Notes under the pieces: generated by a model
Seen by the model: only the letters and a program-made list of their open reading frames with translations
Database searches by the model: none
Told to the model about the DNA's origin: nothing
Assembly (NCBI GenBank): GCA_965602015.1
Contig: OZ271918.1
Location: 3,392,001-3,456,000 of the forward strand
DNA from: Salinispira sp.
Lineage (GTDB): Bacteria > Spirochaetota > Spirochaetia > DSM-27196 > Salinispiraceae
Length of the DNA: 64,000 nucleotides
Direction of reading: 5' to 3'
In this document: one piece after another, positions 1 through 64,000 of the stretch
Layout: the number at the start of each line of letters is the position of its first letter
Position numbering within the stretch: the stretch's first letter is position 1
Position numbers and translations under genes: made by a program

Positions 1-844
1 TGACCGATGAAATACCCGGATTCTGAAGTATCCATGCCAGGGCGAGCTGGGCGATTGAGATGTCATAACCCTCGGCAATCTCCGCCAGTTTGTCCACCCG
101 GGCCAAAAGCTCGGTGTCGTTAATCTGATCGCGCATAAAGACATTCAATTTCTCGTCGGCGCCCCGGCTTCCCGGGGGAATCTTTCCTTTGGAGTACTTG
201 CCGGTGAGAACACCCTGGGCGAGAGGTGAGAAATTCGCCGTACCAATGCCGAGTTTCGTGCAGGTCGGGAGTATGGTGTGTTCGATGTTCCGGTTGAGCA
301 GGCTGTAAATCGGTTGGTTGATTACCGGCAGATGCCAGCCCCGGTCCCGGCAAATCTGAACGGCCTCGTCGATTTGCTCCGCCTGCCACTCGCTGGTTCC
401 CCAATAGAGTACCTTCCCCTGCCTGATGCTGTCTTCAATCGCCTCCACGGTCTCCACCAGGGGCGTCTCCCCATCGAAGCGGTGGCAGTAAAAAATATCG
501 ACATACGTGAGGTTCAGCCGGTCGAGGCTGCCTTCAATAGAGTCGATGACGTGCTTTCGGCTGAGTCCCTTGTCGCAGGGATGGTCGGACATTGGCCAGA
601 ATGCTTTGGTGGCGACGACAAAATGCCGGCGGTTGTAGTGCGGGAGGATTTGACCCAGAAGCTTTTCCGCCTCTCCCCGGGCGTATACATCGGCGGTATC
701 AATATAGTTCACCCCCAGGGCAAAGGCTTTTTTTATTATGTCCTTTGCGTTATCAAGCTCGATCTGGTTGGCGAAGGTGAGCCACGATCCATAGGCTATT
801 TCGCTTACCTTTAATCCGGACGCTCCGACTCGTCGATATTGCAT
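1..844 (-). CDS. Aldo/keto reductase (Kv-beta-like), 3' end runs off window
   Basis: Manual minus-strand translation from ATG at 844: MQYRRVGASGLKVSEIAYGSWLTF...IDTADVY...VATK...YCHRFD...NQPIYSLL...SPLAQGVLTGKY; AKR motifs. Absent from the ORF track because it is open at the edge. Confidence 0.9.
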   Translation of the reverse strand, partial: MQYRRVGASGLKVSEIAYGSWLTFANQIELDNAKDIIKKAFALGVNYIDTADVYARGEAEKLLGQILPHYNRRHFVVATKAFWPMSDHPCDKGLSRKHVIDSIEGSLDRLNLTYVDIFYCHRFDGETPLVETVEAIEDSIRQGKVLYWGTSEWQAEQIDEAVQICRDRGWHLPVINQPIYSLLNRNIEHTILPTCTKLGIGTANFSPLAQGVLTGKYSKGKIPPGSRGADEKLNVFMRDQINDTELLARVDKLAEIAEGYDISIAQLALAWILQNPGISSV

Positions 845-938
845 GTTGTCCCCCTTAGATCCAGTGTAGCCGATAAGCCTCGATTTGGCGAATTCGCCGG
901 GATGCTGCTCATTTTCCTCCGTGATATACTACTGACCA

Positions 939-1625
939 ATGAAAGAAACCCGTCTGTTCGACCCGTTGCGCGACTATCTCCAGGGGCAGGGCTATTCGGT
1001 TTACAGCGAAGTCAAGAACTGCGATCTGGTTGCGCAAAAAGATGAGGAAACCATCATTGTAGAAATCAAGGTGCAGCTCAGCCTCCGGTTGGTTCTTCAG
1101 GGGGTGCAGAGACAGGAGTTGTATCCCAATGTTTATCTCGCCGTGCCCATAAACGGCGGAAAAAAGTATCCGGCAAACTACGCTTCGGTAAAGCGGCTCC
1201 TGCGGCGCCTCGGTATGGGCCTCATTTTTGTGCGCTTCCTCAAAACAAAGACCAGGGTAGAAGTTGTTCTCCATCCCGACGAACCGGTGAAATTCAGCCG
1301 TCCGCGGTCAAGGAGGATGATAATCAGCGAGATAAACGGCCGATACGCCGAGTTCAACCGGTCGGGAGAACCGTCGAGCACCGAGAAGCTCACGGCCTAT
1401 AAACAGCAGGCCATCGCCGTCGCCCATTTTTTATACTCCCGTGAAAAGGCGAGCCCTGCTCAAATGCGAGCCGCGGGCTTGCCGTCCAAATGCCAGCAGA
1501 TACTGTCGAGTAATTTTTACGGGTGGTTTGACCGGGTCGATCGGGGGGTGTATCGCCTCAATAATGCCGGCCGGCAGGCTCTCGACGGGTATGAGCCCCA
1601 TATCCAGGCCATGGGCCTGGAGTAA
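939..1625 (+). CDS. DUF2161-like putative PD-(D/E)XK protein
   Basis: GY.V..EV..CD.VA...IVE.K pattern and C-terminal N.YGWF.RV.RGVY.L. Confidence 0.75.
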   Translation: MKETRLFDPLRDYLQGQGYSVYSEVKNCDLVAQKDEETIIVEIKVQLSLRLVLQGVQRQELYPNVYLAVPINGGKKYPANYASVKRLLRRLGMGLIFVRFLKTKTRVEVVLHPDEPVKFSRPRSRRMIISEINGRYAEFNRSGEPSSTEKLTAYKQQAIAVAHFLYSREKASPAQMRAAGLPSKCQQILSSNFYGWFDRVDRGVYRLNNAGRQALDGYEPHIQAMGLE

Positions 1626-1673
1626 AGGCAGTCGGCCCTCCGGCTGTTATTGACTCTCGCATGATCACGCCGA

Positions 1674-4600
1674 CTAATAGCGCCAGATAATCAACGCCCC
1701 GGACTGGAGAAGAAACCCCTGTTCCTGCAGAACTTCGGATAACCGGTGTTCAGCAGCGGGCGCGCCGTCGATCAGCTCTATTCGCGCTGAGTTTTTGCCC
1801 CGCTCGGGGTGGATGAGCACCTCCCGGTAAAAGCCGGCCAGAATTTCGCAGAGCTGCTTTTCGGCGACCGCGGGGGCCTTACCGTCGTTCTCTTCTGGTT
1901 GTTTGGCGAATACGATATCCGCGCCCCGGCGCCCGACGGCGATCGCAAGGTGGGCCCGTCCGTTGGAGCTGATAAATATTCCGTAACTGCCGCTTCCCCG
2001 GCGCAGGGGGAAGCCCGGGAGTACCCAGGCGGGATCATAACTGTTGAGCCAGAACCAGGCGGGGGCATTGGGGCGGGCGGGCCGGCTGCCCGGGTCTCCC
2101 GACAGGAGTTCCGGAAGGCAAAACTGGAGTCCCGGAAGTTCAGGGCAAATTTTCCCGCCGATCAGTTCCCCCGAGAGTTCGAGATTCCGGAGCACCGGAA
2201 GCAGGTCCTTCCACAAAAAACTCTTCGATTCGGCGCCGAGATTCTCCCGAGAAACAATGCTCCGGCGTTGCAGAACCTGAAAAATACGGTACTGTGCGTC
2301 TGCGAGAACCTCGCCGGGGTCAGGTTCGGTATCCGAATCATCGGCGGAATAGGACAGGGGGATGTATACCCGTCCGGGAAGCCTGCTATGAGCCGGCCCC
2401 GGCGCCTGCCTTCGCCGCCGCTTGAGATGATGAAAACTCGGCGGTCTATCAGGTTTTCTCGTCGGCGCACCGTGGAACTCCTGCTTTGCTAATCCCCGCT
2501 CGGGTAATCCGGCATGTGGTAATCCAGATTCGGGTAATCCAGACTCGGGTAATCGAGACTCGGGTAATCCGGGCTGAGTCAGCGGGGCCTCGGGTATTTC
2601 CGGACCCCGGGATTCATTGCTTCGGTTCTTTGCTTCGGTATGTAACATTCCAAGGGCGAAGTAGCGCTCCAGTGCCGCCGGCGAATCGCAGCACAGCAGG
2701 CCCTTGCGGAGCGCCGAGCCGATTTTTGTCCGCAGCTCGGCGGACGGCCAGCCGAGCTTTATGCGAAGTTCTTCGATGCCGAATCTTCCGCCTTTGTATA
2801 GCAGGGAGACAAGCGCGGCCTCGCCGTCGTCCGGATGTACCGCATCTTCCTCCGGAGGTCCATACAATGAAGCATCGCTTTCGTGGGCAATAAATGCGGC
2901 GCCGCTTCCGTCCCCTGTCCAGAAAAATCCGCCGTTGATAAATGCGCTTTCGAGGGATGCGGGAGCCCCGGGGCCCAGCCTGGTGAGCAGTATGTCCCTG
3001 GCAAGGGTCTCCGGTCGGCAGCTAAACCCCGAAAGGGCATCAAGAACGGCTTCGGTTCGCTCTGCCGGGCCTGCGTCTCCCGCTGCCCGATGCCCGGCCA
3101 TTGCTCCCGCCTCCTCCGTTGGAGATGATATGGGATTTTGAACGATCGCGTTTTTAACCGCGCAGGCGAACTGTAGTTCGCCTGCTGAAATGCTTCCCCC
3201 CCGGCTGCGCTTCCATCGGCGGGTTATGCGGATGAGCCGCTCGAGAATTACAGGGGAAATCAGCCTGTCCTGCCATTCCAGAAGCTGCTCGGCGGACAGC
3301 AGCCGTTCCACGGTCTCTTCTCCCCACAGCTCAGTCATTCGGCGCCGGTCAACGAAGGCCTGCCAATCCATCCATTCCATGACCAGGGAATCAAGATTCT
3401 CCCCTCCTTCCCCATGGCCCGCCGACTGATAATCATGTATGAGGTCGCGGTGGAGCGACAGCTCTCCCCGCTTATCCGCCGCGGGGCTGCGGACGTGAAA
3501 GTCTTCAAGGGCGGCGCTTAACAGTCCCTCTGCATCGTCTGTGAGGGCGATCAGCTCCTCACGTTCCTCGTTGGTGAGAATCCGGCGGTCGTTGACGTAA
3601 AAGCGGAAATCTTCTTCATCCTCGGGACGGTATTCGTGGTATAAGCGCCGCCGCTTGAGCAGATAATCCCGCTGTACCTCCTCGGGAATTTCCGGCATAG
3701 GGTAGCTGCCCCCCAAGAGGTCTTTTAACATGTCGCGACCGGCGGTTTTTCCGCTAATGGATTCCAGGGAATCATCGGCATAGAGGTATTCGTTGTTTAA
3801 ATCCCACATGAGGTCGGAGGCGAAGGGGCTCGGTTTTGTGCTTTCGATGACAGACAGCGAAATTGCGTCGTCGCGGATGTCTCCCAGGTAGTCCTTTAGG
3901 TCATCGATGGCGAAGTCATCCTCCAGCAATTCGCGCCAGGTTTCCCTGATGATTGGAAAATCCGGATAATCGGATACTGCTTCCAGCAGTTGTTTACTCC
4001 GCATCCGCTGAACCCACAGGGGCGTGCGGGCGTTGAAACCCCGGCGAACCACCAGCAGGGAACGTCCGGAATTCGCCCGGAAACGGGCTCCGAAAATCCC
4101 GCTGCCAAGGAGCTGGGCCCACAGGAGCTGGGGAACCTCTCCGGGAAGGATTCCCTCAAGTAAATCCCGGGGTGTAAAATCCGCCGCCTGGTCCAGGGGA
4201 ATGGAACAGACCACCGCCTCATCGGTGAAATAGGACTGAAGGGCGGTGCCCCGGGAGCGGACGTGGAGTTCCCGGAGGCAGTACATCAGCGGGGCGTTGA
4301 CGCTAATTCCCCAGCCGCTGTGAATGATGCAATGGGCCATGTCGGGGGTGAGGCTTGGATCATACAACATTTCGACGAGCAGATGATCCGAGCCAGGCAA
4401 AGGCGCTCCACTGGTTTCCTTTTGCCCGAGCACCCATTCGGTCAGGGCCTTCCAGGCTTCATTCTCGATGGTTCCGGGAGGGAGCTGCCCGCGGACCGCC
4501 TCGGGGTCCGCATCGAGATCGCTGTACAGCCTGTTGAGAGCCCGGGATGTCCATGGGTCGGAGCCCAGGTTGTCGGCCTTCCAGAACGGGGCGATCATGG

Positions 4601-6248
4601 CGCTCCTCGAGCTCGCCGTCACCCGCACCTGCTGATTATCCATTTCAACGATTTGCCAGACCCGGTTTCCCAGACTAAAGCGGTCTCCCAGGCTGCGCTC
4701 AAAGACGAATTCCTCGTCGAGCTCCCCGATTTTCTCTCCGCTTCCCTGTATCCGCAGGTCAAAATATCCCCTGTCGGGAATGGTTCCGCCGCCCTGATAA
4801 ATAAGCATGCGGAGCCCCTCCCGTCCTTCGATGGCATCGCCGTCGCGGATAATCCGTTGACCAAGGTCGGCCATGCGGGTGTTCTGATACTTTCCGGCGA
4901 GCATTTCCAGGATCGATTCGAAATGGGTCCTCTCCAAATCAGCAAAGCTGTAGCTACGCCGGAACATGCTGTAGAGCTCTTCGGCGCTGCCCCGGCGCCC
5001 CGCGCACTCTGAGACGATGACCTGGGCGATGATGTCCTGACTGTTGCGGGGAATGCGGATCTCCTCCATATTCCCCAGAAGGATTTCCCGGATGAGGGCG
5101 AGGGATTTGGCAATGTCCCGGGGATGAAGGGGGGCGAAAACCGCTTTCGAAATCTGTCCGACCTGATGGTTAGCCCGTCCCACCCGCTGAATGGCCGAAG
5201 AAATGGAGAACGGCGCCTGGAGAATTACGACGTTGTCTATGCTACCCACGTCGATGCCCAATTCCAGGCTTGAGGTTGCGCACACCGCCCTCAGCCTACC
5301 GTCCTTGAGCTCCTGCTCTATCCAGTACCGGTATTCCCTGCTCAGAGACCCGTGATGGGCGAAAACCTGCTGCTGTCCGAGATACTCGTTGAGAAGATAG
5401 CTCGCTTTCTCGGCGCTTCTTCGACTGTTGCAGAATATGAGGCTGCTGCGGTGGCTTCGGATTTCCTCGGCGATGAGGGGTATTTGCCGGTCCCACCAGC
5501 CCTCACCGCGTTTTTCCCCCAGTTTGATCGCCAGGGAGTAGCCCCGGGAACGGATGTCCCGGATGATGCTGACCGGCCGGGCAGCCCCTTCGCTGTCACT
5601 TCCTCCCAAAAAGGCGGCGACCCGTTCTATGGGTTTGATTGTGGCGGATATTCCAATACGGTGTAGACCCCTCTCAGCGCCGTCGGCAGAGCGGAGACTT
5701 TCTAGGCGCTCGATGTTTACCATTAGCAGGGAACCCCGTTTGGAACCGGCGACCACATGTATCTCGTCGAGGATCACCGTAGAAATATCGGTCAGATTCT
5801 TCCGGCCGCTATCCGAAGTGAGCATGATGTTGAGGCTTTCGGGGGTGGTGATAAAAATATCCGGGGGGTGGCGGAGAATCCGGTTCCGATCGGTAGAACT
5901 GCTGTCGCCGCTTCGCACGGCCACCCTGACTTCCCGAGCGCCCTCGCCTGCCTGTTCACGGATTTCCGCCAGGGGGGTCATGAGGTTTTTTTGAATGTCG
6001 TTGTTGAGAGCCTTGAGCGGGGAGATATAAAGAATCCGTCCGGTCGAGCTGCCGTCGATAAACCCGTTGACCGCCCACAGGAAGGCAGCCAGCGTTTTTC
6101 CGCTTCCCGTCGGTGCGCAGATAAGGCAATGGGAACCGCCGGATATGGCCTTCCAGGATGCCCGCTGGATATCAGTGGCATCGGCGAAGCGGGCATCAAA
6201 CCATTGCTGTACCAGAGGATTAAATTTGGGTAGAATCTCGGAATCCAT
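1674..6248 (-). CDS. lhr: Lhr-like DEAD/DEAH-box ATP-dependent helicase
   Basis: APTGSGKT, YISPLKAL, TTPESL, DEIH, SAT, HHGSLS, ATSSLELGID, QRVGRA; 1524 aa. Confidence 0.9.
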   Translation of the reverse strand: MDSEILPKFNPLVQQWFDARFADATDIQRASWKAISGGSHCLICAPTGSGKTLAAFLWAVNGFIDGSSTGRILYISPLKALNNDIQKNLMTPLAEIREQAGEGAREVRVAVRSGDSSSTDRNRILRHPPDIFITTPESLNIMLTSDSGRKNLTDISTVILDEIHVVAGSKRGSLLMVNIERLESLRSADGAERGLHRIGISATIKPIERVAAFLGGSDSEGAARPVSIIRDIRSRGYSLAIKLGEKRGEGWWDRQIPLIAEEIRSHRSSLIFCNSRRSAEKASYLLNEYLGQQQVFAHHGSLSREYRYWIEQELKDGRLRAVCATSSLELGIDVGSIDNVVILQAPFSISSAIQRVGRANHQVGQISKAVFAPLHPRDIAKSLALIREILLGNMEEIRIPRNSQDIIAQVIVSECAGRRGSAEELYSMFRRSYSFADLERTHFESILEMLAGKYQNTRMADLGQRIIRDGDAIEGREGLRMLIYQGGGTIPDRGYFDLRIQGSGEKIGELDEEFVFERSLGDRFSLGNRVWQIVEMDNQQVRVTASSRSAMIAPFWKADNLGSDPWTSRALNRLYSDLDADPEAVRGQLPPGTIENEAWKALTEWVLGQKETSGAPLPGSDHLLVEMLYDPSLTPDMAHCIIHSGWGISVNAPLMYCLRELHVRSRGTALQSYFTDEAVVCSIPLDQAADFTPRDLLEGILPGEVPQLLWAQLLGSGIFGARFRANSGRSLLVVRRGFNARTPLWVQRMRSKQLLEAVSDYPDFPIIRETWRELLEDDFAIDDLKDYLGDIRDDAISLSVIESTKPSPFASDLMWDLNNEYLYADDSLESISGKTAGRDMLKDLLGGSYPMPEIPEEVQRDYLLKRRRLYHEYRPEDEEDFRFYVNDRRILTNEEREELIALTDDAEGLLSAALEDFHVRSPAADKRGELSLHRDLIHDYQSAGHGEGGENLDSLVMEWMDWQAFVDRRRMTELWGEETVERLLSAEQLLEWQDRLISPVILERLIRITRRWKRSRGGSISAGELQFACAVKNAIVQNPISSPTEEAGAMAGHRAAGDAGPAERTEAVLDALSGFSCRPETLARDILLTRLGPGAPASLESAFINGGFFWTGDGSGAAFIAHESDASLYGPPEEDAVHPDDGEAALVSLLYKGGRFGIEELRIKLGWPSAELRTKIGSALRKGLLCCDSPAALERYFALGMLHTEAKNRSNESRGPEIPEAPLTQPGLPESRLPESGLPESGLPHAGLPERGLAKQEFHGAPTRKPDRPPSFHHLKRRRRQAPGPAHSRLPGRVYIPLSYSADDSDTEPDPGEVLADAQYRIFQVLQRRSIVSRENLGAESKSFLWKDLLPVLRNLELSGELIGGKICPELPGLQFCLPELLSGDPGSRPARPNAPAWFWLNSYDPAWVLPGFPLRRGSGSYGIFISSNGRAHLAIAVGRRGADIVFAKQPEENDGKAPAVAEKQLCEILAGFYREVLIHPERGKNSARIELIDGAPAAEHRLSEVLQEQGFLLQSGALIIWRY
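2497..2573 (-). repeat. Imperfect 15-bp tandem repeat in lhr (GLPES-like pentapeptide, about 5 copies)
   Basis: cgggtaatcc(a/g)ga(c/t)t-like units; protein GLPESRLPESGLPESGLPHAGLPERGL. Confidence 0.8.
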
Positions 6249-6377
6249 GCAGCACCAGTCCTTTTTTCCAGCATGGTCGGCTCATATGCGCCAGTCAAGA
6301 GCGCGGAGGCGATTTCACAGCAGGATTCCTCCGCCACAGATCCGGTGAGTCCTGGTCTTTATCACTATGGAGAAAAA

Positions 6378-6728
6378 ATGAACATTCAGATATTCGGCAG
6401 TAAAAAATGCAAAATCACAAAGAAGGCCGAGAGATGGTTTTCCGAACGGGGGATTTCCTATCAATTGGTGGATCTATTACAGAAAGCCATGAGCCCAAGG
6501 GAACTGGATTCGGTTCTCCGCTTTGTCAGCCCGGAAGAGCTTATCGACGAGAACTCGCCGGCGTACAAAAACCGCGGTCTGGCGTGGATGGATTTTGACA
6601 TTCGGGAAGAGCTGCTCGAACATCCGGAACTCATCCGGACTCCGGTTGTGCGGAACGGCAGCCTGGATGCCAGCGTCGGTCAGAATGAAGAAAAATGGAA
6701 GCGTTGGTACGCGGAGTCCAGGGCATGA
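6378..6728 (+). CDS. ArsC/Spx-family thioredoxin-fold protein
   Basis: MNIQIFGSKKC..TKKAERWF...LIRTPVVRNG; GGAG upstream of ATG 6378. Confidence 0.85.
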   Translation: MNIQIFGSKKCKITKKAERWFSERGISYQLVDLLQKAMSPRELDSVLRFVSPEELIDENSPAYKNRGLAWMDFDIREELLEHPELIRTPVVRNGSLDASVGQNEEKWKRWYAESRA

Positions 6729-7618
6729 ACGCAAAAACCCTGGCTGCCCTTTTGGTTACCATGACCTTTTGGGGCTCTTCCTTCGTGGCGAGCAAGTTCA
6801 TTCTGGAAATCTGGCCGCCCTGGGCGTTTATGTTCCTGCGCTTTTTTTTCGCATCCCTGGTCTTTCTCGTTTTGCTCATACGGAGAAAGAAGCTTTATAT
6901 TCCCCGGGATGTAATCTCCCGCCTTCTTCTCATTTCGCTTTTTGAGCCGGCGCTGTATTTTGTATTCGAAACCCTCGGCCTTCAGCGGACGACGGCGGCG
7001 AGTTCGTCCATTATCATCGCCGCCATTCCCGCAGTGGTCGCCCTCTTTTCGGCACTATTTCTGAAAGAACATCTCAGCGTCAAAGGCTGGGTCGGCACCC
7101 TGCTGTCGATTGCCGGCATCGCGATAATTACCCTGTTGGATTCAAACGCCGCCAGATCATCAAGCTCGCTGCTGGGAAACTTCTTCGTCGTCCTCGCGGT
7201 ATTTTCGGCGACGGGATACATCGTGTTGGCGAGAAGCATAGCCGGACGGATTTCCGCATTGCAGCTGACGGCCTACCAGTCATTTTTCGCGGCCCTGTTT
7301 TTCTCCCCGGGGATATTTTTGCAGGGATCCGCGCTGTTCGCCGCCTCCTATGATCCGTTCTTGATACCGGCATTTTTATTCATCGTCCTGGGAGCCACTG
7401 TTGCGGCATTCCTGGCATATAACTATGCCCTGAGTCAGATTCCCGCGCCAAAGGCGGCGGTATTTATCAACGGAATACCGGTGGTGACGGTAATCGTCGC
7501 ATGGGCCGTTCTCGGCGAAACGCTGAACATCTACCAAATCTTTGGAGGTGGGCTTGCGGTCGGCGGACTGATGCTGGCTAACCGCCGGGAAACCGCAAAA
7601 ATTAATCTCGAAGCGTAA
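6725..7618 (+). CDS. DMT/EamA-family transporter
   Basis: FWGSSF start motif, about 10 hydrophobic segments, two EamA repeats. Confidence 0.88.
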   Translation: MNAKTLAALLVTMTFWGSSFVASKFILEIWPPWAFMFLRFFFASLVFLVLLIRRKKLYIPRDVISRLLLISLFEPALYFVFETLGLQRTTAASSSIIIAAIPAVVALFSALFLKEHLSVKGWVGTLLSIAGIAIITLLDSNAARSSSSLLGNFFVVLAVFSATGYIVLARSIAGRISALQLTAYQSFFAALFFSPGIFLQGSALFAASYDPFLIPAFLFIVLGATVAAFLAYNYALSQIPAPKAAVFINGIPVVTVIVAWAVLGETLNIYQIFGGGLAVGGLMLANRRETAKINLEA

Positions 7619-7744
7619 ACGATGTGCGCCGGTATTTTAGCGGCTATTTAAAATAAAAATTATGTAGTGATGGTATGAAAGCGGTGCCTCCCCCGAGATC
7701 CTGCCAGTCAGGGTCTATATTAAATACCGGAGGAGGACAACCAA

Positions 7745-8797
7745 ATGAGTAGTATTATTATATCCCTCGACAGCCATAAACGGTATACCGTGGCTGCAAT
7801 TGAGGACGAAAAAGGAAGGAAATCCTCACAGCGCATAGAACATTCTCACGGGTGTATTCGTGATTTCCTCCAACAATTTGAGCCGGGACAGGAAGTCGCA
7901 CTTGAAACGATCGGAAGTTGGTACTGGATCGTGGATGAGATTGAGGAGGCCGGCATGAACCCCTTGCTGGTTCATGCCGGTAAGTCAAAATTGATGATGG
8001 CCATGTTTAACAAAACTGACAAACTCGATGCTGAAGGTCTCAATAAACTTCAAAAAACAGGCACACTGCCTACTGTGTGGATTCCACCAGGAGAATTACG
8101 TGATAAACGAGAACTCTATCGAACCCGGATGCAGTTCGTTCAGGAGTTGATACGTGAAAAGAACCAAATTCATGCCGGGTTCGAGAAATATGGGTTTCGA
8201 TTCAATGATGTGAGCGATCTGTTCGGAAAAGCAGGTACAGAAGCCTTGAAGAAGGTAATGCCAAAACTCCCCGAGCATACCCGCACCATGATGAAACTCA
8301 AGCTCGATAATCTCGCGTTTATTAAGCAATCTATCACCGACTGCGAACAACGAATGCATGAAGCGTTTGATGAAAATGCTGAAATGAAGTTGGTGAAATC
8401 CATTCCCGGGATCGGATTTATTCTCAGCGCAGTCATTGTGCATGAAATTGGAGACATACATCGCTTTAAGACCGCTGAACATTTTGCATCATACTGTGGT
8501 ACAACGCCGCGCGTTCACTCGAGCGGAGGTAAAACTCATTATGGTCGAACATCGAAAGCATGTAATCGATACTTGAAGTGGGCACTTACTGAAGCAGCTA
8601 ATGTAACCTGTCTTAATCAAAGAAATTGGGCGAACCGACATACGGTAAAACTCTACAAGAGAGTTCGTACTAAACGAAATCATAAGGTTGCTATAATCTC
8701 TGTGGCACGGCACTTAGCAGAAGCAATATTTTGGATATTGCAGAAAGAACAGCATTACAAAGATCCTGCATTAGCGGGTTTGTCCAGACAGGGGTAA
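7745..8797 (+). CDS. IS110-family transposase/recombinase (DEDD + Tnp20)
   Basis: SLDSHK, ALET, KTDKLDA, SIPGIG, YCGTTP..HSSGG; GGAGGA RBS. Confidence 0.95.
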
Positions 8798-8918
8798 GCG
8801 CGTTTTTGGGGCTACAGCGCGAATACGAGGCTGTGCAAAGTGATTGCGACACCCCTGGAAGGACATTTTCATGCCACGTGGATGGCGGAGATATGACTCG
8901 GACAAAACCGATTTGCAG
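8766..8918 (+). ncRNA. Predicted bridge/seek RNA of the IS1111-type element (copy 1)
   Basis: Nested stems and four guide-like segments matching the target and donor junctions (see findings); boundaries approximate. Confidence 0.7.
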
Positions 8919-8971
8919 AATTTTTGTAATAGAACATTGAAAACTCTTGCGGGGAGGCACCGCTTTCAGAT

Positions 8972-9178
8972 ATGGCATATAACTATGCCCTGAGTCAGAT
9001 TCCCGCGCCAAAGGCGGCGGTATTTATCAACGGAATACCGGTGGTGACGGTAATCGTCGCATGGGCCGTTCTCGGCGAAACGCTGAACATCTACCAAATC
9101 TTTGGAGGTGGGCTTGCGGTCGGCGGACTGATGCTGGCTAACCGCCGGGAAACCGCAAAAATTAATCTCGAAGCGTAA
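8972..9178 (+). pseudogene. Duplicated 3' fragment (68 codons) of the DMT gene
   Basis: Identical to the DMT C-terminus; the ATG is created by the IS-end junction. Confidence 0.85.
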
Positions 9179-9304
9179 ACGATGTGCGCCGGTATTTTAG
9201 CGGCTATTTAAAATAAAAATTATGTAGTGATGGTATGAAAGCGGTGCCTCCCCCGAGATCCTGCCAGTCAGGGTCTATATTAAATACCGGAGGAGGACAA
9301 CCAA

Positions 9305-10357
9305 ATGAGTAGTATTATTATATCCCTCGACAGCCATAAACGGTATACCGTGGCTGCAATTGAGGACGAAAAAGGAAGGAAATCCTCACAGCGCATAGAA
9401 CATTCTCACGGGTGTATTCGTGATTTCCTCCAACAATTTGAGCCGGGACAGGAAGTCGCACTTGAAACGATCGGAAGTTGGTACTGGATCGTGGATGAGA
9501 TTGAGGAGGCCGGCATGAACCCCTTGCTGGTTCATGCCGGTAAGTCAAAATTGATGATGGCCATGTTTAACAAAACTGACAAACTCGATGCTGAAGGTCT
9601 CAATAAACTTCAAAAAACAGGCACACTGCCTACTGTGTGGATTCCACCAGGAGAATTACGTGATAAACGAGAACTCTATCGAACCCGGATGCAGTTCGTT
9701 CAGGAGTTGATACGTGAAAAGAACCAAATTCATGCCGGGTTCGAGAAATATGGGTTTCGATTCAATGATGTGAGCGATCTGTTCGGAAAAGCAGGTACAG
9801 AAGCCTTGAAGAAGGTAATGCCAAAACTCCCCGAGCATACCCGCACCATGATGAAACTCAAGCTCGATAATCTCGCGTTTATTAAGCAATCTATCACCGA
9901 CTGCGAACAACGAATGCATGAAGCGTTTGATGAAAATGCTGAAATGAAGTTGGTGAAATCCATTCCCGGGATCGGATTTATTCTCAGCGCAGTCATTGTG
10001 CATGAAATTGGAGACATACATCGCTTTAAGACCGCTGAACATTTTGCATCATACTGTGGTACAACGCCGCGCGTTCACTCGAGCGGAGGTAAAACTCATT
10101 ATGGTCGAACATCGAAAGCATGTAATCGATACTTGAAGTGGGCACTTACTGAAGCAGCTAATGTAACCTGTCTTAATCAAAGAAATTGGGCGAACCGACA
10201 TACGGTAAAACTCTACAAGAGAGTTCGTACTAAACGAAATCATAAGGTTGCTATAATCTCTGTGGCACGGCACTTAGCAGAAGCAATATTTTGGATATTG
10301 CAGAAAGAACAGCATTACAAAGATCCTGCATTAGCGGGTTTGTCCAGACAGGGGTAA
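9305..10357 (+). CDS. IS110-family transposase/recombinase, copy 2
   Basis: Identical protein to 7745-8797. Confidence 0.95.
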
Positions 10358-10478
10358 GCGCGTTTTTGGGGCTACAGCGCGAATACGAGGCTGTGCAAAG
10401 TGATTGCGACACCCCTGGAAGGACATTTTCATGCCACGTGGATGGCGGAGATATGACTCGGACAAAACCGATTTGCAG
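10326..10478 (+). ncRNA. Predicted bridge/seek RNA (copy 2)
   Basis: Identical to 8766-8918. Confidence 0.7.
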
Positions 10479-10532
10479 AATTTTTGTAATAGAACATTGA
10501 AAACTCTTGCGGGGAGGCACCGCTTTCAGATA

Positions 10533-10680
10533 TGCCCCGAAAACAGCTGATTTAAACAGCGTAAACCGTTTGCATAATGTGATTTGTCTCTCATCCAATG
10601 AAGCCATTGATAAAACTCCTGTTTTTTATTTTCACACAGCGAGTTACACCGCACAAATCAGCTGTTTTCGGGGCAGTACC
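10533..10680. mobile_element. MITE, left TIR interrupted by IS110 (stub TGTAG at 9223-9227)
   Basis: Near-identical to 44323-44470; TIR ...TGCCCCGAAAACAGCTGATTT / AAATCAGCTGTTTTCGGGGCAGTACC. Confidence 0.85.
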
Positions 10681-10712
10681 TAAAAATAACGAGATGGGGG
10701 TATACTGTTCAT

Positions 10713-11777
10713 ATGAAAACTCTGAATCCTGCGCTTAAGGCCGTTATATATGTCGTCGCCGGAATTGCCGCGCTGTGGCTCATCATTCTGCTGCTCAATA
10801 TCCTGCCCTGGGCTCCGGGCTATCCCGGAGTTAATCCTATGCGCATCGAAGCCGGCCAGCGGCCGCACATTGTTCCCCATGGCGGGGCAAAGGAACTGTA
10901 CCCCGAAAATACCCTGCTGAGTTACCGGAGAATGCAGGAAAACGGGTGGAACACCTTCGAGGTCGACCTGTGCCTCACCGCCGACGGTCAGCTTATAACC
11001 CATCACGATTTGTCCATCGAGAGAACGTCGGGCATCCCGGGGGTACTGGTCCGCGATATGAGTTATGCGGAGCTGAGCGCTATCAACTTCGGCGTGAATT
11101 TCACCGATCCCGGCGGTCGTATGCCATATGCCGATGAGCAAACCCTCTCTCCCGAGCTTCGTCGGCTCCTGGGCCCAGCCCGGCTTGCCGATCTGTTTGA
11201 GAACTACCCTGAGAACTACTACATACTCGAGCTGAAGGATACGGTGGACGCCAGCGGCGCCGCGAATGCCGAGGCCGCTGTGCTGGAGCTTATTCGGCTA
11301 ATTGAAACCTACGGAATGCAGGACAGGGTTGTGGTCAGCAGTTTTGATGACGATGTCACTTCCGATTTTCGCGAGCGCACGGGAGGCAGCATTCCCACCG
11401 GAGCGGCGACCATGGACACCTTGATTTTCTCCGTCCTCTCGGCTCTTAATCTCGATTTTTTTATCGCCCCGGCGTACTCGGCGGTAATGCTTCCCGTGCG
11501 GGACATTATTTATCCGAACGAGCGGGCAATCATCGAACGTCTTCCGAGGGGATTGAGGAACAAGCTGTCGAGTTACGATGAGGCGAGCGACACCCTGTAC
11601 ACCAATCTTGCCAACCGGCGCATGGTAAGGGATGCCCACCGAAAGAACCTCGCGGTCTATTACTGGACGGTAAATGACCGGGAGACCATGGAATTTCTTA
11701 TCAACATGGGCGTCGATGGAATAATCACCGACAGACCTGATATTCTATCCGATCTTCTCGACGAAATGGGCCTCTGA
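10713..11777 (+). CDS. Glycerophosphodiester phosphodiesterase, N-terminal membrane anchor
   Basis: HGG...PENTL, EVD..LTADG.L...HD, ELK, WTVND, GVDGIITDRPD. Confidence 0.9.
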   Translation: MKTLNPALKAVIYVVAGIAALWLIILLLNILPWAPGYPGVNPMRIEAGQRPHIVPHGGAKELYPENTLLSYRRMQENGWNTFEVDLCLTADGQLITHHDLSIERTSGIPGVLVRDMSYAELSAINFGVNFTDPGGRMPYADEQTLSPELRRLLGPARLADLFENYPENYYILELKDTVDASGAANAEAAVLELIRLIETYGMQDRVVVSSFDDDVTSDFRERTGGSIPTGAATMDTLIFSVLSALNLDFFIAPAYSAVMLPVRDIIYPNERAIIERLPRGLRNKLSSYDEASDTLYTNLANRRMVRDAHRKNLAVYYWTVNDRETMEFLINMGVDGIITDRPDILSDLLDEMGL

Positions 11778-11837
11778 TTATCGGGTAATTTCCGGCCATC
11801 GCTGGAAATTACCCGCCGATGCTTTATAGTTAAAGGT

Positions 11838-12281
11838 ATGAAACGCGCGCTATTGATACTTGGTATCGTTTTGACGGCTGTTTCCTGCACCACAATCAGT
11901 CCCGGCGCTGCCCGGGCGGAAGCTGAATTATTGGTGAGGGAGCTCAGCCTCGGTAATGTGGACGAAGCTCTTGCCATTTCCGCCCGTCCCTTCCTCTTTG
12001 AATCGGAAATTATTGAGTCCGAGGCCATCCTCAGGGAGCTGTTGACCGGCGCTCAAGGCTGGGGTCTGGATGCCGCGTCGGTGAGCGAAGATCCCCTGCC
12101 GGATGATGCGGCGACGGCTTTCGGCTATGACGGCTGGGAGGTCGAAACCTGGTTTGCCAATTATACCGACGACAACACGGCGATAGTACTTTTTGATCTG
12201 GATTCGCACCGGATGCTGGTTATTGTCGATCGCCACTGGCGCGCCGAGAGGCGGATACAGGGTCTGGGAGAGCTGCAATGA
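11838..12281 (+). CDS. Hypothetical lipoprotein
   Basis: Signal peptide with lipobox-like AVSC. Confidence 0.7.
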   Translation: MKRALLILGIVLTAVSCTTISPGAARAEAELLVRELSLGNVDEALAISARPFLFESEIIESEAILRELLTGAQGWGLDAASVSEDPLPDDAATAFGYDGWEVETWFANYTDDNTAIVLFDLDSHRMLVIVDRHWRAERRIQGLGELQ

Positions 12282-13306
12282 AAAATACCTATAAAGCTAT
12301 AGCTCTTGTTCTGTTTGCCGTTCTCTTTCTTCTTCCCCTTTCGGCCCTCGAAGGAGAGATCGTCTTTGTGCTGGGAACCGTCGATTTTCGTACTGCCGGC
12401 GGACCTCTTGAGTTTGCCGATTTTGGAATGACGGTTCGGGAAGGCGACAGCATCATAACCGGCTTCGACGGCGAAGCCCAGCTGTCCCTGCCCAACGGCA
12501 GTTCGGTGAATATCAGCCCGGATACGGTGTTCACTTTCAGGAGCGCGGTGCTTTCTCCCGGAGGTGAACCGGAAAATGTCTTTGACGTCGTCAGGGGACG
12601 GGTGGCTTTTAAATTCAACCGTCTTGGTGACGAGGAACCGAACATCCGGGCCCGCAGCGCCCTGGCGGGAATCCGCGGAACCGAGTTCACCGTGATTGCC
12701 GCTAACGACGGACAGTCCCTGTTCGTGGTCTCTGAAGGTGCGGTCGAAGTTAGCGTCGGCGGGCGGGCGGTAAGCCTGGGGGTTGATGAAGCCGTAGAAG
12801 TAAGCCTCAGCGGGGGCGTCGGGGAAAAGTATCCGGTACTCCAGGGTAACATCGATTTTGAGGACTGGCGGAACAGCGCCGACGCCAACGCCCTGGCGGA
12901 CCCCGCCGGCACCCTGGGGGACATGACGGACCTTATGCTTGAGTATCTGGAAGCCGCCGAGGCGTTCAGGGCCGAATCCCAGTCATCTGCTTCCCGTCAG
13001 CGGGAACTCATCGATGAAATTAGTGCCCTGAGAGCCGAAGGAAAGGACGCCGATGCCGATGCCCTGGTCGAAGGGGAGTACCGGCAGGTCCAGCGCAGTG
13101 CGTCCAGCTCAGCCCTGAATTACCGCTATTACGCCCTGTCCATACAGTCCCTTCGCCGCTTCGTGGTTGCGGGACTCTATGTGGCCGCTCGGAATACCGA
13201 GCTGACTGATGGGAATAAAAATCCGGATTTCGCACAGCAGTACCGCAGGTTCCGGGAAATTTATGAAGACCGGGCAGTCAGCTTCTTTGTCCCGGCGGAT
13301 ATATAG
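12278..13306 (+). CDS. Exported FecR-domain protein
   Basis: Signal peptide; GD.I.TG..G.A.L.L.NGS and AGIRGTEF.V...V.EG.V.V motifs. Confidence 0.8.
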   Translation: MKNTYKAIALVLFAVLFLLPLSALEGEIVFVLGTVDFRTAGGPLEFADFGMTVREGDSIITGFDGEAQLSLPNGSSVNISPDTVFTFRSAVLSPGGEPENVFDVVRGRVAFKFNRLGDEEPNIRARSALAGIRGTEFTVIAANDGQSLFVVSEGAVEVSVGGRAVSLGVDEAVEVSLSGGVGEKYPVLQGNIDFEDWRNSADANALADPAGTLGDMTDLMLEYLEAAEAFRAESQSSASRQRELIDEISALRAEGKDADADALVEGEYRQVQRSASSSALNYRYYALSIQSLRRFVVAGLYVAARNTELTDGNKNPDFAQQYRRFREIYEDRAVSFFVPADI

Positions 13307-13362
13307 GAAAGACAAAAGCGTGCGGATCGGGCATATGCCGGAATCCGCACATGGAGGAAACC

Positions 13363-13764
13363 ATGGTAAAACGAATCGCACTCACCCTGATTATTCTGGC
13401 AGCGCTGGCGTTCAGCGGCTGTTCATTTCTCATGCCGACCCCCGAGGCCACCATAACCGAGTACTTTGCAGCGGTTAATGCGGGGAGCTGGAATCTGCTC
13501 TACACGTACATGCACCCCGACATGGGCGACAGGGACGAGCTCAAGGACGGCCAGGCAATTCTCGCGCCGCTTTACGACCAGGGCGAGGGAACGGTTCTCT
13601 ATCTCATAACCGAGACGTCCGGCAATACCTTCACCATTAGCGTTACCTATCCGGTCATCGGAGACGTGGTAGAAGAGACCTTTGTCATGGAGCAGGAGGA
13701 AGACAGCCTTTTCAGCCGCTTCCTGATACGCAGCTTCAGCGCCAACGGCCAGACCTTCGATTGA
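13363..13764 (+). CDS. Hypothetical lipoprotein
   Basis: GGAGG RBS, lipobox FSGC. Confidence 0.7.
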   Translation: MVKRIALTLIILAALAFSGCSFLMPTPEATITEYFAAVNAGSWNLLYTYMHPDMGDRDELKDGQAILAPLYDQGEGTVLYLITETSGNTFTISVTYPVIGDVVEETFVMEQEEDSLFSRFLIRSFSANGQTFD

Positions 13765-13780
13765 CGCCTTGGTCAGAGAA

Positions 13781-14413
13781 TCAGTAACTCCAGGGGCCCT
13801 TGCCGGGCCTGATGAGCTCCACATGGTCGTAATCCAGCCGGATTACCGTGGAGAGCCGTTTTTCCAGGGCCTCGCCTGAATCGATAATCAGGTCGATGCC
13901 CTGGATATCTTCCAGTTCCCAGCCGCACTCGAATAAATGCTCCTCGGCATACCCCGGCTCCTCGCTGTAAACATCGATCATCTGCCTGCTTGCTGTGAGA
14001 GAAAAAATCGGGGCCCCCAGAGTTTCCGCCAGACGAACAGGGATTACGTGGTCAGGTATGCGAATGCCGATTTCCGGCCGTTTGATGGAGATTTTTTTTT
14101 CGATCTTTTTTACCGAGTTCAGAATAAAAACGTAGGGCCCCGGCAGATGATGTTTGAGTAGCTTGAAGATGGCGGTGTCAAAATTGGCAATTGTACTTAT
14201 CTGGCTAATGCTCTCGCAAATCAGCGAAAACTGGCTACGCTTATCTTCCCTGAGGCGGCTGAGGTTTTCCAGACCCTTTTTCGATTCGCTTGAGCAGCCG
14301 ATTCCCCAGCTGGAATCCGTCGGATAGGCAACAAGGCCGCCGTCGGCGAGAATTGCCGCTGCCCTGGATATTACCCGGTCATCGGGGTCGTGCGCTTGGA
14401 CGTATTCAATCAT
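13781..14413 (-). CDS. Sua5/YciO/YrdC-family protein
   Basis: GGLVAYPTDS.WGIGC, LPGPYVFIL, IGIRIPD, STVI. Confidence 0.88.
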   Translation of the reverse strand: MIEYVQAHDPDDRVISRAAAILADGGLVAYPTDSSWGIGCSSESKKGLENLSRLREDKRSQFSLICESISQISTIANFDTAIFKLLKHHLPGPYVFILNSVKKIEKKISIKRPEIGIRIPDHVIPVRLAETLGAPIFSLTASRQMIDVYSEEPGYAEEHLFECGWELEDIQGIDLIIDSGEALEKRLSTVIRLDYDHVELIRPGKGPWSY

Positions 14414-14539
14414 CAGTATCTTCCCGGCATTGCTCCATTGTATCCTATCGCGGGCTTGCGGGCTATTATTTCGATGCAATCCGTAGTCATATAGCGCCTG
14501 CTGTCCTACAATTAAGGAACAGTCATTTTCTAGGAGCTC

Positions 14540-16393
14540 ATGACCGTGGCCAACATGTCATTCACTTTGGCAGAACTCATCCGCCTGGTATCGGCAAATC
14601 GCCGCAGGAGGGTAAAGGACCCCCAGTATGAAAGCGTCGCCGCGTCGAGGCAGCTGGATCTGCGGTTTTCCGGGCGAACCGTGGCCTATGAGGTGCTGCA
14701 AAACCCCCTTGAGCTCTTCGCCGATCCCGCAGCGGAGCTTCCTGCGTTCGCTCTGGTCCTGGCCCCGGTGGAAGCCTACTCTATGGAGTTTCACCGCGAG
14801 ATCCGCTGCCGGTTTTGGATTTTTGCCGGGGAATGCAACTTTACCGATTCCCGTTGGAAGGCCGGGGCGGATTTCAGTCAGAGCTTTTTTCTCGCCGGGG
14901 GTAACTGGTCACGCTCGAAGTTCGTCGGCGACGGAATATTTGAATTGGCTCAGTTCTACGGCGATACTCTTTTTAATGAAGCCGAGTTCAACGCCGAATG
15001 CCGGTTTAATTCCGCACGTTTTCACAAGTCAGTCAGTTTTAGCCTGGGCTATCTGGCGAAGTCCGCATATTTCAAGGACGTGTCCTTTTCATCAGATTGT
15101 GATTTCTCGAACGCCCATGTCGACGGCCCGGCGCTGTTTTCCGCCTCCTCGTTCGGCGGATCTGCGGATTTTACCGCGGCGGAGTTCAGTGATTCTCTTA
15201 ACTTCAACGGTGTCAACGCCCTGGGCCACGTGAACTTTTCACAGGCCCAGTTTCTTCGGGATGTCTCTTTCAGCTGGTATAAATTCGCCGACGAGGTACT
15301 GTTCAGCGGCGCCCGCTTTGCCAGCCTGGTAATCTTCAATGACGGATACTTTGCGGGTAAATGTTCCTTCGGGGACGTCAACTTTGAGGATGCGGTGACC
15401 ATTAGCGGTTCGGATTTCAAGGAGCATCTGGATATGTCCGGAGCTCTCTTTCATGAAAATGCCTACCTGGTTAACAACAGTTTCCGCCGCAATGTGTATT
15501 TCGGCGGCGTAACATTCGACGGCGGCGGGAGGGTGTTTATCGACGCTTCAATGTTCGAAGCGGACAGTTTTTTCACCGGATCCTACATCAACAAAGAAGT
15601 GCTATTTATGAAATCGAACTTCGGCAGGAGAACCGATTTTACCCAGCTGATCATTGGGGAAGCGGGAAAGCTGAACCTGATAGAATGCGTGTTTAACTCC
15701 ATTGTGGATTTTTCTGAGATTGAGGAACTCACCGGCACCATATTCATCGATAAATCGGACTTTATTCGAAAGTGCCTCCTGCAATTCTCGGTAATAAAGG
15801 GAAGTGATGGTAGTTTCTCTCCCCTGATTATCCGCGACGGGGATAAGGTCGATAACGACCTGACGATGCGGAACTTCGCGAGTTTTAGGGAGATGTACAA
15901 CAAAAATAATGAGCTTGATAACGAGCTCGAACTCCTCTACAAATCCAGGGTGTACGAGCGGCGGAAAAACTTCTCCTGGCGCAAGGGGGAATCGGTGATT
16001 TCCAACAGCGGACGAGCGCTCCTTGGGGGGCTGAGCTGGCTGTTTCTCGACCGCACAAGCCGCTACTTTACCGACTGGATGAGGGTCATACGCACCATAC
16101 TGGTGACCATTATTGCCTTCGCCGGTTTGTACGCCCTCGCCCCGGTGGTAAACAGTTCATCCTTGAATCTGGGGAATATCTCCGGCATAACGAGCAACAT
16201 AACTTCCGCAGGGGATCTTCTGGCATATCTCGGTGAAAACCTGTATTTTTCACTTATTACCTTCACCACCATAGGATACGGCGATTTACTTCCGACGGGA
16301 GTTCTGAGAATTTTTGCGGGGTTTCAAGGTTTTTTGGGAATTACCTTAACGTCGGTATTTTTAGTATCCCTGGCAAAGAGGGTACTCGGATAA
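14540..16393 (+). CDS. Pentapeptide-repeat protein with C-terminal K+-channel pore domain
   Basis: Long run of A.F...(F) repeats; YFSLITFTTIGYGD filter flanked by TM helices. Confidence 0.85.
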   Translation: MTVANMSFTLAELIRLVSANRRRRVKDPQYESVAASRQLDLRFSGRTVAYEVLQNPLELFADPAAELPAFALVLAPVEAYSMEFHREIRCRFWIFAGECNFTDSRWKAGADFSQSFFLAGGNWSRSKFVGDGIFELAQFYGDTLFNEAEFNAECRFNSARFHKSVSFSLGYLAKSAYFKDVSFSSDCDFSNAHVDGPALFSASSFGGSADFTAAEFSDSLNFNGVNALGHVNFSQAQFLRDVSFSWYKFADEVLFSGARFASLVIFNDGYFAGKCSFGDVNFEDAVTISGSDFKEHLDMSGALFHENAYLVNNSFRRNVYFGGVTFDGGGRVFIDASMFEADSFFTGSYINKEVLFMKSNFGRRTDFTQLIIGEAGKLNLIECVFNSIVDFSEIEELTGTIFIDKSDFIRKCLLQFSVIKGSDGSFSPLIIRDGDKVDNDLTMRNFASFREMYNKNNELDNELELLYKSRVYERRKNFSWRKGESVISNSGRALLGGLSWLFLDRTSRYFTDWMRVIRTILVTIIAFAGLYALAPVVNSSSLNLGNISGITSNITSAGDLLAYLGENLYFSLITFTTIGYGDLLPTGVLRIFAGFQGFLGITLTSVFLVSLAKRVLG

Positions 16394-16428
16394 TCCTCCC
16401 CGGGATCTGATTTTCGGAGTTATGTTTT

Positions 16429-17331
16429 ATGGAGCAAAAATCAGCGGGCTATGTCTATGCCGCCTCGGCATATCTGATGTGGGGCCTGCTGCCCCTTTAC
16501 TGGAGTGTGCTTAACCGGGTCCCGGCGTTGTCCCTTCTTACATACCGAATTGCATTTTCCTTCCTGTTTTCCTGGGGCGCTCTGGCAGTGCTGCGCACGG
16601 GAGCTTTTTTCCGGCGAGCTAGCGGTCAGACCTCCCCGGGAAGGTGGATCAGCCGGCGGGCAGTAAGCGCAAGCCTCCCCGCCGCGGCGCTCATTGCTGT
16701 GAACTGGTTTACCTACATATGGGCTGTGGTCAACGGGTTTACCCTGGAAGCCAGTCTGGGCTACTTTCTCACCCCTCTGGTAAACGTCCTTCTCGGCCTG
16801 GTGCTGCTGGGTGAGCGTCCGGGGCTCAGGAGAGCCATTGCCCTGGGGTTTTCTTTGGCCGCGGTAATTATTCTCACTGTTGATTACGGGCGACCCCCGA
16901 TTGTGGCTCTGACGGTGGCTTTTTCCTTCGGAAGCTACGGCTATGTGAAAAAGCGCAGCCCCTCGGATTCTCTCACCGGAATGGCCCTCGAGACCAGCTG
17001 GCTGATAATTCCCGCAGCGGCGATTATGCTGGGGGGAAATGCCCTGGAGTACCTTGTGGAAGGGCCACCGGCAATTAGCGCAATGCTGGTCCTGGCCGGC
17101 CCGGTTACCCTGGCGCCTCTGTTGCTGTTCGCTTCGGCGGCACGGAGAATCCCCCTGTTTGCCCTCGGTTTTTTTCAATACATCGCTCCCATCCTGATGT
17201 TCATAATCGGCTGGCTGGTTTTCAAAGAGGAGGTGGGGGCTGTCCGGCTGATCTCTTTTGGCCTTGTCTGGGTTGCCCTGGGAATATTTATCAGCAGTAT
17301 CATTCGCGAAAGACGAGACCGGAGTGGATAG
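16429..17331 (+). CDS. rarD: RarD-family EamA transporter
   Basis: AYLMWGLLPLYW, NWFTYIWAV...EASLGYF..PL, GFFQYIAP. Confidence 0.88.
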   Translation: MEQKSAGYVYAASAYLMWGLLPLYWSVLNRVPALSLLTYRIAFSFLFSWGALAVLRTGAFFRRASGQTSPGRWISRRAVSASLPAAALIAVNWFTYIWAVVNGFTLEASLGYFLTPLVNVLLGLVLLGERPGLRRAIALGFSLAAVIILTVDYGRPPIVALTVAFSFGSYGYVKKRSPSDSLTGMALETSWLIIPAAAIMLGGNALEYLVEGPPAISAMLVLAGPVTLAPLLLFASAARRIPLFALGFFQYIAPILMFIIGWLVFKEEVGAVRLISFGLVWVALGIFISSIIRERRDRSG

Positions 17332-18244
17332 GCGGCGAATCCTTTCCAACGCTATTCTGCTCCTTACCGCCCTGATATGGGGTTTCGCCTTCGTGGCACA
17401 GCGGGTGGGAATGAGCCATATCGGTCCCATGCTTTTTAACGGCATCCGCTTCGCACTGGGCGCCCTCTCGCTGCTCCCGCTGTACCTGATAAACAGGAAA
17501 AAGCGGCGCGTAAAAACTGGGGGCGGAGTACAGAATGCCAGGGCTTCCCGAACTGATCTGGTCAAGATTGCCTTGCTGGCCGGTCTTGTGTTGTTCGCCG
17601 GAGCCTCGCTCCAGCAGATCGGCATCGTCTACACCTCCGCGGGCAATGCGGGTTTTATTACCGGCCTGTACATCATCATTGTGCCGATCAGCGGCAGCCT
17701 GTGGAGGCAGAGGACTCCCCGTCCCGCATGGATAGGGGCGAGCCTCGCGCTGGCGGGACTGTATTTTCTTTCGGTGAAAGACGGGTTTTCCATCGGCACC
17801 GGAGACCTGTTGGTGCTGCTCAGCGCGTTTTTTTGGGCTTTTCACGTGCATTTAATTGCCCACGCCGCGCCGCGCCACAGTTCAATTACCCTGTCGATAA
17901 TTCAGTATTCCATGGTGGCGATTCTCAGCCTTTTAACCGCGCTGCTTACCGAGCCAATAGATTTTTCCCGGCTGCCGGGGGCAGTGCCCGCAATTCTCTA
18001 CGGGGGAATAATGTCGGTGGGCGTGGCCTATACCCTGCAGGTCGTCGGTCAGCGCAGGGCTCACCCGACCCATGCGGCAGTAATCCTATCTCTCGAGGGA
18101 GCGTTTGCGGCCCTGGGCGGATGGCTGTTGATCGGCGAAACTCTCAGCTCGCGGGAGCTCATCGGTGCGCTGTTGATGCTGTGCGGGATGCTGCTTTCAC
18201 AGATTCCCGAACGTCAGCCACGGTCTGCCCGGGAATCCCTGTGA
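17324..18244 (+). CDS. DMT/EamA-family transporter
   Basis: IWGFAFVAQ, LQQIGI.YT.AG.AGFITGLY, YTLQVVGQ. Confidence 0.88.
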   Translation: MDRRRILSNAILLLTALIWGFAFVAQRVGMSHIGPMLFNGIRFALGALSLLPLYLINRKKRRVKTGGGVQNARASRTDLVKIALLAGLVLFAGASLQQIGIVYTSAGNAGFITGLYIIIVPISGSLWRQRTPRPAWIGASLALAGLYFLSVKDGFSIGTGDLLVLLSAFFWAFHVHLIAHAAPRHSSITLSIIQYSMVAILSLLTALLTEPIDFSRLPGAVPAILYGGIMSVGVAYTLQVVGQRRAHPTHAAVILSLEGAFAALGGWLLIGETLSSRELIGALLMLCGMLLSQIPERQPRSARESL

Positions 18245-18274
18245 CGGGGAAATCCTGTGACGTGGATTCCCGGT

Positions 18275-19060
18275 CTAGTTTATAAGCTCTTCCACTGCGC
18301 GAACCATGGGAGCCGGAAGCTCCCAACGGCTTGTGAGGTACTCAAGCATTGCCGAGGCGGATTGCAACGTCTTGCCGTAGCCGTTGAGAAATGTCCCTAG
18401 TACGGCCTCAATACCCGGGTAGCGGAACTCAATCCGCCTGTCAGGTGAGAACCTGTCCGGTTGAACTGAATCTTCTCCCGGGCTCTCCCGGAGCATCAGC
18501 TCCAGCAGCATGGAAAATGCATGGCGTTCGACAAAAATCATCGCCGAAAGGGTCTCTCCCCGTCTGAAGCGGCACACACCCACATAGATGCAGCTGATTA
18601 TCTCCCCAAGGAGCCAATCGGCATTCCTGGACTCGTCGGCGTTTTGTGAAGGCCTGTTCTTCGGCAGTTCCAAACGTGCATCCAGTGATTCGTAGCGCCA
18701 AATAAAGCGCCCCGGAGCATATACAGCGTCATCCAGCTCTTCCGGGGAGAACAGTGCAAACTCGCAATAAATCCCGTCTTCGAAGAGCAGCTTGTAACCG
18801 TCGGCGGTATTGCGGAATTGCCATGCCACCGGCGCTGCGGCGGCGAGCCAGGAGCAGTCTCTGAGAAGACCGGGCTTTGCCTCACTCATGACGATGGCAA
18901 AAAAATCAAGGTCCGAATACGAATCGAGCCTTGAATCCTCCCTCCCGGCGGACCCGAGGCCCAGCAATCCCAGTCCCCAGTCCGAATCCCTGACGATGCG
19001 GGCTATCTGCTGAAGCCGGATTTGAAGCAATTCTGTCCGCCCGGTATCCCCTATGTTCAT
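18275..19060 (-). CDS. Pol-beta-superfamily nucleotidyltransferase (Lnu/aminoglycoside adenylyltransferase-like)
   Basis: GLGSAG...DSYSDLDF motif. Confidence 0.65.
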   Translation of the reverse strand: MNIGDTGRTELLQIRLQQIARIVRDSDWGLGLLGLGSAGREDSRLDSYSDLDFFAIVMSEAKPGLLRDCSWLAAAAPVAWQFRNTADGYKLLFEDGIYCEFALFSPEELDDAVYAPGRFIWRYESLDARLELPKNRPSQNADESRNADWLLGEIISCIYVGVCRFRRGETLSAMIFVERHAFSMLLELMLRESPGEDSVQPDRFSPDRRIEFRYPGIEAVLGTFLNGYGKTLQSASAMLEYLTSRWELPAPMVRAVEELIN

Positions 19061-19093
19061 GTGCCATCCTGTATCATCACAATTTTTTCCTGC

Positions 19094-19123
19094 CTGTCTG
19101 TCTGTCTGTCTGTCTGTCTGTCT
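19094..19123. repeat. (CTGT)7 microsatellite, intergenic
   Basis: Read directly from the sequence. Confidence 0.95.
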
Positions 19124-19146
19124 TAGTGCCTGACTGGGAAAGCCCG

Positions 19147-20520
19147 CTATGAATCAACTGTCAAATCATTTATCCAGCGCCCGCTTTGGGTGCGGACAAC
19201 TCCTACATAGCTTTTTACAATTTCCTCAGAACTGGCCAGGAAAAAAACCAGCATCGGCGGCCATTTCAGAACGAGCCCGCTGAGAAGGGCGAGGGGCAGC
19301 CCGATGAGCCACACGCCGCCCACATCCATTATCAGGCTGAACCGGGTGTCCCCGCCCCCGCGCATAATTGCCACTATCTGAACCAGAGACAGGGCCTTAA
19401 ACGGGAACAGCATAGCGATGACGATGATAAAGTTCCTGGCATAGCGCAGGGTCGACGGCGAGACGTTAAAAAGCCTGGGGATAAACGGAGACGATGCGGC
19501 CAGGATTACTCCGGCTGCAGCGCCCACTGCCGGGGCAAGCCAGGTGAAATTGGCGGCAATTTTTACCGCATCCTGCTTTTTCCCCGCGCCGATGCTGTTG
19601 CCTATCATTATGTAACCGCTGTTGCCCATCCCGATAAATACCACCAGAACCAGTCGGAAAACCGTATCGGCTATGTTTCGCGCCGCAAGGACTTCGGTGC
19701 TGATCCGGGCGAACACGGCGTTGAACAGCGAGATGCCCACCGACCATCCGATCTCATTGATGATGACCGGGAATGCGGTTTTTACTATGCGTCGAAGAAG
19801 TCCGGCCTCACGGATGAGCATTTCAGCGAAGGTGCCCGCCGCGGCATGCCGTCCCCGATATGCGAACAACACCATCAGCAAGGCCTGTAATGCCCGGGCA
19901 ATAACTGTTCCAAGGGCTGCGCCGCGGATTCCCATCTGGGGAAAACCAAGCTTGCCGAAAATGAGGACGTAGTTGAGGGCCGCGTTGACAAAAAGCCCTG
20001 CGGCGGTTGCGTAAAGGGGAAGCCGGGTTTCTCCGCAGGAGCGCAGACCCATGGCGTAGGTAATGGCGACGGCGGTAAACGGATAGGAAGCCGCGGCTAT
20101 TCGCAGGTAGCCGCTTCCCGTAGAGATTACCGTTGGATCGTCGGTAAAAATACCCAGCAGCATTTCGGGAGCCAGAATGGCGGCTGAGCTTACAAGAGCG
20201 GCGCCGATTATCCCCAGGACCAGGCTGACCCCCATGCTCTGGCGAATCCGCGGGATGTCCTTCTTGCCCCAAAACTGGCTGACGAAAATGCCCACTCCGG
20301 AGCTCACTCCGAACAGCATGAGGAGTACGATGAAGTAGATCTGGTTCCCCAGGGCAACCGAAGCCAGGCTTATCTCGCCCAGGCGGCCAATCATGAAGGT
20401 GTCGAGGAAGTTCACCGACGACTCCAGAAAACTTTGAGCGGCAACCGGAATGCCCAGGGACAGAAGGGTTCGTATGTAGTCTCCCGAGAAGTCCGGCTTG
20501 AGAGAAATGGATTTTTTCAC
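19147..20520 (-). CDS. MATE-family efflux transporter
   Basis: DTFMIGRLG, SQFWG, LNYVLIFG.LG.P.MGI.GAA.GT, RGGGDT. Confidence 0.92.
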   Translation of the reverse strand: MKKSISLKPDFSGDYIRTLLSLGIPVAAQSFLESSVNFLDTFMIGRLGEISLASVALGNQIYFIVLLMLFGVSSGVGIFVSQFWGKKDIPRIRQSMGVSLVLGIIGAALVSSAAILAPEMLLGIFTDDPTVISTGSGYLRIAAASYPFTAVAITYAMGLRSCGETRLPLYATAAGLFVNAALNYVLIFGKLGFPQMGIRGAALGTVIARALQALLMVLFAYRGRHAAAGTFAEMLIREAGLLRRIVKTAFPVIINEIGWSVGISLFNAVFARISTEVLAARNIADTVFRLVLVVFIGMGNSGYIMIGNSIGAGKKQDAVKIAANFTWLAPAVGAAAGVILAASSPFIPRLFNVSPSTLRYARNFIIVIAMLFPFKALSLVQIVAIMRGGGDTRFSLIMDVGGVWLIGLPLALLSGLVLKWPPMLVFFLASSEEIVKSYVGVVRTQSGRWINDLTVDS

Positions 20521-20526
20521 GTCGCT

Positions 20527-21597
20527 TTATCCTGAAATGACGCAGCGATTGCGCCCCAGGTCCTTGGCCCGGTAAAGCGCCGCGTCAAGACGCTTGATAA
20601 AAGCCTCGGGACTTTCATCCTTTTTGAGTTGCCCGACGCCCATACTTACGGTGGTACCTGTTGAAGACCGGGTATCACCGTCGACGCTGATATGTTCTAC
20701 TTCGCTGCGCACCCGTTCGGCGACGACCTTTGCGGCGGAGAGGTCAGTATCCGGCAGGATGATGAGGAATTCCTCGCCTCCGTAGCGGCCGAGGCTGTCG
20801 GTAATCCTCAGTTTGGTAAGGCTTCTGCGAACGAATTCCTTGAGTACCGCATCACCGATGTCGTGGCCGAATTCGTCATTGATCGCTTTAAAGTGGTCCA
20901 AATCCGCTATCAGGGCGCTGAGCGGGGCGTGATAGCGGGTAAAGCGCTGGATTTCCTGCTCGAGAATGCCGTTGATGCTCCGGCGGTTGTGACAGCCGGT
21001 GAGAAAGTCCCGGGTTGACAGCAGCAGGAGCTCCTGGTTTGCCTTTATGAGTTTATCTGAGGCCATTTTGGCGTTTTCCGCGTACTGGTTCCTCATGTTT
21101 TCAAATATCATCAGAAAACTCGAGAGAGCAACCAGTGATCCGAAGAATATAAGGAAGTACAACGCTCCATAATGCCGGGGGATAATGCCGGCGACAGAGA
21201 GAAGGTAGACTACGTTAATCAGCAGGCCATGGGCGATGGCGTACTTCAAGCCTTCCCTGGTGCCCTTGAGGTAAAAAGCGAATACCGGAACGAAGTACGA
21301 CCACACGGGGCCGGTTCCATCTATTCCCCCTTCGTAAAAAATCATCAAGGTGAAGGTTATATACGGTATGAGAATGAAATTTCCCGCCCGTTCGAAGTTC
21401 GGGCTTCTTCTCAGAAGCACCACATTGACGGCGCTGACGATGAGCAGCAGAACAAGGATTACACTTATCAGGTAACGGCCTATGAGGATATCCACAATGG
21501 TGAACAGGGTGAGGAACAGAATAATGAAGTATGAGAATATGGTGATTATCTGCAGTCGGCGCTTATGCTCGATATTCTCAATATCTGTGTGATCCAT
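20527..21597 (-). CDS. Membrane-bound diguanylate cyclase
   Basis: N-terminal TM helices; DLDHFK.IND.FGH..GD, RYGGEEF. Confidence 0.92.
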   Translation of the reverse strand: MDHTDIENIEHKRRLQIITIFSYFIILFLTLFTIVDILIGRYLISVILVLLLIVSAVNVVLLRRSPNFERAGNFILIPYITFTLMIFYEGGIDGTGPVWSYFVPVFAFYLKGTREGLKYAIAHGLLINVVYLLSVAGIIPRHYGALYFLIFFGSLVALSSFLMIFENMRNQYAENAKMASDKLIKANQELLLLSTRDFLTGCHNRRSINGILEQEIQRFTRYHAPLSALIADLDHFKAINDEFGHDIGDAVLKEFVRRSLTKLRITDSLGRYGGEEFLIILPDTDLSAAKVVAERVRSEVEHISVDGDTRSSTGTTVSMGVGQLKKDESPEAFIKRLDAALYRAKDLGRNRCVISG

Positions 21598-21650
21598 ACC
21601 GGAAAAGTATAGTTCTTTACCGGAAATCCTGCCAGCTAAACGGCACGAGG

Positions 21651-22478
21651 CTATTGGCCATTCCGCTCATCGTAGGCATAGAGCGAACTGCCCCCCGCGA
21701 AGCGGGCGATTATTGTTTCCGCCAGATCGGGAAAGAGACGATAGAACAGGTGGAGAATTTTACCGGGCAGGGTCATGACGATTCTACGCTTTCTCCTGCT
21801 TACCAGCCGGAAACACGCCCGTGCCACGTCTTCCTGGCTGTTGGCGGTTTTCTCCCGCTTGAGGGGAATCAGTTCTCCCTTTTCATTGTACATCATTTTG
21901 TCCTCGTCATTTGCGGTGAACGAGACGTATAAAACGCCGACGTGAACCGCCGGAGATAACTCCATACGCAAGGATTCTCCCAGGGCGGTAAGGGCCATCT
22001 TGGCAGTGCAGTACGGGGCAACCGCCGGCAGGCCTTTTAACCCAGCCAGGCTGGAAATAAACGACACGCTTCCCCCTGATTTTTTGAGCTCACCCAGGGC
22101 CAGACGCGTCATATTCACGGCTCCGGAGAAGTTTACATCGTTGATCTTGTGAAAAAGTTCGAGATCAATGCTGTCAAAGCGCCCCCGCATGGTCATGCCC
22201 GCGTTGTTTACCAGGACATCGATGCGTCCGAACTCGGCTACCACCGCGTCGACGGCAGCCTGACATTGGGAACGGTCGGTGACATCGCAGCGGATGGCGA
22301 TGGTTTGGACACCATCTCGTTCGAAGTCGTCCTTGGTAGCCAGAAGAACATGTTCATGACGCCCGCAGATTGCAATCCGGTATCCCTTTTTGCCGAAAAA
22401 CCGGGCAATTTCCCGTCCGATGCCCCGGCCGCCACCGGTCACCAGGGCGACTTTTTTACTGGTATCTTTTGGTTTCAC
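21651..22478 (-). CDS. Short-chain dehydrogenase/reductase
   Basis: TGGGRGIG, NNAG, YCTAK; GTG start overlapping the upstream stop. Confidence 0.9.
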   Translation of the reverse strand: MKPKDTSKKVALVTGGGRGIGREIARFFGKKGYRIAICGRHEHVLLATKDDFERDGVQTIAIRCDVTDRSQCQAAVDAVVAEFGRIDVLVNNAGMTMRGRFDSIDLELFHKINDVNFSGAVNMTRLALGELKKSGGSVSFISSLAGLKGLPAVAPYCTAKMALTALGESLRMELSPAVHVGVLYVSFTANDEDKMMYNEKGELIPLKREKTANSQEDVARACFRLVSRRKRRIVMTLPGKILHLFYRLFPDLAETIIARFAGGSSLYAYDERNGQ

Positions 22479-23485
22479 TTTTTCACCTCTCCGGTATATC
22501 CCCGTTCCCTCATCCAGGCAAAACACTCGGATGCGGCCTCGTCGATTGACAACTGGGGAAGATCGAGTTCGGTCATCGCCTTCCGGGATGAGTAATAGCA
22601 GTCCGCGTTGGCAATTCTGGCCATTGCCCGGCTGATGGTCGGAGCTTTGCCACTGATCGAAGCCCAGAGGGACCCCAGGGTGCCGCTGAGCAGCACCAGC
22701 CATGCGGGAAAATCAAAACGCGGAGTCGTCACCCCCAGAACCGACGAGAATCGGTCGAAGGCCTGGCGGTAACTCAAATTTTCTCCCCCGCAGATATAAC
22801 AATGGCCGTTGCGCCCCTTTTCCAATGCGGTCACCGCAGCGCGGGCCACAGCGGAGGCGGCGACGTAATTTTTTCCGCCGGGAGAAGCTCCGGGGGATTT
22901 GCCTTCGCTTAGTGCCAGCAGCATGGCGCCGGCTCCGGGTTTGCTGTCGAAGGCGCCGAGCATAAACGTCGGATTTATAATGCTGACGGGCAGACCTCGT
23001 TTTTCCCAGGCGATCAGGAGCAGCTCCTGCGCTTTTTGCTTTGAATCCTGGTAATCCAGACGGTAGATATGGTCAGTATAGGGATTTTCTTCGGTGCCCG
23101 GAGAATCAAGGCTTCCGGGGCCGAAGGAGTTGGCGGTGCCGATGTGGACCAGTTTTTTTAGGCCCTTGGCCAGAACGGCTTCGATGAGCAGGGCAACCGC
23201 GTCGTAGTTCACCTTCCAGATAGCCGGGGATCGTCCCGGCCAGATTTGTGTGCTGGCAGCGCAGTGAATCACGCCATCGCTTTCATTGAGGCCGGATTCG
23301 ATACTGCGGTAGTCGGTGATATCGCCGTAGAATTTTTCAATGTCAAGGCCGTCCAGCGTGCCGGTCTCCCTGCCTTCCTGAAGGAAGGCCTTCACCTCGT
23401 ACCCCCGGCTTAGCAGTTCCCGGCAAATATGGCTCCCGAGCATACCGTCGGCGCCGGTGACCAGAATTTTCGTACTATTTTTCAT
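22475..23485 (-). CDS. NAD-dependent epimerase/dehydratase (dihydroflavonol-reductase-like)
   Basis: VTGADGMLG, HCAA, YQDSK. Confidence 0.88.
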   Translation of the reverse strand: MKNSTKILVTGADGMLGSHICRELLSRGYEVKAFLQEGRETGTLDGLDIEKFYGDITDYRSIESGLNESDGVIHCAASTQIWPGRSPAIWKVNYDAVALLIEAVLAKGLKKLVHIGTANSFGPGSLDSPGTEENPYTDHIYRLDYQDSKQKAQELLLIAWEKRGLPVSIINPTFMLGAFDSKPGAGAMLLALSEGKSPGASPGGKNYVAASAVARAAVTALEKGRNGHCYICGGENLSYRQAFDRFSSVLGVTTPRFDFPAWLVLLSGTLGSLWASISGKAPTISRAMARIANADCYYSSRKAMTELDLPQLSIDEAASECFAWMRERGYTGEVKK

Positions 23486-23580
23486 TAGATCATCAAAATA
23501 TACCTGACCTGATAAAAACGCCAGTACCTATTTCCCGGGAAGCTCTCGCGGCCTTGATTATCGGGCCGGCAGCGAGAATA

Positions 23581-25602
23581 ATGCCGGATATGTTTTCCAT
23601 CTGGAAGAAGGGAAAGGACAAACAAAAAAAGAAGCCGCACATGGCAGGTTTGGCACTGTTGGCGATCATTGCCTGTGCGGCCGTCATTTTTCCGGCTAAT
23701 GCAATAATCAGACGCTATGTGCTGACAGAAATTCGCTCCCGTGCGGAAGAACGGGGTTTCGAGCTTTCCATGGATTCCCCCCGGCTCAACATCTTCCTCG
23801 GCAGGTTTTCCGCCGAGCTTATTTCCCTGAGCCGGGAGCCGGGAAGTAAAATAACCGCTGTCGATGTATCGATTACCATCCGGGTAATCCCTTACGCACG
23901 CCTTGCTCTTGGCGGTATTTCGCTTCCCGCGGCGCCGATCGACCGGATGTGGCGGGTGCACGAGTGGTGGACATTTGCCCGGGCTTTGGAAGATTCGGGA
24001 CTTCTCCCCAGGCGGTTCACCCTAGGCGCTCTTGAGTGGGGAGCCGAGTCTATCGGATTTGAACTAACACATCGACGAAACGCAATCGCTCTCGACTTCG
24101 CCGGGACCAGCCTGCGCCTCAATGAAGCTTTTGAGGTCTACGGAACAGTATCGCTTCGCCCCTCAGTCCGGACTCTGGATGGAACGCTCTCCTTAAGCTC
24201 CCCTGGCGCAATTCAGGCTGATGTGCAGATAGGCACGGAGCACGACGGTGCACGGTTTCCCTTACAGGGCACAATGTTGCTGGCTCCGGCAAAACTCCTG
24301 GAAGCGGAATGGATGCCGGATCTCGAGACGGAATTCCGATTTAAAGGATATGCCGACCCTGGAGCGGCTTTAGGGATTCGCCGGGTTCAGGCCCAATCAT
24401 ATCCGCCTCCGCCCGCTCCCCGGGGTTATATTCGCCTGGAGGACGGAGAAGTGCTGGTAAGGGGAGAAGGTTCGCTCATCGAGGGCAGGGTCGATGTGGA
24501 AATCACCGGATTATTCTTCGAAAACCCCGCTGTAGCCGAGAGGCGGAGCAGCGTACTTCCCGAACGGGTGCGCGTGGATTTTGCCGGCGACGGTATTGCT
24601 GCCCAGGATCTTCTCGACCTGGTTCCCGAGGATCTGTTAGGACCCTTGTCGGCCGCCACCGTGGCCGGGAATCTCGGCGGAAGGGCTTCGGTGGATATTC
24701 CTCTGGGGGACTTGGGAGGTATGGATTGGGAGATTGATTTTGATTCCGAAGACTTCTCTGTTCTGAAGCTGCCGGCGGTATATGACGTATTCAAACTCGC
24801 CGGAAGCTTTACCCACCGCATCGCAGATGAGGCCGTGGACTTTGAGCGGCTTGTGGAAATACCCGAATATCGGCCGGCATCCCTCGAGTGGATGCTCCTG
24901 CACAGCGAGCGCAGCGCCGCGTGGGCTCAAGATCAGAGAGAAGACTTTTTGACCCTCATTGAGGAGCTGTCCGCAACTCCCTTCCTCCCGGGGTCCGATG
25001 CTCAAGGCGACCGGTCTTACCGCTATGTCCGCCTTGACGATATATCGCGCTGGGCAATTTCGGCGATTCTCACCGCAGAAGACGGAGACTTCTTTTTTCA
25101 CAGCGGCCTTGATTGGAACACCTTCAGCGATGCCCTTGCCCGCAACCTGGCCGAAGGCGATATCGTCCTCGGCGCGAGCACCATCAGCATGCAGCTGATA
25201 AAAAATATTTTCCTCAGCTCGGACAGGGAATTTGCCCGGAAGGTTCAGGAGATACTTCTTGTATATCTCCTTGAAGAATACATCGGCGTGCCAAAGGACC
25301 GAATACTCGAGATATACCTGAATATTGCGGAATTCGGCCCGGGAATTTTCGGCATCTACGACGCAAGTGCATACTATTTTGACCTGCACCCCCGCGATTT
25401 AAGCGCGGGCCAGGCGGTATGGCTGGCAAGCATTCTGCCTTCACCGAAACGATACCACCGGTATTACACCGCCGGGGGAATCTCTCCCGGCTGGTTCGAA
25501 TGGATGACGTGGAATTTCGATACCATGCTCAAGAGGGGCAGGATGACCGAGGCCGAACACGCCGAGGCAACATCCCGGATTCCCCTGTTTTCATATCGGT
25601 GA
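23581..25602 (+). CDS. Membrane-anchored protein with C-terminal GT51 peptidoglycan transglycosylase domain
   Basis: ED.DFF.H.G, GASTISMQLIKN, RK.QE, K.RILEIYLN; no transpeptidase domain; start uncertain. Confidence 0.85.
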   Translation: MPDMFSIWKKGKDKQKKKPHMAGLALLAIIACAAVIFPANAIIRRYVLTEIRSRAEERGFELSMDSPRLNIFLGRFSAELISLSREPGSKITAVDVSITIRVIPYARLALGGISLPAAPIDRMWRVHEWWTFARALEDSGLLPRRFTLGALEWGAESIGFELTHRRNAIALDFAGTSLRLNEAFEVYGTVSLRPSVRTLDGTLSLSSPGAIQADVQIGTEHDGARFPLQGTMLLAPAKLLEAEWMPDLETEFRFKGYADPGAALGIRRVQAQSYPPPPAPRGYIRLEDGEVLVRGEGSLIEGRVDVEITGLFFENPAVAERRSSVLPERVRVDFAGDGIAAQDLLDLVPEDLLGPLSAATVAGNLGGRASVDIPLGDLGGMDWEIDFDSEDFSVLKLPAVYDVFKLAGSFTHRIADEAVDFERLVEIPEYRPASLEWMLLHSERSAAWAQDQREDFLTLIEELSATPFLPGSDAQGDRSYRYVRLDDISRWAISAILTAEDGDFFFHSGLDWNTFSDALARNLAEGDIVLGASTISMQLIKNIFLSSDREFARKVQEILLVYLLEEYIGVPKDRILEIYLNIAEFGPGIFGIYDASAYYFDLHPRDLSAGQAVWLASILPSPKRYHRYYTAGGISPGWFEWMTWNFDTMLKRGRMTEAEHAEATSRIPLFSYR

Positions 25603-25659
25603 CAAAATCCGCTCTCCGATCTGTTGTAAGGGCAGGTAAAACGGCAACATGGAGGAATC

Positions 25660-26505
25660 ATGAACTCAGCCACGACCAGAATACTCATTGTGCTTCTGGC
25701 CCTTGCGGCCCTCAGCAGCCCCCTGTTCTCCGAGGGAGTGTCCGAGAGGCGTGGGTTATCACCTGAAGAATTTTCACAAATCAACGGGTTTTCCCGTGTT
25801 ATAAACGAGAGTCCGGCGGATATCCGGATTACGCTGGAAGAGCCTTTCTCCATACGATTTGAAGGCAGCAGCGAGAGCCGGGAGAACATGTATATTACCC
25901 AGGATGGTGATGAAATCCGCATCCTCCAGCGTCCCGGACGGATAAACCGCGGGTTCAGGGGCTCCGCAACTCTGTATATCAGCATGCCCCGGTTGGAGTA
26001 TCTGCACAACGGCGGCACCGGTGACGCCGCGGTTCAGGGCGTCATCCGAAACAGCAGCCTTGAAATTATCAACAGCGGCACCGGAGACCTGGCTGCCCAG
26101 GCCAGGGTCGAAGAGTTTTCCGCAGTGCTTTCGGGAACCGGCGATATGGACCTCAGGGTAATTTCCGAGGAGGCTGATATCCGCCTCACCGGCACGGGAG
26201 ATTGCCGGATTGCCCTGGTAAGCCGGAACAGCTCCCTGACTCTCACCGGAGTCGGGGATATTCTCGCCGAAGGCGAAAGCGAGAGGGCGAATCTCCGCCT
26301 TACCGGAGCCGGAGCATTCCGCGGCCGGAATTTTTCTGTGGACGAGCTGTCGGCAGCCCTCACCGGCGCCGGCTCTGCCCTGCTCAGAGTCCGGGAGGAG
26401 ATTGACGCAAGACTGACGGGAGTCGGCAATCTCAGCGTTATCGGCTCGGCGGAAATTACCGAGTTGGTTCAGACGGGTATCGGTCGGCTCGTCAGAATTG
26501 ACTGA
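25660..26505 (+). CDS. Exported GIN/DUF2807-like beta-helix protein
   Basis: Signal peptide; repeated L(S/T)G(T/A/V)G(D/S/N) units. Confidence 0.8.
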   Translation: MNSATTRILIVLLALAALSSPLFSEGVSERRGLSPEEFSQINGFSRVINESPADIRITLEEPFSIRFEGSSESRENMYITQDGDEIRILQRPGRINRGFRGSATLYISMPRLEYLHNGGTGDAAVQGVIRNSSLEIINSGTGDLAAQARVEEFSAVLSGTGDMDLRVISEEADIRLTGTGDCRIALVSRNSSLTLTGVGDILAEGESERANLRLTGAGAFRGRNFSVDELSAALTGAGSALLRVREEIDARLTGVGNLSVIGSAEITELVQTGIGRLVRID

Positions 26506-27602
26506 GAGTCAGTAAACCGGCCACAACCTGCCAGATCAGCTTGGCTGCGAGCTTGGCGGTCTGGCTGTCTTTGTCTTTCTCAGGCAACAGCTCCACCACA
26601 TCCATCGACACCAGCTTCCCTGATTGCATAACTTCGTCGATAATCACCATGGCGCTCATCGGGCTTATTCCCATGGGACTGGCCGCACTGACGCCCGGTG
26701 CATAGGCTGATGAAAATGCGTCGAGATCGATGCTGAGATAGACCGACTCAGCCCCCCGTATAAAAGTGCTTATCAGATCCGGAACCCGGCCGGTGTTCGC
26801 GCAGCGCTCGAGCTCCCGCCAATTCACCCAGCTCGCCCCCAGGTTTTTTGCGTGTTTCCGTAAAAACACTGTGTTTCCATCATCCTGAATTCCCGCCGCC
26901 AGGTATCTGAACTCCAGTCCGCTCGCTCTGCAGAGTTCGGCGGCCTGGTCGAAGGGAGTTCCGCTTGTTCCCGGCCGGTCGGGCCGCAGATCTAGGTGGG
27001 CGTCAATGTTGAGGATTGAGGGGGGAGATACTTTTCCACGGGTTTCCCCGCCCGTCAGTCCGGCAAAATGGCCCCATGCTGTTTCGTGGCCACCGCCCAG
27101 AACGATGACGAAAAATCCCGCCTCCCTCAAGGCGCGCACTCCACCGGCGAGCAGGTCCTGGGCTTCCTCCAGGGCTCCTGAAGGCTCCTGGGGGCAGACG
27201 ATGGTACCGGCATCCAGAATCACCGGGACCCCGGAGGCGTAGCCCGCCGCCGCGTTTCCCTTGCCTGAGGTGTGGGCAGCATCCCCCGGCCGAGGCAGAG
27301 AAGCCAAGGCCCGGCGGATTGCATCGGGTCCATCGGCGGCCCCGGGAATGCCCTGATTCCTGATAACTCCGCGATCACAGGCGAAACCCAACAGGGCAAT
27401 TGAGGGTACACGGCGGGGGAGGTCATTTTTGGTGTTATCTCCCGCTGGCAGTTTTATCTCGGTGAGACCATTATCGGGGTGGCCATTATCGGGTAGACCA
27501 TCATTGGGAAGGCGGATTATTTGATGAAGCCTGAAGGCCCGGCTGTCCGTGAGGCTGTCGATTCGGCCCTGCCAGTTTTTCCTGTCGGGGTTCCGGTACA
27601 TG
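26492..27602 (-). CDS. hutG: Formimidoylglutamase
   Basis: WQGR.D, GGGHETA, DAHLDLR, SIDLD, APGVSA; hut context. Confidence 0.9.
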
Positions 27603-27629
27603 GGGTGGGCTCGCAGCGCTGAAAATCCT

Positions 27630-28916
27630 TCAATATGCACGACGTCCGTCCTTCCACACAGCGAAGGGCCTTAGCTCTCCCTGGGCCCATAAAACTTCCT
27701 TCCAGTCCCCCTGGAAAGAGATAAAATCGGCCCTCTTGCCGGCGGCCAGTACGCCCCGGTCGTCGAGTTCCAGGGCTGCCGCCGCCCGGCTGGTCATGCC
27801 GGCCCACAGTTCCGCCATGGTAAGTTTTTCATAGGCACCCAAAACGGAGGCCTGCAGGATCAGGTTGCCGTTCGGGGCCGATCCGGGGTTCCAGTCGCTG
27901 GCGATGGCCAGGCTCGCTCCGCCGTCCAGCAGGCGCCGCGCCGGGGCGAAGGGCTCGCCAAGCCCAATGGACGCTCCGGGGAGGGCTACCGCCGTGGTAG
28001 GGGATTCACAGAGGCGTCGCAGATCGGGTTCTTCAATATGTTCCAGATGGTCAACCGACACCGCCCTCATCTCCACAGCAAGGCTGGCTCCGCCGGAACT
28101 GAACTGGTCGCCGTGTATGACGATGGAGAATCCCTGGTTTTTGGCGCTCCGCAGGTAATCCGCCGCCTCCAGTGGAGAAAAGGCGCCTTCCTCCACAAAA
28201 ATATCAACCCGCGCCGCCAGACCGCGCCGGAGGACCAGGGGCAATAGCTGTTCGGCCATGAGATCCAGATAATCCCGGTCTGACATTCCGCTGTCCGGCG
28301 GATTTTTGTGGGCCGCGAGACAGGTGGGGATGAGCCGGGGTACGTTATTCTGCCGGGATGCTTTGCTTATTACCTCCAGCATTGTCAGTTCGCTTTCCAC
28401 CGACAGTCCATATCCGCTTTTAACCTCGCAGCTGGTCACTCCCCTGCGCAGATGTTCTGCGGCACGCATTGCGAGCTTGGAGGTCAGATCTTCCTCGGAT
28501 GCCTGGCGAACCGCGCTGACCGTGCGCATAATCCCGCCTCCGGCTGCCATTATTTCCTGGTAGCTGGAGCCCGACAGCCGGGCGGCGAAATCCGCGCAGC
28601 GGGAACCCGCCCACAGCATGTGGGTGTGGCAGTCCACCAGGCCCGGGAAACCGCAGCTTCCCGGGGGTAGCTCATCAACCGTCGCGGAAGGCCAGCGTCG
28701 GCGAAGCACATCAAAATCATCAATTTCGAGTATTCGGGAGCCGGTCCCCGTAGCATGCAGGATGCCCGCATTGTGGATAACCGGCAGCTGCCTGTCCTCA
28801 AGGGGACCCTTGGGCGGTATGCCGTCCATGGTTATAAGCTGGGAGAAGGGTCCCGTAAGCCGGGCACCGGGGTCATGGGAGGCCGTATCGGCGTTTATGC
28901 TTTCAAAACCGGACAT
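27630..28916 (-). CDS. hutI: Imidazolonepropionase
   Basis: [33 protein letters not shown]. Confidence 0.92.
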
Positions 28917-30573
28917 TCTGACTCTCGCCGAAGGATCTGGCTTTAGGGTAGCCCGCCGAGGCATGACGGAATATTCCCATGGCCGGATCGTTGTACAGTA
29001 CCCGTCGTATGCATTCCTCCGCCCGGGCCGTTCCGTCGGCCAGCACGACCTGTCCCGCATGCTGGCTGTAGCCGATGCCCACGCCCCCGCCGTGATGGAA
29101 ACTTACCCATGTTGCCCCGCCGCCAGTGTTCGCCATGAGGTTGAGCAGGGGCCAGTCGGAGACCGCGTCGCTGCCGTCCTTCATGCCTTCGGTCTCCCGG
29201 TTCGGGCTGGCCACGGATCCGCAGTCCAAATGGTCCCGGCCGATTACGATGGGCCCCTTAACCCGTTTCTCCGCAACGAGCTTGTTAAAGAGTAATCCGG
29301 CCTTTTCCCGTTCCCCGAGACCCAGCCAACAGATACGGGAGGGCAGTCCCTGGAAGGCGACTTTTTGTTCCGCCTGCCGAAGCCAGGAAATAAGCCCATG
29401 GTTCTCCGGAAAGGCGTCAATCAGCGCCTTGTCGGTAACCGCAATATCGCCCTCATCCCCCGACAGGGCAACCCAGCGAAACGGCCCCTTTCCTTGGCAA
29501 AAAAGCGGGCGGATATAGGCGGGAACAAAGCCCGGATACTCAAATGCCCGGGTCTCGCCACCCTGGCGGGCGAATTCCCTCAAGTTATTGCCGTAATCGA
29601 AGGTGTGGGCCCCCCGCGCCTTGAGGGCAAGCATAAATCCTACATGTCTGGCCATTGACGCTATGGATTTGGATATATATGACTTAGGGTCATTATTTCT
29701 CAAGCTGTGTGCTTCATTGAGAGTCATGCCGTGGGGCACGTATCCCCCCAGGGGATCATGGGCGGAGGTCTGATCGGTGAGCAGGTCGGGGGTAATGCCG
29801 TCGTCGATGAGACGCCCCAGCACATCTCCGATGTCTCCCACCAGCCCCACCGAAAGGGCCCGGCCGTCGTTCCTCGCCGCCAAAACCTGGTCCACGGCTT
29901 CCCGATAGTCCCGGGTCATTACATCGAGATAGCGGGTGTCCAGCCGTTTTTTTATGCGATCGGGATCGATATCAACACCCAGGAATGCGGCTCCCGCCAT
30001 GGTGGCCGCAAGGGGCTGGGCGCCGCCCATTCCTCCCAGACCGCCAGTCACCACCAGGCGCCCCCGCAGGTCGCCGTCGAAATGCTGCTTTCCTGCGGCG
30101 ACGAAGGTCTCGTAGGTGCCCTGCAGTATCCCCTGGGTTCCGATGTATATCCAGCTGCCGGCGGTCATTTGGCCGTACATCATCAGTCCCCGTTGGGCGA
30201 GCTCGTTAAAGTGCTCCCAGGTCGCCCAAGCCGGAACCAGGTTGCTGTTCGCAATATACACCCGGGGCGCCGAGGGATGGGAGCGGACCACGCCGGCAAC
30301 CCGCCCGGATTGGATGAGAAGACTCTGGTCCTCCTCCAGTTCAAGCAGGTGCTCAATGATGTCGCGCAAGTCCTCCGGACTTCTGGCCGCCTGACCGGTT
30401 CCGCCGTAGACCACCAATCGCTCGGGGTCTTCCGCGACCTGGGCGTCAAGATTGTTGAGCAGCATGCGCAACGGCGCCTCGGTCTGCCAGCTTTTTGCAT
30501 GAAGGGTGCTGCCCAGGGGCGAAGTGTAATGGGGATGGTTTGCATAGGTTTTAATAAATTCCGAACTGTTCAT
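28903..30573 (-). CDS. hutU: Urocanate hydratase
   Basis: [39 protein letters not shown]. Confidence 0.96.
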
Positions 30574-32155
30574 GGTACTCTCCATTGAGATGTATTCGAC
30601 GATCGATGGCGCTTCGCCGGGATTCACCGGCCAAATCGCCGTCTGCAATGAGCCTTTGAGCTACCGAGAGATCCTCGGCGAATATCCTGTCCTCATCTGC
30701 ATGGTCGATGTGGCGCCGCACAAGGTGATGACAGTCCTCAAGAATCGGTCCGGATTTGAGCGGGCGGCGAAAGTCGAAGGCCTGGGCTGCGCAGATCAGC
30801 TCCACCGCGAGAATCTTCTCGAGGTTCTCCAGGACTTGAACCAGCTTGCGTCCGCTGATGGAGCCCATGCTGACATGGTCTTCCTGTCCCAGGCTTGTGG
30901 GGATGCTGTCCGCCGAGGCGGGGAAGCAGAGGTTTTTGTTTTCGCTTGTCAGGGCGGCGGAGGTGTATTGGGGAATCATGAAGCCCGAGTTGATTCCCGT
31001 GTCGCTCATGAGGAGTTTCGGCAGATCCCGGGCCGACCCGTCCAACAAAAGATAGGTACGGCGGTCGGAGATGTTTCCCAATTCGCTGGCGGCGATGAGG
31101 GCGTAGTCGATGGGAAGCGCCAGGGGTTGCCCGTGGAAGTTGCCACCGCTAACGGCGCTGCCGTCTTCCAGAATTATTGGATTGTCGGTCACCGAATTGA
31201 GTTCTATTTCCAGGATCTCCTTCAGGTGCGCCCAGGCGGTTCGGCTTGCGCCGTGGACCTGGGGCATGCAGCGCAGCGAGTAGGGGTCCTGAACCCGGCC
31301 GCAGTCTTTGTGGTGCTGTAGTATTTCCGATCCCTCCAGAAGGGTAGTGATGCGCCGGGCCACAGCCTGGTTTCCCGGGAAGGGCCGCAGCCCGTGAAGC
31401 TCGCTGAGAAAGGGTCTCACCGAACCCAGCATAGCTTCAAGGCTCATGGCCCCGATGATATCGGCGCAGTCCAACAGGTTTTGCATCTTTGCCAGACCGT
31501 ATACTCCCCAGGCGAGAATGAACTGGGTACCGTTTATCAGCGCCAGGCCTTCCTTGGGGCCGAGTTCCAAGGGTTCCAGCTTTGCGTCGGTTAAGGCGCG
31601 GGATGCGCTTATCTGCTTACCCCCGACTTCGACCATACCCAGTCCTATGAGGGGGAGAAAAAGATGGGCCAAGGGAGCCAAGTCCCCCGATGCGCCGACC
31701 GAACCCTGTGATGGAACCAGCGGAGTCAGATCGTTTTGGAGAAACCACAGGATCCGTTCGATGGTTTCTATGCGAATCCCGGAGAATCCCATGCAGAGGG
31801 CCTGGAGCTTGAGCACAAGCATCAGACGGGCAATGGTCCGGGGGATATTCTCTCCCATGCCCACGCTGTGGCTCTTGAGAATGTTGGTTTGAAGCAGTCT
31901 GGTGTCACTGGCGGATATCCTTGAATCGCAGAGCGGGCCGAACCCGGTGTTTACCCCGTATACCGTGGTGTCGTTTTGCACGATTTCTTCGACTCGTGCG
32001 CTGGAATCGGCAATTCGCTTTTTACCCTTCGGACTGATCCCGACGGGTAGTTGTCCGTTGGCGATTTTCATCGCCGTTCCCGCCGTCAGCCGGTCATCTC
32101 CAAAATAAAACGGTTTGCCGACGCGGTCTTTTTTTGTGGTCTTGGTCGAAGTCAT
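30551..32155 (-). CDS. hutH: Histidine ammonia-lyase
   Basis: [20 protein letters not shown] (MIO), [16 protein letters not shown]. Confidence 0.96.
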
Positions 32156-32844
32156 GGTTGATCTCCGGTTATTTTGTCCCCGCTGCGGGGAGCTGCAAAG
32201 GCTAGCAAGAGGCCAAGAGCCACAGACAGCAGTGCAGCGAACAGTGTGCGGTAGGTGTCGGGAAGCAGAAAGGTGACAGTGTGGGCGGGAATCCAGAACA
32301 GCGGAATGGTGCGGGCAAAAACGAACCCCCACATTCTCTTCCAGTCGGTGGCCTCAAGCAGTTCCCGGGTGTTCCAGTTTCGGAGAGGGAAGCGCCCTGC
32401 GTGTGCTGCGATGAATCTGTCGCTAAGGTGGTGAAATATCATCATAACCGGGGCGAAGAACAGATTCATGAAGAGCGATATCAGAAAGGCTCCGGCAACC
32501 GGAAGCCCAAAAATCCCGGCGGCAAAAGCTCCGGGAAAGGCGGATTGAACTCCCGCTGAGAAAATCCCGAAGATCCAGTATATAAGAACTCCGATGAAGC
32601 CCCAAACGACCATCTTGGGCAATAGCCCGAAACCCTCCGGCAGGTAGCGGCCGGGCCCGCCCCTACGCACCCGTCCCGCGAGCATTTCTCCGGCGGTGGC
32701 CAGAACGGCGAATTTGATAAAACTGATGATCAGGGGAATGGCGGCGTACGCCGTTTCGTAAACCTGCCTGGTGGCCGGAAGGAGGAAAAAAGCCGCAAAA
32801 ATGAGCGCCAGAGCGAGGGCGGCGGCATCGGAGAATCTGAACAT
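32152..32844 (-). CDS. Mpv17/PMP22-like membrane protein
   Basis: Hydrophobic; C-terminal FWIPAHTVTFLLP..YR.L motif; stop overlaps hutH start. Confidence 0.65.
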   Translation of the reverse strand: MFRFSDAAALALALIFAAFFLLPATRQVYETAYAAIPLIISFIKFAVLATAGEMLAGRVRRGGPGRYLPEGFGLLPKMVVWGFIGVLIYWIFGIFSAGVQSAFPGAFAAGIFGLPVAGAFLISLFMNLFFAPVMMIFHHLSDRFIAAHAGRFPLRNWNTRELLEATDWKRMWGFVFARTIPLFWIPAHTVTFLLPDTYRTLFAALLSVALGLLLAFAAPRSGDKITGDQP

Positions 32845-32934
32845 AGAGGCTCCTTGAAAACTGCCTCCATTATATGCCCGGGGGTATAATCTGGCTATGA
32901 GAATTTCAATATATTGAACAAACCGATGTGAGGT

Positions 32935-33657
32935 CTAATCCTTGAGCGGGGCAACGATAATCTCCCGCAGTTCCTGCGACGCCCGATTGCCTTCTCCCGG
33001 GGCATAGCGCCGGGGAGAATGAATGATGAGTTCGACCTTGGCGGGGGTAATAAGGCCCTCTTTCTCGAACAAGGCCCGGGAATTTTTGAGGGTGACGGGC
33101 AAAACCGTAAGCTGCTTATCCGCCAGCAGTCGAATGCCTGCCGTGTTGAACTTCCCGGGCTCCCCGCTGCGAGACCTGGTTCCCTCGGGAAACAGCACCA
33201 TGCACTGGCCGTTTTCCACCTGCAAGGCCGCAGCCTTGAGGGCATCGATGGCGGCCCGGAGGTTTTTCCGGTCGATAAAGACGCATCCGATGGCCTTCAT
33301 CCATGAGGATACAAAGGGAATTTTGCGAAGTTCGGTTTTCGCAATGAATCCGAGAGTTCGGGGTATTGCCGACAGAAGAATGGGAATATCCATGCTGCCC
33401 TGATGGTTGCCAACGACGCAGAATGCCCCGTTTTCCGGAATGTGCTCTTTTCCGCGTACTGTAATATGGGCGCCGGATGTGAGCATGTGCTGCCAGCCCC
33501 AAAACCGGGTTACTCCGAGCACGAAGCCTTTCGCCGCTTTTTGTGCCCGCAGCAGCCTTAATATGCCCAGGGGTAAAAGAAGGAAGAACGAGACAAAAAG
33601 CATGGTCCACATCCAGGCAAAAAACAGAATGGTGTGAATCCAGGTGAGTATTTTCAA
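32935..33657 (-). CDS. plsC: 1-acyl-sn-glycerol-3-phosphate acyltransferase
   Basis: NHQGSMD, FIDR, FPEGTRS. Confidence 0.9.
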   Translation of the reverse strand: MKILTWIHTILFFAWMWTMLFVSFFLLLPLGILRLLRAQKAAKGFVLGVTRFWGWQHMLTSGAHITVRGKEHIPENGAFCVVGNHQGSMDIPILLSAIPRTLGFIAKTELRKIPFVSSWMKAIGCVFIDRKNLRAAIDALKAAALQVENGQCMVLFPEGTRSRSGEPGKFNTAGIRLLADKQLTVLPVTLKNSRALFEKEGLITPAKVELIIHSPRRYAPGEGNRASQELREIIVAPLKD

Positions 33658-33713
33658 CGGATACCTCCGGGTTGCTCAGCAGTATACCGTTCTGACCCCC
33701 GAGTATCCAGCGC

Positions 33714-33743
33714 AAAAAAAGGGCCGGCATACATACCGGCCCT
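33714..33743 (-). terminator. Intrinsic terminator after the ABC operon
   Basis: AGGGCCGG...CCGGCCCT hairpin with a T-run on the minus strand. Confidence 0.7.
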
Positions 33744-33783
33744 CCTGGTACTCAGTGAAATAGTGCGGGTAAACAGCACATCA

Positions 33784-34746
33784 TCACTCTTTGACGCCTC
33801 CGGCGGACAGTCCGCCCACAAGCCGTTTCTGGATGGTCATAAACAGGGCGATAACCGGAATGGCCGTCAGCATCGATGCCGACATGATCCGGTCCCAAAT
33901 GGCGTTTTTTGATACAAACAGGCTGTTCAGGCCGATGGGCAGGGTGTAAATGTCCCTGTAGGCCTTGAGGAAAACCGATGCGAACAGGTATTCGTTCCAG
34001 GCAATCATAAACGAATAGATGTACACCGTCGCCAGGGCTGAAAAACTCAGGGGGATAATAATCCTGAAGATCGTTTCAAAACGGGTGCATCCGTCTATAA
34101 GGGCCGCTTCCTCGATTGAAAAGGGGATGGACCGGAAGAAATTGCCCAACATGTACAGGGACACCGGCAGGGTCTGGACCATATAGATGATCAGCAGGGC
34201 AATAAAGGTTCCCCACTGGGTTCTCGCCAGTCCGATGTCAACGGCCATTTTATACAGGGGAATCAGAAGCAGTATGCCTCCGAACATGTAGACAAACAGT
34301 ACCCCCCTCTGGATTACCGCCCGGCCCTTGTAGTTCGTACGGGCAAACGAATACGCTCCGAATACCGCCAGCATCAGGCTGATCAACGCCGCGATGGATG
34401 AAAGGAGGATGCTGTTACCGAAATACCTGAGGAAGGGGAACACATCCCCGGTATCCTGGTAGCGGGCGATTATCGCCTCCCTCTGCTCCCTGGTTAGCTC
34501 CGGACTCTCCTCGAGCAGGGTCACGATTGATTCAGGAACATTCTGCAGGGATTGTCCGATTCCCAAAAGCTCCCGGTATGCTTCGAAATTGAGCTGGGTG
34601 GGGATCAGCGAGGGATTACCCCAGTCCCACTGATATTTCAGGGAAGTCGAGAGCATCTGAACGAAGGGAAACAACGCGAAGGTCAGGATGAGCAGTATCA
34701 GCAGGACGAAACCGGTTTTATGAAATACGGTGTTTTTCCTTACCAT
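33784..34746 (-). CDS. Carbohydrate ABC transporter permease (YcjP-like)
   Basis: EEAALIDG EAA loop, AWNEYLFA. Confidence 0.92.
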   Translation of the reverse strand: MVRKNTVFHKTGFVLLILLILTFALFPFVQMLSTSLKYQWDWGNPSLIPTQLNFEAYRELLGIGQSLQNVPESIVTLLEESPELTREQREAIIARYQDTGDVFPFLRYFGNSILLSSIAALISLMLAVFGAYSFARTNYKGRAVIQRGVLFVYMFGGILLLIPLYKMAVDIGLARTQWGTFIALLIIYMVQTLPVSLYMLGNFFRSIPFSIEEAALIDGCTRFETIFRIIIPLSFSALATVYIYSFMIAWNEYLFASVFLKAYRDIYTLPIGLNSLFVSKNAIWDRIMSASMLTAIPVIALFMTIQKRLVGGLSAGGVKE

Positions 34747-35621
34747 TTAAGTACCCTCTTCACATACACGATTATGATGCCCAATAGCAGCACGAATTGA
34801 ATGAGCGCGAGAGCGCTGGCATCGCCTAATTCCATGGTCCCGACGAAGGCTTTGAAATAGGTGTATATCGGCAGGGTTTTGATGTTCGTACCCGTGAGCA
34901 GAAACACTTCTTCGAATTTATTGAAGTTCCAGATAAACCTTAGAAGCATCAGGGCTCCAACGACGAAATACAGCTCCGGCACCGTTATATGCCTGAACTT
35001 GTGCCAGCCGTTGGCGCCGTCGATCTCCGCCGCCTCGTACAGGCTTTCATCGATGGCCTGCAGCCGGGAGAGGATCATCAGATAGCTGAACGGAAAGTTC
35101 TTCCAGATATTAAAGATGATAAGGACCCAGAGGGCGTTCTGGGGGTCTCTGATGAGGTTGAACCGTTCGCTCACCCATCCAAGCTGTTCGACCAGGGTAT
35201 GCATGAAAATTCCATTAACCGGGTCGAAGAAAAACTGCCAGGAGAACACTACGGATATTACCGGAGCCACGTAGGGGAACAGAATGAGGCTCCTGACAAG
35301 CCCCCGCAGGGGAAACTCCCGGTTCATTACCATGGCGACCCCGAGACCTGCCAGGGTGGTTCCCACGGTGGACAGCAGGACGTAGAGAAAGGTCATGAGA
35401 ACAGAGCGCCAGAATTCGCTGTCGGCGATGATGCTGGTGTAGTTCCGTATTCCGATGAATCGATTGGATCCCATGAGGGAAACATCGAAAAAACTCAGAT
35501 AGACATTGTAGATGATGGGATAGAGGATGAGCAGCAGGATTATTATGAGCGCAGGAGCGATTAATCCCCAGCCCAGTCTGGCTTCCCGTTCATCATTGGT
35601 TAATGCGCGTAAAGCAGGCAT
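34740..35621 (-). CDS. Carbohydrate ABC transporter permease (YcjO-like)
   Basis: LYEAAEIDGA EAA loop. Confidence 0.92.
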   Translation of the reverse strand: MPALRALTNDEREARLGWGLIAPALIIILLLILYPIIYNVYLSFFDVSLMGSNRFIGIRNYTSIIADSEFWRSVLMTFLYVLLSTVGTTLAGLGVAMVMNREFPLRGLVRSLILFPYVAPVISVVFSWQFFFDPVNGIFMHTLVEQLGWVSERFNLIRDPQNALWVLIIFNIWKNFPFSYLMILSRLQAIDESLYEAAEIDGANGWHKFRHITVPELYFVVGALMLLRFIWNFNKFEEVFLLTGTNIKTLPIYTYFKAFVGTMELGDASALALIQFVLLLGIIIVYVKRVLKW

Positions 35622-35643
35622 GGCAATACCTCTTTTCCAGTAA

Positions 35644-35670
35644 AACGGCCGCAGAACTATCTGCGGCCGT
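35644..35670. terminator. Intercistronic hairpin between the SBP and permease genes
   Basis: AACGGCCGCAGA...TCTGCGGCCGTT. Confidence 0.65.
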
Positions 35671-35681
35671 TAGTTCGAATG

Positions 35682-37052
35682 CTATTCGTTGACTATTTGC
35701 CTCATTGCTTGTTCCGCCCGGGTCATGGCGGTGTCGACCGCCACTCCTTCCTGGGTAATGGAGAAGAGCATCTGGGGAATAATCTGGTTGGAGAAAATCG
35801 CGCTGGCCGCTTCAATGCGTACGCCGTCTACAATGGAGAAGGTCTCGATTTCGTTCATGCCGGAAATGATTTCCGCCATTTTATCGGCGCCGTAGTTCTT
35901 GAATACCCCGTTGGGGTCGTTCTGGAAGCGCGCATTGGTGGCGATTTCCCGGAGCACGGGGTTCATTCCGCCTGGAGCCATATGCAGATAGGTGATGTAG
36001 GCGTTGGGGGTGTAGAGGTAGCGCAGGAACGCCGCAGCCGCTTCGGTCACTGCCGAGTCTTCCTGTTGGGGCAGAGCCATACTTACCACGACTCCGTAAC
36101 CCGCGGGTTCTGTGTTGGTGATAATGGGAGCCAGGGCGGTGTTGCTTACCAGCTCAGGGTCGAAGGACGCACCCTCGAGATCGGCGAAATTTTCGCTGGT
36201 CAGACTTCCGGCAGCCACATCGGCGATGGCGATATCGTCCATGATGTAGGTGGAGTAGAAGAACATGGCCATTTTACCCTGAAGGTAATAATCCCGTGCT
36301 CGCCATGTTTGTGGACCCGGTGGATTGTACTGCGCCAGTTCGGCGTAGTATTCAACGGCTTCCCTCATTTCCGGGCTGTTGAAGATCAAATTCCCCTCCC
36401 GGTCGAACAGGGCTGCGCCATTCGCCATGGCGATGGGAGTGAAGGACTGCTCGGTGAACGCTTCGGCAGTGGTTCCCACCAGAATGCCGTACTGATTGTT
36501 CTCCGGCTGATAGAAGTACTCGGCGGCGGTGAGAATGTTTTCCCAGGTATTCGGCGGATCCAGACCCGCCTCTTCGAACCAGTCGGATCGGTACCAGATG
36601 CCCTGAATCCAGCCGTGATAGGGCAGGGCGTAGTAGCCGCCTTCACCGTCGTTAACCAGCCGCAATACCCCGTCGTAGAAATTTTCCGCTCCGATGCTGT
36701 CTAGGACGGAGGCGATTGCGTCCTTGTCCATGAAGCCCTCGGCACCGAAGGTAACGGCGTTTTCCGCTCCCAGTTCGATGAGGCCCGGCAGGTTGCCCGC
36801 CGCCGCTGCGGCATTGATCTGGGTCGGGATGTCATTTTCATCCACGGGGATGAGGTTAATGGTGACATTCGGATTGATGGCGCTGTAGGTATCGATGAGT
36901 ACCTGGATTGTCGCCATGCGGTCGGACTGGGTCTGGGTCGTCCAGAAATCAAATTCGACCGGGCCGGCGGCGGTTTCACGTGCGCATCCGGTGAACAGCA
37001 CCGCGGTTATCAATAAAGACGCGGTTAAAAAAACTAGCAGTAGACGCTTCAT
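35682..37052 (-). CDS. Carbohydrate ABC transporter substrate-binding lipoprotein (YcjN-like)
   Basis: Lipobox FTGC; YYALPY...IWYR.D.F.EAGL.PP.TW. Confidence 0.9.
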   Translation of the reverse strand: MKRLLLVFLTASLLITAVLFTGCARETAAGPVEFDFWTTQTQSDRMATIQVLIDTYSAINPNVTINLIPVDENDIPTQINAAAAAGNLPGLIELGAENAVTFGAEGFMDKDAIASVLDSIGAENFYDGVLRLVNDGEGGYYALPYHGWIQGIWYRSDWFEEAGLDPPNTWENILTAAEYFYQPENNQYGILVGTTAEAFTEQSFTPIAMANGAALFDREGNLIFNSPEMREAVEYYAELAQYNPPGPQTWRARDYYLQGKMAMFFYSTYIMDDIAIADVAAGSLTSENFADLEGASFDPELVSNTALAPIITNTEPAGYGVVVSMALPQQEDSAVTEAAAAFLRYLYTPNAYITYLHMAPGGMNPVLREIATNARFQNDPNGVFKNYGADKMAEIISGMNEIETFSIVDGVRIEAASAIFSNQIIPQMLFSITQEGVAVDTAMTRAEQAMRQIVNE

Positions 37053-37155
37053 ACAAAGCCTCCTAAGATTTTTTTCGGGAGAATGCCGGACCGTGATTCG
37101 CCGCGAATTCTCTCCACTACCTCGTTCAGTGTTTTTTTACCTGGTACTGCAGACG

Positions 37156-37169
37156 TGCCAACGATGGCA
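37156..37169. promoter_or_regulatory. Candidate LacI-family operator
   Basis: TGCCAACGATGGCA, a CG-centred near-palindrome between the divergent SBP and LacI genes. Confidence 0.55.
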
Positions 37170-37320
37170 TACATCCATCGTACGACCGATGATTTGAGCT
37201 GTCAAATATTTTAGAGATAAAAACGCCTGTGCTGCTGCGGCAGACGTTGGCGATTTCTCCTCGCTGCTGTTACAATTGCGGGGCGCAGGGAGGGAATCCC
37301 TCCATATGTTCGGAGGAATC

Positions 37321-38340
37321 ATGGAAGGCTGTTCGGACAAAGTGACCATCAAGGATATCGCCCGGATGGCCGGAGTGTCGATCCGAACAGTCTCCCGGGT
37401 AATCAATAATAACCCCCGGGTCAGCGCGGAAACGCGGCGAAAAGTAGAAGAAATCATATCCGAAAAGGGATTTCAGCCGAACATTGTTGCCCAGTCCCTC
37501 CGCCGGCGAAAAACGAATACTCTGGTTATTTTTATCGAGCGCCAGGACGTGAGGCACTGGTCCCAGTATCATCCCCGGGTGGTTAACAGCCTGGTTGACC
37601 GGGCTCACCTCCGGGGATATCACGTGGTGATTTCATACTCGAACCCCCACTCATTTGAGGAAAATCAGAACGACGGATTTTACCTCCTTCGAAACGGCTA
37701 CGCCGATGCGGCCATCGTCCTCGACACAAATCATGAGGACCGAAGGGTGGAATATATGCTTAAAAACAATATCCCCTTTGTGATTCTGGGACACAGTCCT
37801 CAGCCTGAAAAAAGTTCCTGGGTGCGTTTGGATGACCGTCTGGCAGGACGGCTGATCGGGTCGTTTATCCTTCAACGCGAACTTCTCCCTGCCGTAGGCT
37901 TCTTCGGCGGAGGGAACTTCATCGTCACCGAGGACCGTCTTCAGGGAATTCTCGAAGGTCTTTCCCATCGCGCCGGCGAATTCGAAGCCCGGATGGATTG
38001 CCGGGACATGGAAGGGACCTACCGCAGGGCCTCCGGAGCTCTTTCGGGATTTCGCTGCGCCTTTGTGTCCGGCGATGACCGGGCGCCGGGGGTGTACCGG
38101 GCTGCTCGGGATGCGGGCCTTTCGATACCGAAGGATCTTGCTGTAATCGGATTCGACAATAATCCCCTGGCCGCATTTCTCTCTCCGCCTCTCACCAGCG
38201 TTGATCAGCCCTACGACAGCTTCGCAGAAGACCTTATCCGCATCATCGACGATCTGCAGGCCGACCCGGGCTGCATCCGACAGATTACCCATGAACCGTT
38301 TATCATAGAAAGGGGCTCGACCCCCGGAGGCGCCGGGTAA
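37321..38340 (+). CDS. LacI-family transcriptional regulator
   Basis: TIKDIARMAGVSIRTVSRVIN; IP.DLAVIGFD; LTSVDQ. Confidence 0.93.
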   Translation: MEGCSDKVTIKDIARMAGVSIRTVSRVINNNPRVSAETRRKVEEIISEKGFQPNIVAQSLRRRKTNTLVIFIERQDVRHWSQYHPRVVNSLVDRAHLRGYHVVISYSNPHSFEENQNDGFYLLRNGYADAAIVLDTNHEDRRVEYMLKNNIPFVILGHSPQPEKSSWVRLDDRLAGRLIGSFILQRELLPAVGFFGGGNFIVTEDRLQGILEGLSHRAGEFEARMDCRDMEGTYRRASGALSGFRCAFVSGDDRAPGVYRAARDAGLSIPKDLAVIGFDNNPLAAFLSPPLTSVDQPYDSFAEDLIRIIDDLQADPGCIRQITHEPFIIERGSTPGGAG

Positions 38341-38349
38341 TACAGGAGA

Positions 38350-39447
38350 ATGCATATGACTATCGGCTCGAAGTTCATTATCGCCGTCCCGATCTGCGAA
38401 AATCTCGACGAGACCTGGCGGGTAATCGATTCATATCTCGAACTCGAGCCCGGCGGATTTATGGTAGGCGTCGGCGGGAAGCTGCCGGTCTTGTCGCCTC
38501 CGGGCCGGCGGGATCTGGTTGATTACGGAATGCTCAGCAGATTTATCTCCGACCTCAAGCGCCGTGCCCCGCAGGCATTTGTCGCAGTGGATGCCGAGGG
38601 CGGGAGTATTTTTAATATTCTTGAGGGCACCAGTCCCCTGAAGTCAACCCGCAGCTATGCGGGGTTCCGGTCCGACACCCGGTTGACCGTCGAGCTCGCG
38701 GAGCATTTGACCAGCCACGCGGAACTGCTGGCGGGGATAGGAGTCGATATCAACTTCGCCCCTCTTCTCGATGTTCCCCTGCCGGGCTACCTGGGCTATG
38801 CCGCCGAAGACAATCGATGCGTGTCCGATGATCCCGGGGAAATTTATGATTTTGCAGAGTTGTTTATCGAAACTCACCGGAAACAGGGCGTGCTGTGCAC
38901 CGCCAAACACTTTCCGGGCTACGGCCACCTTAATACCAATCCCCATACACGCCTCAGCGCAGAAGCCGCCGGCTGGAATGCAGACCTGGCGCTGGCCCCG
39001 TACCGAAGGCTTATACGCGAAAATCAGCTCGATGCGCTGATGCTTGGGCATTGCACAACTCCCCTTCATCCGGGAATACCCGCAACCCTCGCCCCGGCGG
39101 CATTGAATTTGCTTCGTGATGAGTTGGGCTTCAACGGTATTGCGGTAGCCGACGAGCTTTTTATGGGAGCGGTAAACGACTATTACCGGAGCGATTCTTC
39201 GGGTCGAAGCGACGGGGATCCCGAGGGGGAACAGCGCGCCGTTGATGCCTGGGAACTCTGCGACCTCATAATCGTCAGTTATCCCATTCAAAACCGGGAC
39301 GGCACCGTAAGTGGTATTCCCGGGGGGGAACGCCGTTTGCCGCGGATGATTTCCGCCGTGAAGGCCGCTCTCGAGGACGGGCGCATCACCTCTGGTTCCC
39401 TGGAGCTCAGTGGGGAGCGCCTGAGACGGGCGGGGCTTTTAAAATAA
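38350..39447 (+). CDS. Glycoside hydrolase family 3, single-domain NagZ-like
   Basis: AVDAEGG, NFAPLLD, KHFPG.G, LR.ELGF.G...D.L.M. Confidence 0.85.
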   Translation: MHMTIGSKFIIAVPICENLDETWRVIDSYLELEPGGFMVGVGGKLPVLSPPGRRDLVDYGMLSRFISDLKRRAPQAFVAVDAEGGSIFNILEGTSPLKSTRSYAGFRSDTRLTVELAEHLTSHAELLAGIGVDINFAPLLDVPLPGYLGYAAEDNRCVSDDPGEIYDFAELFIETHRKQGVLCTAKHFPGYGHLNTNPHTRLSAEAAGWNADLALAPYRRLIRENQLDALMLGHCTTPLHPGIPATLAPAALNLLRDELGFNGIAVADELFMGAVNDYYRSDSSGRSDGDPEGEQRAVDAWELCDLIIVSYPIQNRDGTVSGIPGGERRLPRMISAVKAALEDGRITSGSLELSGERLRRAGLLK

Positions 39448-39540
39448 GCGGGGACGCCATGAACAACTGCGCTGACGCTCCGACAAGCATGAAGGCTGCG
39501 GCCGAATATCCGCCGCGTATTTCAAGGCTAATGGAAAATA

Positions 39541-40017
39541 TCACCGCCCCTCGTGTACCCTCCCGTGGAGGGTCCTGCGAAGGGCAAACAGGCGGTGTTT
39601 TGCGCTCCCCTCGGGGATATTTAGGGTGCGGGCAAGTTCCGCGACGCTTCGCCTTTGGACGTAAAACAGCTCATAGAGGCGGCGCTCCCCACGGGACAGG
39701 CCCTCTATTGCGTATCGCAGGGCGAGACGTCTGAGGTCGGTTTTGTCCGCACCGGGAATTCCCTCGCTGAGCCGCTGCTCCAAGTTGCGGTACCGGCTTT
39801 TGTAATAAAACTTATGGAGAATATTTCGGGCTATCGCGAAGACCCAGGTAGCATGCGATGACTCCCCCCGAAAACGCCGGCCGGCGAGAAAGATGGCGAG
39901 CAGGGCTTCCTGGGTGAGATCCTCCGCCTCCGCCCGGTCCACGATATTGCGCTGAAAAAAACGCAAAAGGGGTCTTTCGTACCGTTTTATGAGGTAATTA
40001 ATCTCATCGCTTTTCAT
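39541..40017 (-). CDS. ECF RNA polymerase sigma factor
   Basis: AEDLTQE, F.GES...TW.F.IARN, S..ELA..LNIPEGS.K.RL. Confidence 0.85.
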   Translation of the reverse strand: MKSDEINYLIKRYERPLLRFFQRNIVDRAEAEDLTQEALLAIFLAGRRFRGESSHATWVFAIARNILHKFYYKSRYRNLEQRLSEGIPGADKTDLRRLALRYAIEGLSRGERRLYELFYVQRRSVAELARTLNIPEGSAKHRLFALRRTLHGRVHEGR

Positions 40018-40039
40018 TATGCCGGCCTTCGTCGCGAAG

Positions 40040-40660
40040 TCACATCACCTCCAGCCTGTCCTTCAGAAGCCGAGGGTGCTGCTTTGACGCGAAAGACTCC
40101 AGGGTGGTCAGAATGAGATCGTATTCCCGTTCGGTTCTGCGCATGGCGCTGCGTTTCATCTCCGCCATGATTTCCAGGAGACTTTCGGGGCTGTGTCCGT
40201 TAATCATGAGCTGCATGGCCTTTGCAATTCCCGGATGCGGGGCACGGTCTACAAAGCCTTCGAGGGCAAGCGGCGGGTGCATCTGGATAAAATAGGAAAA
40301 CCGAAGCAGAAACTCCTTGGGATCCTCTGAAAACGAGGTGTCCGGGAAATGAGCGGCTGCATCGGCGGCCCGATTTGGCTCATCCCGCATAAACCGGTGA
40401 TAAATATTCAAATGGTGCTCGAATACATCCAGCCCCTGTCGCCCGGCATTGCGGGGAAGATTTCCTTCGGCCTCCCGCATCTCCTCCTGTATCATTTCGA
40501 CGGCCCGGGGAGACATGTTGCGGAAAATAACTTTCCTCATCGCCTCGTCCAGTTCCAGGAGCGCCGGAGTTAATACTTCTGTTTCAATCTCCCGAAGGGC
40601 CATCTGGATTATGCGGTTGTTGTAGTCCGAGTTCTCTTCAAAATCATGTATATGTTTCAT
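40040..40660 (-). CDS. FliG C-terminal-domain protein with MotA-like C-terminal half
   Basis: IQ.ALREI....L..AL......R..IFRNMS.RA.EMIQEEM (FliG_C). Confidence 0.7.
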   Translation of the reverse strand: MKHIHDFEENSDYNNRIIQMALREIETEVLTPALLELDEAMRKVIFRNMSPRAVEMIQEEMREAEGNLPRNAGRQGLDVFEHHLNIYHRFMRDEPNRAADAAAHFPDTSFSEDPKEFLLRFSYFIQMHPPLALEGFVDRAPHPGIAKAMQLMINGHSPESLLEIMAEMKRSAMRRTEREYDLILTTLESFASKQHPRLLKDRLEVM

Positions 40661-40769
40661 TTGCGTCTCCTTATATACTTGTAGTACCGTTTCATGCGAA
40701 AAGGTTTAAAAAAATCTCGGGCGACGAGGTTTTTTCCGCATTGCCGCTGCGTGCGGACTGGGAGGAAAT

Positions 40770-41570
40770 ATGGACAGTATTTTTAGCGGAGATAGCTACC
40801 ATACCGAGGGAAGCCGGCGGCTCCCGCTGAGTCATTACCTGTTTTTGGGAAGCCGGTGGGGTATGCATTTCACGTTTATCAAGGACATCGTGTTTCGTTA
40901 CCGGCGGGAAGTTCTCGACGGGGTGTACACCGATCAGAGATGGGTGGACAGCTCTCACCATTCACTGCGGATAATTGAGCAATACGGCGGACAAATACAC
41001 ATTACCGGCATGGACAATCTCACCAGAGGAGACGGCCCCTACGTAATCATCGCTAATCATATGAGCACCCTGGAGACCGCTGTGCTTCCGGGTATTATCA
41101 GGCCCCACATGCCGGTCACCTTCGTGGTGAAAAAGAGCCTCACCGAGGGTAATATATTTGGGCACATTATGCGGAGCCGGGACCCCATCGCCGTGGGCAG
41201 GGTGAATCCCCGGGAGGATTTAACCACGGTTCTCACCGAAGGGGTGAAGCGGCTCGAAAAGGGAATCTCTGTGATTATCTTTCCCCAAGCCACCCGAACG
41301 CCGGAGTTCGACCCCGAGAAATTCAACAGCCTCGGAATCAAGCTGGCTCTTCGGGCCGGGGTAAAAGTCATACCCATCGCGTTGAAGACTGATTTTTGGG
41401 GTGAGGGGAGCATAATCCGGGGCTTCGGACGAATCCGGCGGAAAAACCCGATTCATTTTGAAATCGGGGAACCCATAGAACCCGAAGGTCGGGGAAAAGA
41501 AGCCCACCAGAAGATTGTCGATTTCATCCAGGACCGCCTGCGAACATGGCGGGAACAGGATGGCAGATAA
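40770..41570 (+). CDS. Lysophospholipid acyltransferase (PlsC family)
   Basis: NHMSTLET, IFPQATRT. Confidence 0.85.
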   Translation: MDSIFSGDSYHTEGSRRLPLSHYLFLGSRWGMHFTFIKDIVFRYRREVLDGVYTDQRWVDSSHHSLRIIEQYGGQIHITGMDNLTRGDGPYVIIANHMSTLETAVLPGIIRPHMPVTFVVKKSLTEGNIFGHIMRSRDPIAVGRVNPREDLTTVLTEGVKRLEKGISVIIFPQATRTPEFDPEKFNSLGIKLALRAGVKVIPIALKTDFWGEGSIIRGFGRIRRKNPIHFEIGEPIEPEGRGKEAHQKIVDFIQDRLRTWREQDGR

Positions 41571-41579
41571 GACTGCGTT

Positions 41580-42557
41580 ATGAAGGAAATACGCTGGGGA
41601 ATTGTGGCTCCCGGGCACATCGCTCACAAATTCGCCGCCGCAATGACAGTGGTGGAGGGATCGCGGATCGAGTCGGTGGCGTCCCGGGACATTCGTCGCG
41701 CCCGGGACTTTGCCGGACGCTTTTCCATTCCCCGGGTTTCCCCCAGCTATGCCGATCTCAACGCCGACCCCAATATCGATGCCCTGTACGTCGCATTGCC
41801 GAACAGCCTCCACATGGACGCAAGCATTCCCGCTCTCGAAAGGGGCAAGGCTGTTCTCTGCGAAAAACCCCTGGCGTGCAGCGCAGCAGAGGGACGGCGG
41901 ATGGTTTCGGCCGCCCGGAGCGGGGGCGGTTTTCTCATGGAGGCCCTGTGGACCCGATTCCTGCCGGCGTTTTCCCAGGCTCAAAAAGTCGTGTTGGCCG
42001 GGGAAATAGGCGAACTCCGGCGCATCGAGGCAGACTACTCGTTCGATATCCCTGAGAGCGCCGATCACCGCTTAAACCGGCAGGATCTCGGCGGAGGCAC
42101 CCTGCTGGACACCGGGGTGTACGTCCTGCATGCAGCCGCGGCCTTCGCCGGCATGTCTCCGGATCAAATCCAGGCGTTGGGCAGATTCTCTGAAAGCACG
42201 GTGGATGACGAGGTACTGATTCAGCTCAGCTACCCTTCGATGCTGCTGGCACAGCTAAGCTGCGCCATTAGAACCGAAGGCCGCCGGGATTTGCGGGTGA
42301 TCGGCGACCGGGGTGTACTCGAAATTCCGGCACCCTTCATCGCCGCCCAAATGGCGGTCATTCGAAGCGAAACCGGCGAGCGGCGCATCAATGAACCCTT
42401 TGATAAAAACGGCTTCGAATACCAGATTCGCGAAGCTAACCGCTGCATCAGGCGCGGGCTCACAGAGAGCCCCCGGCTCCCTCTGGACCAAAGCCTGGGG
42501 GTGCTGGAGCTCATTGACGATGTCCGGGTGCAACTGGGGGGCAGAAACGCAAAATAG
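41580..42557 (+). CDS. Gfo/Idh/MocA oxidoreductase
   Basis: IRWGIV.PG.IA, VLCEKP, MEALWTRF, GGG.LLD.GVY. Confidence 0.92.
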   Translation: MKEIRWGIVAPGHIAHKFAAAMTVVEGSRIESVASRDIRRARDFAGRFSIPRVSPSYADLNADPNIDALYVALPNSLHMDASIPALERGKAVLCEKPLACSAAEGRRMVSAARSGGGFLMEALWTRFLPAFSQAQKVVLAGEIGELRRIEADYSFDIPESADHRLNRQDLGGGTLLDTGVYVLHAAAAFAGMSPDQIQALGRFSESTVDDEVLIQLSYPSMLLAQLSCAIRTEGRRDLRVIGDRGVLEIPAPFIAAQMAVIRSETGERRINEPFDKNGFEYQIREANRCIRRGLTESPRLPLDQSLGVLELIDDVRVQLGGRNAK

Positions 42558-42616
42558 GGCGCGTTGGGCTGTCGGAACTGGCGGAGTAAGCCGCTTCCCT
42601 GTGAAAAATGCGGGAG

Positions 42617-43522
42617 CTATCCTGCGCTCACCATGTTCCTTCCAGATTCCTTGCTCTTGTAAAGAAACCGGTCAGCCCGATCAATGATGCTGCCGCTGTT
42701 ATCCCCTTCCTGAGCCATGGTTGCTCCGACGGAAACCGTAACCTGCAGTTTCTCTTTGCCCTGCATCACATAGGACTCGGCGACAAGGATTCTCAGGCGC
42801 TCTGCAGCAGCCAGCAATCTTTCCTGGTCGACATTGCGAATTATCCCGATAAACTCCTCGCCGCCCCAGCGGCCGAAGGTATCGAAAGGGCGGGCGTTAT
42901 AGAGCAGGGTGTTCGCAACATATTGAAGCACCTGGTCGCCCATCACGTGGCCATAATCATCGTTGAAGCGCTTGAAATGATCGATGTCGAACAGAATGAC
43001 GCCGAATGATACGCTGTTCCTCTGCAGGTCCTGGAAGCGTGATAAAAGTTCTCGTTCGATATAGTGCCGATTTGCCAGTTGGGTCAGGTTATCGAGCATG
43101 GCGAGGCGCTCCAGTTCGCGGATTTTTATTTCCGTGGCCTCCATGCTGCTGATATCGGTGAACAGTTCCGCCGCGCCGTTAATGGTTCCCGCTGCGTCGT
43201 ACAGAGGATTTACCCGCACATGAACCGGAACCCGGTGGCCTTCCTTATGATGCAGGTACACCTCAAGTTCCCGTTGCTTTCCGTCCCGCATGCTCAAGGC
43301 GAGGGGGCAGAGTCCGAGACAGAGATTCACGCCCTGCTCGTTTACGTGGGTGAGAATATTCGCCCGGCATGATTTTCCCAGCAGTTCTTGGGCTGCGAAG
43401 CCGGTAATTTCTTCGGCGGCGCGGTTCCAGTAGGTGATAACCCGTTCGCTATTCACCAAATAGAGACCTTCATGGAGGTTGTTGATGATGTTTTCGAAGG
43501 ACTCTTCCAGTAAATCCACCAA
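42617..43522 (-). CDS. PAS-GGDEF diguanylate cyclase
   Basis: WN.AAE.ITG PAS motif; DIDHFK.FND.YGH, RWGGEEF. Confidence 0.92.
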   Translation of the reverse strand: MVDLLEESFENIINNLHEGLYLVNSERVITYWNRAAEEITGFAAQELLGKSCRANILTHVNEQGVNLCLGLCPLALSMRDGKQRELEVYLHHKEGHRVPVHVRVNPLYDAAGTINGAAELFTDISSMEATEIKIRELERLAMLDNLTQLANRHYIERELLSRFQDLQRNSVSFGVILFDIDHFKRFNDDYGHVMGDQVLQYVANTLLYNARPFDTFGRWGGEEFIGIIRNVDQERLLAAAERLRILVAESYVMQGKEKLQVTVSVGATMAQEGDNSGSIIDRADRFLYKSKESGRNMVSAG

Positions 43523-43604
43523 GGCCCGCCTGAAAAGAGATGCTAATAAAAGTATAGTGCCCCGGCAAAAATATGCCAGGGCACGGATGGGGAAATATCC
43601 CGGA

Positions 43605-44207
43605 TTAGTGATGCATCGAAAGGCCGAAGAACGGGAGTCCGCCTACATAGCGCAGATCGGGTGAAAAGCGTACGCCTCCTTCCGCCACAGCCCGCCGGGC
43701 GGCGGCTTCAGCGCCTCTTGAGGACCATACTCCCAGCAGATGGTTTAGGATATTGCCTGAAAAGAGAACAGCCGCCGAGGGAAGAAGCTCGCGGTAGTTG
43801 ACGGTTTCGAAGTACGCTTTTTTCTCCGCATAATTGTCAAAACCGGTCTGAAGCTGTTCGGGAAGCAGGAACCAGGCGGCAACCAGACTCCCGCCGGTAA
43901 CCGCAAGATGAGCGCTGAGCTGGGCGATTCCCAGCCCGGTTTGTCCGGACATGAGCTGTCCGGTTCCGGGAATAAAAAACGATGAACGGGCGACCCGTTC
44001 TATATACTTTTCTTCCTGGACGCGCACCGACATGGACTCGGCCAGTAATAGCAGGTCATCGATGAGCACATCGGAAAGTGCCGCGCCTTCGAGTCCCGGG
44101 GCCATTGCAAAAATATCCGCCGCATCGACGGCTTCGGACGAGTCATCAGCGTTGAGGGTGAAAACCGCAAGGCCCGCCAGTATTATGATCAGGATAGATT
44201 TTTTCAT
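43605..44207 (-). CDS. Hypothetical exported/membrane protein
   Basis: Signal peptide, S..IPG.GQ motif, GAGGAG RBS. Confidence 0.7.
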   Translation of the reverse strand: MKKSILIIILAGLAVFTLNADDSSEAVDAADIFAMAPGLEGAALSDVLIDDLLLLAESMSVRVQEEKYIERVARSSFFIPGTGQLMSGQTGLGIAQLSAHLAVTGGSLVAAWFLLPEQLQTGFDNYAEKKAYFETVNYRELLPSAAVLFSGNILNHLLGVWSSRGAEAAARRAVAEGGVRFSPDLRYVGGLPFFGLSMHH

Positions 44208-44317
44208 ACCTATTCTCCTCTTTTTCTCTGTTCCGTTTAAACATAGCGATTATCCGAGGGGTAAGACAGAAAAACCTGAGGCTTAGCCAAGCAGTTCATT
44301 TAACGCGGTAAAATATG

Positions 44318-44470
44318 GGTAGTGCCCCCAAAACAGCTGATTTAAACAGCGTAAATCGTTTGCATAATGTGATTTGTCTTTCATCCAATGAAGCCATTGA
44401 TAAAACTCCTGTTTTTGATTTTCACACAGCGAGTTACACCGCACAAATCAGCTGTTTTCGGGGCAGTACC
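44318..44470. mobile_element. MITE, intact 153-bp copy
   Basis: 26-bp TIRs with 2 mismatches: GGTAGTGCCCCCAAAACAGCTGATTT / AAATCAGCTGTTTTCGGGGCAGTACC; second copy at 10533. Confidence 0.85.
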
Positions 44471-44587
44471 AATGATTTGCGGGGGTTTTTTCACACCCTA
44501 TTTATTTACCTCACGCGTAAAGCATAGCAGAAAATTTTTGTGTGGGAAAAATCCCGTACTAATACCCGCCCTGTCATAATTTTTCGA

Positions 44588-44616
44588 TTGTAGAACCGTT
44601 AATATCTCAGTATAAT
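44588..44616 (+). promoter_or_regulatory. Sigma70-like promoter preceding a truncated signal-peptide ORF
   Basis: TTGTAG-17-TATAAT; ATG 44636 encodes MKKVFLSLAVIIISF then stop. Confidence 0.5.
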
Positions 44617-44784
44617 AGAGAAAAGATTGTTAATTATGAAAAAGGTTTTCCTATCATTGGCAGTTATTATTATCTCATTTTAGCTAATTATTTTATTCAT
44701 TAAAATAACACTTATGTTCTCGGTATTATAAAATAAACATTGAGAATCTACTGAGTTTTGACCTCCAGTCTTCCTGTATACCCT

Positions 44785-44889
44785 TTATTCCACCATCTCG
44801 CCGGGCCGAGCGACTACCACTTCCCCGGCTTCATCGAGTTCTTTCAGGATTTCGATAATCCGCATTTTCGCCACATCTACATCCTTGAG
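44785..44889 (-). pseudogene. 3' fragment of a FliG_C-domain gene cut by the IS256 end
   Basis: LKDVDVAKMRIIEILKELDEAGEVVVARPGEMVE*, resembling the FliG extreme C-terminus. Confidence 0.65.
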
Positions 44890-45264
44890 GGATAGTGTCC
44901 AAAACAGTTCGCAATTTCATTTAGGAGCCAGCTTCCTCCAGGTGGGTTAAGCGGCTATTTTCGGGATGAGGTCTCTTTGCTCATCCAGTATTTCCTTTTT
45001 TAATATAGGCCTTGCCGGCTGTCCAGTCTTCCGTGTATTCAATCAGGAAACAGGTCACCAATCTTAGGTAAGAGTCCTGAGATGGGAAAATCCCGACGAC
45101 TTTCGACCTCCGACGTATCTCTCGATTCAGTCTTTCCAGCATGTTTGTCGAAGCGACCTTCCGATGATCGAGCTTTGGAAATTCATAGAACTGGAGTGAT
45201 GTCAACGCCGGAATGAAATTGCAGTTTTTCACCGGAGTTAAATTGCAGACTTCCGGCAAATTTT

Positions 45265-46026
45265 TTAGAAGTCAACGACTCCGATTTTCATTCGATCCTT
45301 CATCCGATACGAGTCTCCTTTCAGGCTGATCACATGGGAGTGATGAAGCAGCCGGTCCAAAGTGGCCGTAGCAACTGCGTCATCAGTCATGATTTCTCCC
45401 CACTTCCCGAATACTTTGTTGCTGGTCAGAATGATTGATCCATGCTCATAGCGGGTATTGATCAGCTGGAAAAACAAGGCTGCCTGCTCAGCATTCAGGT
45501 TTTCATACCCAACTTCATCAATCAACAGAACGTGGGGTTTGCCAAACCAGGTCAGTTTGTTTTTCAATCTTCCCTGATCCCGGGAACGCTGTAATCGTTC
45601 AAGCAAATCAAGACAGCTGATGAAATAGGCCGTATACCCATTCATACATGCCTTCTGTCCAAGCGCTGTCATGAGGTGCGTTTTACCCAATCCACTGGGA
45701 CCAAGCAGAATGACATTCTCTTTACGTTCAATGAACGCAAGGGTGGACAGTTCGTTGAACTGCTTGTGTGTAAGACCGCCTTTCGGCCATGACAGATCAA
45801 AGGATTCAAGATTCTTTCCCTGGGGAATTCCTGAAACCTTCAAGCGGGTTTTGGCCATTCGTTCCTTTCGGGGAATCAGTTCCAGATCAATGAGTTCTCC
45901 GATCGCTTCAATCAGAGGCGCATCCTGATTCACCTGGCTTGAGAGAAAACTGTCCAGACCGGCAGCCATGAAGCTCAAACCCAACTCTTCCATACGGGCT
46001 GTAATCATTGTGCTTTTACTAGTCAT
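45265..46026 (-). CDS. istB: IS21 helper AAA+ ATPase
   Basis: GPSGLGKT, LLIDEVGY, TSN, LDRLLHH...G.SYR. Confidence 0.95.
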   Translation of the reverse strand: MTSKSTMITARMEELGLSFMAAGLDSFLSSQVNQDAPLIEAIGELIDLELIPRKERMAKTRLKVSGIPQGKNLESFDLSWPKGGLTHKQFNELSTLAFIERKENVILLGPSGLGKTHLMTALGQKACMNGYTAYFISCLDLLERLQRSRDQGRLKNKLTWFGKPHVLLIDEVGYENLNAEQAALFFQLINTRYEHGSIILTSNKVFGKWGEIMTDDAVATATLDRLLHHSHVISLKGDSYRMKDRMKIGVVDF

Positions 46027-47273
46027 GAGGCCGCCTCCTGCAGTGCAAACAAGCGGTCGTACTCCCCAGGTGAGCGGACATCAACATCGGTAGAAACCTT
46101 TATCCGTTTTCTTCTCTTGGGTATCCGGTACTGCCTTTTCCAGAGCTCGGTCAGCGCCGCTGAGTGTTCAGCCAGGTAGAACCGTTGATTTCGCAATTCG
46201 AGGTTAAGCATGAAGGTTCGGATGATCTGATCCTCTGATGATACTTCGGCCTCACCGGTGAGCGGATCGATACGTACAATTACCTCTGCACCAATGAATT
46301 GCGGGTGAACGCTGTACCAGTTGTTTCTCACCCGTACCAGAGATTCACCGGAGACACGCACATTGGTCGGTTTCCGGTAATCAAACGGCTGCGTTGGTAA
46401 GGGGGTAAGGAAAGCCTTTTCATGCGTAAAGCGTTCTGATCGGCTTTCATTGAGCCCGCCGATGACTCTGTGGCTGATATCCTCGCACCAGGTGATGACT
46501 GCTTCGTTTAACTCAATCAGTCCAGCTGGCAGTGCTTTGTGCTCGATCCAGAAGTTGTTCTCGTAGAACTGGATGAACCGTTCGACCTTTCCTTTGGTCT
46601 GAGGCCGGCGGACCTGGCATCGGCGGGGTGTGAATCCATAGTGCCGGGCCAGAGACAGCAGGTGCTTGTTGACCTGCCATTTCTCCTCTGCGGCCTGGTA
46701 GATAAAGGCGGTTTTCATGTTGTCGTACAGGATTTCTTCCGGCACCCCGCCAAAATATGTGAATGCCAATACGTGGCACATCAGAAAGGTGGCCATGTCC
46801 ATGCTCGTGGTATGAATGACAAACGGCATTCTCGAGTAGCCGAATACCATGACAAAGGCATAGAGTTTCTGCCACCGTCCGTCCACCAGCTGTTTTCCCA
46901 GGATTTTCCAATCCACCTGAGCCTGGTAGCCCGGTTCGGTTTCGAACCGGATAACTGCCTGTTTTGTGATATCTGCAGCCTTCCTGGCAGCATAATCCCT
47001 GAGGATTGTGACCCCGCCATCGTATTTCTGTTTTCGCAGGTTCCTCAACAGAACCTCCCGATTGAAGGACGGGTCTTCCTCGAGTATAGTGTCGATGTAG
47101 GGTTTGAACGGATCGAGCTTGCTCGTGTAATTCCGCTTCTTTCGAGACCTTGAAGGCTCTGCAAGGTAGTAGTGAACCATGCGTTCACTTTTTCCCAGGG
47201 CTTCGGCGATCTGACCGATTCTCTTACCCTGTTGTTTCAACATCTGTGCTTCATGCATCAGTAGCTCCAGCAT
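46023..47273 (-). CDS. istA: IS21 transposase
   Basis: SKLDPFK.YI, RFETEPG.QAQVDW, YDNMKT, TKGKVER. Confidence 0.95.
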   Translation of the reverse strand: MLELLMHEAQMLKQQGKRIGQIAEALGKSERMVHYYLAEPSRSRKKRNYTSKLDPFKPYIDTILEEDPSFNREVLLRNLRKQKYDGGVTILRDYAARKAADITKQAVIRFETEPGYQAQVDWKILGKQLVDGRWQKLYAFVMVFGYSRMPFVIHTTSMDMATFLMCHVLAFTYFGGVPEEILYDNMKTAFIYQAAEEKWQVNKHLLSLARHYGFTPRRCQVRRPQTKGKVERFIQFYENNFWIEHKALPAGLIELNEAVITWCEDISHRVIGGLNESRSERFTHEKAFLTPLPTQPFDYRKPTNVRVSGESLVRVRNNWYSVHPQFIGAEVIVRIDPLTGEAEVSSEDQIIRTFMLNLELRNQRFYLAEHSAALTELWKRQYRIPKRRKRIKVSTDVDVRSPGEYDRLFALQEAAS

Positions 47274-47753
47274 TTTAGGGCGTGCTCCTTACTTGAATGA
47301 TTGTGTGGTAACAACCATTACAAGGTAGCATCGCCCTTTTTTTCAAGCCGGAGTCTGCAATTTTAGTCCGGTGATTTCCTGCAATTTAGCACCGGTGATG
47401 ACAAGTGAGTCTTCAAGTCCGTTATCCAGGATTTCTACCGCCTCAGGGAATTGCGATTCCAGATCTTCCATCACCTGTTTGGCATATTCCCGAGCGGTAC
47501 CGGCATCCGTTTGAAGCCAGATATGTTTGATACGGGCGGCAACATGCTCTTTGTGTTTGGCTCTGACTTTTGCCAACACGTTCCGCATGAAATGTACTTT
47601 GCAGCGTTGCCAGCTGGAAACAAGGAATTCTTTCTGGATAGGATTCTTCAATCCCAGATGAGCATCTGAGACCACAAGCCACACGGACCGAAGGCCACGC
47701 TCCTTCAACCTCTGGACCAGGAACCGGTAATTGTCTTCATTTTCAGCATCCAT

Positions 47754-47783
47754 GGCGAGTCCGACTCGAAGTGCTTGTTAAAT
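47754..47783 (-). repeat. attC 1 (truncated, fused to IS256 remnant)
   Basis: Only GGCGAGTCCGACTCGAAGTGCTTGTTAAAT remains. Confidence 0.8.
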
Positions 47784-47787
47784 GCCT

Positions 47788-48618
47788 CTAAAATGCCGCG
47801 AATTCAGTCACAATATATATTTCCGAAATAGTATTTTCTTCGATCACAAAAGATAATGAATGTGTATCGATTATTATGTCAGACATAAAAATAATCCTAT
47901 TGTCTCTTTCGAAATATTCTTCTCCAATATTTGAGGAAATATCTGCAACGGTATCTCCGACGTTGATTTTATATTCAGAAGACACAAAGTTTGTGATGAT
48001 TATACTAGCAACTATAAAGCTATCATCGTTTTCATTATGGAGAATCCATAATCTGCCAAATGGAGTCCGGTACTCTTGTAAATTACTCTGTTGAAAATTT
48101 GGTATAGTCCTATCGGTATTTTGAAGTAATTGGTAATTATCTAGTCTCTCTTTTGAAATTCGAAAAGATAGATCGCCTGTCAATTCTGCTATTATCTGTC
48201 GCTGGAAGGCAATTTTTTCATAGTTCCACAATCCTACGCGTTGTATGAAGTGTTCTTCAAGCCAAAACTCCAATGGATAATCATCCCTGAAACTCACATA
48301 CTTGCCATACACCCATCCTGTAATAGAATCATCATCTAAAGTTTCGATTTGATACCAAGGGAAAGATTCACCATTTATTTCATATAGATCTGTTGTAATA
48401 GCTCGTATTTTTATAGGCGTATTTGAATTTAAGTGAGTCAAAATATTGCTCATTTGTAATACAGGCAAATCACGAACTCGCAATCGATCTGCATTTATGT
48501 AGGGAGAAGCATAAACATACTGTGATTCTGTAACTGTCTGATCATTCAGTTTGAAAGATTGTGCGAATAACGATGAACAGATAGAAATTGCAATTAGCAA
48601 TAGTATTATTTTTTTCAT
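47788..48618 (-). CDS. Cassette: exported bacterial SH3-domain protein
   Basis: Signal peptide; LRVR..P...WYQI......GWV.G.Y. Confidence 0.75.
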   Translation of the reverse strand: MKKIILLLIAISICSSLFAQSFKLNDQTVTESQYVYASPYINADRLRVRDLPVLQMSNILTHLNSNTPIKIRAITTDLYEINGESFPWYQIETLDDDSITGWVYGKYVSFRDDYPLEFWLEEHFIQRVGLWNYEKIAFQRQIIAELTGDLSFRISKERLDNYQLLQNTDRTIPNFQQSNLQEYRTPFGRLWILHNENDDSFIVASIIITNFVSSEYKINVGDTVADISSNIGEEYFERDNRIIFMSDIIIDTHSLSFVIEENTISEIYIVTEFAAF

Positions 48619-48644
48619 CTCAAACCCCGCAAACATCTAAGTGC

Positions 48645-48761
48645 ATTTAACAACCACTTAACCTGTGAGCCGTACGTTGGCATGGAGTTTGCCCTGCCCT
48701 TCAGGGCAGGACAAGCAAACTCCATGCCAATAGGCGAATCAGGCTGAAGTGCTTGTTATGT
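48645..48761 (-). repeat. attC 2
   Basis: ATTTAAC...GTTATGT palindrome. Confidence 0.9.
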
Positions 48762-48824
48762 AGCTCCTTTTTCATCAGCGCAACCTGTACTACTGACTTT
48801 TTTTATTTCTGCTAATGGCAGCGC

Positions 48825-49379
48825 TTATAAGTTAGTCAAATAATTCTCATTTTGGTTCTTAATTAAGTAATTGAGTACACTAGTTTCCCTTATGATCCAA
48901 GGGAAGTTTCGATTTGCCCCCGGTTTCATTAGGGTTTTATTTTTCTGAAATGCATAGTTTGGTGATACCCATACAGGCACGATTTGGTACTCTTGTTCCA
49001 TCTTTGTCAGATTAACTTCATCGAATTTATCCATATATACTGTGCTCACATAGAAGTAAGAAATCATATGAAAATAATCATACTCCGGCAGAAACGATGT
49101 TCTAAATTCCTCGGTGATTAACGCTAAATCGCGAATTTCCTCTATCCTATATCCCGTCTCTTCATTTATTTCACGAATCAATGTCATTTCATTTGTTTCG
49201 CCTGATTCTTGGCCGCCACCAGGGAAACTGTATTCGCCAAATTTATTTGACTTGATTAAAAGCAATTTTGAATCAGATTTATCGAATATGATTCCACGGA
49301 TGCTTTTGTATGATGCTATTTTAATTTTCGAGTCATTCGGATCAGGGAAATCTACTTCCAAAAATGATAGTTTTTCCAC
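48825..49379 (-). CDS. Cassette: NUDIX hydrolase
   Basis: GGGQESGETNEMTLIREINEETG Nudix box. Confidence 0.88.
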   Translation of the reverse strand: MEKLSFLEVDFPDPNDSKIKIASYKSIRGIIFDKSDSKLLLIKSNKFGEYSFPGGGQESGETNEMTLIREINEETGYRIEEIRDLALITEEFRTSFLPEYDYFHMISYFYVSTVYMDKFDEVNLTKMEQEYQIVPVWVSPNYAFQKNKTLMKPGANRNFPWIIRETSVLNYLIKNQNENYLTNL

Positions 49380-49396
49380 TAAGTCTCCCTGAGTCT

Positions 49397-49496
49397 ACAT
49401 AACAACGCCTTGAGCGGCACGCCGTCAATTGGCGTGGAGTTTGCCCCGCGCAGCGGGAAAAGCAAACTCCATGACAATAGGCGTGTCCGTCTCGAA
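49397..49496 (-). repeat. attC 3, part A (interrupted; part B at 52423-52439)
   Basis: ACATAAC...GTCTCGAA, resuming as CGAAGCGCTTGTTATGC. Confidence 0.9.
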
Positions 49497-49696
49497 TGTA
49501 GCCTCTCAAATTAAATTGATCAAACCAGCATAGAAAATCTCACAAACAGTTAAACAATCTCTCATTCCACTTAGACCGGAAATTTTATCTGCCGACAAAA
49601 AAAGAGCAATGGTGTTGAAGTTTGCCGACTCCCCATTGCTCTTAAAACCTCACCCCCAAAGGGGGCAAATAAACGTTACTTATTTGTCGGATAGTT

Positions 49697-50194
49697 TTGG
49701 AAAAACTTCAAGCGCTTGGGAAACAGTTCCACTGGAAAAAACCTGAATGTTGTCCCGAGTGTGGAAGCATACGGCTATGGGGGCACGGCTTCGTTCTTCG
49801 GCAGTTTGTCGGGTTTGCCCAAGGACTGTGGATGAAGCGGTATCGATGTCCGGACTGCCATGGGGTTCATACCTGTAGGCCACAGCAGTTCTTGCCGGGG
49901 ATGCAATATCCTGTTCAAACTCAAATCTCCAGCCTGGAAGCAAAGCTTGCAGGAAAGCCGTTCCTTCAAACTGTGTCGAGGCAGATCCAGCAGCATTGGT
50001 GGAAGACATTTCTCAACCACTGCCGCCGTAGCGGCAACTGGACTGCCCCACATTCGGTTTTCCTCCGCAGGCAGAGCGATGATCAAATACCAGTAACAAC
50101 CAGGCGAATATACCGTGAGATCTGGTCAGAAGCCTGCGTACCCTACCTGCCTTTTGCGCTGACAGTGAAACCGCGTCCATTTAGCCTTGAGTGA
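49697..50194 (+). CDS. Zn-ribbon accessory protein (DUF6431-like)
   Basis: CPEC...LWGHG...RYRCPDC...H; start uncertain. Confidence 0.7.
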   Translation: MEKLQALGKQFHWKKPECCPECGSIRLWGHGFVLRQFVGFAQGLWMKRYRCPDCHGVHTCRPQQFLPGMQYPVQTQISSLEAKLAGKPFLQTVSRQIQQHWWKTFLNHCRRSGNWTAPHSVFLRRQSDDQIPVTTRRIYREIWSEACVPYLPFALTVKPRPFSLE

Positions 50195-50223
50195 GAAAAC
50201 GTATCACTCTCAAGGAGGAGAAA

Positions 50224-51507
50224 ATGGACAGAGAAAAGAAAGAAAAGATCGCAGTATTCCGCTTCGGGGTCATCTTTCCGCTTGTGGAGAAAGACCTACA
50301 CCAGTATTGGGGAGAGAAAGAGCGAATCCTGCGGGAGCTGGTCAGCAAGGAATGGGAGATTCCCTTTTCAAACCGAAACTACATCAGCAAGGCCACCATC
50401 CTGACCTGGGTAAAGCGCTACGAAGATGGCGGGCGGAAGATTGAAGCCTTGTTTCCTGAGAATCGCGGCGACAAGGGCCGGATGAGAAGCATTTCCGATG
50501 AACAAATCGATGCGCTCATGCTGCTTCGAAAAGAGCATCCAAAACTCTCCACCCCGCGTCTGGTTGAAATTGCTCAAGGAAACGGCGTCTTTCCGTCCGG
50601 AAAAGAGGTCTCCATGGCCAGCATTTACCGGCTCATGAAGATCCGCAAAGCCCAACGGGTCAAAGTCGAGTCTGACATGAGGAAGTTCGAGGTACAATTG
50701 CCCAACGACCTGTGGCAGTCAGACTGCATGCACGGTCCGAAAGTTCTGCATGGCGGGAAACTGAGAAAGACCTATCTGTTTGCAATCATTGACGACCATT
50801 CAAGGCTCATTACCCATGGCCAGTTCTACCTGGCTGAAACACTGGAAAATTACCTGGACTGCTTATGGACGGCGTTACGCAAGCGGGGAGTTCCCCGAAA
50901 GCTCTATGTCGATAACGGGGCATCATTTAAGGCGCACAGGCTCCAGTTGGGATGTGCTTCGCTGGAAATCGGGCTGCGCTATGCACGGCCGTACCGACCC
51001 CAGGGAAAGGGCAAGATTGAACGGTTCTTTCGTACCGTACGTAGCCAGTTTATCCCCGAGCTGCCTGATGAACTTCCTCTGGATGAGATCAACCGGCTGT
51101 TTCACCACTACATTGAAAACGGTTATCACCAGAGGATCCATGGCGGTACGGGGCAGAAGCCCCTGGAGCGTTACCTGCAGGATGCCCATGCCTTGCGAAA
51201 AGCGCCGGAGAACTTGCCTGAATACTTTCGAAAACGCGAGGAGCGAACGGTAAACAACGACCGGACGGTGAAACTCGATGGCCGTTTGTATGAAGCCCCT
51301 GCGGGATTGGTTGGCATGAAAGTCGTCCTGCGTTTTGAGAATTACGACCGGATTGAAGTCTTTCTCGAGAATCAGTCAAAGGGATTCTTAAGGGATCTGG
51401 ATCAGGGAGTGAACAGCCGCATTAAGCGGGACGGCACGGGTCCGGTCATGCCGTCGGCTTCGGGGGGAGCTCTTTTTGAAAAGCTGGGCTCAAAGGCAGG
51501 TAGCTAA
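50224..51507 (+). CDS. DDE transposase (rve core, Mu-like C-terminus)
   Basis: WQSD, IIDDHSR, YVDNG, GKGKIERFF; AGGAGG RBS. Confidence 0.92.
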   Translation: MDREKKEKIAVFRFGVIFPLVEKDLHQYWGEKERILRELVSKEWEIPFSNRNYISKATILTWVKRYEDGGRKIEALFPENRGDKGRMRSISDEQIDALMLLRKEHPKLSTPRLVEIAQGNGVFPSGKEVSMASIYRLMKIRKAQRVKVESDMRKFEVQLPNDLWQSDCMHGPKVLHGGKLRKTYLFAIIDDHSRLITHGQFYLAETLENYLDCLWTALRKRGVPRKLYVDNGASFKAHRLQLGCASLEIGLRYARPYRPQGKGKIERFFRTVRSQFIPELPDELPLDEINRLFHHYIENGYHQRIHGGTGQKPLERYLQDAHALRKAPENLPEYFRKREERTVNNDRTVKLDGRLYEAPAGLVGMKVVLRFENYDRIEVFLENQSKGFLRDLDQGVNSRIKRDGTGPVMPSASGGALFEKLGSKAGS

Positions 51508-52313
51508 TGGATACGCTGCGCCACCACTTTGGATTCCGGCACAACCCGTTCCCGCAGAATGTAGCGGTAAAGGACCTGTACCCCTTACCGGCATTGGAAC
51601 CCCTGCGGCAGCGGGTGTTCTTTGCCCTGGAGCAGAAAGCCATTGCCGTCATCACCGGAGATGTGGGGTCGGGAAAGTCTACGTCATTGCGCTATGTCTC
51701 AAGCAAATGCCATTCGAGTGAGTATGAACTGATTACCATTGTCGGCGGGAACTTCTCACCCATGGAACTGTACCGGCAGATCCTGCTCACTTTCGGCATG
51801 AGCTATATGTCGTTCCAGGTATCGATCATGATCTCGAAGATCCGGGAGCTTATTCTGGAAATTGCATCCCGCAATGTCATCCCGGTGCTGGTAATCGATG
51901 AGGCTCATCTGCTGAAACGGTCAGTGTTTACCCAGCTGCATACCCTTGCTCAGTTTGAATTCGATTCCAAACCGGTCATGCCGATGATTCTCTGCGGTCA
52001 GGATTTCCTGCTCGATCATCTGATGGCTAACTCAGTTCGGCCTCTGGCGTCCCGGGTGCTGGGCAAGAATCATCTGGAGTCTATTAAGAAGGAGGTGATG
52101 GAAGATTACCTGAATCATCACATCACCCTGGCCGGGGGAACAAAGAAAGCATTCAGTGATGAGGCGATCTTTGCCATTCATCAGGGATCCGGTGGTCTCT
52201 TGCGGAAAGCCAACTCCCTGGCGAAAACGGCTCTCCTTGCCTGCGCCGGAGATGGTGGACAGACTGTTTCTGCAGAACACGTCCGGGTCGCTTCCACCGA
52301 GATTTTTATGTAA
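51507..52313 (+). CDS. ExeA/GspA-like AAA+ ATPase
   Basis: HFG...NPF, GDVGSGKS, VIDEAH, LCGQ. Confidence 0.9.
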   Translation: MDTLRHHFGFRHNPFPQNVAVKDLYPLPALEPLRQRVFFALEQKAIAVITGDVGSGKSTSLRYVSSKCHSSEYELITIVGGNFSPMELYRQILLTFGMSYMSFQVSIMISKIRELILEIASRNVIPVLVIDEAHLLKRSVFTQLHTLAQFEFDSKPVMPMILCGQDFLLDHLMANSVRPLASRVLGKNHLESIKKEVMEDYLNHHITLAGGTKKAFSDEAIFAIHQGSGGLLRKANSLAKTALLACAGDGGQTVSAEHVRVASTEIFM

Positions 52314-52320
52314 ATGCTGC

Positions 52321-52344
52321 CCCTGCCGCGAATGCGGCAGGGGG
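52321..52344 (+). terminator. Hairpin after the ATPase gene
   Basis: CCCCTGCCGC-GAAT-GCGGCAGGGG. Confidence 0.6.
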
Positions 52345-52433
52345 TACCCTTCGTCAGTTTTACTTGTAAAATTGTTTGTCTGTACGTGCGAGGGTTAGGC
52401 TAATTTAATGTGCGAAGCTACACGAAGCGCTTG

Positions 52434-53228
52434 TTATGCAGCGACCTCTTTCCTCATGGTACTGCTGTTGCCCTTTATCATGAATCGAGTCAACAAAAGC
52501 AAGATTCCAAGCAAAAAGATTGTGACTATCCATCGCATCATCGATGGAAAATCCAATGTATTTAAAAACAGGTCCCCAATATATCGAGAAGATAAATTTA
52601 CGATTCCATGAATTAGAATTGCGAAGTGAATTGAATAACCTTGAATAATAATCCAACCAAGAAAAAATCCTAATACAAGAGTAAATGAAATAAGGAGGAT
52701 GGTGCCATGAATAAGTGCAAAACAGATTGTGGATACAATAAGCGATGTATATTTATAATTTTCGGTAAACGGCAGGACATCCCGAAAGATTAGCTCTTCA
52801 ATAATTGGTGATAGGATCCCAATTGAGATCAGAGTGAATATTTTTCTTGTATTGTCTCCTGTGTCATACATTTGAATTATCTGGGATATTTCAATTTCAG
52901 CTTGTCCGGGAAAAAATATGTGTCCGATATTCCATGAAAATGAGATGAAGCTTATTCCCCAAAATAGCATAATCAATACCTGAAAGGGATCCATCTCCGG
53001 TTTTTGAAATACATTCGAAAATAATCTTTTGCTTGGGAGCAATAGCATAAGAATTAGAAAGATAAATTTTCCAATAGCTACCCGTTCGGGAAACTGTGAA
53101 GATGGATTGATGCTTATATTATATCCAGTATCATTTTGGGTAATTGTTGTGGATGCAAATACGAGAGTAAGAAAATATAAGAATACCAGGAGAAGCATGA
53201 ATAGTAAGGGTTTTCCTGGAAATTTCAT
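52434..53228 (-). CDS. Cassette: CPBP (CAAX/Abi) intramembrane metalloprotease
   Basis: EELIFR, FALIH, AILIH..VN. Confidence 0.88.
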   Translation of the reverse strand: MKFPGKPLLFMLLLVFLYFLTLVFASTTITQNDTGYNISINPSSQFPERVAIGKFIFLILMLLLPSKRLFSNVFQKPEMDPFQVLIMLFWGISFISFSWNIGHIFFPGQAEIEISQIIQMYDTGDNTRKIFTLISIGILSPIIEELIFRDVLPFTENYKYTSLIVSTICFALIHGTILLISFTLVLGFFLGWIIIQGYSIHFAILIHGIVNLSSRYIGDLFLNTLDFPSMMRWIVTIFLLGILLLLTRFMIKGNSSTMRKEVAA

Positions 53229-53261
53229 ACTCGGTGTATCCTATAAATCATTCTTGCGTCT

Positions 53262-53378
53262 GCATAACAACCACTTAACCTGTGAGCCGTACATTGGCAT
53301 GGAGTTTGCCCTGCCCTTCAGGGCAGGACAAGCAAACTCCATGCCAATAGGCGAATCAGGTTGAAGTGCTTGTTATGC
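53262..53378 (-). repeat. attC 4
   Basis: GCATAAC...GTTATGC. Confidence 0.9.
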
Positions 53379-53807
53379 ACCCTCTAATATTTCGCTTTTT
53401 ATTTTTTCTATTGTCTGAAGCGCATTATTTATCAAAGGGAAAAGCAGTTCCTGATCGAGCATAAATCCATATGAATGACGAAAGAAATGTCGAAAACTCT
53501 GATAATCACGGACCGATTCATAGGTTTCTTTTGAAATGATTTTTCGATCTGTTATTAGCGTTAATAATTCTGAATGCCATTTTGGTCCATCAGGAATTTT
53601 AATTTCCTGATCTGTTAATATTAGTACGAAAATTTTTTCTATTCCGTTATAGATCGAATGTAGCGTGGTGGCCGCTGCTCTTACTTGAATTTCATCAATC
53701 CGATTTGCTGTGAAAAGTGGTATGAGAATTTTGGTAAGTTCGGCTTCCTTTAGGATTTGAGAAAATTCAAATTGGATATCATCTTTTGCTTCAGGCGACA
53801 CGTTCAA
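53373..53807 (-). CDS. Cassette: HEPN (HepT-like) ribonuclease toxin
   Basis: YNGIEK, WH..LL, RHFFRHSY (RX4H). Confidence 0.85.
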   Translation of the reverse strand: MNVSPEAKDDIQFEFSQILKEAELTKILIPLFTANRIDEIQVRAAATTLHSIYNGIEKIFVLILTDQEIKIPDGPKWHSELLTLITDRKIISKETYESVRDYQSFRHFFRHSYGFMLDQELLFPLINNALQTIEKIKSEILEGA

Positions 53808-54081
53808 GTTTTTTTCTATCTCTTAATCTTCGACTAAAATCATGATCATAATCCAAGCCGATTAAGTCTACACTTCGGCTTAGTTTTTCAATGAGCTCCC
53901 CGTATGCCGTAAAAAATTTGCTTTTAGGGAGGCCGACGACCGCGATATCGATATCCGAATTATCCGTGAAATTTCCTTCAATTAAGGATCCAAAGATATA
54001 GATTTCACGGCATCCAAACTTCAGAAGAATTTCTTTTGCGAGATCTATATCTTCTTTGGTCTTTGTATCTGCCTTAATCAT
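53791..54081 (-). CDS. Cassette: MNT minimal nucleotidyltransferase antitoxin
   Basis: IFGS......SDIDIAV...VDL. Confidence 0.88.
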   Translation of the reverse strand: MIKADTKTKEDIDLAKEILLKFGCREIYIFGSLIEGNFTDNSDIDIAVVGLPKSKFFTAYGELIEKLSRSVDLIGLDYDHDFSRRLRDRKKLERVA

Positions 54082-54088
54082 TAATCCA

Positions 54089-54117
54089 ATTCTATTTTAT
54101 AGATTTGAAAAACACAA
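54089..54117 (-). promoter_or_regulatory. Cassette-internal sigma70 promoter
   Basis: TTGTGT-17-TAGAAT, 7 nt before the ATG. Confidence 0.65.
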
Positions 54118-54162
54118 GAATTCGGTAAGACTGCTTGTTAATCTAAAATATTAAAAAAGTGT

Positions 54163-54260
54163 GCATAACAACCACTTAACCTGTGAGCCGTACATTGGCG
54201 CGTGTTTTTGCGAATGCAAAAACCGTGACAATAGGCGAATCAGGTTGAAGCTTGTTATGT
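54163..54260 (-). repeat. attC 5 (short variant, 2-bp deletion near one core)
   Basis: GCATAAC...GAAGCTTGTTATGT. Confidence 0.85.
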
Positions 54261-54262
54261 GG

Positions 54263-54496
54263 TCATTTATCATGCTGTTCAGGTTCTGTATTGGGAACCT
54301 TTTTCAATATCTCTTTGTATTTGTCAGTGCTGCCCGACTTTGCTCGTTCGCTAAGATAATTTTCCGTTTCTAGTGCAGTGATTTTTTCAGCAACTGCAGC
54401 AGCGATAAACTGATTTATCGAGACATGATCTTCTTTCGAGAACCGCTTCACTGATGCGTGAAGAGAGTCTGGGATTCTTATACTCAACGTACTCAT
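54263..54496 (-). CDS. Cassette: ribbon-helix-helix (HicB/CopG-like) antitoxin
   Basis: LSIRIPDSLH......SINQFI..AVAEK. Confidence 0.8.
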   Translation of the reverse strand: MSTLSIRIPDSLHASVKRFSKEDHVSINQFIAAAVAEKITALETENYLSERAKSGSTDKYKEILKKVPNTEPEQHDK

Positions 54497-54921
54497 TTGT
54501 CCTCCTCAAGGATTTGCAGGAATTCATATGGCGTAATTGCTGAAATACCAAATGTGCTGGCTCGTTCAAAGTCTTTCACATTGTACGTAATTATCCATTT
54601 TGCATTTGCGGCTACCGCAACCTCAAGTAAATGATCATCATAAGGATCTTTGAGAATTGGTCGCCATAGATAATATACTTTGATATGTCTCCCAATCTTG
54701 CATAGGTAATCAATAATTGCCTGTATGTCCTGGTCTGAATAAATTTTCTTATCTAGTTTCTTTTTCAGTATTGCCTCGTATTCAAGAATGACCGGAACAG
54801 AAATTGAAATATTGAATTTCTCTTCCGCTAAAAGCTGGAGAATCTGAAAGGACTTTCCGTTTCGGCTACCTAAACCAGATAATAGGACATTGGTATCGAG
54901 AATTGCTTCTTGCTTCTCCAT
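54493..54921 (-). CDS. Cassette: PIN-domain toxin
   Basis: LDTNVL, EYE, DPYDD..LEVA, TYN.KDF. Confidence 0.88.
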   Translation of the reverse strand: MEKQEAILDTNVLLSGLGSRNGKSFQILQLLAEEKFNISISVPVILEYEAILKKKLDKKIYSDQDIQAIIDYLCKIGRHIKVYYLWRPILKDPYDDHLLEVAVAANAKWIITYNVKDFERASTFGISAITPYEFLQILEEDK

Positions 54922-54927
54922 AAAGGT

Positions 54928-54955
54928 ATTATATATGATACCGAAATACTTTCAA
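54928..54955 (-). promoter_or_regulatory. Cassette-internal sigma70 promoter
   Basis: TTGAAA-16-TATAAT, 6 nt before the ATG. Confidence 0.7.
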
Positions 54956-54966
54956 GTGTAGAGTAA

Positions 54967-55206
54967 TTACCAAATATAAAACATTGCATATGTCAGAGGA
55001 ACTACTACTATGGGGGACAGAAAGACTATTACAAGTGAAGGAAATTTCTGTTCTTTTCTTTTTTGATTAGAATATTGATTCAGAATTTTGATCCAATGCT
55101 GTCCATCCAATTCAATATTATTATCGATTAAGTATTTCTCCATAAGTGCCGCGCCTATGGCCTGGGGAACAATTATTAATAAGAATAGAATGAATATAGG
55201 AAGCAT
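54967..55206 (-). CDS. Cassette: small two-TM hypothetical protein
   Basis: AGGAG RBS; two hydrophobic segments. Confidence 0.6.
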   Translation of the reverse strand: MLPIFILFLLIIVPQAIGAALMEKYLIDNNIELDGQHWIKILNQYSNQKRKEQKFPSLVIVFLSPIVVVPLTYAMFYIW

Positions 55207-55241
55207 TCAGGCTCCTAGTCCTCGTTTGTAAATCTTGATCC

Positions 55242-55355
55242 ACATAACAACCACTTGAGCGGCGAGCCGTCAATTGGCGTGGAGTTTGCCCGCCGTCAGG
55301 CGGATCAGCAAACTCCATGACAATAGGCGAGTCCGTCTCGAAGTGCTTGTTAAAT
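55242..55355 (-). repeat. attC 6
   Basis: ACATAAC...GTTAAAT. Confidence 0.9.
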
Positions 55356-55369
55356 GTCCTATATGTATA

Positions 55370-56389
55370 TTAAACCGCCAGTTTAAAATCTGAGAGACCG
55401 TGACTCTCCAAGACCTCATTATATTTTTCGATGAAATCCGATTTTCCTTCAAGGATTAAAAAGATCTCTTCGAGTCCAAATCGAGCTAAAAGCATTCCGA
55501 AAAGTTCTGTTCCGAATAAGTAGTTTGGATATTGAGACAATTGCTTCTCGGATGAATCGATTCGTCCTGATGTGAACCATTTCTTATAGATTTTCCCCAT
55601 ATCAATATTTGGATTATTTGAAACCTCGGCGAAGTCATCACAAAATTGGCTGAAGTAATATGTATAGTGAGCACGGAAATAATCCCAATCATCAACCTCA
55701 ATCACATAATTCTTTCTAGCGGGTTCGATGATTGGTGAGAATAATGTCTCAGGATGGTTGAAGGATTTAATAGCTAATCCTTCGAATGCGAAGAAGAATA
55801 AAAATTCCTGCCAATTATCGAGATCTGAAAAGTTCGCAAAATATTTTTGGAACCCTATATGGTGTAATTCATGTGCGATGAGATTTTCTAACTGCTGGAT
55901 AGATTCATATTGTGTGAGTGCTTCAATAAAATCAAAGTGGATTACGTTTTTATATGGCCATCCAAAACTATTCCCGATTCCCACAGTGATGAGTATATCG
56001 AAATCTGGAAGTTGAATATTCTTAGGTAGTTTTTCAGCTGCTTTTACTTTCGCAGCTGTGATCACGCTCTCCCACCCTTTGGTAAATCCTTTCCATTTCG
56101 ATTTGATAACCTCAATATTGTTTAGCAGTTGCACAATCCGTTTTATATGCGGATGAGAATCATTATTCACTGGAGTAGGTTTCTGTCCTGAGAAGCCAGA
56201 AATTGTCTCAATTATTTCAGGAGTTGGAAAGGAAAACTCTGAATCCCTGGAAGTATATCGTTCGATTTCCAAAAGATAATCTTCGTGTTGATATAGTTTT
56301 GAGATATCATTTTTCGGCACAACGCCGTTTAAAATTTGATCGGTGAGATTGAATAAGACGGGTATTGTAGCTGAACGTAAAGTTCCCAT
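55370..56389 (-). CDS. Cassette: putative Zn-dependent protease (HExxH)
   Basis: AHELHH...EGLA. Confidence 0.7.
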   Translation of the reverse strand: MGTLRSATIPVLFNLTDQILNGVVPKNDISKLYQHEDYLLEIERYTSRDSEFSFPTPEIIETISGFSGQKPTPVNNDSHPHIKRIVQLLNNIEVIKSKWKGFTKGWESVITAAKVKAAEKLPKNIQLPDFDILITVGIGNSFGWPYKNVIHFDFIEALTQYESIQQLENLIAHELHHIGFQKYFANFSDLDNWQEFLFFFAFEGLAIKSFNHPETLFSPIIEPARKNYVIEVDDWDYFRAHYTYYFSQFCDDFAEVSNNPNIDMGKIYKKWFTSGRIDSSEKQLSQYPNYLFGTELFGMLLARFGLEEIFLILEGKSDFIEKYNEVLESHGLSDFKLAV

Positions 56390-56406
56390 TAATTCACCTT
56401 AGGTAC

Positions 56407-56523
56407 ATTTAACACTCGCTTGAGCTGCGAGCCGAAATTGGCGTGGAGTTTGCCCTGCCCTCCTGGGCAGGAATAGCAAACTCCATGACAATAGGCGAGT
56501 CAGACTCAAAGCGTTTGTTATGA
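56407..56523 (-). repeat. attC 7
   Basis: ATTTAAC...GTTATGA. Confidence 0.9.
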
Positions 56524-57204
56524 CGCGCTTTTCTGTTTATGGCAGGACATCTGAGCTAAATAAATCTGTAAGTCTTCTTCAGATATACCACTGCTTTCAA
56601 GAGCTCGCCAATTGCCAGAGTCCTTTAAATTTTGAAATAGTTCTTTGACTGATACTGATAAATCTTCGCCATAATATTTTCCGGTCATCTGATATATTTG
56701 TTGTGAAATTGTAATGGTCTTAAGGATATCTTGCTTTAGGGTGGCATTATAACAAAGGTGTCCACCTACTGCATAAACCAGAAAGCCTTTCTCAGTAAGA
56801 TGATTTTCTTCATCAATAAACTCTCTTTTTCTTAGAAGTCTGTAATTTTCGTCTTCATTTTCAGGTTTAATTCTGAAATAGCATTGTTGTAGTATTTTCC
56901 AAATTTCTTTTTTTGAGAGCAGAGAGAAAAAGTCAGAAACGGTAGTGAAGTCTTCGAGATAATTTCCAATCGCATATGTAGGCAAGTTGGTTGTATACCA
57001 TCCATTTTTTAAATCATATGCGAGCAATTGAGATAAACCTTGATGTGAATTTTCATGGACAGTTTTTTTTAGGTTTTCAAGGGCAACATCGTGTCCACAT
57101 ACTGCACTTGTCGATTCTATTTTGGAGTCTAGTTCTGCAAGCTTGATTTTCAATCGAGTGATCTCTTGTTTCAAGAACACAGGATTTTCTTCTGATTGAT
57201 TCAT
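56518..57204 (-). CDS. Cassette: hypothetical protein
   Basis: 228-aa ORF filling the cassette, stop inside the attC core; N-terminal coiled coil. Confidence 0.7.
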   Translation of the reverse strand: MNQSEENPVFLKQEITRLKIKLAELDSKIESTSAVCGHDVALENLKKTVHENSHQGLSQLLAYDLKNGWYTTNLPTYAIGNYLEDFTTVSDFFSLLSKKEIWKILQQCYFRIKPENEDENYRLLRKREFIDEENHLTEKGFLVYAVGGHLCYNATLKQDILKTITISQQIYQMTGKYYGEDLSVSVKELFQNLKDSGNWRALESSGISEEDLQIYLAQMSCHKQKSAS

Positions 57205-57287
57205 GTTGCCCCCACATCTTATTAGAGATTACAAACATAATATCATAATTATCATTAATTGAAACTAAGAAAATATTTTTTGCGTCG

Positions 57288-57408
57288 TCATAACAACCAC
57301 TTGAGCGGCGAGCCGTCAATTGGCGTGGAGTTTGCCCTGCCCGATTAGGGCAGGAATTAAGCAAACTCCATGACAATAGGCGAGTCCGTCTCGAAGTGCT
57401 TGTTATAT
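57288..57408 (-). repeat. attC 8
   Basis: TCATAAC...GTTATAT. Confidence 0.9.
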
Positions 57409-57436
57409 TTCAACTCCAATCAACAGTTTTGTTCCT

Positions 57437-58195
57437 TTAATTTTTATTCGCTTGATAAGTCTCCATCGAAATTTTGATAACATCCATAATTATTTTCAAT
57501 TCATCTGTACTAGCTAGCTCAGCCCCGAATTTCCATTCATTTGATAATATGGATTGCTCTGCCAGCAATTCTCCATCTTGGAAATAGTAATTCGCATTCC
57601 ATCGAATTTCATTCTCCAGTGAAAATGGATTCAATCCCCAATGGATATTCGATATCAAAATAATTTCATCTTCATCGAAATATGTGGTGTATGTGAATCC
57701 CGAACCATCACCGATAACTCGAATAATAAATTTGACCAGTGAATCATTCGTATTCGTATATGCACTGATTCGATATCCAACAGGGTACCCAGGACCATCC
57801 TCGTGCAGGATTTCAAAATTAAAATCAAAATCGCTTCGATCCATATCGATCTTATCAAGATGATCAATTTGAGTGGTGATATCATTAATTAGAAAAATAT
57901 TTGGGTTAAAAAGGAGCTGCCAAACATCAGCGGTTACAACACCATCATCAATTAGTGAGAATCTATTCTGAAAAATTGTGATTGCAATTTCTGAGTTCGG
58001 ACCAAACCATCCATCTACAGTACCCACTTCTGCATATCCTAAATCTAATAACCGTTGCTGAACTTGCGTTACATCAGGACCATTCATCCGGGGACTTGCC
58101 AAGTAAATGTCTCGGTAAAATTCCTGATTCTGAGCTGATAGCGAGGATATCGATAAAAGAAAAAATAAGGTAAATAATGATTTTCGGTTTTTCAT
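57437..58195 (-). CDS. Cassette: exported peptidoglycan-binding-domain protein
   Basis: Signal peptide; G.DV..VQ.RL..LGY....DG.FG......I..FQ....L..DGVV....W. Confidence 0.85.
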   Translation of the reverse strand: MKNRKSLFTLFFLLSISSLSAQNQEFYRDIYLASPRMNGPDVTQVQQRLLDLGYAEVGTVDGWFGPNSEIAITIFQNRFSLIDDGVVTADVWQLLFNPNIFLINDITTQIDHLDKIDMDRSDFDFNFEILHEDGPGYPVGYRISAYTNTNDSLVKFIIRVIGDGSGFTYTTYFDEDEIILISNIHWGLNPFSLENEIRWNANYYFQDGELLAEQSILSNEWKFGAELASTDELKIIMDVIKISMETYQANKN

Positions 58196-58214
58196 GCAAT
58201 TTCCCCGGTTGTAA

Positions 58215-58369
58215 ATATAACAACCACTTGAGCCGCGAGCCGTAATTGGCGCGTGTTCTTGCGCCGTACCTCCCTGCAGGCTTCTTCTTTTGATTGTACC
58301 CGTAGTTCCCCTCACCGCTCAAGCAAGAACCGTGACAATAGGCGAGTCGGCTCAAAGTGCTTGTTATAT
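58215..58369 (-). repeat. attC 9 (155-bp long-loop variant)
   Basis: ATATAAC...GTTATAT with a unique central insert. Confidence 0.85.
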
Positions 58370-58903
58370 TGCGCACATCTTTAGGCAATCTTTTTGGTTT
58401 TTGGCTTTCAGGATATAGCAGTTTTTCGATATGATCGCAGTCAGTGAATACAAGCAGATAGGTTTAGTATCCCACGAGCCAAATACCAAAGCGCGGATGA
58501 ATTTGCCGGATGCGGCAATCTGCTATGCTTTGATTTCGGTTTTTCATATCATTTCAATTTGCGCAGGGTACAAAATAGCACCTGGCTTTCAAATCGATGT
58601 TCGATCTGAATCAGAAAAAATAGATCACTGGCAAGAGATGCGAGGACAATGACCGAAAATCACTGATTACTTTGTAATAAAGCCACGCGGCAATTTCGAG
58701 CCTTTCAGAGACCATAGATTGGTGCACTATTTGCCGATCGGATCACACAGTTCAGTGCGCCAAAAATGACTTGAGCTGTGAACCTCGGCAGAATACGAAT
58801 CAGGCGTTATAGCCGTTGACTCAGCAGTCACAGAATTCCAGAACCAAAATAAATGAAGCGGCTAAATTCGACTGCAACTTCGGTTTATGCATTTCCTGAG
58901 TCC
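58370..58903. other. ORF-less cassette with extensive predicted base-pairing
   Basis: No ORF of 60 aa or more in the cassette orientation; several nested inverted repeats. Confidence 0.65.
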
Positions 58904-59014
58904 ATATAACAACCGCTTGAGCGGCACGCCGTCAATTGGCGTGAAAAATGCCGAGCGCAGCGACAAGCATTTTTCATGACAATAGGCGTGTCCGTCTCAA
59001 AGCGCTTGTTATGT
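58904..59014 (-). repeat. attC 10
   Basis: ATATAAC...GTTATGT. Confidence 0.9.
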
Positions 59015-59023
59015 CGCCCCTTT

Positions 59024-59320
59024 TTATCTCATACATATTATTTTGTTGAGAAATTTTCCTTCAATATTACCTTTCAATTTCAGATAATAGGATAACCAAA
59101 GAATAATCACCAATAAAACAAAAATAAACTGAGGAATCCCCTGAAGATATCGAAATATATTATCCAGTTGCTCGATTTGGAAATTAAGATCTCCATCTTG
59201 CCTTACCTCAAATCTTCCGACATACCATCCTCGAAGAAAATCATGCGAAAATGAAATTAAGAGGTGCAATATGTATGCAATTCCTCCAGAGAAAAGTACA
59301 ATTCTTCCAGCATTATTCAT
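59024..59320 (-). CDS. Cassette: small two-TM hypothetical protein
   Basis: AGGAG RBS; hydrophobic segments. Confidence 0.6.
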   Translation of the reverse strand: MNNAGRIVLFSGGIAYILHLLISFSHDFLRGWYVGRFEVRQDGDLNFQIEQLDNIFRYLQGIPQFIFVLLVIILWLSYYLKLKGNIEGKFLNKIICMR

Positions 59321-59389
59321 TTCATAAATCTCCTTTCTTCAACCTGCATTATCGAAATTTATTTCTCGCAATAATTTAAGTTGTCTGGT

Positions 59390-59998
59390 TTAAAATCCTA
59401 TTTCATTTTCTAGGTGATGTAAGATCATTTCGATTTGATACATTAAATATTGCTCAGGATGATCCAATGCTATCTCAATATAGTTTTCATCAAAGTTTTC
59501 CCTAGTTAAAATTACCTCGCTCATCATTGAATTTGTTCTAATATCCAATAAATCATTTTTCAGCTTTAGCAATTTATTTTTGTCATACCTGATGAGATAT
59601 TGAACTGCAAACTTATTTGCGTCTAACTCCATTTCATATGGTGATAATTCCCATATATCATTCTGCACTTGAATGTAATGACCAAATTCATGAGCAATAA
59701 AAAACCAATTAAAGAGATCATGAAATATCTCGGGATCGGTTAGATTTGTTGAAATAAATTGCTTCTGCTCAGTGTTCAGTTCATTATATTTGGGTACCAC
59801 AATAGTATTACTTGCTCTGTCATAGAATATTAGGAGATCTGTCGTTCGAAATTCTATTTTTGGAATGTCGCTGTACCCAATTTCGGATAAATCTTCGTTC
59901 AGTGAATTATATAGCCTTTTTGACTCGCTTAAATATGTGCATGACGTGATTGAAATGATAATGATCAATAATCCCATGATAATTTTTATCCATTTCAT
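59390..59998 (-). CDS. Cassette: lipoprotein with HExxH metallopeptidase motif
   Basis: Lipobox ITSC; IAHEFGH...E..AN.FA; start uncertain. Confidence 0.7.
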   Translation of the reverse strand: MKWIKIIMGLLIIIISITSCTYLSESKRLYNSLNEDLSEIGYSDIPKIEFRTTDLLIFYDRASNTIVVPKYNELNTEQKQFISTNLTDPEIFHDLFNWFFIAHEFGHYIQVQNDIWELSPYEMELDANKFAVQYLIRYDKNKLLKLKNDLLDIRTNSMMSEVILTRENFDENYIEIALDHPEQYLMYQIEMILHHLENEIGF

Positions 59999-60042
59999 TA
60001 AAAAAATCATATCAGTTTGGTCCAATACTTAATCTTTTGTCG

Positions 60043-60159
60043 ACATAACAACCACTTAACCTGTGAGCCGTACATTGGCATGGAGTTTGCCCTGCCCTTC
60101 AGGGCAGGACAAGCAAACTCCATGCCAATAGGCGAATCAGGTTGAAGTGCTTGTTATGC
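60043..60159 (-). repeat. attC 11 (body identical to attC 4)
   Basis: ACATAAC...GTTATGC. Confidence 0.9.
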
Positions 60160-60588
60160 ACCCTCTAATATTTCGCTTTTTATTTTTTCTATTGTCTGAA
60201 GCGCATTATTTATCAAAGGGAAAAGCAGTTCCTGATCGAGCATAAATCCATATGAATGACGAAAGAAATGTCGAAAACTCTGATAATCACGGACCGATTC
60301 ATAGGTTTCTTTTGAAATGATTTTTCGATCTGTTATTAGCGTTAATAATTCTGAATGCCATTTTGGTCCATCAGGAATTTTAATTTCCTGATCTGTTAAT
60401 ATTAGTACGAAAATTTTTTCTATTCCGTTATAGATCGAATGTAGCGTGGTGGCCGCTGCTCTTACTTGAATTTCATCAATCCGATTTGCTGTGAAAAGTG
60501 GTATGAGAATTTTGGTAAGTTCGGCTTCCTTTAGGATTTGAGAAAATTCAAATTGGATATCATCTTTTGCTTCAGGCGACACGTTCAA
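60154..60588 (-). CDS. Cassette: HEPN toxin (duplicate of 53373-53807)
   Basis: Identical protein. Confidence 0.85.
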   Translation of the reverse strand: MNVSPEAKDDIQFEFSQILKEAELTKILIPLFTANRIDEIQVRAAATTLHSIYNGIEKIFVLILTDQEIKIPDGPKWHSELLTLITDRKIISKETYESVRDYQSFRHFFRHSYGFMLDQELLFPLINNALQTIEKIKSEILEGA

Positions 60589-60862
60589 GTTTTTTTCTAT
60601 CTCTTAATCTTCGACTAAAATCATGATCATAATCCAAGCCGATTAAGTCTACACTTCGGCTTAGTTTTTCAATGAGCTCCCCGTATGCCGTAAAAAATTT
60701 GCTTTTAGGGAGGCCGACGACCGCGATATCGATATCCGAATTATCCGTGAAATTTCCTTCAATTAAGGATCCAAAGATATAGATTTCACGGCATCCAAAC
60801 TTCAGAAGAATTTCTTTTGCGAGATCTATATCTTCTTTGGTCTTTGTATCTGCCTTAATCAT
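60572..60862 (-). CDS. Cassette: MNT antitoxin (duplicate of 53791-54081)
   Basis: Identical protein. Confidence 0.88.
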   Translation of the reverse strand: MIKADTKTKEDIDLAKEILLKFGCREIYIFGSLIEGNFTDNSDIDIAVVGLPKSKFFTAYGELIEKLSRSVDLIGLDYDHDFSRRLRDRKKLERVA

Positions 60863-60943
60863 TAATCCAATTCTATTTTATAGATTTGAAAAACACAAGA
60901 ATTCGGTAAGACTGCTTGTTAATCTAAAATATTAAAAAAGTGT

Positions 60944-61056
60944 GCATAACAACCGCTTGAGCGGCGAGCCGTAATTGGCGTGGAGTTTGCCCGCCGCCAG
61001 GCGGATCAGCAAACTCCATGACAATAGGCGAGTCCGTCTCGAAGCGCTTGTTATGT
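60944..61056 (-). repeat. attC 12
   Basis: GCATAAC...GTTATGT. Confidence 0.9.
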
Positions 61057-61066
61057 AGCCCACTAT

Positions 61067-61348
61067 TTATAGACTATTCGATTCATTTTCTCTTTTTTCA
61101 TTTTTTCTTTTTATAATTTTATAAATCAGAAATACCGAAATGAAACCCATAAAAAGGGTATATATAAATCCAATTGACACAAATACACTTGCCCATAATT
61201 CAGTTTCTAATTTTGTAGAATCAGCCGTATTAAAAATAAAAAACATAATTCCAGCAAACGAGAAGAAACCTATAATCAACCCGGGGATGAATTTTAACAT
61301 CAAAATTTGAATTTTCTTTCCAATTTTTTTAAAGCTCAATATTGGCAT
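61067..61348 (-). CDS. Cassette: small two-TM hypothetical protein
   Basis: Overlaps the HD gene stop; hydrophobic. Confidence 0.55.
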   Translation of the reverse strand: MPILSFKKIGKKIQILMLKFIPGLIIGFFSFAGIMFFIFNTADSTKLETELWASVFVSIGFIYTLFMGFISVFLIYKIIKRKNEKRENESNSL

Positions 61349-61937
61349 TTGTCGTTCTCTCTGTTTTTTCTGAATATAAAAAATCTAAATTAGTCTTAGT
61401 TTTCTGCTTAAAATAAGAAAGCAGTTCGTATTTCTTTTCTAAATTTTGTATGAATTGCTTAGATGGAGATTTTACTCTGGATAAAACATCCTCGATTCGA
61501 TCTTCGATTTTACAGAGTCGGTCTGGAAGTCCCAAGAAATCACAGAGCTGAATTAACTTATCATAATCATTATAATTATATTTCTGAAGTAGCGTTTCTA
61601 CCGTTGATAATTCCGATTCAGTGTAATCATTATAATCTTGGTATATGGAAATGTCTTTTAGCGTATAGCAATGAGTTATACATATTCTTGCATGGTTATT
61701 ATGACCTTGCGCCAACATGAAATAATATCCGTCAATTGCATGCCTTATTTTATATATTCCTTTCCGTCTTCCAATATCGTGGAGTAATCCATAGGTATAG
61801 GCTAAATCAGAATCTAAATTTGCGGCAGATGCAATTTTTTCAGCTGCTATTGCAACATTATACGAGTGACCAACCCATTTCCCAGGATTCAATTTTCCCG
61901 CTTCTGTTATATAAGCTTCTGCTCTGCTTCTATTCAT
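61329..61937 (-). CDS. Cassette: HD-domain phosphohydrolase
   Basis: HS..VA, GLLHDIGR, H..DGY, ITH, LCD. Confidence 0.88.
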   Translation of the reverse strand: MNRSRAEAYITEAGKLNPGKWVGHSYNVAIAAEKIASAANLDSDLAYTYGLLHDIGRRKGIYKIRHAIDGYYFMLAQGHNNHARICITHCYTLKDISIYQDYNDYTESELSTVETLLQKYNYNDYDKLIQLCDFLGLPDRLCKIEDRIEDVLSRVKSPSKQFIQNLEKKYELLSYFKQKTKTNLDFLYSEKTERTTNANIEL

Positions 61938-61954
61938 ATTTTCTTCCGGGGTCT

Positions 61955-62071
61955 ACATAACAACCACTTAACCTGTGAGCCGTACATTGGCGTGGAGTTT
62001 GCCCTGCCCTTCAGGGCAGGAACAGCAAAATCCATGACAATAGGCGAATCAGGTTGAAGTGCTTGTTAAAT
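61955..62071 (-). repeat. attC 13
   Basis: ACATAAC...GTTAAAT. Confidence 0.9.
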
Positions 62072-62078
62072 GCCCATT

Positions 62079-62507
62079 TCATTTCCCAATTATATTTTCA
62101 ATCTCTTCAAGAAATTGATTTGTTAAGGATGGAATCTTCTTAATAATCGATTCGATCGAATCTTTTTTGAGTTCAAACGCATATGCATGCCTGACAAAAT
62201 GATGGAAGCTGAGAAAAGATTTAAGTTCGTCAAAGATCTTATCAGATATGATCTGATTGTCTTTAGATGATTTCAATAAGTTCAGATGCCAAGAATCGTC
62301 TTTGGCAATCAGAATCTGTTTGGATTCCAATACAAATCGAAGAATTTTCTCTATTCCGTTATAGATTGCAGTTGTTGTAAGAGCCAATCCGCGAATTTCA
62401 ATTTCATCTAGTTCTTTATTTTCTATTTTCTTTGCATACAACTCGATAAATGACTTTTCTTCATCGATATTCTGAATTTCAATCTGTATTTTTTGGATAG
62501 GATCCAT
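62079..62507 (-). CDS. Cassette: HEPN (HepT-like) protein, variant motif
   Basis: YNGIEK, WH..LL, FHHFVRHAY. Confidence 0.82.
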   Translation of the reverse strand: MDPIQKIQIEIQNIDEEKSFIELYAKKIENKELDEIEIRGLALTTTAIYNGIEKILRFVLESKQILIAKDDSWHLNLLKSSKDNQIISDKIFDELKSFLSFHHFVRHAYAFELKKDSIESIIKKIPSLTNQFLEEIENIIGK

Positions 62508-62804
62508 CTATGCCACCCGGAGAATTTCATCGGATTGTAGCAATATTCTGCCGAATTTTTCCTGAAGTTGCAGATCGACAAGATCGATTTGATGTTCGAG
62601 CAAGAACATCAATTCTCCATAAACTTCAAAAAATTTTTCAGCGGGTATTCCCTTCACGGCTATATCGAGATCTGATTTTTCGTTTGCTTTTCCAGTTACG
62701 GCAGATCCAAAAATATAAATTTCTGAGCAACCGATGTCTTTTAAATAGGAAATTGCTTTTTCAACATCAGTTGCATATCTGGAATCCAATTTTAATTCGG
62801 TCAT
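62508..62804 (-). CDS. Cassette: MNT antitoxin
   Basis: IFGS......SDLDIAV...IDLVD. Confidence 0.88.
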   Translation of the reverse strand: MTELKLDSRYATDVEKAISYLKDIGCSEIYIFGSAVTGKANEKSDLDIAVKGIPAEKFFEVYGELMFLLEHQIDLVDLQLQEKFGRILLQSDEILRVA

Positions 62805-62812
62805 ATAATGAT

Positions 62813-62841
62813 ATTATATATTGTAGAGATTCAGTACTCAA
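62813..62841 (-). promoter_or_regulatory. Cassette-internal sigma70 promoter
   Basis: TTGAGT-17-TATAAT, 8 nt before the ATG. Confidence 0.7.
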
Positions 62842-62902
62842 CGAGTTTTTCTGTTACTCATTCCAGGAACATGAAAAAGACGGTTATTTTCTTTTTTGGT
62901 GC

Positions 62903-63015
62903 ATTTAACAACCACTTGAGCGGCACACCGTCAATTGGCATGCGTTTTTGCCCGAGCGTAGCGAGAAGCAAAAACCATGACAATAGGTGTGTCCGTCTCG
63001 AAGTGCTTGTTATGT
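62903..63015 (-). repeat. attC 14
   Basis: ATTTAAC...GTTATGT. Confidence 0.9.
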
Positions 63016-63030
63016 GGCGGTATCAATCGG

Positions 63031-63330
63031 TTAGTCATTCGCCAAATACCTTGGGAAGCCATGCCAACCAGTACTCATTATAAAAGTTTTATCGTTTATG
63101 CTGATTCTATATTCTACTTGGAGCTGTTTTGAAAGTGGACCAGTATTTTCATAAAAGAGCTTTCTCACCTTTGCATTCATTCCATAAATCAAAGAAAGAT
63201 CATTTGCGATATGTCCATCAGAAACCAATTGGAGAAATATTTTTCTTTTGAGTCGTGAATTAAAATAAAGGACGAATATAAACAGAACTATGAAAAATGT
63301 GACTACTTGAAAAATCATATCATTATTCAT
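63031..63330 (-). CDS. Cassette: small protein with N-terminal TM helix
   Basis: 99-aa ORF with a hydrophobic N-terminus. Confidence 0.55.
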   Translation of the reverse strand: MNNDMIFQVVTFFIVLFIFVLYFNSRLKRKIFLQLVSDGHIANDLSLIYGMNAKVRKLFYENTGPLSKQLQVEYRISINDKTFIMSTGWHGFPRYLAND

Positions 63331-63377
63331 GTCATTCCCTTGTTATAAATTTACAGCATTCAATTATAAAACTAAGT

Positions 63378-63893
63378 CTATTTTGTTTCTATAAGTGAAT
63401 ATATATAGTAATTATAAAATTTTCCCTCGATCATAAAGTGATCCCGCAACTCTGCGTCTCGTAAAAACCCTGCGGATTCTAGAATTTTCTGAGATGGTAT
63501 ATTCAGTTCACTTGTCCACGCTGTAAGTTTGCGTATAGGAAGACTGTCATTAAATAACAAACGTACAAACTCGGATAATCCAAAACTACCGAAACCTTTT
63601 GCTCTATTGATTTCGGGAAAAAAATAACCAATTTCTATATTTTGATTTCGAGCGTTATAATCAAATGCTTCAAACTTACCCAAACATTCAGAGGGGTTGG
63701 ATGTATCGATAAGGCTTTTTAAGAATACATTAGGAATAGATTTTTGCTTATTTTTCTTCAACAACCACTGTTCATACTCTGGGATTTCCTTAACTAGTCT
63801 ACAGGAATAGTTTTCACGATTTGGCTCTTTAAGCATCCATTCATGCATTTGTAATAAATGCCCTTCTGTGGGTTCAATTAATTTCAAGTACAT
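63378..63893 (-). CDS. Cassette: GNAT acetyltransferase (RimJ/RimL-like)
   Basis: EIGY.......KGFG, N.PS.K.LE..GF....ELRDH. Confidence 0.85.
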   Translation of the reverse strand: MYLKLIEPTEGHLLQMHEWMLKEPNRENYSCRLVKEIPEYEQWLLKKNKQKSIPNVFLKSLIDTSNPSECLGKFEAFDYNARNQNIEIGYFFPEINRAKGFGSFGLSEFVRLLFNDSLPIRKLTAWTSELNIPSQKILESAGFLRDAELRDHFMIEGKFYNYYIYSLIETK

Positions 63894-63942
63894 ATTGACA
63901 TTCCCAAAACCATCGTTTCTGCTTAAATCAAAGTTTACGTCC

Positions 63943-64000
63943 ACATAACAACCACTTAACCTGTGAGCCGTACGTTGGCATGGAGTTTGCCCTGCCCTTC
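63943..64000 (-). repeat. attC 15 (cut by window edge)
   Basis: ACATAACAACCACTTAACCTGTGAGCC... Confidence 0.85.

Follow-up and report, generated by a model that had tools for sequence, protein, structure and literature searches.

RNA-guided elements of the IS110 family offer several precedents for the locus described here. In a 2026 preprint, Hu et al. (10.64898/2026.08.14.744561) describe LD-only tandem expansion of IS110 elements, where the boundaries of the repeat units keep almost only matches to the LD, which is the right end of the IS; a tandem is defined there as an adjacent same-strand repeat of at least 95% identity, with a unit of at least 50 bp and at least 2 copies. Half-match recombination, at sites that match the core and one arm or less, is reported in a second preprint (Xie et al. 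2026, 10.64898/2026.08.31.748434). ISPpu9 of Pseudomonas putida, an IS110-family element inserted in REP sequences, can form circles that carry flanking DNA and are closed at alternative core dinucleotides that lie outside the IS (Pares-Guillen et al. 2025, PMC12288879). Finally, the IS1111-family seekRNA elements ISEc11, ISKpn4 and ISPa11 have subterminal inverted repeats and a long 3' non-coding region, in which the segment complementary to the target's top strand comes first, on the 5' side, and that for the bottom strand follows (Siddiquee et al. 2024, PMC11187229).

The locus lies in a window of 64,000 nucleotides (the whole stretch of DNA that was analysed) and appears to fit the half-match, LD-only tandem expansion of the 2026 preprints rather than a new mechanism. 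Like the LD-only examples, it is a same-strand tandem of a complete IS module in which the right end (LD) and the core are retained at the unit boundary; no convincing match is seen on the other side, and neighbouring DNA has been added at the boundary. Unlike them, the element is by its traits of the IS1111 type, with a 3' RNA and subterminal inverted repeats; what was added is not plasmid cargo but 255 bp from a chromosomal gene left of the element, and the case is known from assembled sequence. With ISPpu9 it shares the family, the insertion in REP-like sequence and the involvement of flanking DNA, but the alternative joints of ISPpu9 arose after engineered mutations of its ends and concern tens of bases, whereas the ends are wild-type here and 255 bp is involved; furthermore, the core dinucleotide is AG in ISPpu9 and TG here. 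The element resembles ISEc11, ISKpn4 and ISPa11 in its organisation, here with a 350-aa transposase bearing a G--P----SG motif, but differs from them in its target, a REP-like repeat of this genome. As for the IS621 bridge recombinase, the protein family is the same and the logic of a two-loop guide RNA is shared, as predicted here. Unlike IS621, whose RNA is upstream of the gene and whose core is CT as quoted by Xie et al., the present element would have its RNA downstream; its core is TG, and its long guide arm would lie on the right side of the target.

The element, its predicted RNA and its target

The element, delimited from its genomic copies, is composed of the following parts, of which the RNA features are predictions.

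7676..7693, forward strand: left subterminal inverted repeat TGAAAGCGGTGCCTCCCC, an 18-nt perfect repeat with its partner at 8951-8968
7745..8797, forward strand: transposase/recombinase gene, 350 aa (PF01548 and PF02371; NF033542)
8798..8915, forward strand: 3' non-coding region with the predicted seek/bridge RNA, as judged from sequence
8802-8812, forward strand: predicted target loop GUUUUUGGGGC, pairing with top strand G+CCCCGAAAAC over 11 contiguous positions
8814-8818/8830-8834, forward strand: predicted target-loop hairpin
8837-8843, forward strand: AAAG-UG-A, equal to the left flank plus core (top strand AAG-TG)
8864-8872, forward strand: predicted donor loop CAUUUUCAU
8872-8876/8883-8887, forward strand: predicted donor hairpin
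8889-8896, forward strand: AGAUA-UG-A, equal to the right end plus core
8898-8901/8908-8911, forward strand: predicted 3' hairpin
8951..8968, forward strand: right subterminal inverted repeat GGGGAGGCACCGCTTTCA; GATA and then the core come after it

The protein scores above the cutoffs of NF033542 (224 bits, cutoff 140), PF01548 (39.3 bits, cutoff 29) and PF02371 (93.7 bits, cutoff 21.3), aligns with the IS621 structure 8wt6 at E 4.2e-11, and its C-terminus matches the G--P----S/T-G motif, which carries the catalytic serine, as quoted in Siddiquee et al. By these matches it is an IS110-family RNA-guided transposase. The element is likewise classed as IS110 family, IS1111 type, and the traits of that type are present: long subterminal inverted repeats, a longer non-coding region downstream (175 nt 3' of the gene, 8798-8972, against 77 nt 5' of it, 7668-7744) and the IS1111 order of the target-complementary segments, that for the top strand (8802-8812) lying 5' of that for the bottom strand (8837-8843).

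An RNA alignment, of 6 related sequences only, gives three helices with 90.5% of the cells paired and 7 pairs changed on both sides, a result that 0 of 500 shuffles equalled. The fold of the single 3' RNA sequence has a z-score of -0.38, and an Rfam scan of 7300-10800 at E <= 1 returned no family. Among the relatives the target guide and the right flank covary, as seen in the pairs AGGUGUCA/TGACACCT (L014), CUUCGUCA/TGACAAAG (L010) and CUGUGUCA/TGACACAA (L015). Guide pairing amounts to 7 + 11 nt on the right side and to about 5 nt plus a weak 9-nt loop on the left.

Insertion is site-specific and the target is a REP-like repeat. Throughout the genome, the left flank ends in AG in all 10 IS copies and the right flank begins with TGCCCC in 9 of 10 (TGCCCC[G/C]AAAAC in 8 of 10), the sole exception being copy 1 of the tandem. 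The repeat GCCCCNAAAAC has 144 matches in the genome, 10 of which are the guide region of the IS itself on the opposite strand. A T precedes 124 of the matches (AGT 65, ACT 28), and 8 of these 124 stand directly after an IS end and are thus occupied; the unoccupied TGCCCCNAAAAC sites number 116. These counts define the empty target as A[G/C]-TG-CCCC... and indicate that the IS ends are correctly placed. At the locus itself, the target is found right of the second IS copy.

10533..10675, forward strand: canonical target (TG core and REP-like repeat TGCCCCGAAAACAGCTGAT), being the left arm of a MITE-like inverted pair of 143 bp with 32-nt arms (84%)

No named IS matched the element, and the closest relatives found in an order-level search of 99 genomes are about 50% identical, in 6 other genomes; both ends and the RNA could be found in L010 only, and the left end only in L013. 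Among 401 genomes sampled from the phylum a match was found in a single one (G000). A transposase search of genome contigs gave 52 pattern matches, none of them a relative, and a 21-mer scan of the same kind of contigs gave 0 matches. An exact scan of metagenome contigs with the right-end 19-mer returned 3 loci, none genuine; they are chance matches within unrelated coding sequence, with 114 of 397 positions identical to the IS.

The tandem duplication and its junction

The organisation of the duplicated region, from the host gene to the second IS copy, is as follows.

6695..7618, forward strand: EamA/DMT-family transporter gene, 307-aa ORF (PF00892 EamA, E 4.7e-47)
7413..7414, forward strand: non-cognate TG, the putative crossover core, in the context CATTCC-TG-GCATATAAC
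7413..7667, forward strand: host segment copy 1, 255 bp, made of the last 206 bp of EamA and 49 bp of intergenic DNA
7668..8972, forward strand: IS copy 1, 1305 bp with the TG core counted at the left; its right flank is TGGCATATAAC, not the REP-like repeat
8972..8975, forward strand: novel junction, in which the last IS base (A) is joined to the core TG and this to a host G (...CAGATA-TG-GCATATAAC)
8973..9227, forward strand: host segment copy 2, 255 bp, from the self-comparison
9228..10532, forward strand: second IS copy, which equals the first in sequence and has the canonical right flank

Self-comparison of the window showed that 7413-8972 equals 8973-10532 at 1560 of 1560 bases with 0 mismatches, which bears out the 1560-bp tandem described in the initial annotation, with a junction made of the exact IS right end and a chromosomal TG. 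The match continues for 0 bases leftward and for 2 bases (TG) rightward, and TG is found at all three unit boundaries (7413-14, 8973-74 and 10533-34). Each repeat unit is formed by 255 bp of host DNA (7413-7667) and the 1305-bp IS (7668-8972), and the right boundary of the duplication is, to the base, the IS end as defined from 10 copies. The junction reads ...GGCACCGCTTTCAGATA-TG-GCATATAAC, and GCATATAAC is likewise found after the TG at 7413-14. As in the published definition of tandem expansion, the two units are adjacent, on the same strand, 1560 bp long and 100% identical. In the whole 3.87-Mb genome, this match of 1562 nt at a spacing of 1560 is the sole large exact tandem duplication, the next tandem being 176 nt at a spacing of 177, and the 255-bp host segment is present in two copies, both at this locus. 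Given that the tandem IS copies are identical, while the nearest other copy in the genome differs at 2 sites, the duplication seems to be recent.

The exact IS end and core at the junction, the canonical flanks of the other copies and the lack of any other large tandem in the genome together indicate that the junction is a product of the recombinase of the element. A duplication formed by replication slippage or microhomology joining, independently of the recombinase, could have used the 2-bp TG microhomology at the junction, but 2 bp is uninformative, and such an event would have had to end by chance exactly at the IS end plus core dinucleotide in a genome with no other large tandems; we consider it extremely improbable.

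The left boundary of the duplication (TG 7413-14) falls inside the EamA ORF and the gene is intact. In two genomes of the same genus (G001 and G002) the EamA gene has ~63-70% identity, but they have no downstream genes in common with the locus and no ancestral empty site was recoverable from them.

Logan contigs from 4 public runs of one sample were then compared with the locus, 32 of 201 contig pieces being listed. Contigs of three of the runs, X1 (11,424 nt), X2 (11,423 nt) and X3 (538 nt), cross 7413 unbroken, and none of the 32 of 201 pieces listed bridges 8972/8973. From the way contigs are built, a junction present at full depth in the k-mer graph would be expected to split the contigs that cross 7413. 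In X1, the IS contig has a depth of 319.5 against 29.5-37.6 for single-copy sequence, a measure too rough to separate 9.7 copies from 8.7, and stretches that no contig covers carry no weight as evidence. These observations would agree with an assembly effect, in which most or all chromosomes carry one unit and the extra one was brought into the assembly by a minority variant or by reads derived from a 1560-bp circle or concatemer. Since 1.5-kb tandem repeats are unstable, mixed populations are expected. On the other hand, a base-exact junction at the IS end and core is incompatible with random mis-joining, so that molecules carrying the junction must exist; in addition, the genome holds no second such tandem, and rare variants are dropped by contigs. 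An assembly effect is the lesser prospect, though one to be taken seriously, and the duplication may be fixed, a minority variant or mis-threaded.

Guide pairing at the 7413 site

It had been proposed that a donor-guide match selected the 7413 site as a cryptic left end. The match itself is real: TGGCATATAA (7413-7422) agrees at 8 of 10 positions with the perfect complement of RNA 8867-8876, and the 3-nt shift described with it is also found, the true left end pairing with the 8867-8876 segment 3 nt further from the core T (offsets 3..13 against 0). In this exact register only 944 of 229,230 TG sites (0.41%) reach 8/10, and 7413 ranks first among the 114 TG sites within 2 kb left of the IS, a result that speaks against a choice free of any guidance; nearer to the left end there are 15 TG sites, none of which was used. 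Furthermore, the RNA segment in question also pairs with the true left end over 11 contiguous positions, and Hu et al. (10.64898/2026.08.14.744561) mention one case in which 6-7 nt close by in the same loop acted as an alternative donor guide. If these points are followed, the left-end (RD) guide chose the site, RNA 8871-8876 (AUGCCA) pairing with TGGCAT at 7413-7418, core included, and 7413 would be a cryptic left end.

However, 5 of the 10 proposed guide bases (RNA 8872-8876, UGCCA) lie in the stem of the donor hairpin, which with 8883-8887 is 100% paired in 6 of 6 sequences (5 relatives and the IS) and shows compensatory changes at 2 pairs. Relative to the left-end pairing of the initial annotation itself the register is shifted by 3 nt, and relative to the homology-based one by 5 nt; in the latter the right arm of the 7413 site agrees with the IS left end at 0 of 9 positions, the 8/10 match existing only in the shifted register; on the left arm, direct reading finds no agreement with either the target left flank (0/5) or the right end (0/6). 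By homology with the relatives, the left-end guide is probably the 9-nt loop 8864-8872, with its 3' CAU facing A-TG. Contrary to a slid guide, the donor loops of 3 of the 5 relatives (AUCAUCAU) pair perfectly with A-TG-ATGAT, the left end of L010 and L013. Moreover, the match was found post hoc: among 3000 random TG sites, 50% match some RNA 10-mer at 8/10 when register and segment are not fixed, and a helix of at least 10 occurs in 17.6% of 1500 random sites. The guide argument for the 7413 site is weak, and the proposal of a site picked as a cryptic left end by its donor-guide match was not retained; we regard such a choice as unlikely, although exact-register pairing may have contributed. 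Quite doubtful, too, is a left-end guide acting in the slid register in this IS1111-type element, with the conserved distal stem opened for AUGCCA:TGGCAT including the core. If it did act so, the cryptic left end and the captured host DNA would be RNA-directed and predictable, not haphazard.

A reading of the bottom strand, with TG-CCAGGAAUGC set against the target guide in a 10-nt helix with 3 wobbles, was rejected, since it predicts an inverted IS at 7416-17, which is absent; its helix is also unremarkable, being equalled by the 17.6% of random sites given above.

One-sided recombination as the proposed origin

The junction was probably made by a recent one-sided recombination carried out by the RNA-guided DEDD recombinase of the element, with a left partner that was not chosen by the guide. 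The right-end junction would be the one best specified by the RNA, AGAUA-UG corresponding to the right end plus core and the 11-nt guide to the REP flank. At its TG core the right end would have recombined with an unrelated TG that lies within EamA, 255 bp left of the element, and the product, right end-TG-GCATATAAC, would be carried on a 1560-bp circle (255 bp of host DNA plus the IS) or result from direct duplication between sister chromosomes. A circle could re-enter through homologous recombination, or at the right-end/REP junction, which would still be target-like, and the outcome would be the head-to-tail array [255][IS][255][IS]. The enzyme, the order of the steps and a left partner not picked by guide pairing are what we infer from the junction, and the asymmetry in guide strength could make the left partner the promiscuous one. 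The part of the initial annotation that saw an off-target recombination of the IS thus stands as to the recombinase, implicated by the exact end and the sole tandem, and as to the 255 bp of flanking host DNA captured and duplicated, but not as to how the site was chosen.

The identical junction, right end-TG-GCATATAAC, would also be produced in two steps, if the TG at 7413 received an off-target insertion of a normal circle, which yields [IS][255][IS], and this was followed by unequal homologous exchange with an uninserted sister, or by exchange and precise excision of the first copy. Off-target insertion at unmatched cores is on record, with 27 of 168 sites in the 'none' class in Xie et al. 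(10.64898/2026.08.31.748434). Still, two or three events are invoked where one is enough, the assembly has no left end-7413 junction, and the 7413 site is about average against the target guides (7/11 with 2 wobbles in the canonical register, ~6 expected, direct reading), so that we hold this route to be improbable.

Read as one-sided recombination, the locus would be a clean, base-exact natural example of an RNA-guided IS recombining a well-specified right end with a non-cognate core site, whose outcome is the duplication of the IS and, along with it, of part of a chromosomal gene. The findings of the 2026 preprints on IS110 loci would then extend to an element of the IS1111 type and to flanking DNA of chromosomal origin. 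The locus also suggests a rule, that the end with the weaker guide pairing wanders, which bears on the off-target behaviour of bridge/seek recombinases as genome editors. No benefit of the duplication to the host is evident, the EamA gene remaining intact. The junction also creates an ATG (A8972 plus TG), which opens a 68-aa ORF (8972..9178, forward strand) whose reading frame is that of the last 67 aa of EamA.

Structure of the tandem and origin of its junction

Pairwise sequence comparison of window 7413-8972 with 8973-10532 shows 1560/1560 identical bases, and the identity of the two units extends 0 bases further leftwards and 2 bases (TG) further rightwards. TG is present at all three unit boundaries (7413-14, 8973-74 and 10533-34). 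This confirms the 1560-bp tandem duplication, with a junction exactly at the right end of an insertion sequence (IS), described in the initial annotation. The locus is composed as follows.

6695-7618: EamA/DMT transporter gene, 307 aa (PF00892, E 4.7e-47)
7413-7667 and 8973-9227: host part of each unit, 255 bp, the last 206 bp of the EamA/DMT gene plus a 49-bp spacer
7668-8972 and 9228-10532: insertion sequence copies, 1305 bp each
8972-9178: junction-opened ORF, 68 aa, matching the EamA C-terminus, directly 3' of the IS
10533-10675: inverted pair of REP-like repeats, a MITE-like unit (TGCCCCGAAAACAGCTGAT), 143 bp

The first EamA copy is intact. Where the two units meet, the terminal A of the IS and the TG combine into a new ATG that reads in frame into the 67 C-terminal residues of EamA. 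Next to the EamA locus lies an ORF of 1524 aa (1674-6248, minus strand) that has helicase motifs.

The right boundary of the duplication is the IS end, exact to the base, and the crossover falls within the 2-nt core. Furthermore, the genome, a single contig of 3,869,486 bp, holds only one large exact tandem duplication (1562 nt at spacing 1560), followed by one of 176 nt at spacing 177. No differences separate the two IS copies of the tandem, compared with 2 sites for the closest copy elsewhere and 11-17 for the others. Together, these features indicate that the junction is a recombinase product and that the duplication is recent and IS-made; replication slippage would have to end exactly at the IS tip, which is very unlikely.

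The public data covering the stretch consist of four runs of one sample, as contigs. Position 7413 is crossed unbroken, with 0 differences, by contigs of the runs X1 (11,424 nt, depth 37.6), X2 (11,423 nt) and X3 (538 nt), and none of the 32 of 201 pieces listed for the four runs bridges 8972/8973. A full-depth junction is expected to split such contigs, and contigs lose rare variants. Given the unbroken contigs across 7413, and on this understanding of contig building, the duplicated arrangement may exist in only a minority of molecules or be a product of mis-threading. Nevertheless, a junction exact to the base implies that molecules carrying it existed.

Insertion sequence, target and predicted guide RNA

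The 350-aa IS protein contains PF01548 and PF02371, scores 224 bits against a cutoff of 140 for NCBIfam NF033542 ("IS110 family RNA-guided transposase") and matches IS621 in the PDB (E 4.2e-11). One stretch of it fits the G--P----SG motif given by Siddiquee et al. (2024, PMC11187229). The element also has a perfect 18-nt subterminal inverted repeat (7676-7693 with 8951-8968) and non-coding gene flanks of 175 nt downstream versus 77 nt upstream; by the description in that paper, these features mark the IS1111 type. Within its left end (7668-7680) is a sequence close to that of the right-end junction (8968-8975), with GGTATGA at +3..+9 versus GATATGA across the core, so that two pairing registers are possible for the donor guides; the exact GATATGA is found in L010, a same-order genome with a relative of the IS.

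Genome-wide there are 9 full IS copies and 1 interrupted one, with 98.7-100% identity. With all copies in the same orientation, AG terminates the left flank of 10/10 and TGCCCC opens the right flank of 9/10 (TGCCCC[G/C]AAAAC in 8/10), the sole exception being the first tandem copy, with TGGCATATAAC. The motif GCCCCNAAAAC has 144 matches in the genome, 10 of which are the IS's own guide region on the other strand; T precedes 124 of the 144, with AGT before the motif in 65 and ACT in 28, and 8 of the 124 T-preceded matches come right after an IS end, as occupied targets. These counts indicate that the empty target is A[G/C]-TG-CCCC[G/C]AAAACAGCTGAT, a REP-like repeat, and that the boundaries of the IS, taken with TG as core, are correctly placed. 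The REP-like core that serves as target occurs ~134 times in the genome. The 143-bp MITE-like unit has a second copy, 97% identical, at window ~44323-44466 (genome 3436323-3436466) and a third elsewhere in the genome (89.5%). In the interrupted IS copy, outside the window at 1706983-1709278 of the genome contig C1, a 1310-bp element stands in place of IS positions 61-379; it has 7 identical copies in the genome, encodes a 319-aa integrase-like frame and looks IS3-like by eye.

Five relatives within the same order (L010, L011, L012, L014 and L015), whose proteins are ~50% identical, have 3' regions alignable with that of the window and share three hairpins with it. In these hairpins 90.5% of cells are paired and 7 pairs show changes on both sides, a pairing equalled in 0/500 shuffles, while slid controls are 31-44% paired; as only six related sequences are involved, this is moderate evidence for a structured RNA. 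An Rfam scan found no family matching the predicted guide RNA. Four single-stranded segments would lie between the hairpins (core set off by hyphens).

8802-8812: GUUUUUGGGGC, forming 11 contiguous pairs with G+CCCCGAAAAC of the top strand
8837-8843: AAAG-UG-A, same sequence as the left flank and core
8864-8872: CAUUUUCAU, donor loop for the left end
8889-8896: AGAUA-UG-A, same sequence as the right end and core

Across the relatives, segment 8802-8812 covaries with the right flank (AGGUGUCA with TGACACCT in L014, CUUCGUCA with TGACAAAG in L010, CUGUGUCA with TGACACAA in L015). Moreover, the top-strand match lies 5' of the bottom-strand match, the same order as that of IS1111 elements in Siddiquee et al. 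(PMC11187229).

Choice of the 7413 site and route to the duplication

The 7413 site had been proposed to be a cryptic left end selected by the left-end guide, and the 8/10 figure given for it is correct, TGGCATATAA agreeing with the complement of RNA 8867-8876 at that level. In this exact register 8/10 is attained by only 944 of 229,230 TG sites (0.41%), 7413 ranks highest among the 114 TG sites within 2 kb on the element's left side, and the window's true left end has 11 contiguous paired positions, while in the homology register it reads poorly (7/9 with 2 wobbles). However, RNA 8872-8876 (UGCCA) is occupied in a stem with 8883-8887 that 6/6 sequences retain; two of its pairs are compensatory, including the A:U of the window itself. 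Homology with the relatives places the left-end guide in the 9-nt loop on the 5' side of this stem, with its 3' CAU opposite A-TG; in 3/5 relatives the loop is AUCAUCAU, which pairs perfectly with A-TG-ATGAT, the left-end sequence of L010 and L013. In that homology register the 7413 site agrees with the left end at 0/9 positions. The 8/10 match is also post hoc: if neither register nor segment is fixed, 50% of 3000 randomly drawn TG sites attain it, and with G·U permitted a helix of at least 10 is found in 17.6% of 1500. On balance, we consider a guided choice of 7413 unlikely. Of the proposed interpretation, capture of the flank by the recombinase, anchored at the right end, is supported, but guide-directed site choice is not shown.

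Two guide arms, of 7 and 11 nt, would match the right-end junction, but only AAG-UG and a weak loop the left one, from which we infer that the right end serves as the anchor and that its partner on the left is specified only loosely. If the core at the right end were joined to the TG of 7413, one of two products would result. The first would be a 1560-bp circle, able to re-enter either through homologous recombination or at the right-end/REP junction, which still resembles a target; the second would be the duplication made directly, between sister chromosomes. All routes lead to [255][IS][255][IS] and are indistinguishable by sequence.

In Hu et al. (bioRxiv 10.64898/2026.08.14.744561), repeat-unit boundaries retain almost only LD matches, the unmatched side being at chance similarity; LD in their terms is the IS right end, because insertion yields LT-RD and LD-RT junctions. 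Xie et al. (bioRxiv 10.64898/2026.08.31.748434) describe recombination with the core and one arm, and one insertion-site class without a match, and Pares-Guillen et al. (PMC12288879) describe circles whose joint uses alternative core dinucleotides lying outside ISPpu9. The Salinispira element differs from these cases in its IS1111 type and in the capture of chromosomal flank DNA. The phenomenon is already in print, and the tandem is a further example of it.

Other repeats were observed as well. In the window, exact direct repeats lie at ~48721 and ~53276 (genome 3440721 and 3445276); their lengths are 686 and 898 bp, with spacings of 15,298 and 6781, respectively. Outside it are a repeat array with a period of ~834 bp at C1:3746581-3748454 and a 177-bp exact tandem at 2046836.

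Follow-up and report, generated by a model that had tools for sequence, protein, structure and literature searches.

The 64-kb stretch of DNA analysed here (the window) contains, at 7670-8974, a 1305-bp insertion sequence of the IS110 family and IS1111 type (Table 1). Its tnp product, with a DEDD (RuvC-like) N-terminal domain and a C-terminal PF02371 domain, matches PF01548 (39.3 bits, residues 8-145), PF02371 (93.7 bits, residues 215-295) and NCBIfam NF033542, 'IS110 family RNA-guided transposase' (224 bits, cut-off 140). Alignment A1 shows no variation at D9, E54, D92 and D95, which, by our own reading, are probably the DEDD residues; in the G--P----S(T)G motif of the C-terminal domain, G252, P255 and G261 never vary and S260 hardly does. 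The subterminal inverted repeats are perfect over 18 bp and are flanked by terminal extensions of 6 and 4 nt, a layout also present in 64 related loci, and comparison of the two junctions shows that they have TG alone in common. Non-coding DNA amounts to 177 nt between the tnp stop codon and the right end, compared with 75 nt between the left end and the start codon. With its DEDD recombinase, subterminal repeats, TG core and long non-coding region 3' of tnp, the element is what the initial annotation had called it, a member of the IS1111 group, all five features of which are present.

Table 1 Features of the element, its RNA (guide assignments are predicted) and its target in the window
Feature	Position	Strand	Remarks
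TG core, left copy	7668..7669	+	target-derived (target = gtag-TG)
Left end	7670..7693	+	extension ATGGTA 7670-7675 (6 nt), then 18-bp subterminal inverted repeat TGAAAGCGGTGCCTCCCC 7676-7693
tnp, IS110-family DEDD recombinase, 350 aa	7745..8797	+	Pfam and NCBIfam matches
P1 outer stem, 5' strand CGGGTTTGTCC	8775..8785	+	within tnp coding sequence; pairs GGACAAAACCG 8900-8910
P2, 5' strand CAGGGGU	8789..8795	+	pairs ACCCCTG 8851-8857
P3, 5' strand CGCG	8799..8802	+	pairs UGCG 8845-8848; closes target loop
5' target guide UUUUUGGGGC (+ G8802)	8803..8812	+	complements top strand right of core
P4 hairpin of target module: U, ACAGC, loop, GCUGU, G	8813..8835	+	ACAGC 8814-8818 / GCTGT 8830-8834
3' target guide CAAAG-UG	8836..8842	+	same as top strand left of core, plus core
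3' strands of P3 (8845-8848) and P2 (8851-8857)	8845..8857	+	
5' donor guide, clade register, CAUUUUCA	8864..8871	+	opposite TG+ATGGTA of left end
Left-donor segment of the initial annotation, UUUCAUGCCA	8867..8876	+	9/10 to bottom strand of 7671-7680; overlaps P5
P5 hairpin of donor module: U, GCCA, loop CGUGGA, UGGC, G	8872..8887	+	alignment of relatives
3' donor guide AGAUA-UG	8889..8895	+	last 5 nt of right end, plus core
P1, 3' strand GGACAAAACCG	8900..8910	+	minimum-free-energy fold and covariation
Right end	8951..8974	+	subterminal inverted repeat GGGGAGGCACCGCTTTCA 8951-8968, extension GATA 8969-8972, TG core 8973-8974
Second copy of element, identical	9230..10534	+	its RNA is 10335-10470
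MITE, 148 bp	10533..10680	+	member of repeat family D8 (97% identity); occupied target in its left terminal inverted repeat
Empty copy of 148-bp MITE	44323-44470		unoccupied target

Nine full copies of the element and one interrupted copy are present in the genome, differing at 0-17 of 1305 positions, and the guides described below are identical in every one. Their junctions reveal that insertion is site- and orientation-specific, with duplication limited to the common core. To the left, AG-TG was found at all nine distinct insertion sites; to the right, 8/10 junctions continue CCCC[G/C]AAAAC, one continues CCCCTAAG and one is the junction of a tandem duplication. Since AG precedes TG in only 65 of the 116 free TGCCCCNAAAAC sites in the genome, AG-TG at 9/9 sites has p = 0.005 under random choice. 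An unoccupied MITE copy at window position 44320 reads gtag-TG-CCCCCAAAAC; this copy and the flanks of the other element copies bear out the empty target that had been reconstructed from the sequence of the locus. The insertion site AG-TG-CCCC[G/C]AAAAC sits 2 bp inside the terminal inverted repeat common to a 1.25-kb insertion sequence and its MITEs. The target had been described as a MITE end, which is correct as far as it goes, but the terminal inverted repeat of the 1.25-kb insertion sequence is targeted as well. One study reportedly describes an IS1111-type element with a specific target inside a terminal inverted repeat that belongs to a different transposable element; here the hosts are a 1251-bp insertion sequence, encoding a 377-aa protein without a Pfam match, and 148-bp MITEs.

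The region 3' of tnp was proposed in the initial annotation to encode a guide RNA that starts within the coding sequence, and this is supported by the position of the tnp stop codon (8795-8797), which falls within the RNA fold, and by P1, which begins within the final 23 nt of the gene. Four segments had been singled out, GTTTTTGGGGC (8802-8812) and AGTG (8839-8842) for the target and TTTCATGCCA (8867-8876) and AGATATGA (8889-8896) for the donor. All four are present at these coordinates, and the minimum-free-energy fold recovers all the stems proposed with them (z -2.08; 5/200 shuffles equally good). The interval 8775-8910 folds at -49.5 kcal/mol (z -2.94; 1/200 shuffles equally good).

A covariance model (R1) built from 50 relatives, with the window left out, has just two matches in the 64-kb window, 8768-8916 and 10328-10476 (92.3 bits, E 5e-22); in the whole genome it gives ten matches, each within an element copy. 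The system had been called distinct, a description that does not hold, as its RNA belongs to a widespread clade and fits the published IS1111 pattern. A scan of 7400-10800 against Rfam release 15 (E up to 1) matched no family, so this is an RNA without a curated model in Rfam. From 81 loci, 64 were kept by patterns requiring TG and conserved ends, and the presence of TG in 64/64 loci is consequently true by construction. The strict end patterns removed 15 loci and two further loci had no stop codon inside. By eye, eight of the 15 (L013, L090, L032, L044, L045, L087, L061 and L068) have a TTTCAGA[G/T]A-TG end and a variant repeat, and L101, also one of the 15, has CG as its core. For L028, L037 and L086 the stretch viewed contained no recognisable right end; L049 is N-masked in the viewed stretch, L026 is all N around the ends and L057 stops at a contig end. 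L014 and L015, on the other strand, were left out of the analysis. A search for close relatives gave matches at E ≤ 1e-30 in 4/61 genomes of the same order (source genome counted), the best outside the source genome being 49-50% identical, and none in a complete genome of the same genus. The plasmid collection contained no named close relative of tnp, all matches being below 60% identity and those listed about 30%.

It is clear from the alignment of 51 RNAs that the helices covary and that the RNA has a conserved secondary structure. Standard pairs occupy 85.5% of cells across the whole fold, compared with 32-42% when partners were slid by 1-3 columns, and both sides have changed in 276 cells, compared with 52-86 after sliding; neither observed value was reached by any of 500 shuffles. 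In P1, 9/11 pairs have changed on both sides; P2 is paired in 93.4% of cells, with double changes in 8/9 pairs, and P4 has double changes in 5/7 pairs (the MAFFT alignment places the row of the window off by one column at P4). P5 is 98.8% paired, the GCCA/UGGC of the window element being replaced by GCCG/CGGC, GCCC/GGGC or GCUG/CAGC among relatives. P3 is invariant, so covariation is uninformative on this helix, either way. The covariance model suggested as a check by the initial annotation recovers the RNA of the window, at 92 bits, with covarying helices.

The 5' target guide UUUUUGGGGC complements the G of TG plus CCCC[G/C]AAAA(C), with a U opposite the variable G/C base of the target. The two target segments, 8802-8812 and 8836-8842, oppose each other over a loop closed by P3 and P4 and overlap at the G of the core. 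When the 153-nt non-coding region was shuffled with dinucleotides preserved, a 10/11 target match was reached in 8/1000 shuffles, and the same match together with an exact 8-mer AGATATGA in 1/1000. At the insertion in the window the 3' target guide matches AG and TG only, that is, 2/5 flank bases. Opposite the first core base the 5' target guide lacks an A, as it does in 7/51 RNAs, a recurrent variant that leaves this base uncovered.

Correspondence between guides and flanks extends to the relatives, in which 38 distinct natural targets could be compared. The 5' target guide matches its own flank at 4.82/6 positions, compared with 2.13 for the flanks of other elements, and the 3' target guide at 4.0/5 compared with 1.6; 0/20000 permutations were as high in either case, counts that overstate independence because the relatives share ancestry. 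Guide-target covariation among homologues, also suggested as a check, is therefore found, with own flanks beating non-cognate ones. A pair of relatives (L065 and L088) illustrates this well: 112/117 scaffold columns are alike and only 6/12 guide columns, and their targets differ. Such natural variation suggests that the RNA is programmable.

The 3' donor guide is the same as the right end of its own element in 51/51 RNAs (AGAGA in 35, AGATA in 14, AGATT and ATACA in one each). In addition, L101, the relative in which the core is CG, carries CG at the core positions of its two 3' guides as well. The exact 8-mer AGATATGA was reached in 30/1000 dinucleotide shuffles of the 153-nt non-coding region. 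In the register common to the clade, the 5' donor guide matches its own left end at 3.77/6 positions, compared with 2.81 for those of other elements (n = 31; 0/20000 permutations as high, a count that again overstates independence). In the window element CAUUUUCA makes four Watson-Crick and two G-U pairs of eight with TG+ATGGTA, at the low end of the clade. Three of the four guide segments proposed at the outset, the two for the target and the one for the right end, are thus upheld about the TG core in the genome and in relatives. The fourth, TTTCATGCCA, is not: its 9/10 donor match was reached in 80/1000 shuffles, so that the segment alone is within chance, and the GCCA with which it ends (8873-8876) forms the 5' strand of P5, a conserved, covarying hairpin. 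In the sequences of the clade the register points to 8864-8871, and CAUUUUCA is most likely the left-donor guide.

It is unlikely that the window element instead uses UUUCAUGCCA (8867-8876), whose pairing with TGGTATGAAA (7671-7680), offset by 1 nt into the left end, would open P5. The tenth position of the 9/10 match is a G-T wobble, and the window element scores 9 in a register in which it alone exceeds 7/10, the others having mostly 4-6, while scoring poorly in the clade register. Furthermore, TGGCATATAA, which runs from TG 7413 at the junction of the tandem duplication, matches the complement of the same ten RNA bases at 8/10, as did 1/2000 random TG sites in a post hoc comparison. Against this, besides the chance level of the 9/10 match, GCCA/UGGC is one of the compensated forms of the hairpin that 51/51 RNAs have, and the core-complement CA would oppose the second TG (7671-7672), which differs from the crossover point indicated by the junctions. 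In addition, UCAUGCC is constant in the clade, whereas the corresponding left-end bases are variable.

A further alternative is that the RNA sets target choice only, as a short seekRNA comprising P2-P4, the protein reading the ends via the subterminal repeats and the donor-like segments being kept for other reasons. As the passages available from Siddiquee et al. (2024, PMC11187229) describe it, an 82-nt short seekRNA was sufficient for ISEc11, and a role for the long form was not established there. Donor ends are also near-constant in the clade (entropy of the 3' donor guide 0.26 bits), leaving little variation to test. However, the mirroring of all four right-end variants and of the CG core of L101 in the RNA, the tracking of left-end variation by the 5' donor segment and the covariation of P1, which encloses the donor module, make a target-only RNA highly improbable.

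The anatomy of the element, the covarying fold, the correspondence of guides with flanks in this genome and among relatives and the membership of the RNA in its clade together argue that 8775-8910 is very probably the seekRNA, or bridge RNA, of the IS1111-type element, guiding insertion at TG. A terminator scan gives a stem at 8778-8799 followed by GCGTTTTTGG (4 sites, compared with 1.9 ± 1.5 expected by chance), but readings without a guide, be it a conventional structured 3' untranslated region, intrinsic termination of tnp or protein-binding sites at the DNA level, have a negligible chance, as the T run is the variable guide and is not conserved in relatives, the competing P1 and P2 covary and the guide-flank correspondence over 38 distinct targets would be left unexplained.

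In the guide RNA as proposed, P1 would enclose a target module (P2, P3 and P4) and a donor module (a multi-loop around P5). Within the internal loop of the target module, the 5' strand UUUUUGGGGC would pair with the top strand, rightwards of the core, and the 3' strand CAAAG-UG with the bottom strand, leftwards of the core and including it. In the donor module, the 3' strand AGAUA-UG would match the right end and core, and the 5' strand CAUUUUCA would pair with the core and the first bases of the left end. The DEDD recombinase would bind the RNA, which would bring RE-TG-LE, the junction of the circle, into register with AG-TG-CCCC[G/C]AAAAC, strand exchange taking place at TG. By analogy with ISEc11, ISKpn4, ISPa11 and IS621, the RNA is presumably made, bound by the recombinase and required, and the pathway probably involves a circular intermediate and strand exchange at the core. 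Joining the ends gives one candidate circle-junction promoter, TTGCGG-18 nt-TATGAT, a consensus match at 8/12 positions with its -10 hexamer spanning the junction. Counts from the promoter and terminator scan of 7550-9300 were close to shuffle expectation. A guide RNA of this kind would account for the restriction of the element in the genome to the ends of a single IS/MITE family, and predicts that 65 more AG-TG sites are open for insertion.

The element and 255 bp of host flank form a tandem repeat (7413-8972/8973-10532), whose junction RE-TG-GCATATAAC falls exactly at the terminal TG. The ten bases from this TG are those matching the complement of RNA 8867-8876 at 8/10. It is conceivable, though rather doubtful, that the putative tandem duplication was an RNA-guided off-target event, joining the right end to a pseudo-left-end that lies 255 bp upstream, whether by direct exchange between sister chromosomes or via a circle of flank and element. 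If so, natural duplication or mobilisation of host DNA is within the capacity of this recombinase, and the 5' strand of P5, which ends in CA in the window element alone, can serve as a second donor guide. Other guides were rejected as the cause of the junction, as, counted by hand, the pseudo-site matches the 3' target guide at 0/5 and the 5' target guide at 4/9 positions, and the clade-register donor guide makes three Watson-Crick pairs and one G-U pair of eight. Scanning without restriction for 8/10 matches carries no information, as 1513/2000 random TG sites have one. The four sequencing runs listed for this DNA, none of them of RNA, come from one sample. Among the matches listed, no contig aligned to 8600-9300 bridges the right end into 8975 onwards; those covering 8973-9255, again among the matches listed, run upstream into an undisrupted transporter gene.

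This element is a well-supported new example of an RNA-guided mechanism described in 2024; the mechanism itself was already known and is unchanged by the finding. What it adds to the IS1111 branch, which is far less studied than IS621, is a natural data set that is clean and consistent within itself. The clade has a scaffold fixed at about 140 nt and, apart from the CG of one relative, a TG core; its distinct natural targets number at least 38, and both donor guides can be read.

Going by the passages available from PMC11187229, the element resembles ISEc11, ISKpn4, ISPa11 and ISPst6 in having a DEDD recombinase of about 340-350 aa with a G--P----SG motif, subterminal inverted repeats and an RNA from the non-coding region 3' of tnp. 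IS1111 seekRNAs are described there as having the match to the top strand 5' of that to the bottom strand, both overlapping in the target, and the same order and overlap are seen here; natural retargeting of relatives through guide changes is likewise shared. Short forms of 70-100 nt and long forms of 145-170 nt are given in the same passages, and the module enclosed by P2 (69 nt) is close to the former and the RNA enclosed by P1 (136 nt) to the latter. Unlike these four elements, that in the window has its own target and a TG core, and is known here from sequence alone. No mention of an RNA overlapping the end of tnp was found in the literature passages searched.

Comparison with the bridge RNA of IS621, based on passages from Durrant et al. 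(2024, PMC11208160), shows the same division into a target and a donor module, with one guide per DNA strand in each module, every guide covering the 2-nt core, and a donor side more conserved than the target side. In contrast to IS621, whose RNA is at the left end, the window element has its RNA at the right end, its strand guides in reverse order, a TG in place of a CT core, and long subterminal repeats. Its donor guides are part of a multi-loop that P1, P2 and P5 close, where IS621 has an internal loop, in keeping with the many IS1111 orthologues in which, according to the same passages, the donor-binding nucleotides are in a multi-loop.

The element carrying the predicted guide RNA is a 1305-bp insertion sequence (with one TG counted), whose 350-aa protein matches both Pfam domains of IS110-family recombinases and scores 224 bits (cut-off 140) against NCBIfam NF033542, 'IS110 family RNA-guided transposase'. 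Its ends bear a perfect 18-bp subterminal inverted repeat and terminal extensions (left ATGGTA, right GATA), TG is present at both junctions, and there are 177 nt of non-coding DNA behind the gene as against 75 nt in front. These ends and this layout are marks of the IS1111 group, for which subterminal inverted repeats, extensions and a long downstream non-coding region are described in PMC11187229 and PMC11208160. The genome, a single 3.87-Mb contig, holds nine full copies and one interrupted copy, which vary from one another at 0 to 17 of 1305 positions. Within the RNA just two copies vary, by one base each (8861 and 8880), and both changes lie outside the guides. In the interrupted copy some 1.3 kb of other sequence stands between the first 58 bp and positions 378-1305. 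Elsewhere in the window, at least 11 copies of an imperfect palindromic repeat of about 130 nt (CATAACAAC...GCTTGTTATG) form an array with a spacing of 750 to 3900 bp; in pattern they resemble integron attC sites between gene cassettes.

Features of the element, the window and related loci (window positions unless a contig is named; G000:C1 is this genome's contig)
Feature	Location	Strand	Details
IS1111-type element	7670-8974		second, identical copy at 9230-10534
Recombinase gene	7745-8797		350 aa
Subterminal inverted repeat	7676-7693 / 8951-8968		18 bp
Guide RNA	8775-8910		136 nt
Outer stem P1	8775-8785 / 8900-8910
Stem P2	8789-8795 / 8851-8857
Stem P3	8799-8802 / 8845-8848
Hairpins P4 and P5	8813-8835; 8872-8887
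Target guides, 5' and 3'	8803-8812; 8836-8842
3' donor guide	8889-8895
Empty MITE	44323-44470		148 bp; gtag-TG-CCCCCAAAAC
IS21-type pair	45265-47273	minus	rve integrase core + Mu-transposase C-terminal domain protein (416 aa); IstB-like ATPase (253 aa)
Palindromic repeat array	48634-64000
1251-bp IS	G000:C1:15717-16967		8 further copies; terminal inverted repeats AGTGCCCCCAAAACAGCTGAT
Interrupted element copy	G000:C1:1706985-1709280
Related locus L101	JBKBVM010000257.1 (public contig), around locus positions 640-2000		CG core at both junctions

The four guide segments and three stems that the initial annotation had read behind the gene are all at their positions, and a thermodynamic fold, run as a check, recovered the stems (-49.5 kcal/mol, z -2.94). 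When the non-coding region of the element was shuffled 1000 times, the 10/11 target match was reached by 8 shuffles, the exact match AGATATGA by 30 and the two jointly by 1. A terminator scan gave a candidate at 8778-8809 (stem and T run); the T run it relies on is the 5' target guide, its stem competes with P1 and P2, and it is likely a false positive.

Homologues of the recombinase number in the thousands, the nearest outside this genome being 60% identical. When one genome was scanned for each species, 80 loci (47 to 56% identity) came up in Spirochaetota, Planctomycetota, Acidobacteriota and other phyla. One end layout, left TG + 6 nt + TGAAAGCG... and right ...CGCTTTCA + 4 nt + TG, is common to 64 of 81 orientable loci, with TG in all of them by construction as the search pattern itself required it. 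Fifteen loci lacking the pattern were dropped; in eight of these the TG end is unchanged and the repeat is a variant. L101, also among the fifteen, has CG at both positions corresponding to the core TG. Fifty distinct RNA regions were aligned with the window's own (168 columns), and a structure of 36 pairs in five helices was written on the 51 RNAs. The paired fraction was 85.5%, as against 32 to 42% with partners slid by one to three columns, and 276 cells were changed on both sides, as against 52 to 86 when slid; neither value was reached in 500 shuffles. RNAalifold, unaided, recovers P2, P3 and P5. The covariance model that had been proposed as a check was trained on the 50 relatives, with the window excluded; it matches 8768-8916 and 10328-10476 (92.3 bits, E 5e-22) and nothing else in the 64-kb window, while all ten of its matches in the whole genome fall inside element copies.

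The target and donor modules of the RNA share one plan: a 5' guide ending in CA, a U, a hairpin, a G, a 3' guide of five nucleotides plus UG, and an A. The CA closing the 5' guides is the complement of the TG core. In most loci an exact-match scan placed own flank sequences at both guide positions. Guides were scored in fixed alignment columns, reduced to distinct targets. The 5' target guide scored 4.82/6 with its own right flank and 2.13 with those of others (6 nt, n = 38), the 3' target guide 4.0/5 and 1.6 with left flanks (5 nt, n = 38), and the 5' donor guide 3.77/6 and 2.81 with the first six left-end bases (n = 31); in each case 0 of 20,000 permutations were as high, counts that are inflated by relatedness of the elements. 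In 51 of 51 RNAs the 3' donor guide is identical to the final five bases of the right end, which come in four variants. L065 and L088, related loci with differing targets, are alike in 112 of 117 scaffold columns and in just 6 of 12 guide columns. L101 is a natural change of core: both 3' guides of its RNA mirror the CG core with a CG of their own at the core positions, and the 5' donor guide retains CA. No columns of the RNA vary more than those of the target guides (1.62 and 1.75 bits), though these are unpaired. Relatedness notwithstanding, these comparisons point in the same direction as the permutations. Guide-target covariation among relatives, the test named beforehand, is thus evident in own-flank scores above those of others for 38 distinct targets. 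The left flanks of two further relatives, L097 (GGGTTCGAATCCCGT-TG) and L070 (GGATTTGAACCAGCGACCTT-TG), resemble tRNA-gene ends, a sequence likeness which suggests that this sub-clade may target tRNA genes.

In this genome, left junctions of element copies read AG-TG in 9 of 9 distinct cases and right junctions CCCC[G/C]AAAAC in 8 of 10 (G in four, C in four). The remaining two are a tandem-duplication junction and the interrupted copy, whose right end adjoins CCCCTAAGCTTG, a partial target match. There are 124 TGCCCCNAAAAC sites genome-wide, 8 behind an element right end and 116 free; AG precedes the TG in 65 of the free sites and AC in 28. Were the element to pick among free sites at random, the probability of nine AG in nine would be about 0.005, and the preference fits the AG in the 3' target guide. 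TGCCCCNAAAAC sites occur as inverted pairs: those with a spacing of 142 bp are MITEs, and nine with a spacing of 1246 bp are copies of a 1251-bp IS, both ends of which begin AGTGCCCCCAAAACAGCTGAT. The 377-aa protein of this IS had no match in Pfam and only sub-threshold matches in NCBIfam (IS1 and ISL3); this IS is the likely autonomous counterpart of the 148-bp MITEs, and the IS1111-type insertion sits in one end of three of its nine copies. Insertions were tallied in three MITE ends, three full 1.25-kb IS ends, two solo or degenerate repeat ends and one partial match. The initial annotation had named a MITE end as the target, which holds for three insertions, but the same repeat is also hit outside MITEs. 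What the element targets is therefore not the MITE end as such but another IS family's terminal inverted repeat, 2 bp from the tip.

The guides of this element deviate from the clade. Where CA then U is usual at the end of the 5' target guide, it has C then U, leaving the first core base unpaired; six other RNAs of the 51 also lack the CA ending. This guide is long, pairing with 10 right-flank bases when G8802 is counted, and one of its positions forms a U-G pair at G-variant targets and a U-C mismatch at C-variant targets. The 3' target guide, CAAAG-UG, has AG alone in common with the insertion site in the window. The clade register makes CAUUUUCA (8864-8871) the left-donor guide, facing TG+ATGGTA with four Watson-Crick and two G-U pairs of eight, at the low end of the clade. 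Relatives with an identical left end read ACC at the bases that are AUU here, so the two G-U pairs look like the outcome of C-to-U changes. The left-donor segment had instead been read as TTTCATGCCA (8867-8876), which overlaps CAUUUUCA by five bases and matches at 9/10 in this element, other elements mostly giving 4 to 6 in that register. However, TTTCATGCCA runs into hairpin P5, where GCCA/UGGC is a compensated variant of GCCG/CGGC, and its match was reached by 80 of the 1000 shuffles. The clade register is the more likely, with the other as its rival, so that of the four segments, all present in the sequence, this one is better placed at 8864-8871.

The assembly repeats 7413-8972 exactly as 8973-10532, a 1560-bp unit made up of 255 bp (the EamA transporter gene tail and intergenic DNA) and the whole element. 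The novel junction, right end-TG-GCATATAAC, falls exactly at the terminal TG of the element; at 7413 too, GCATATAAC comes directly after this TG. Among the pieces listed, no contig from four runs of one sample bridges this junction; the same contigs read from the EamA gene into the repeated flank. The target guides do not account for it. Set at the crossover TG, the right side of the junction agrees with the complement of RNA 8867-8876 in 8 of 10 bases, as good a match being found at only 1 of 2000 random TG sites in a post hoc test. Alternative circles are recorded for the IS110-family element ISPpu9 in PMC12288879. Candidate explanations for the duplication are a genuine rearrangement, a variant present in a subpopulation, a circle of flank and IS, and an assembly artefact.

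Among the papers covered by a full-text literature search, none listed was a structural study on an IS1111-type complex. For 93% of the IS1111 elements that it examined, PMC11208160 predicts a right-end bridge RNA, and in many of them a multi-loop holds the donor-binding nucleotides, which is the arrangement of this RNA. IS621 has its left guide first, with bottom-strand pairing; here the order is reversed, as PMC11187229 reports for IS1111. That paper describes short (70 to 100 nt) and long (145 to 170 nt) seekRNA forms, to which the 69-nt module enclosed by P2 and the RNA enclosed by P1, respectively, may correspond, a likeness of size only. This RNA follows the seekRNAs of ISEc11, ISKpn4 and ISPa11, as described there, in the order of its two target matches, in how they overlap and in natural redirection. 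From this agreement with the published IS1111 pattern, the RNA belongs to the already described IS1111 seekRNA/bridge RNA kind.

Follow-up and report, generated by a model that had tools for sequence, protein, structure and literature searches.

An IS1111-type element, probably RNA-guided, that inserts into the terminal repeats of an IS1-like family and its MITEs in a Salinispira genome

The terminal repeats (TIRs) of Tn21-family transposons are reportedly targeted by IS4321 and IS5075, and the targeting of REPs by IS elements is said to have been described by Tobes and Pareja in 2006. In the passages that we cite from PMC11187229 and PMC11208160, the hallmarks of the IS1111 group are sub-terminal inverted repeats, whose length is quoted as 11-13 bp or 7-17 bp, and a long non-coding region downstream of the transposase gene. 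The seekRNA of IS1111-type elements is placed in this downstream region, with the match to the target's top strand 5′ of the match to the bottom strand (Siddiquee et al. 2024, PMC11187229). For the bridge RNA of IS621, pairing is described as being to the bottom strand for the left guide and to the top strand for the right one, with the core included in both cases (Durrant et al. 2024, PMC11208160). Repeats of several kinds are used as targets by such elements: REPs by ISPa11, ISPpu9 and IS621, and attC sites by ISKpn4 and ISPst6 (PMC11187229). In Coxiella burnetii, IS1111 inserts in a MITE family, QMITE2 (Wachter et al. 2018, PMC5896051).

The genome studied here, from Salinispira sp., is a single 3.87-Mb contig. 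The stretch of it that was analysed, called the window below, is 64,000 nucleotides long and corresponds to positions 3,392,001-3,456,000. At 9230-10534 of the window, on the + strand, lies a 1305-bp IS (TG counted once) of the IS110 family, IS1111 type, which interrupts a MITE. The reading that we favour, to which we give a probability of about 0.85, is an RNA-guided targeting, by this IS1111-type element, of the TIR of an IS1-like family and its MITEs. The features that the argument uses are, in window coordinates:

6695..7618, + strand: EamA-family transporter gene, intact (Pfam EamA, 160 bits); its last 204 bases lie in the duplicated segment
7415..8974, + strand: duplication unit 1, made of flank (7415-7669) and IS copy 1 (7670-8974)
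8975..9229, + strand: second 255-bp flank, with the EamA 3′ fragment, intergenic sequence, the left repeat (9214-9222) and MITE bases 1-7
9223..9229, + strand: MITE left TIR, its 7 outermost bases (TGTAGTG; TG core at 9228-9229); 9-bp repeats support this terminus, which lies 7 nt outside CCCC
9230..10534, + strand: IS copy 2, one of ten genomic copies (98.7-100% identical)
9236..9253, + strand: left sub-terminal inverted repeat, 18 bp, with a perfect partner at 10511-10528, read from the sequence
9305..10357, + strand: transposase/recombinase gene, 350 aa, with Pfam and NCBIfam matches
10358..10534, + strand: predicted bridge/seek RNA region, 177 nt; its closing stem starts with GCGCG (10358-10362)
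10362..10372, + strand: predicted right target guide GTTTTTGGGGC, complement of top-strand GCCCC-A-AAAAC
10373..10395, + strand: apical stem-loop between the target guides, TACAGC ... GCTGTG, its pairing kept in 34 aligned relatives
10396..10402, + strand: predicted left target guide CAAAGTG, equal to the top-strand left flank ...AAGTG, core included
10403-10412, + strand: conserved ATTGCGACAC, directly after the left target guide
10449..10456, + strand: predicted left donor guide AGATATGA, equal to the IS right end plus the first left-end base, i.e. the circle junction
10535..10680, + strand: MITE bases 8-153; 97.3% identical to the twin over 148 bp
10655-10680: MITE right TIR, reading GGTACTG... 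on the - strand
10681-10689: right 9-bp direct repeat, outside the MITE right end
44318..44470, + strand: twin MITE, 153 bp, with an empty AGTG/CCCC site and TG at 44323-44324 (pairwise comparison)

The IS starts with ATGGTA..., that is ATGGTATG, and ends with CAGATATG. Its left flank ends in ...TGTAGTG (9223-9229), and its right flank opens with CCCCGAAAAC at 10535. TG is present at both junctions, 9228-9229 and 10533-10534, and a single time in empty sites; position 10533, where a preliminary description of this locus had begun, is thus the first base of the core common to the two junctions. Once the flanks are rejoined without the IS, they form a MITE of 153 bp, which differs from 44318-44470 at 5 positions (148/153 identical). 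The interrupted MITE is surrounded by a direct repeat of 9 bp (9214-9222 and 10681-10689, 8 of 9 bases matching), which fixes its ends, and with the ends fixed the IS is found to sit after MITE base 7, i.e. after 5 bases and the 2-base core. The preliminary description had placed the IS110 element 5 bp inside a MITE terminal repeat, with an empty copy at 44318 and a right TIR reading AC-TG. All three statements stand, as the uninterrupted twin occupies 44318-44470 with its TG at 44323-44324, and the right TIR reads GGTACTG where the left one reads (G/T)GTAGTG. A scan of 9100-10800 against Rfam yielded a sub-threshold microRNA match on the MITE hairpin, which we dismissed, and no matching family.

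The product of the transposase gene belongs to the IS110 family, as both Pfam domains and the NCBIfam model score above their cut-offs: DEDD_Tnp_IS110 (PF01548, N-terminal, DEDD/RuvC-like) with 39.3 bits for a cut-off of 29, Transposase_20 (PF02371, C-terminal) with 93.7 bits for 21.3, and the equivalog model transpos_IS110 with 224 bits for 140. The behaviour of the element is that of the family, since at 9 of 9 sites it is found in the same orientation, without target duplication and with a short core at both junctions. Several traits are those of the IS1111 group. The inverted repeats are sub-terminal, here 18 bp long and perfect; 177 non-coding nt lie downstream of the gene, against 75 upstream; and the transposase, with 350 aa for a range of 330-350, has the motif G..P....S/T-G, the L of the GL-P form being a T here. 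In the predicted seekRNA, the top-strand match (10362-10372) is 5′ of the bottom-strand match (10396-10402). The extensions past the sub-terminal repeats depart from the group: they measure 6 + 6 bases if TG is assigned to the right side, or 8 + 4 if it is assigned to the left, and so sum to 12 bases, compared to 10 for the quoted 7 bp left and 3 bp right.

The locus also carries an exact tandem duplication, which was absent from the preliminary description. Segments 7415-8974 and 8975-10534 show 0 differences over 1560 positions, and each 1560-bp unit consists of 255 bp of flank and one IS, the whole having the structure A-B-IS-B-IS-C. The sole new junction is at 8974/8975, where the right end of the IS (...ATATG) meets GCATATAAC. 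The parental site, at 7414/7415, reads CATTCCTG/GCATATAAC, and by comparison with the junction, ...ATATG/GCATATAAC, the crossover falls in TG, the same dinucleotide as the core. Whether this pseudo-site resembles the target, the left end or the guides was judged by eye, and the resemblance was rejected as weak (about 5/10). Over 7 nt, the GGCATAT of the pseudo-site is the reverse complement of the right junction. The same topology was found in one relative, L029, in which a 478-bp unit starts within the transposase gene and reaches the right end; the site at its junction and the true right flank of that element have TG plus 6 nt (ACAAGA) in common.

This duplication may be genuine, may belong to a subpopulation, or may have arisen in the assembly. 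That it is an artefact, or a rare variant of a subpopulation that is not fixed, is a possibility to be taken seriously, even if we lean away from it. The two 1560-bp units are identical, and in the reads (four runs of one study, in the form of Logan contigs, broken at repeats) an 11.4-kb contig, present in two runs, passes 7414/7415 without a break, and none of the contig pieces listed spans 8974/8975. On the other side, the junction is precise, being placed at the last base of the IS and sharing the TG core, and the same topology exists in L029. Contigs made of short reads do break at repeats, and 129 further pieces exist beyond those listed.

The topology in L029 hints at an exchange, made by the recombinase, between the right junction and a pseudo-target on the sister chromosome. 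It would be speculative, and in our opinion rather unlikely, that the duplications here and in L029 are natural products of the recombinase, with the right junction as donor and an upstream pseudo-target on the sister chromosome. Another possible route is an aberrant circle re-entering by homology. According to the published parts cited here, ISPpu9 forms alternative circles using alternative ends (PMC12288879), and excision substrates of IS621 bind across both RNA loops (PMC13626964). If the recombinase did make such products, IS1111-type elements would create segmental duplications, and reciprocal deletions, at guide-related sites. A second speculative point is that the IS may act as a brake on the IS1-like family, through the 3 of 12 autonomous copies that it has hit.

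A BLAST search of the genome gave ten copies of the IS. Nine are full length, 98.7-100% identical, with 25 variable positions among them, and the tenth is broken by an IS3-type element, its bases 59-377 being missing. Two of the ten form the tandem pair of the window, which leaves nine independent sites. At all nine, the left flank ends in AGTG and the right flank opens with CCCC. At seven of them the right flank runs on as CCCC(G/C)AAAACAGCTGAT; at one site it reads CCCCGAAAAC and then diverges, and at another it reads CCCCTAAGCTTGTTGA. Seven of the nine are in the TIR of an IS1-like element or MITE (3 MITEs, 3 full-length elements of about 1257 bp, 1 solo end). The sites are, in genome coordinates:

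236971, 278055 and the window site: IS in MITEs
360784 and 1213486: IS in full-length IS1-like copies, at the end upstream of the ORF
1234162: IS in a full-length IS1-like copy, at the other end
644928: IS at an unpaired TIR end
331370: IS at a look-alike, with only the 14 bases AGTGCCCCGAAAAC in common with the TIR
1706985: IS in the TIR of a second MITE family, at the equivalent place

The right end of the IS, and hence the direction in which its gene is transcribed, always faces the inside of the host element, and 3 of the 12 full-length IS1-like copies carry the IS at one end. The association with the TIR is not due to chance, as 7 of 9 independent sites fall in a motif which, with 129 ends of 21 bp each, covers only some 0.07% of the 3.87 Mb. 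The expectation that would have spoken against the preliminary description, namely that most IS copies lie in unrelated sequence, did not hold: 8 of the 9 sites are in the TIR of a transposable element family, and the ninth is in the 14-nt look-alike.

Outside this genome the IS was absent from the searches made, in which the best relative was 49-50% identical. A metagenome scan with the 19 nt of the IS right end returned three hits, identical to one another and 116/400 identical upstream; these were ruled out as IS copies, since no IS sequence was present upstream and their surroundings, judged by eye, are an unrelated coding region, so that we attribute them to chance. An orthologous empty site was sought in two genomes of the same genus and none was recovered: at the locus, G002 is 67% identical and has no repeat, and G001 is 73% identical, with a contig that ends before the intergenic region. 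A single ATG/CCCC motif in G001 (C185) was considered as an IS110 junction and rejected, as it is an ordinary IS1-like end.

The repeat that serves as target was then defined from its own copies. Its TIR motif occurs at 129 ends in the genome, which make 47 inverted pairs and 35 unpaired ends. The pairs fall into sizes of 1256-1258 bp (12 pairs), 143-155 bp (30 pairs) and 38-57 bp (5 pairs). Each element of about 1257 bp has one ORF of 377 aa and a TIR identical to that of the MITEs. The ORF gave no Pfam hit; with the NCBIfam model transpos_IS1 it gave a match over residues 40-154, with E = 1.1e-8 and 35 bits for a cut-off of 100. Of the 120 homologues listed, most are unnamed; those few that have names are from spirochaetes, and one is labelled IS1 family transposase. 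A search round the pairs for exact direct repeats, 2-10 bp long and at offsets 0-9, gave no signal. Direct repeats of 9 bp with at most 2 mismatches, taking the terminus at 7 nt outside CCCC, were found round 7 of 41 pairs, compared to 0.9% of mismatched-pair controls. The TIR termini read GGTAGTG or GGTACTG in many copies, the outer three bases being weakly conserved. A 9-bp duplication and GGnnnTG ends fit the pattern of IS1 in ISfinder descriptions (8-9-bp duplication, GGnnnTG).

Given the TIR in common with the 1257-bp elements, the 9-bp repeats and the 30 pairs of 143-155 bp, the 153-bp elements are true MITEs of the IS1-like family: short, non-coding, multi-copy, and with the TIR of an autonomous element. 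The target is therefore the TIR common to the autonomous IS1-like elements of about 1257 bp and to their MITEs. A second MITE family, smaller than the first and related to it, has 17 ends, which read (G)AGTGCCCC(G/A)AAGCTTGTTGA; its occupied end pairs with an inverted copy about 110 bp away. The repeat family defined by the TIR was detected in one genome of the same genus (58 matches in G001), and a search of 39 other relatives did not find it. The preliminary description had seen in the MITE family a safe harbour for the IS. A dispersed repeat is indeed targeted, and the restriction to MITEs was too narrow, as 3 of the 9 insertions are in autonomous copies.

We propose that an RNA from the 3′ non-coding region of the IS itself finds this target, its production and its guiding role being predicted here from the sequence. 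The target would be some 15 nt, AAGTG/CCCC(G/C)AAAAC, which are bases 3-17 of the IS1-like TIR. To the right of the TG core and into the core, the guide GUUUUUGGGGC would pair with the top strand; on the left, the guide AAGUG would pair with the bottom strand, core included; and a third stretch, AGAUAUGA, would correspond to the joined ends of the element. At the predicted circle junction (...CAGATA-TG-ATGGTA...), a possible promoter, TTGCGG-18 nt-TATGAT, can be read. Recombination at TG would then produce an insertion in one orientation, without target duplication. The repeat stands at the ends of about 12 autonomous copies, about 30 MITEs of around 153 bp, a few mini-palindromes and solo relics, which would serve as landing pads. 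Each insertion places 1.3 kb between the outermost 7 bp of the host TIR and its other bases, and probably disables that end of the host element.

Pairing of the predicted guides with the sites in use is not perfect. At the variable base of real targets, G would give a G.U wobble with the right guide and C a mismatch, and no target site with the guide-predicted A at this base is present in this genome. This agrees with the preliminary description, which had placed the guide mismatch at CCCC-G/C-AAAAC: the two MITE copies do differ there, and the guide would pair with A. Most relatives have CA facing the TG core; with the CU of this element, the first base of the core is left without a partner. 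As for the left guide, it is short; among the 9 sites AGTG alone is constant, and as position -5 varies among occupied sites, the effective left guide would be of 4-5 nt. These departures between guide and target, at the variable base, at the core with CU and in the length of the left guide, count against an RNA-guide reading.

The choice among available sites could be examined by counting sites after in-silico removal of the IS copies. There are 124 TGCCCCNAAAAC sites (match NNTGCCCCNAAAAC), of which 73 start with AGTG and 51 do not, reading mostly ACTG. Occupancy is 8/73 for the AGTG ends and 0/51 for the other ends (hypergeometric P = 0.012). The preliminary description had supposed that an AGTG guide would favour the left end of the MITE, and the figures go in that direction, all 8 occupied sites being AGTG. 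Occupancy is higher for the G variant (4/20) than for the C variant (4/52), a trend that is not significant (P = 0.21). Among the 73 sites that match AGTGCCCCNAAAAC, a single one lacks the rest of the TIR, and this one is occupied. The 14 bases covered by the guides thus seem to be enough for insertion.

Relatives of the element were compared in order to follow guides and flanks together. The set comprised three relatives from genomes of the same order and 80 loci, 40-57% identical, from public genomes that belong to many phyla. The 80 loci came from a profile search of genome contigs with an alignment of 3 proteins; the same search with a single protein gave no loci. A common frame is carried by 59 of 84 loci: AAGCGCG, a variable stretch of 8-11 nt, a stem-loop, a variable stretch ending in TG, and then AUUGCGACAC. 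A left-end motif ATGG[CT]ATG was tried and abandoned, as no relative had it, their left ends being different, and a guide-based search was used instead. In 32 of 43 loci, the left-guide 6-mer of the locus itself was present in the region expected for the left end, compared to 5.3% for the 6-mers of other loci, and in nearly all of these 32 loci it directly adjoins the left end ATnnnATGAAAGCG. For the right-guide 7-mer, the reverse complement was found downstream in 19 of 44 loci, for 13% in the control, which is moderate support; in 15 of the 44, by reading of the output, it is exactly at the right junction. On the donor side, the right end has four variants (AGAGATG, AGATATG, ATAGATG and ATACATG), and for each of them the non-coding region contains the identical heptamer. 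In the structure obtained with RNAalifold from 34 sequences, the two target guides are on opposite sides of one internal loop, which is closed by an invariant CGCG/UGCG stem and capped by a 4-bp stem with two-sided compensatory changes. From these comparisons, the assignment of the guides is well supported for the clade; for this particular element it would follow from homology and from complementarity.

The same comparisons bear on whether the recombinase could recognise the palindromic repeat end directly, through protein-DNA contacts or a DNA structure, the guide matches being then coincidental or of another use. In its favour, the targets are inverted repeats able to extrude hairpins, the guide match of this element is imperfect, and the minimum-energy fold of its non-coding region, taken as a single sequence, is no better than that of shuffles (z = -0.87). 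Yet the left, right and donor guides covary with the flanks and ends of relatives that have quite different targets, one occupied site has only the 14 guide-covered bases and no palindrome partner, and RNA was required in the experiments on other family members that PMC11187229 describes. Direct recognition is therefore very improbable in our view. Least credible is a single IS insertion that became a composite and spread by host transposition, recombination or gene conversion, the flanks then being alike by common descent: sites 360784 and 1213486 do have at least 60 bp of right flank in common, because both are in the same end of full-length IS1-like copies, and the host family is repetitive enough for recombination, but the hosts differ (both ends of full-length copies, MITE subfamilies, a solo end, the second MITE family and a non-repeat site), the left flanks all differ from 5 nt outwards, the split of the TIR between bases 7 and 8 makes host transposition from that end unlikely, and three sequence variants of the IS are spread over different host types without tracking them, which argues for independent insertions rather than for one spreading composite.

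With RNA-guided targeting as the reading retained, this single complete genome would offer a natural example of target choice by a bridge/seek RNA, 8 of its 73 exact landing sites being in use. Several of its features would help in judging how bridge recombinases go off target: one base next to the core has an all-or-none effect (AGTG versus ACTG), the long guide tolerates a mismatch or wobble at its middle, a site with 14 bases only is used, and one insertion has spilled over into a related repeat family. It is also a case of one mobile element that resides at the functional ends of another, those of autonomous copies among them. Finally, about 60 relatives from many phyla have this RNA architecture and guides that can be read; a covariance model could be built from them for an IS1111 subgroup that Rfam misses here.

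In the open-access literature searched, we found no description of an IS1-like TIR as target of an IS110/IS1111 element. The behaviour itself is not new and involves no new mechanism; the comparison with IS1111 members that target REPs, attC sites or TIRs, made in the preliminary description, was apt, and such behaviour was thus already known. The case is unusually complete, in that the insertions hit autonomous copies as well as MITEs, a second family and a minimal look-alike, and the guides can be read.

A parallel by host is IS4321/IS5075, which likewise combine sub-terminal repeats with a fixed place and orientation inside the TIR of another transposon. Here the host is an IS1-like IS with its MITEs, in an environmental bacterium, and not a resistance transposon of the Tn3 family, and the transposase is presumably only distantly related to those of IS4321/IS5075. 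QMITE2 and its IS1111 are alike in that an IS1111-type element has a dispersed MITE as hot-spot, part of the MITE is left upstream, and empty copies serve as reference. In that system, as far as the parts of PMC5896051 cited here go, the target is a GTAG REP-like palindrome inside the MITE, whereas here it is made of bases 3-17 of the TIR, common to autonomous copies that are hit as well. The same parts of PMC5896051 are without guide analysis; in our case candidate guides could be read.

Compared to the REP-targeting ISPa11, ISPpu9 and IS621, as presented in the passages cited from PMC11187229, the element also uses a high-copy and mostly intergenic repeat as a renewable landing pad. REPs are not transposon ends, whereas the pad here is the functional end of a rival mobile element, for which the insertion is plausibly harmful. 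With the seekRNAs of ISEc11, ISKpn4 and ISPa11 and the bridge RNA of IS621, to the extent that the passages cited from PMC11187229 and PMC11208160 describe them, the predicted RNA has in common its position in the downstream non-coding region, the order of the guides, their placement in one internal loop, the inclusion of the core and the match to the element's own ends. It differs from them by a long right guide (11 nt), a very short left one (4-6 nt) and an unpaired first core base, and the element differs by repeats of 18 bp instead of the usual 11-13 and by extensions that sum to 12 instead of 7 + 3, the RNA being predicted here.

In the assembled sequence, window positions 7415-10534 form an exact tandem duplication of 1560 bp per unit, each unit comprising the IS and 255 bp of flank. 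The duplication has created a single new junction there, 8974|8975, which lies at the right end of the IS and, as assembled, employs the TG at 7413-7414, within the EamA gene. A tandem duplication of 478 bp was also found at L029:961-1916. L029 is a distant relative, 54% identical, carried by a MAG contig of Candidatus Scalindua rubra. The duplicated unit starts within the transposase gene and ends at the right end of the element, and TG plus ACAAGA is common to its junction site and to the true right flank.

One of the genomic IS110-type copies (L022, genome 1706985-1709280) is split by an IS3-type element, and IS bases 59-377 are missing from it. The intruder carries HTH_Tnp_1 and rve ORFs, on the opposite strand. 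The nesting is of three levels, an IS3-type element within an IS110-type element within a MITE. Directly downstream of the interrupted copy, part of another, dissimilar IS110-family gene is present (genome 1709914-1710213, L022:2850-3425), with 38% identity across ~100 residues.

In the IS1-like family, whose TIR is the target of the IS, no derivatives are shorter than the mini-palindromes (38-57 bp), in which two TIRs stand back to back with hardly any sequence between them. A second MITE-like family, ~124 bp long and with 17 ends found in the genome, has a TIR that starts as in this first family, (G)AGTGCCCC, and continues with (G/A)AAGCTTGTTGA.

Short elements of the two families (genome coordinates)
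201917-201962, mini-palindrome
400645-400690, mini-palindrome
2356762-2356812, mini-palindrome
2681481-2681526, mini-palindrome
196383-196491, second MITE-like family, example copy
1709279-1709388, second MITE-like family, example copy
2753586-2753693, second MITE-like family, example copy

The closest relative of the IS in a same-order genome (L003 / L052, on G009:C141) has the look of a decayed copy: the protein lacks its first ~12 residues, including the region of the first catalytic Asp, and no left end could be recognised. Its right junction and its non-coding region still match one another.

Finally, if the ends of the IS were joined as in a circle (window 10495-10534 plus 9230-9260), TATGAT would arise where they meet, preceded by TTGCGG at a spacing of 18 nt. 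Read by eye, these motifs possibly constitute a junction promoter, a candidate of the same kind as those described for other members of the family.
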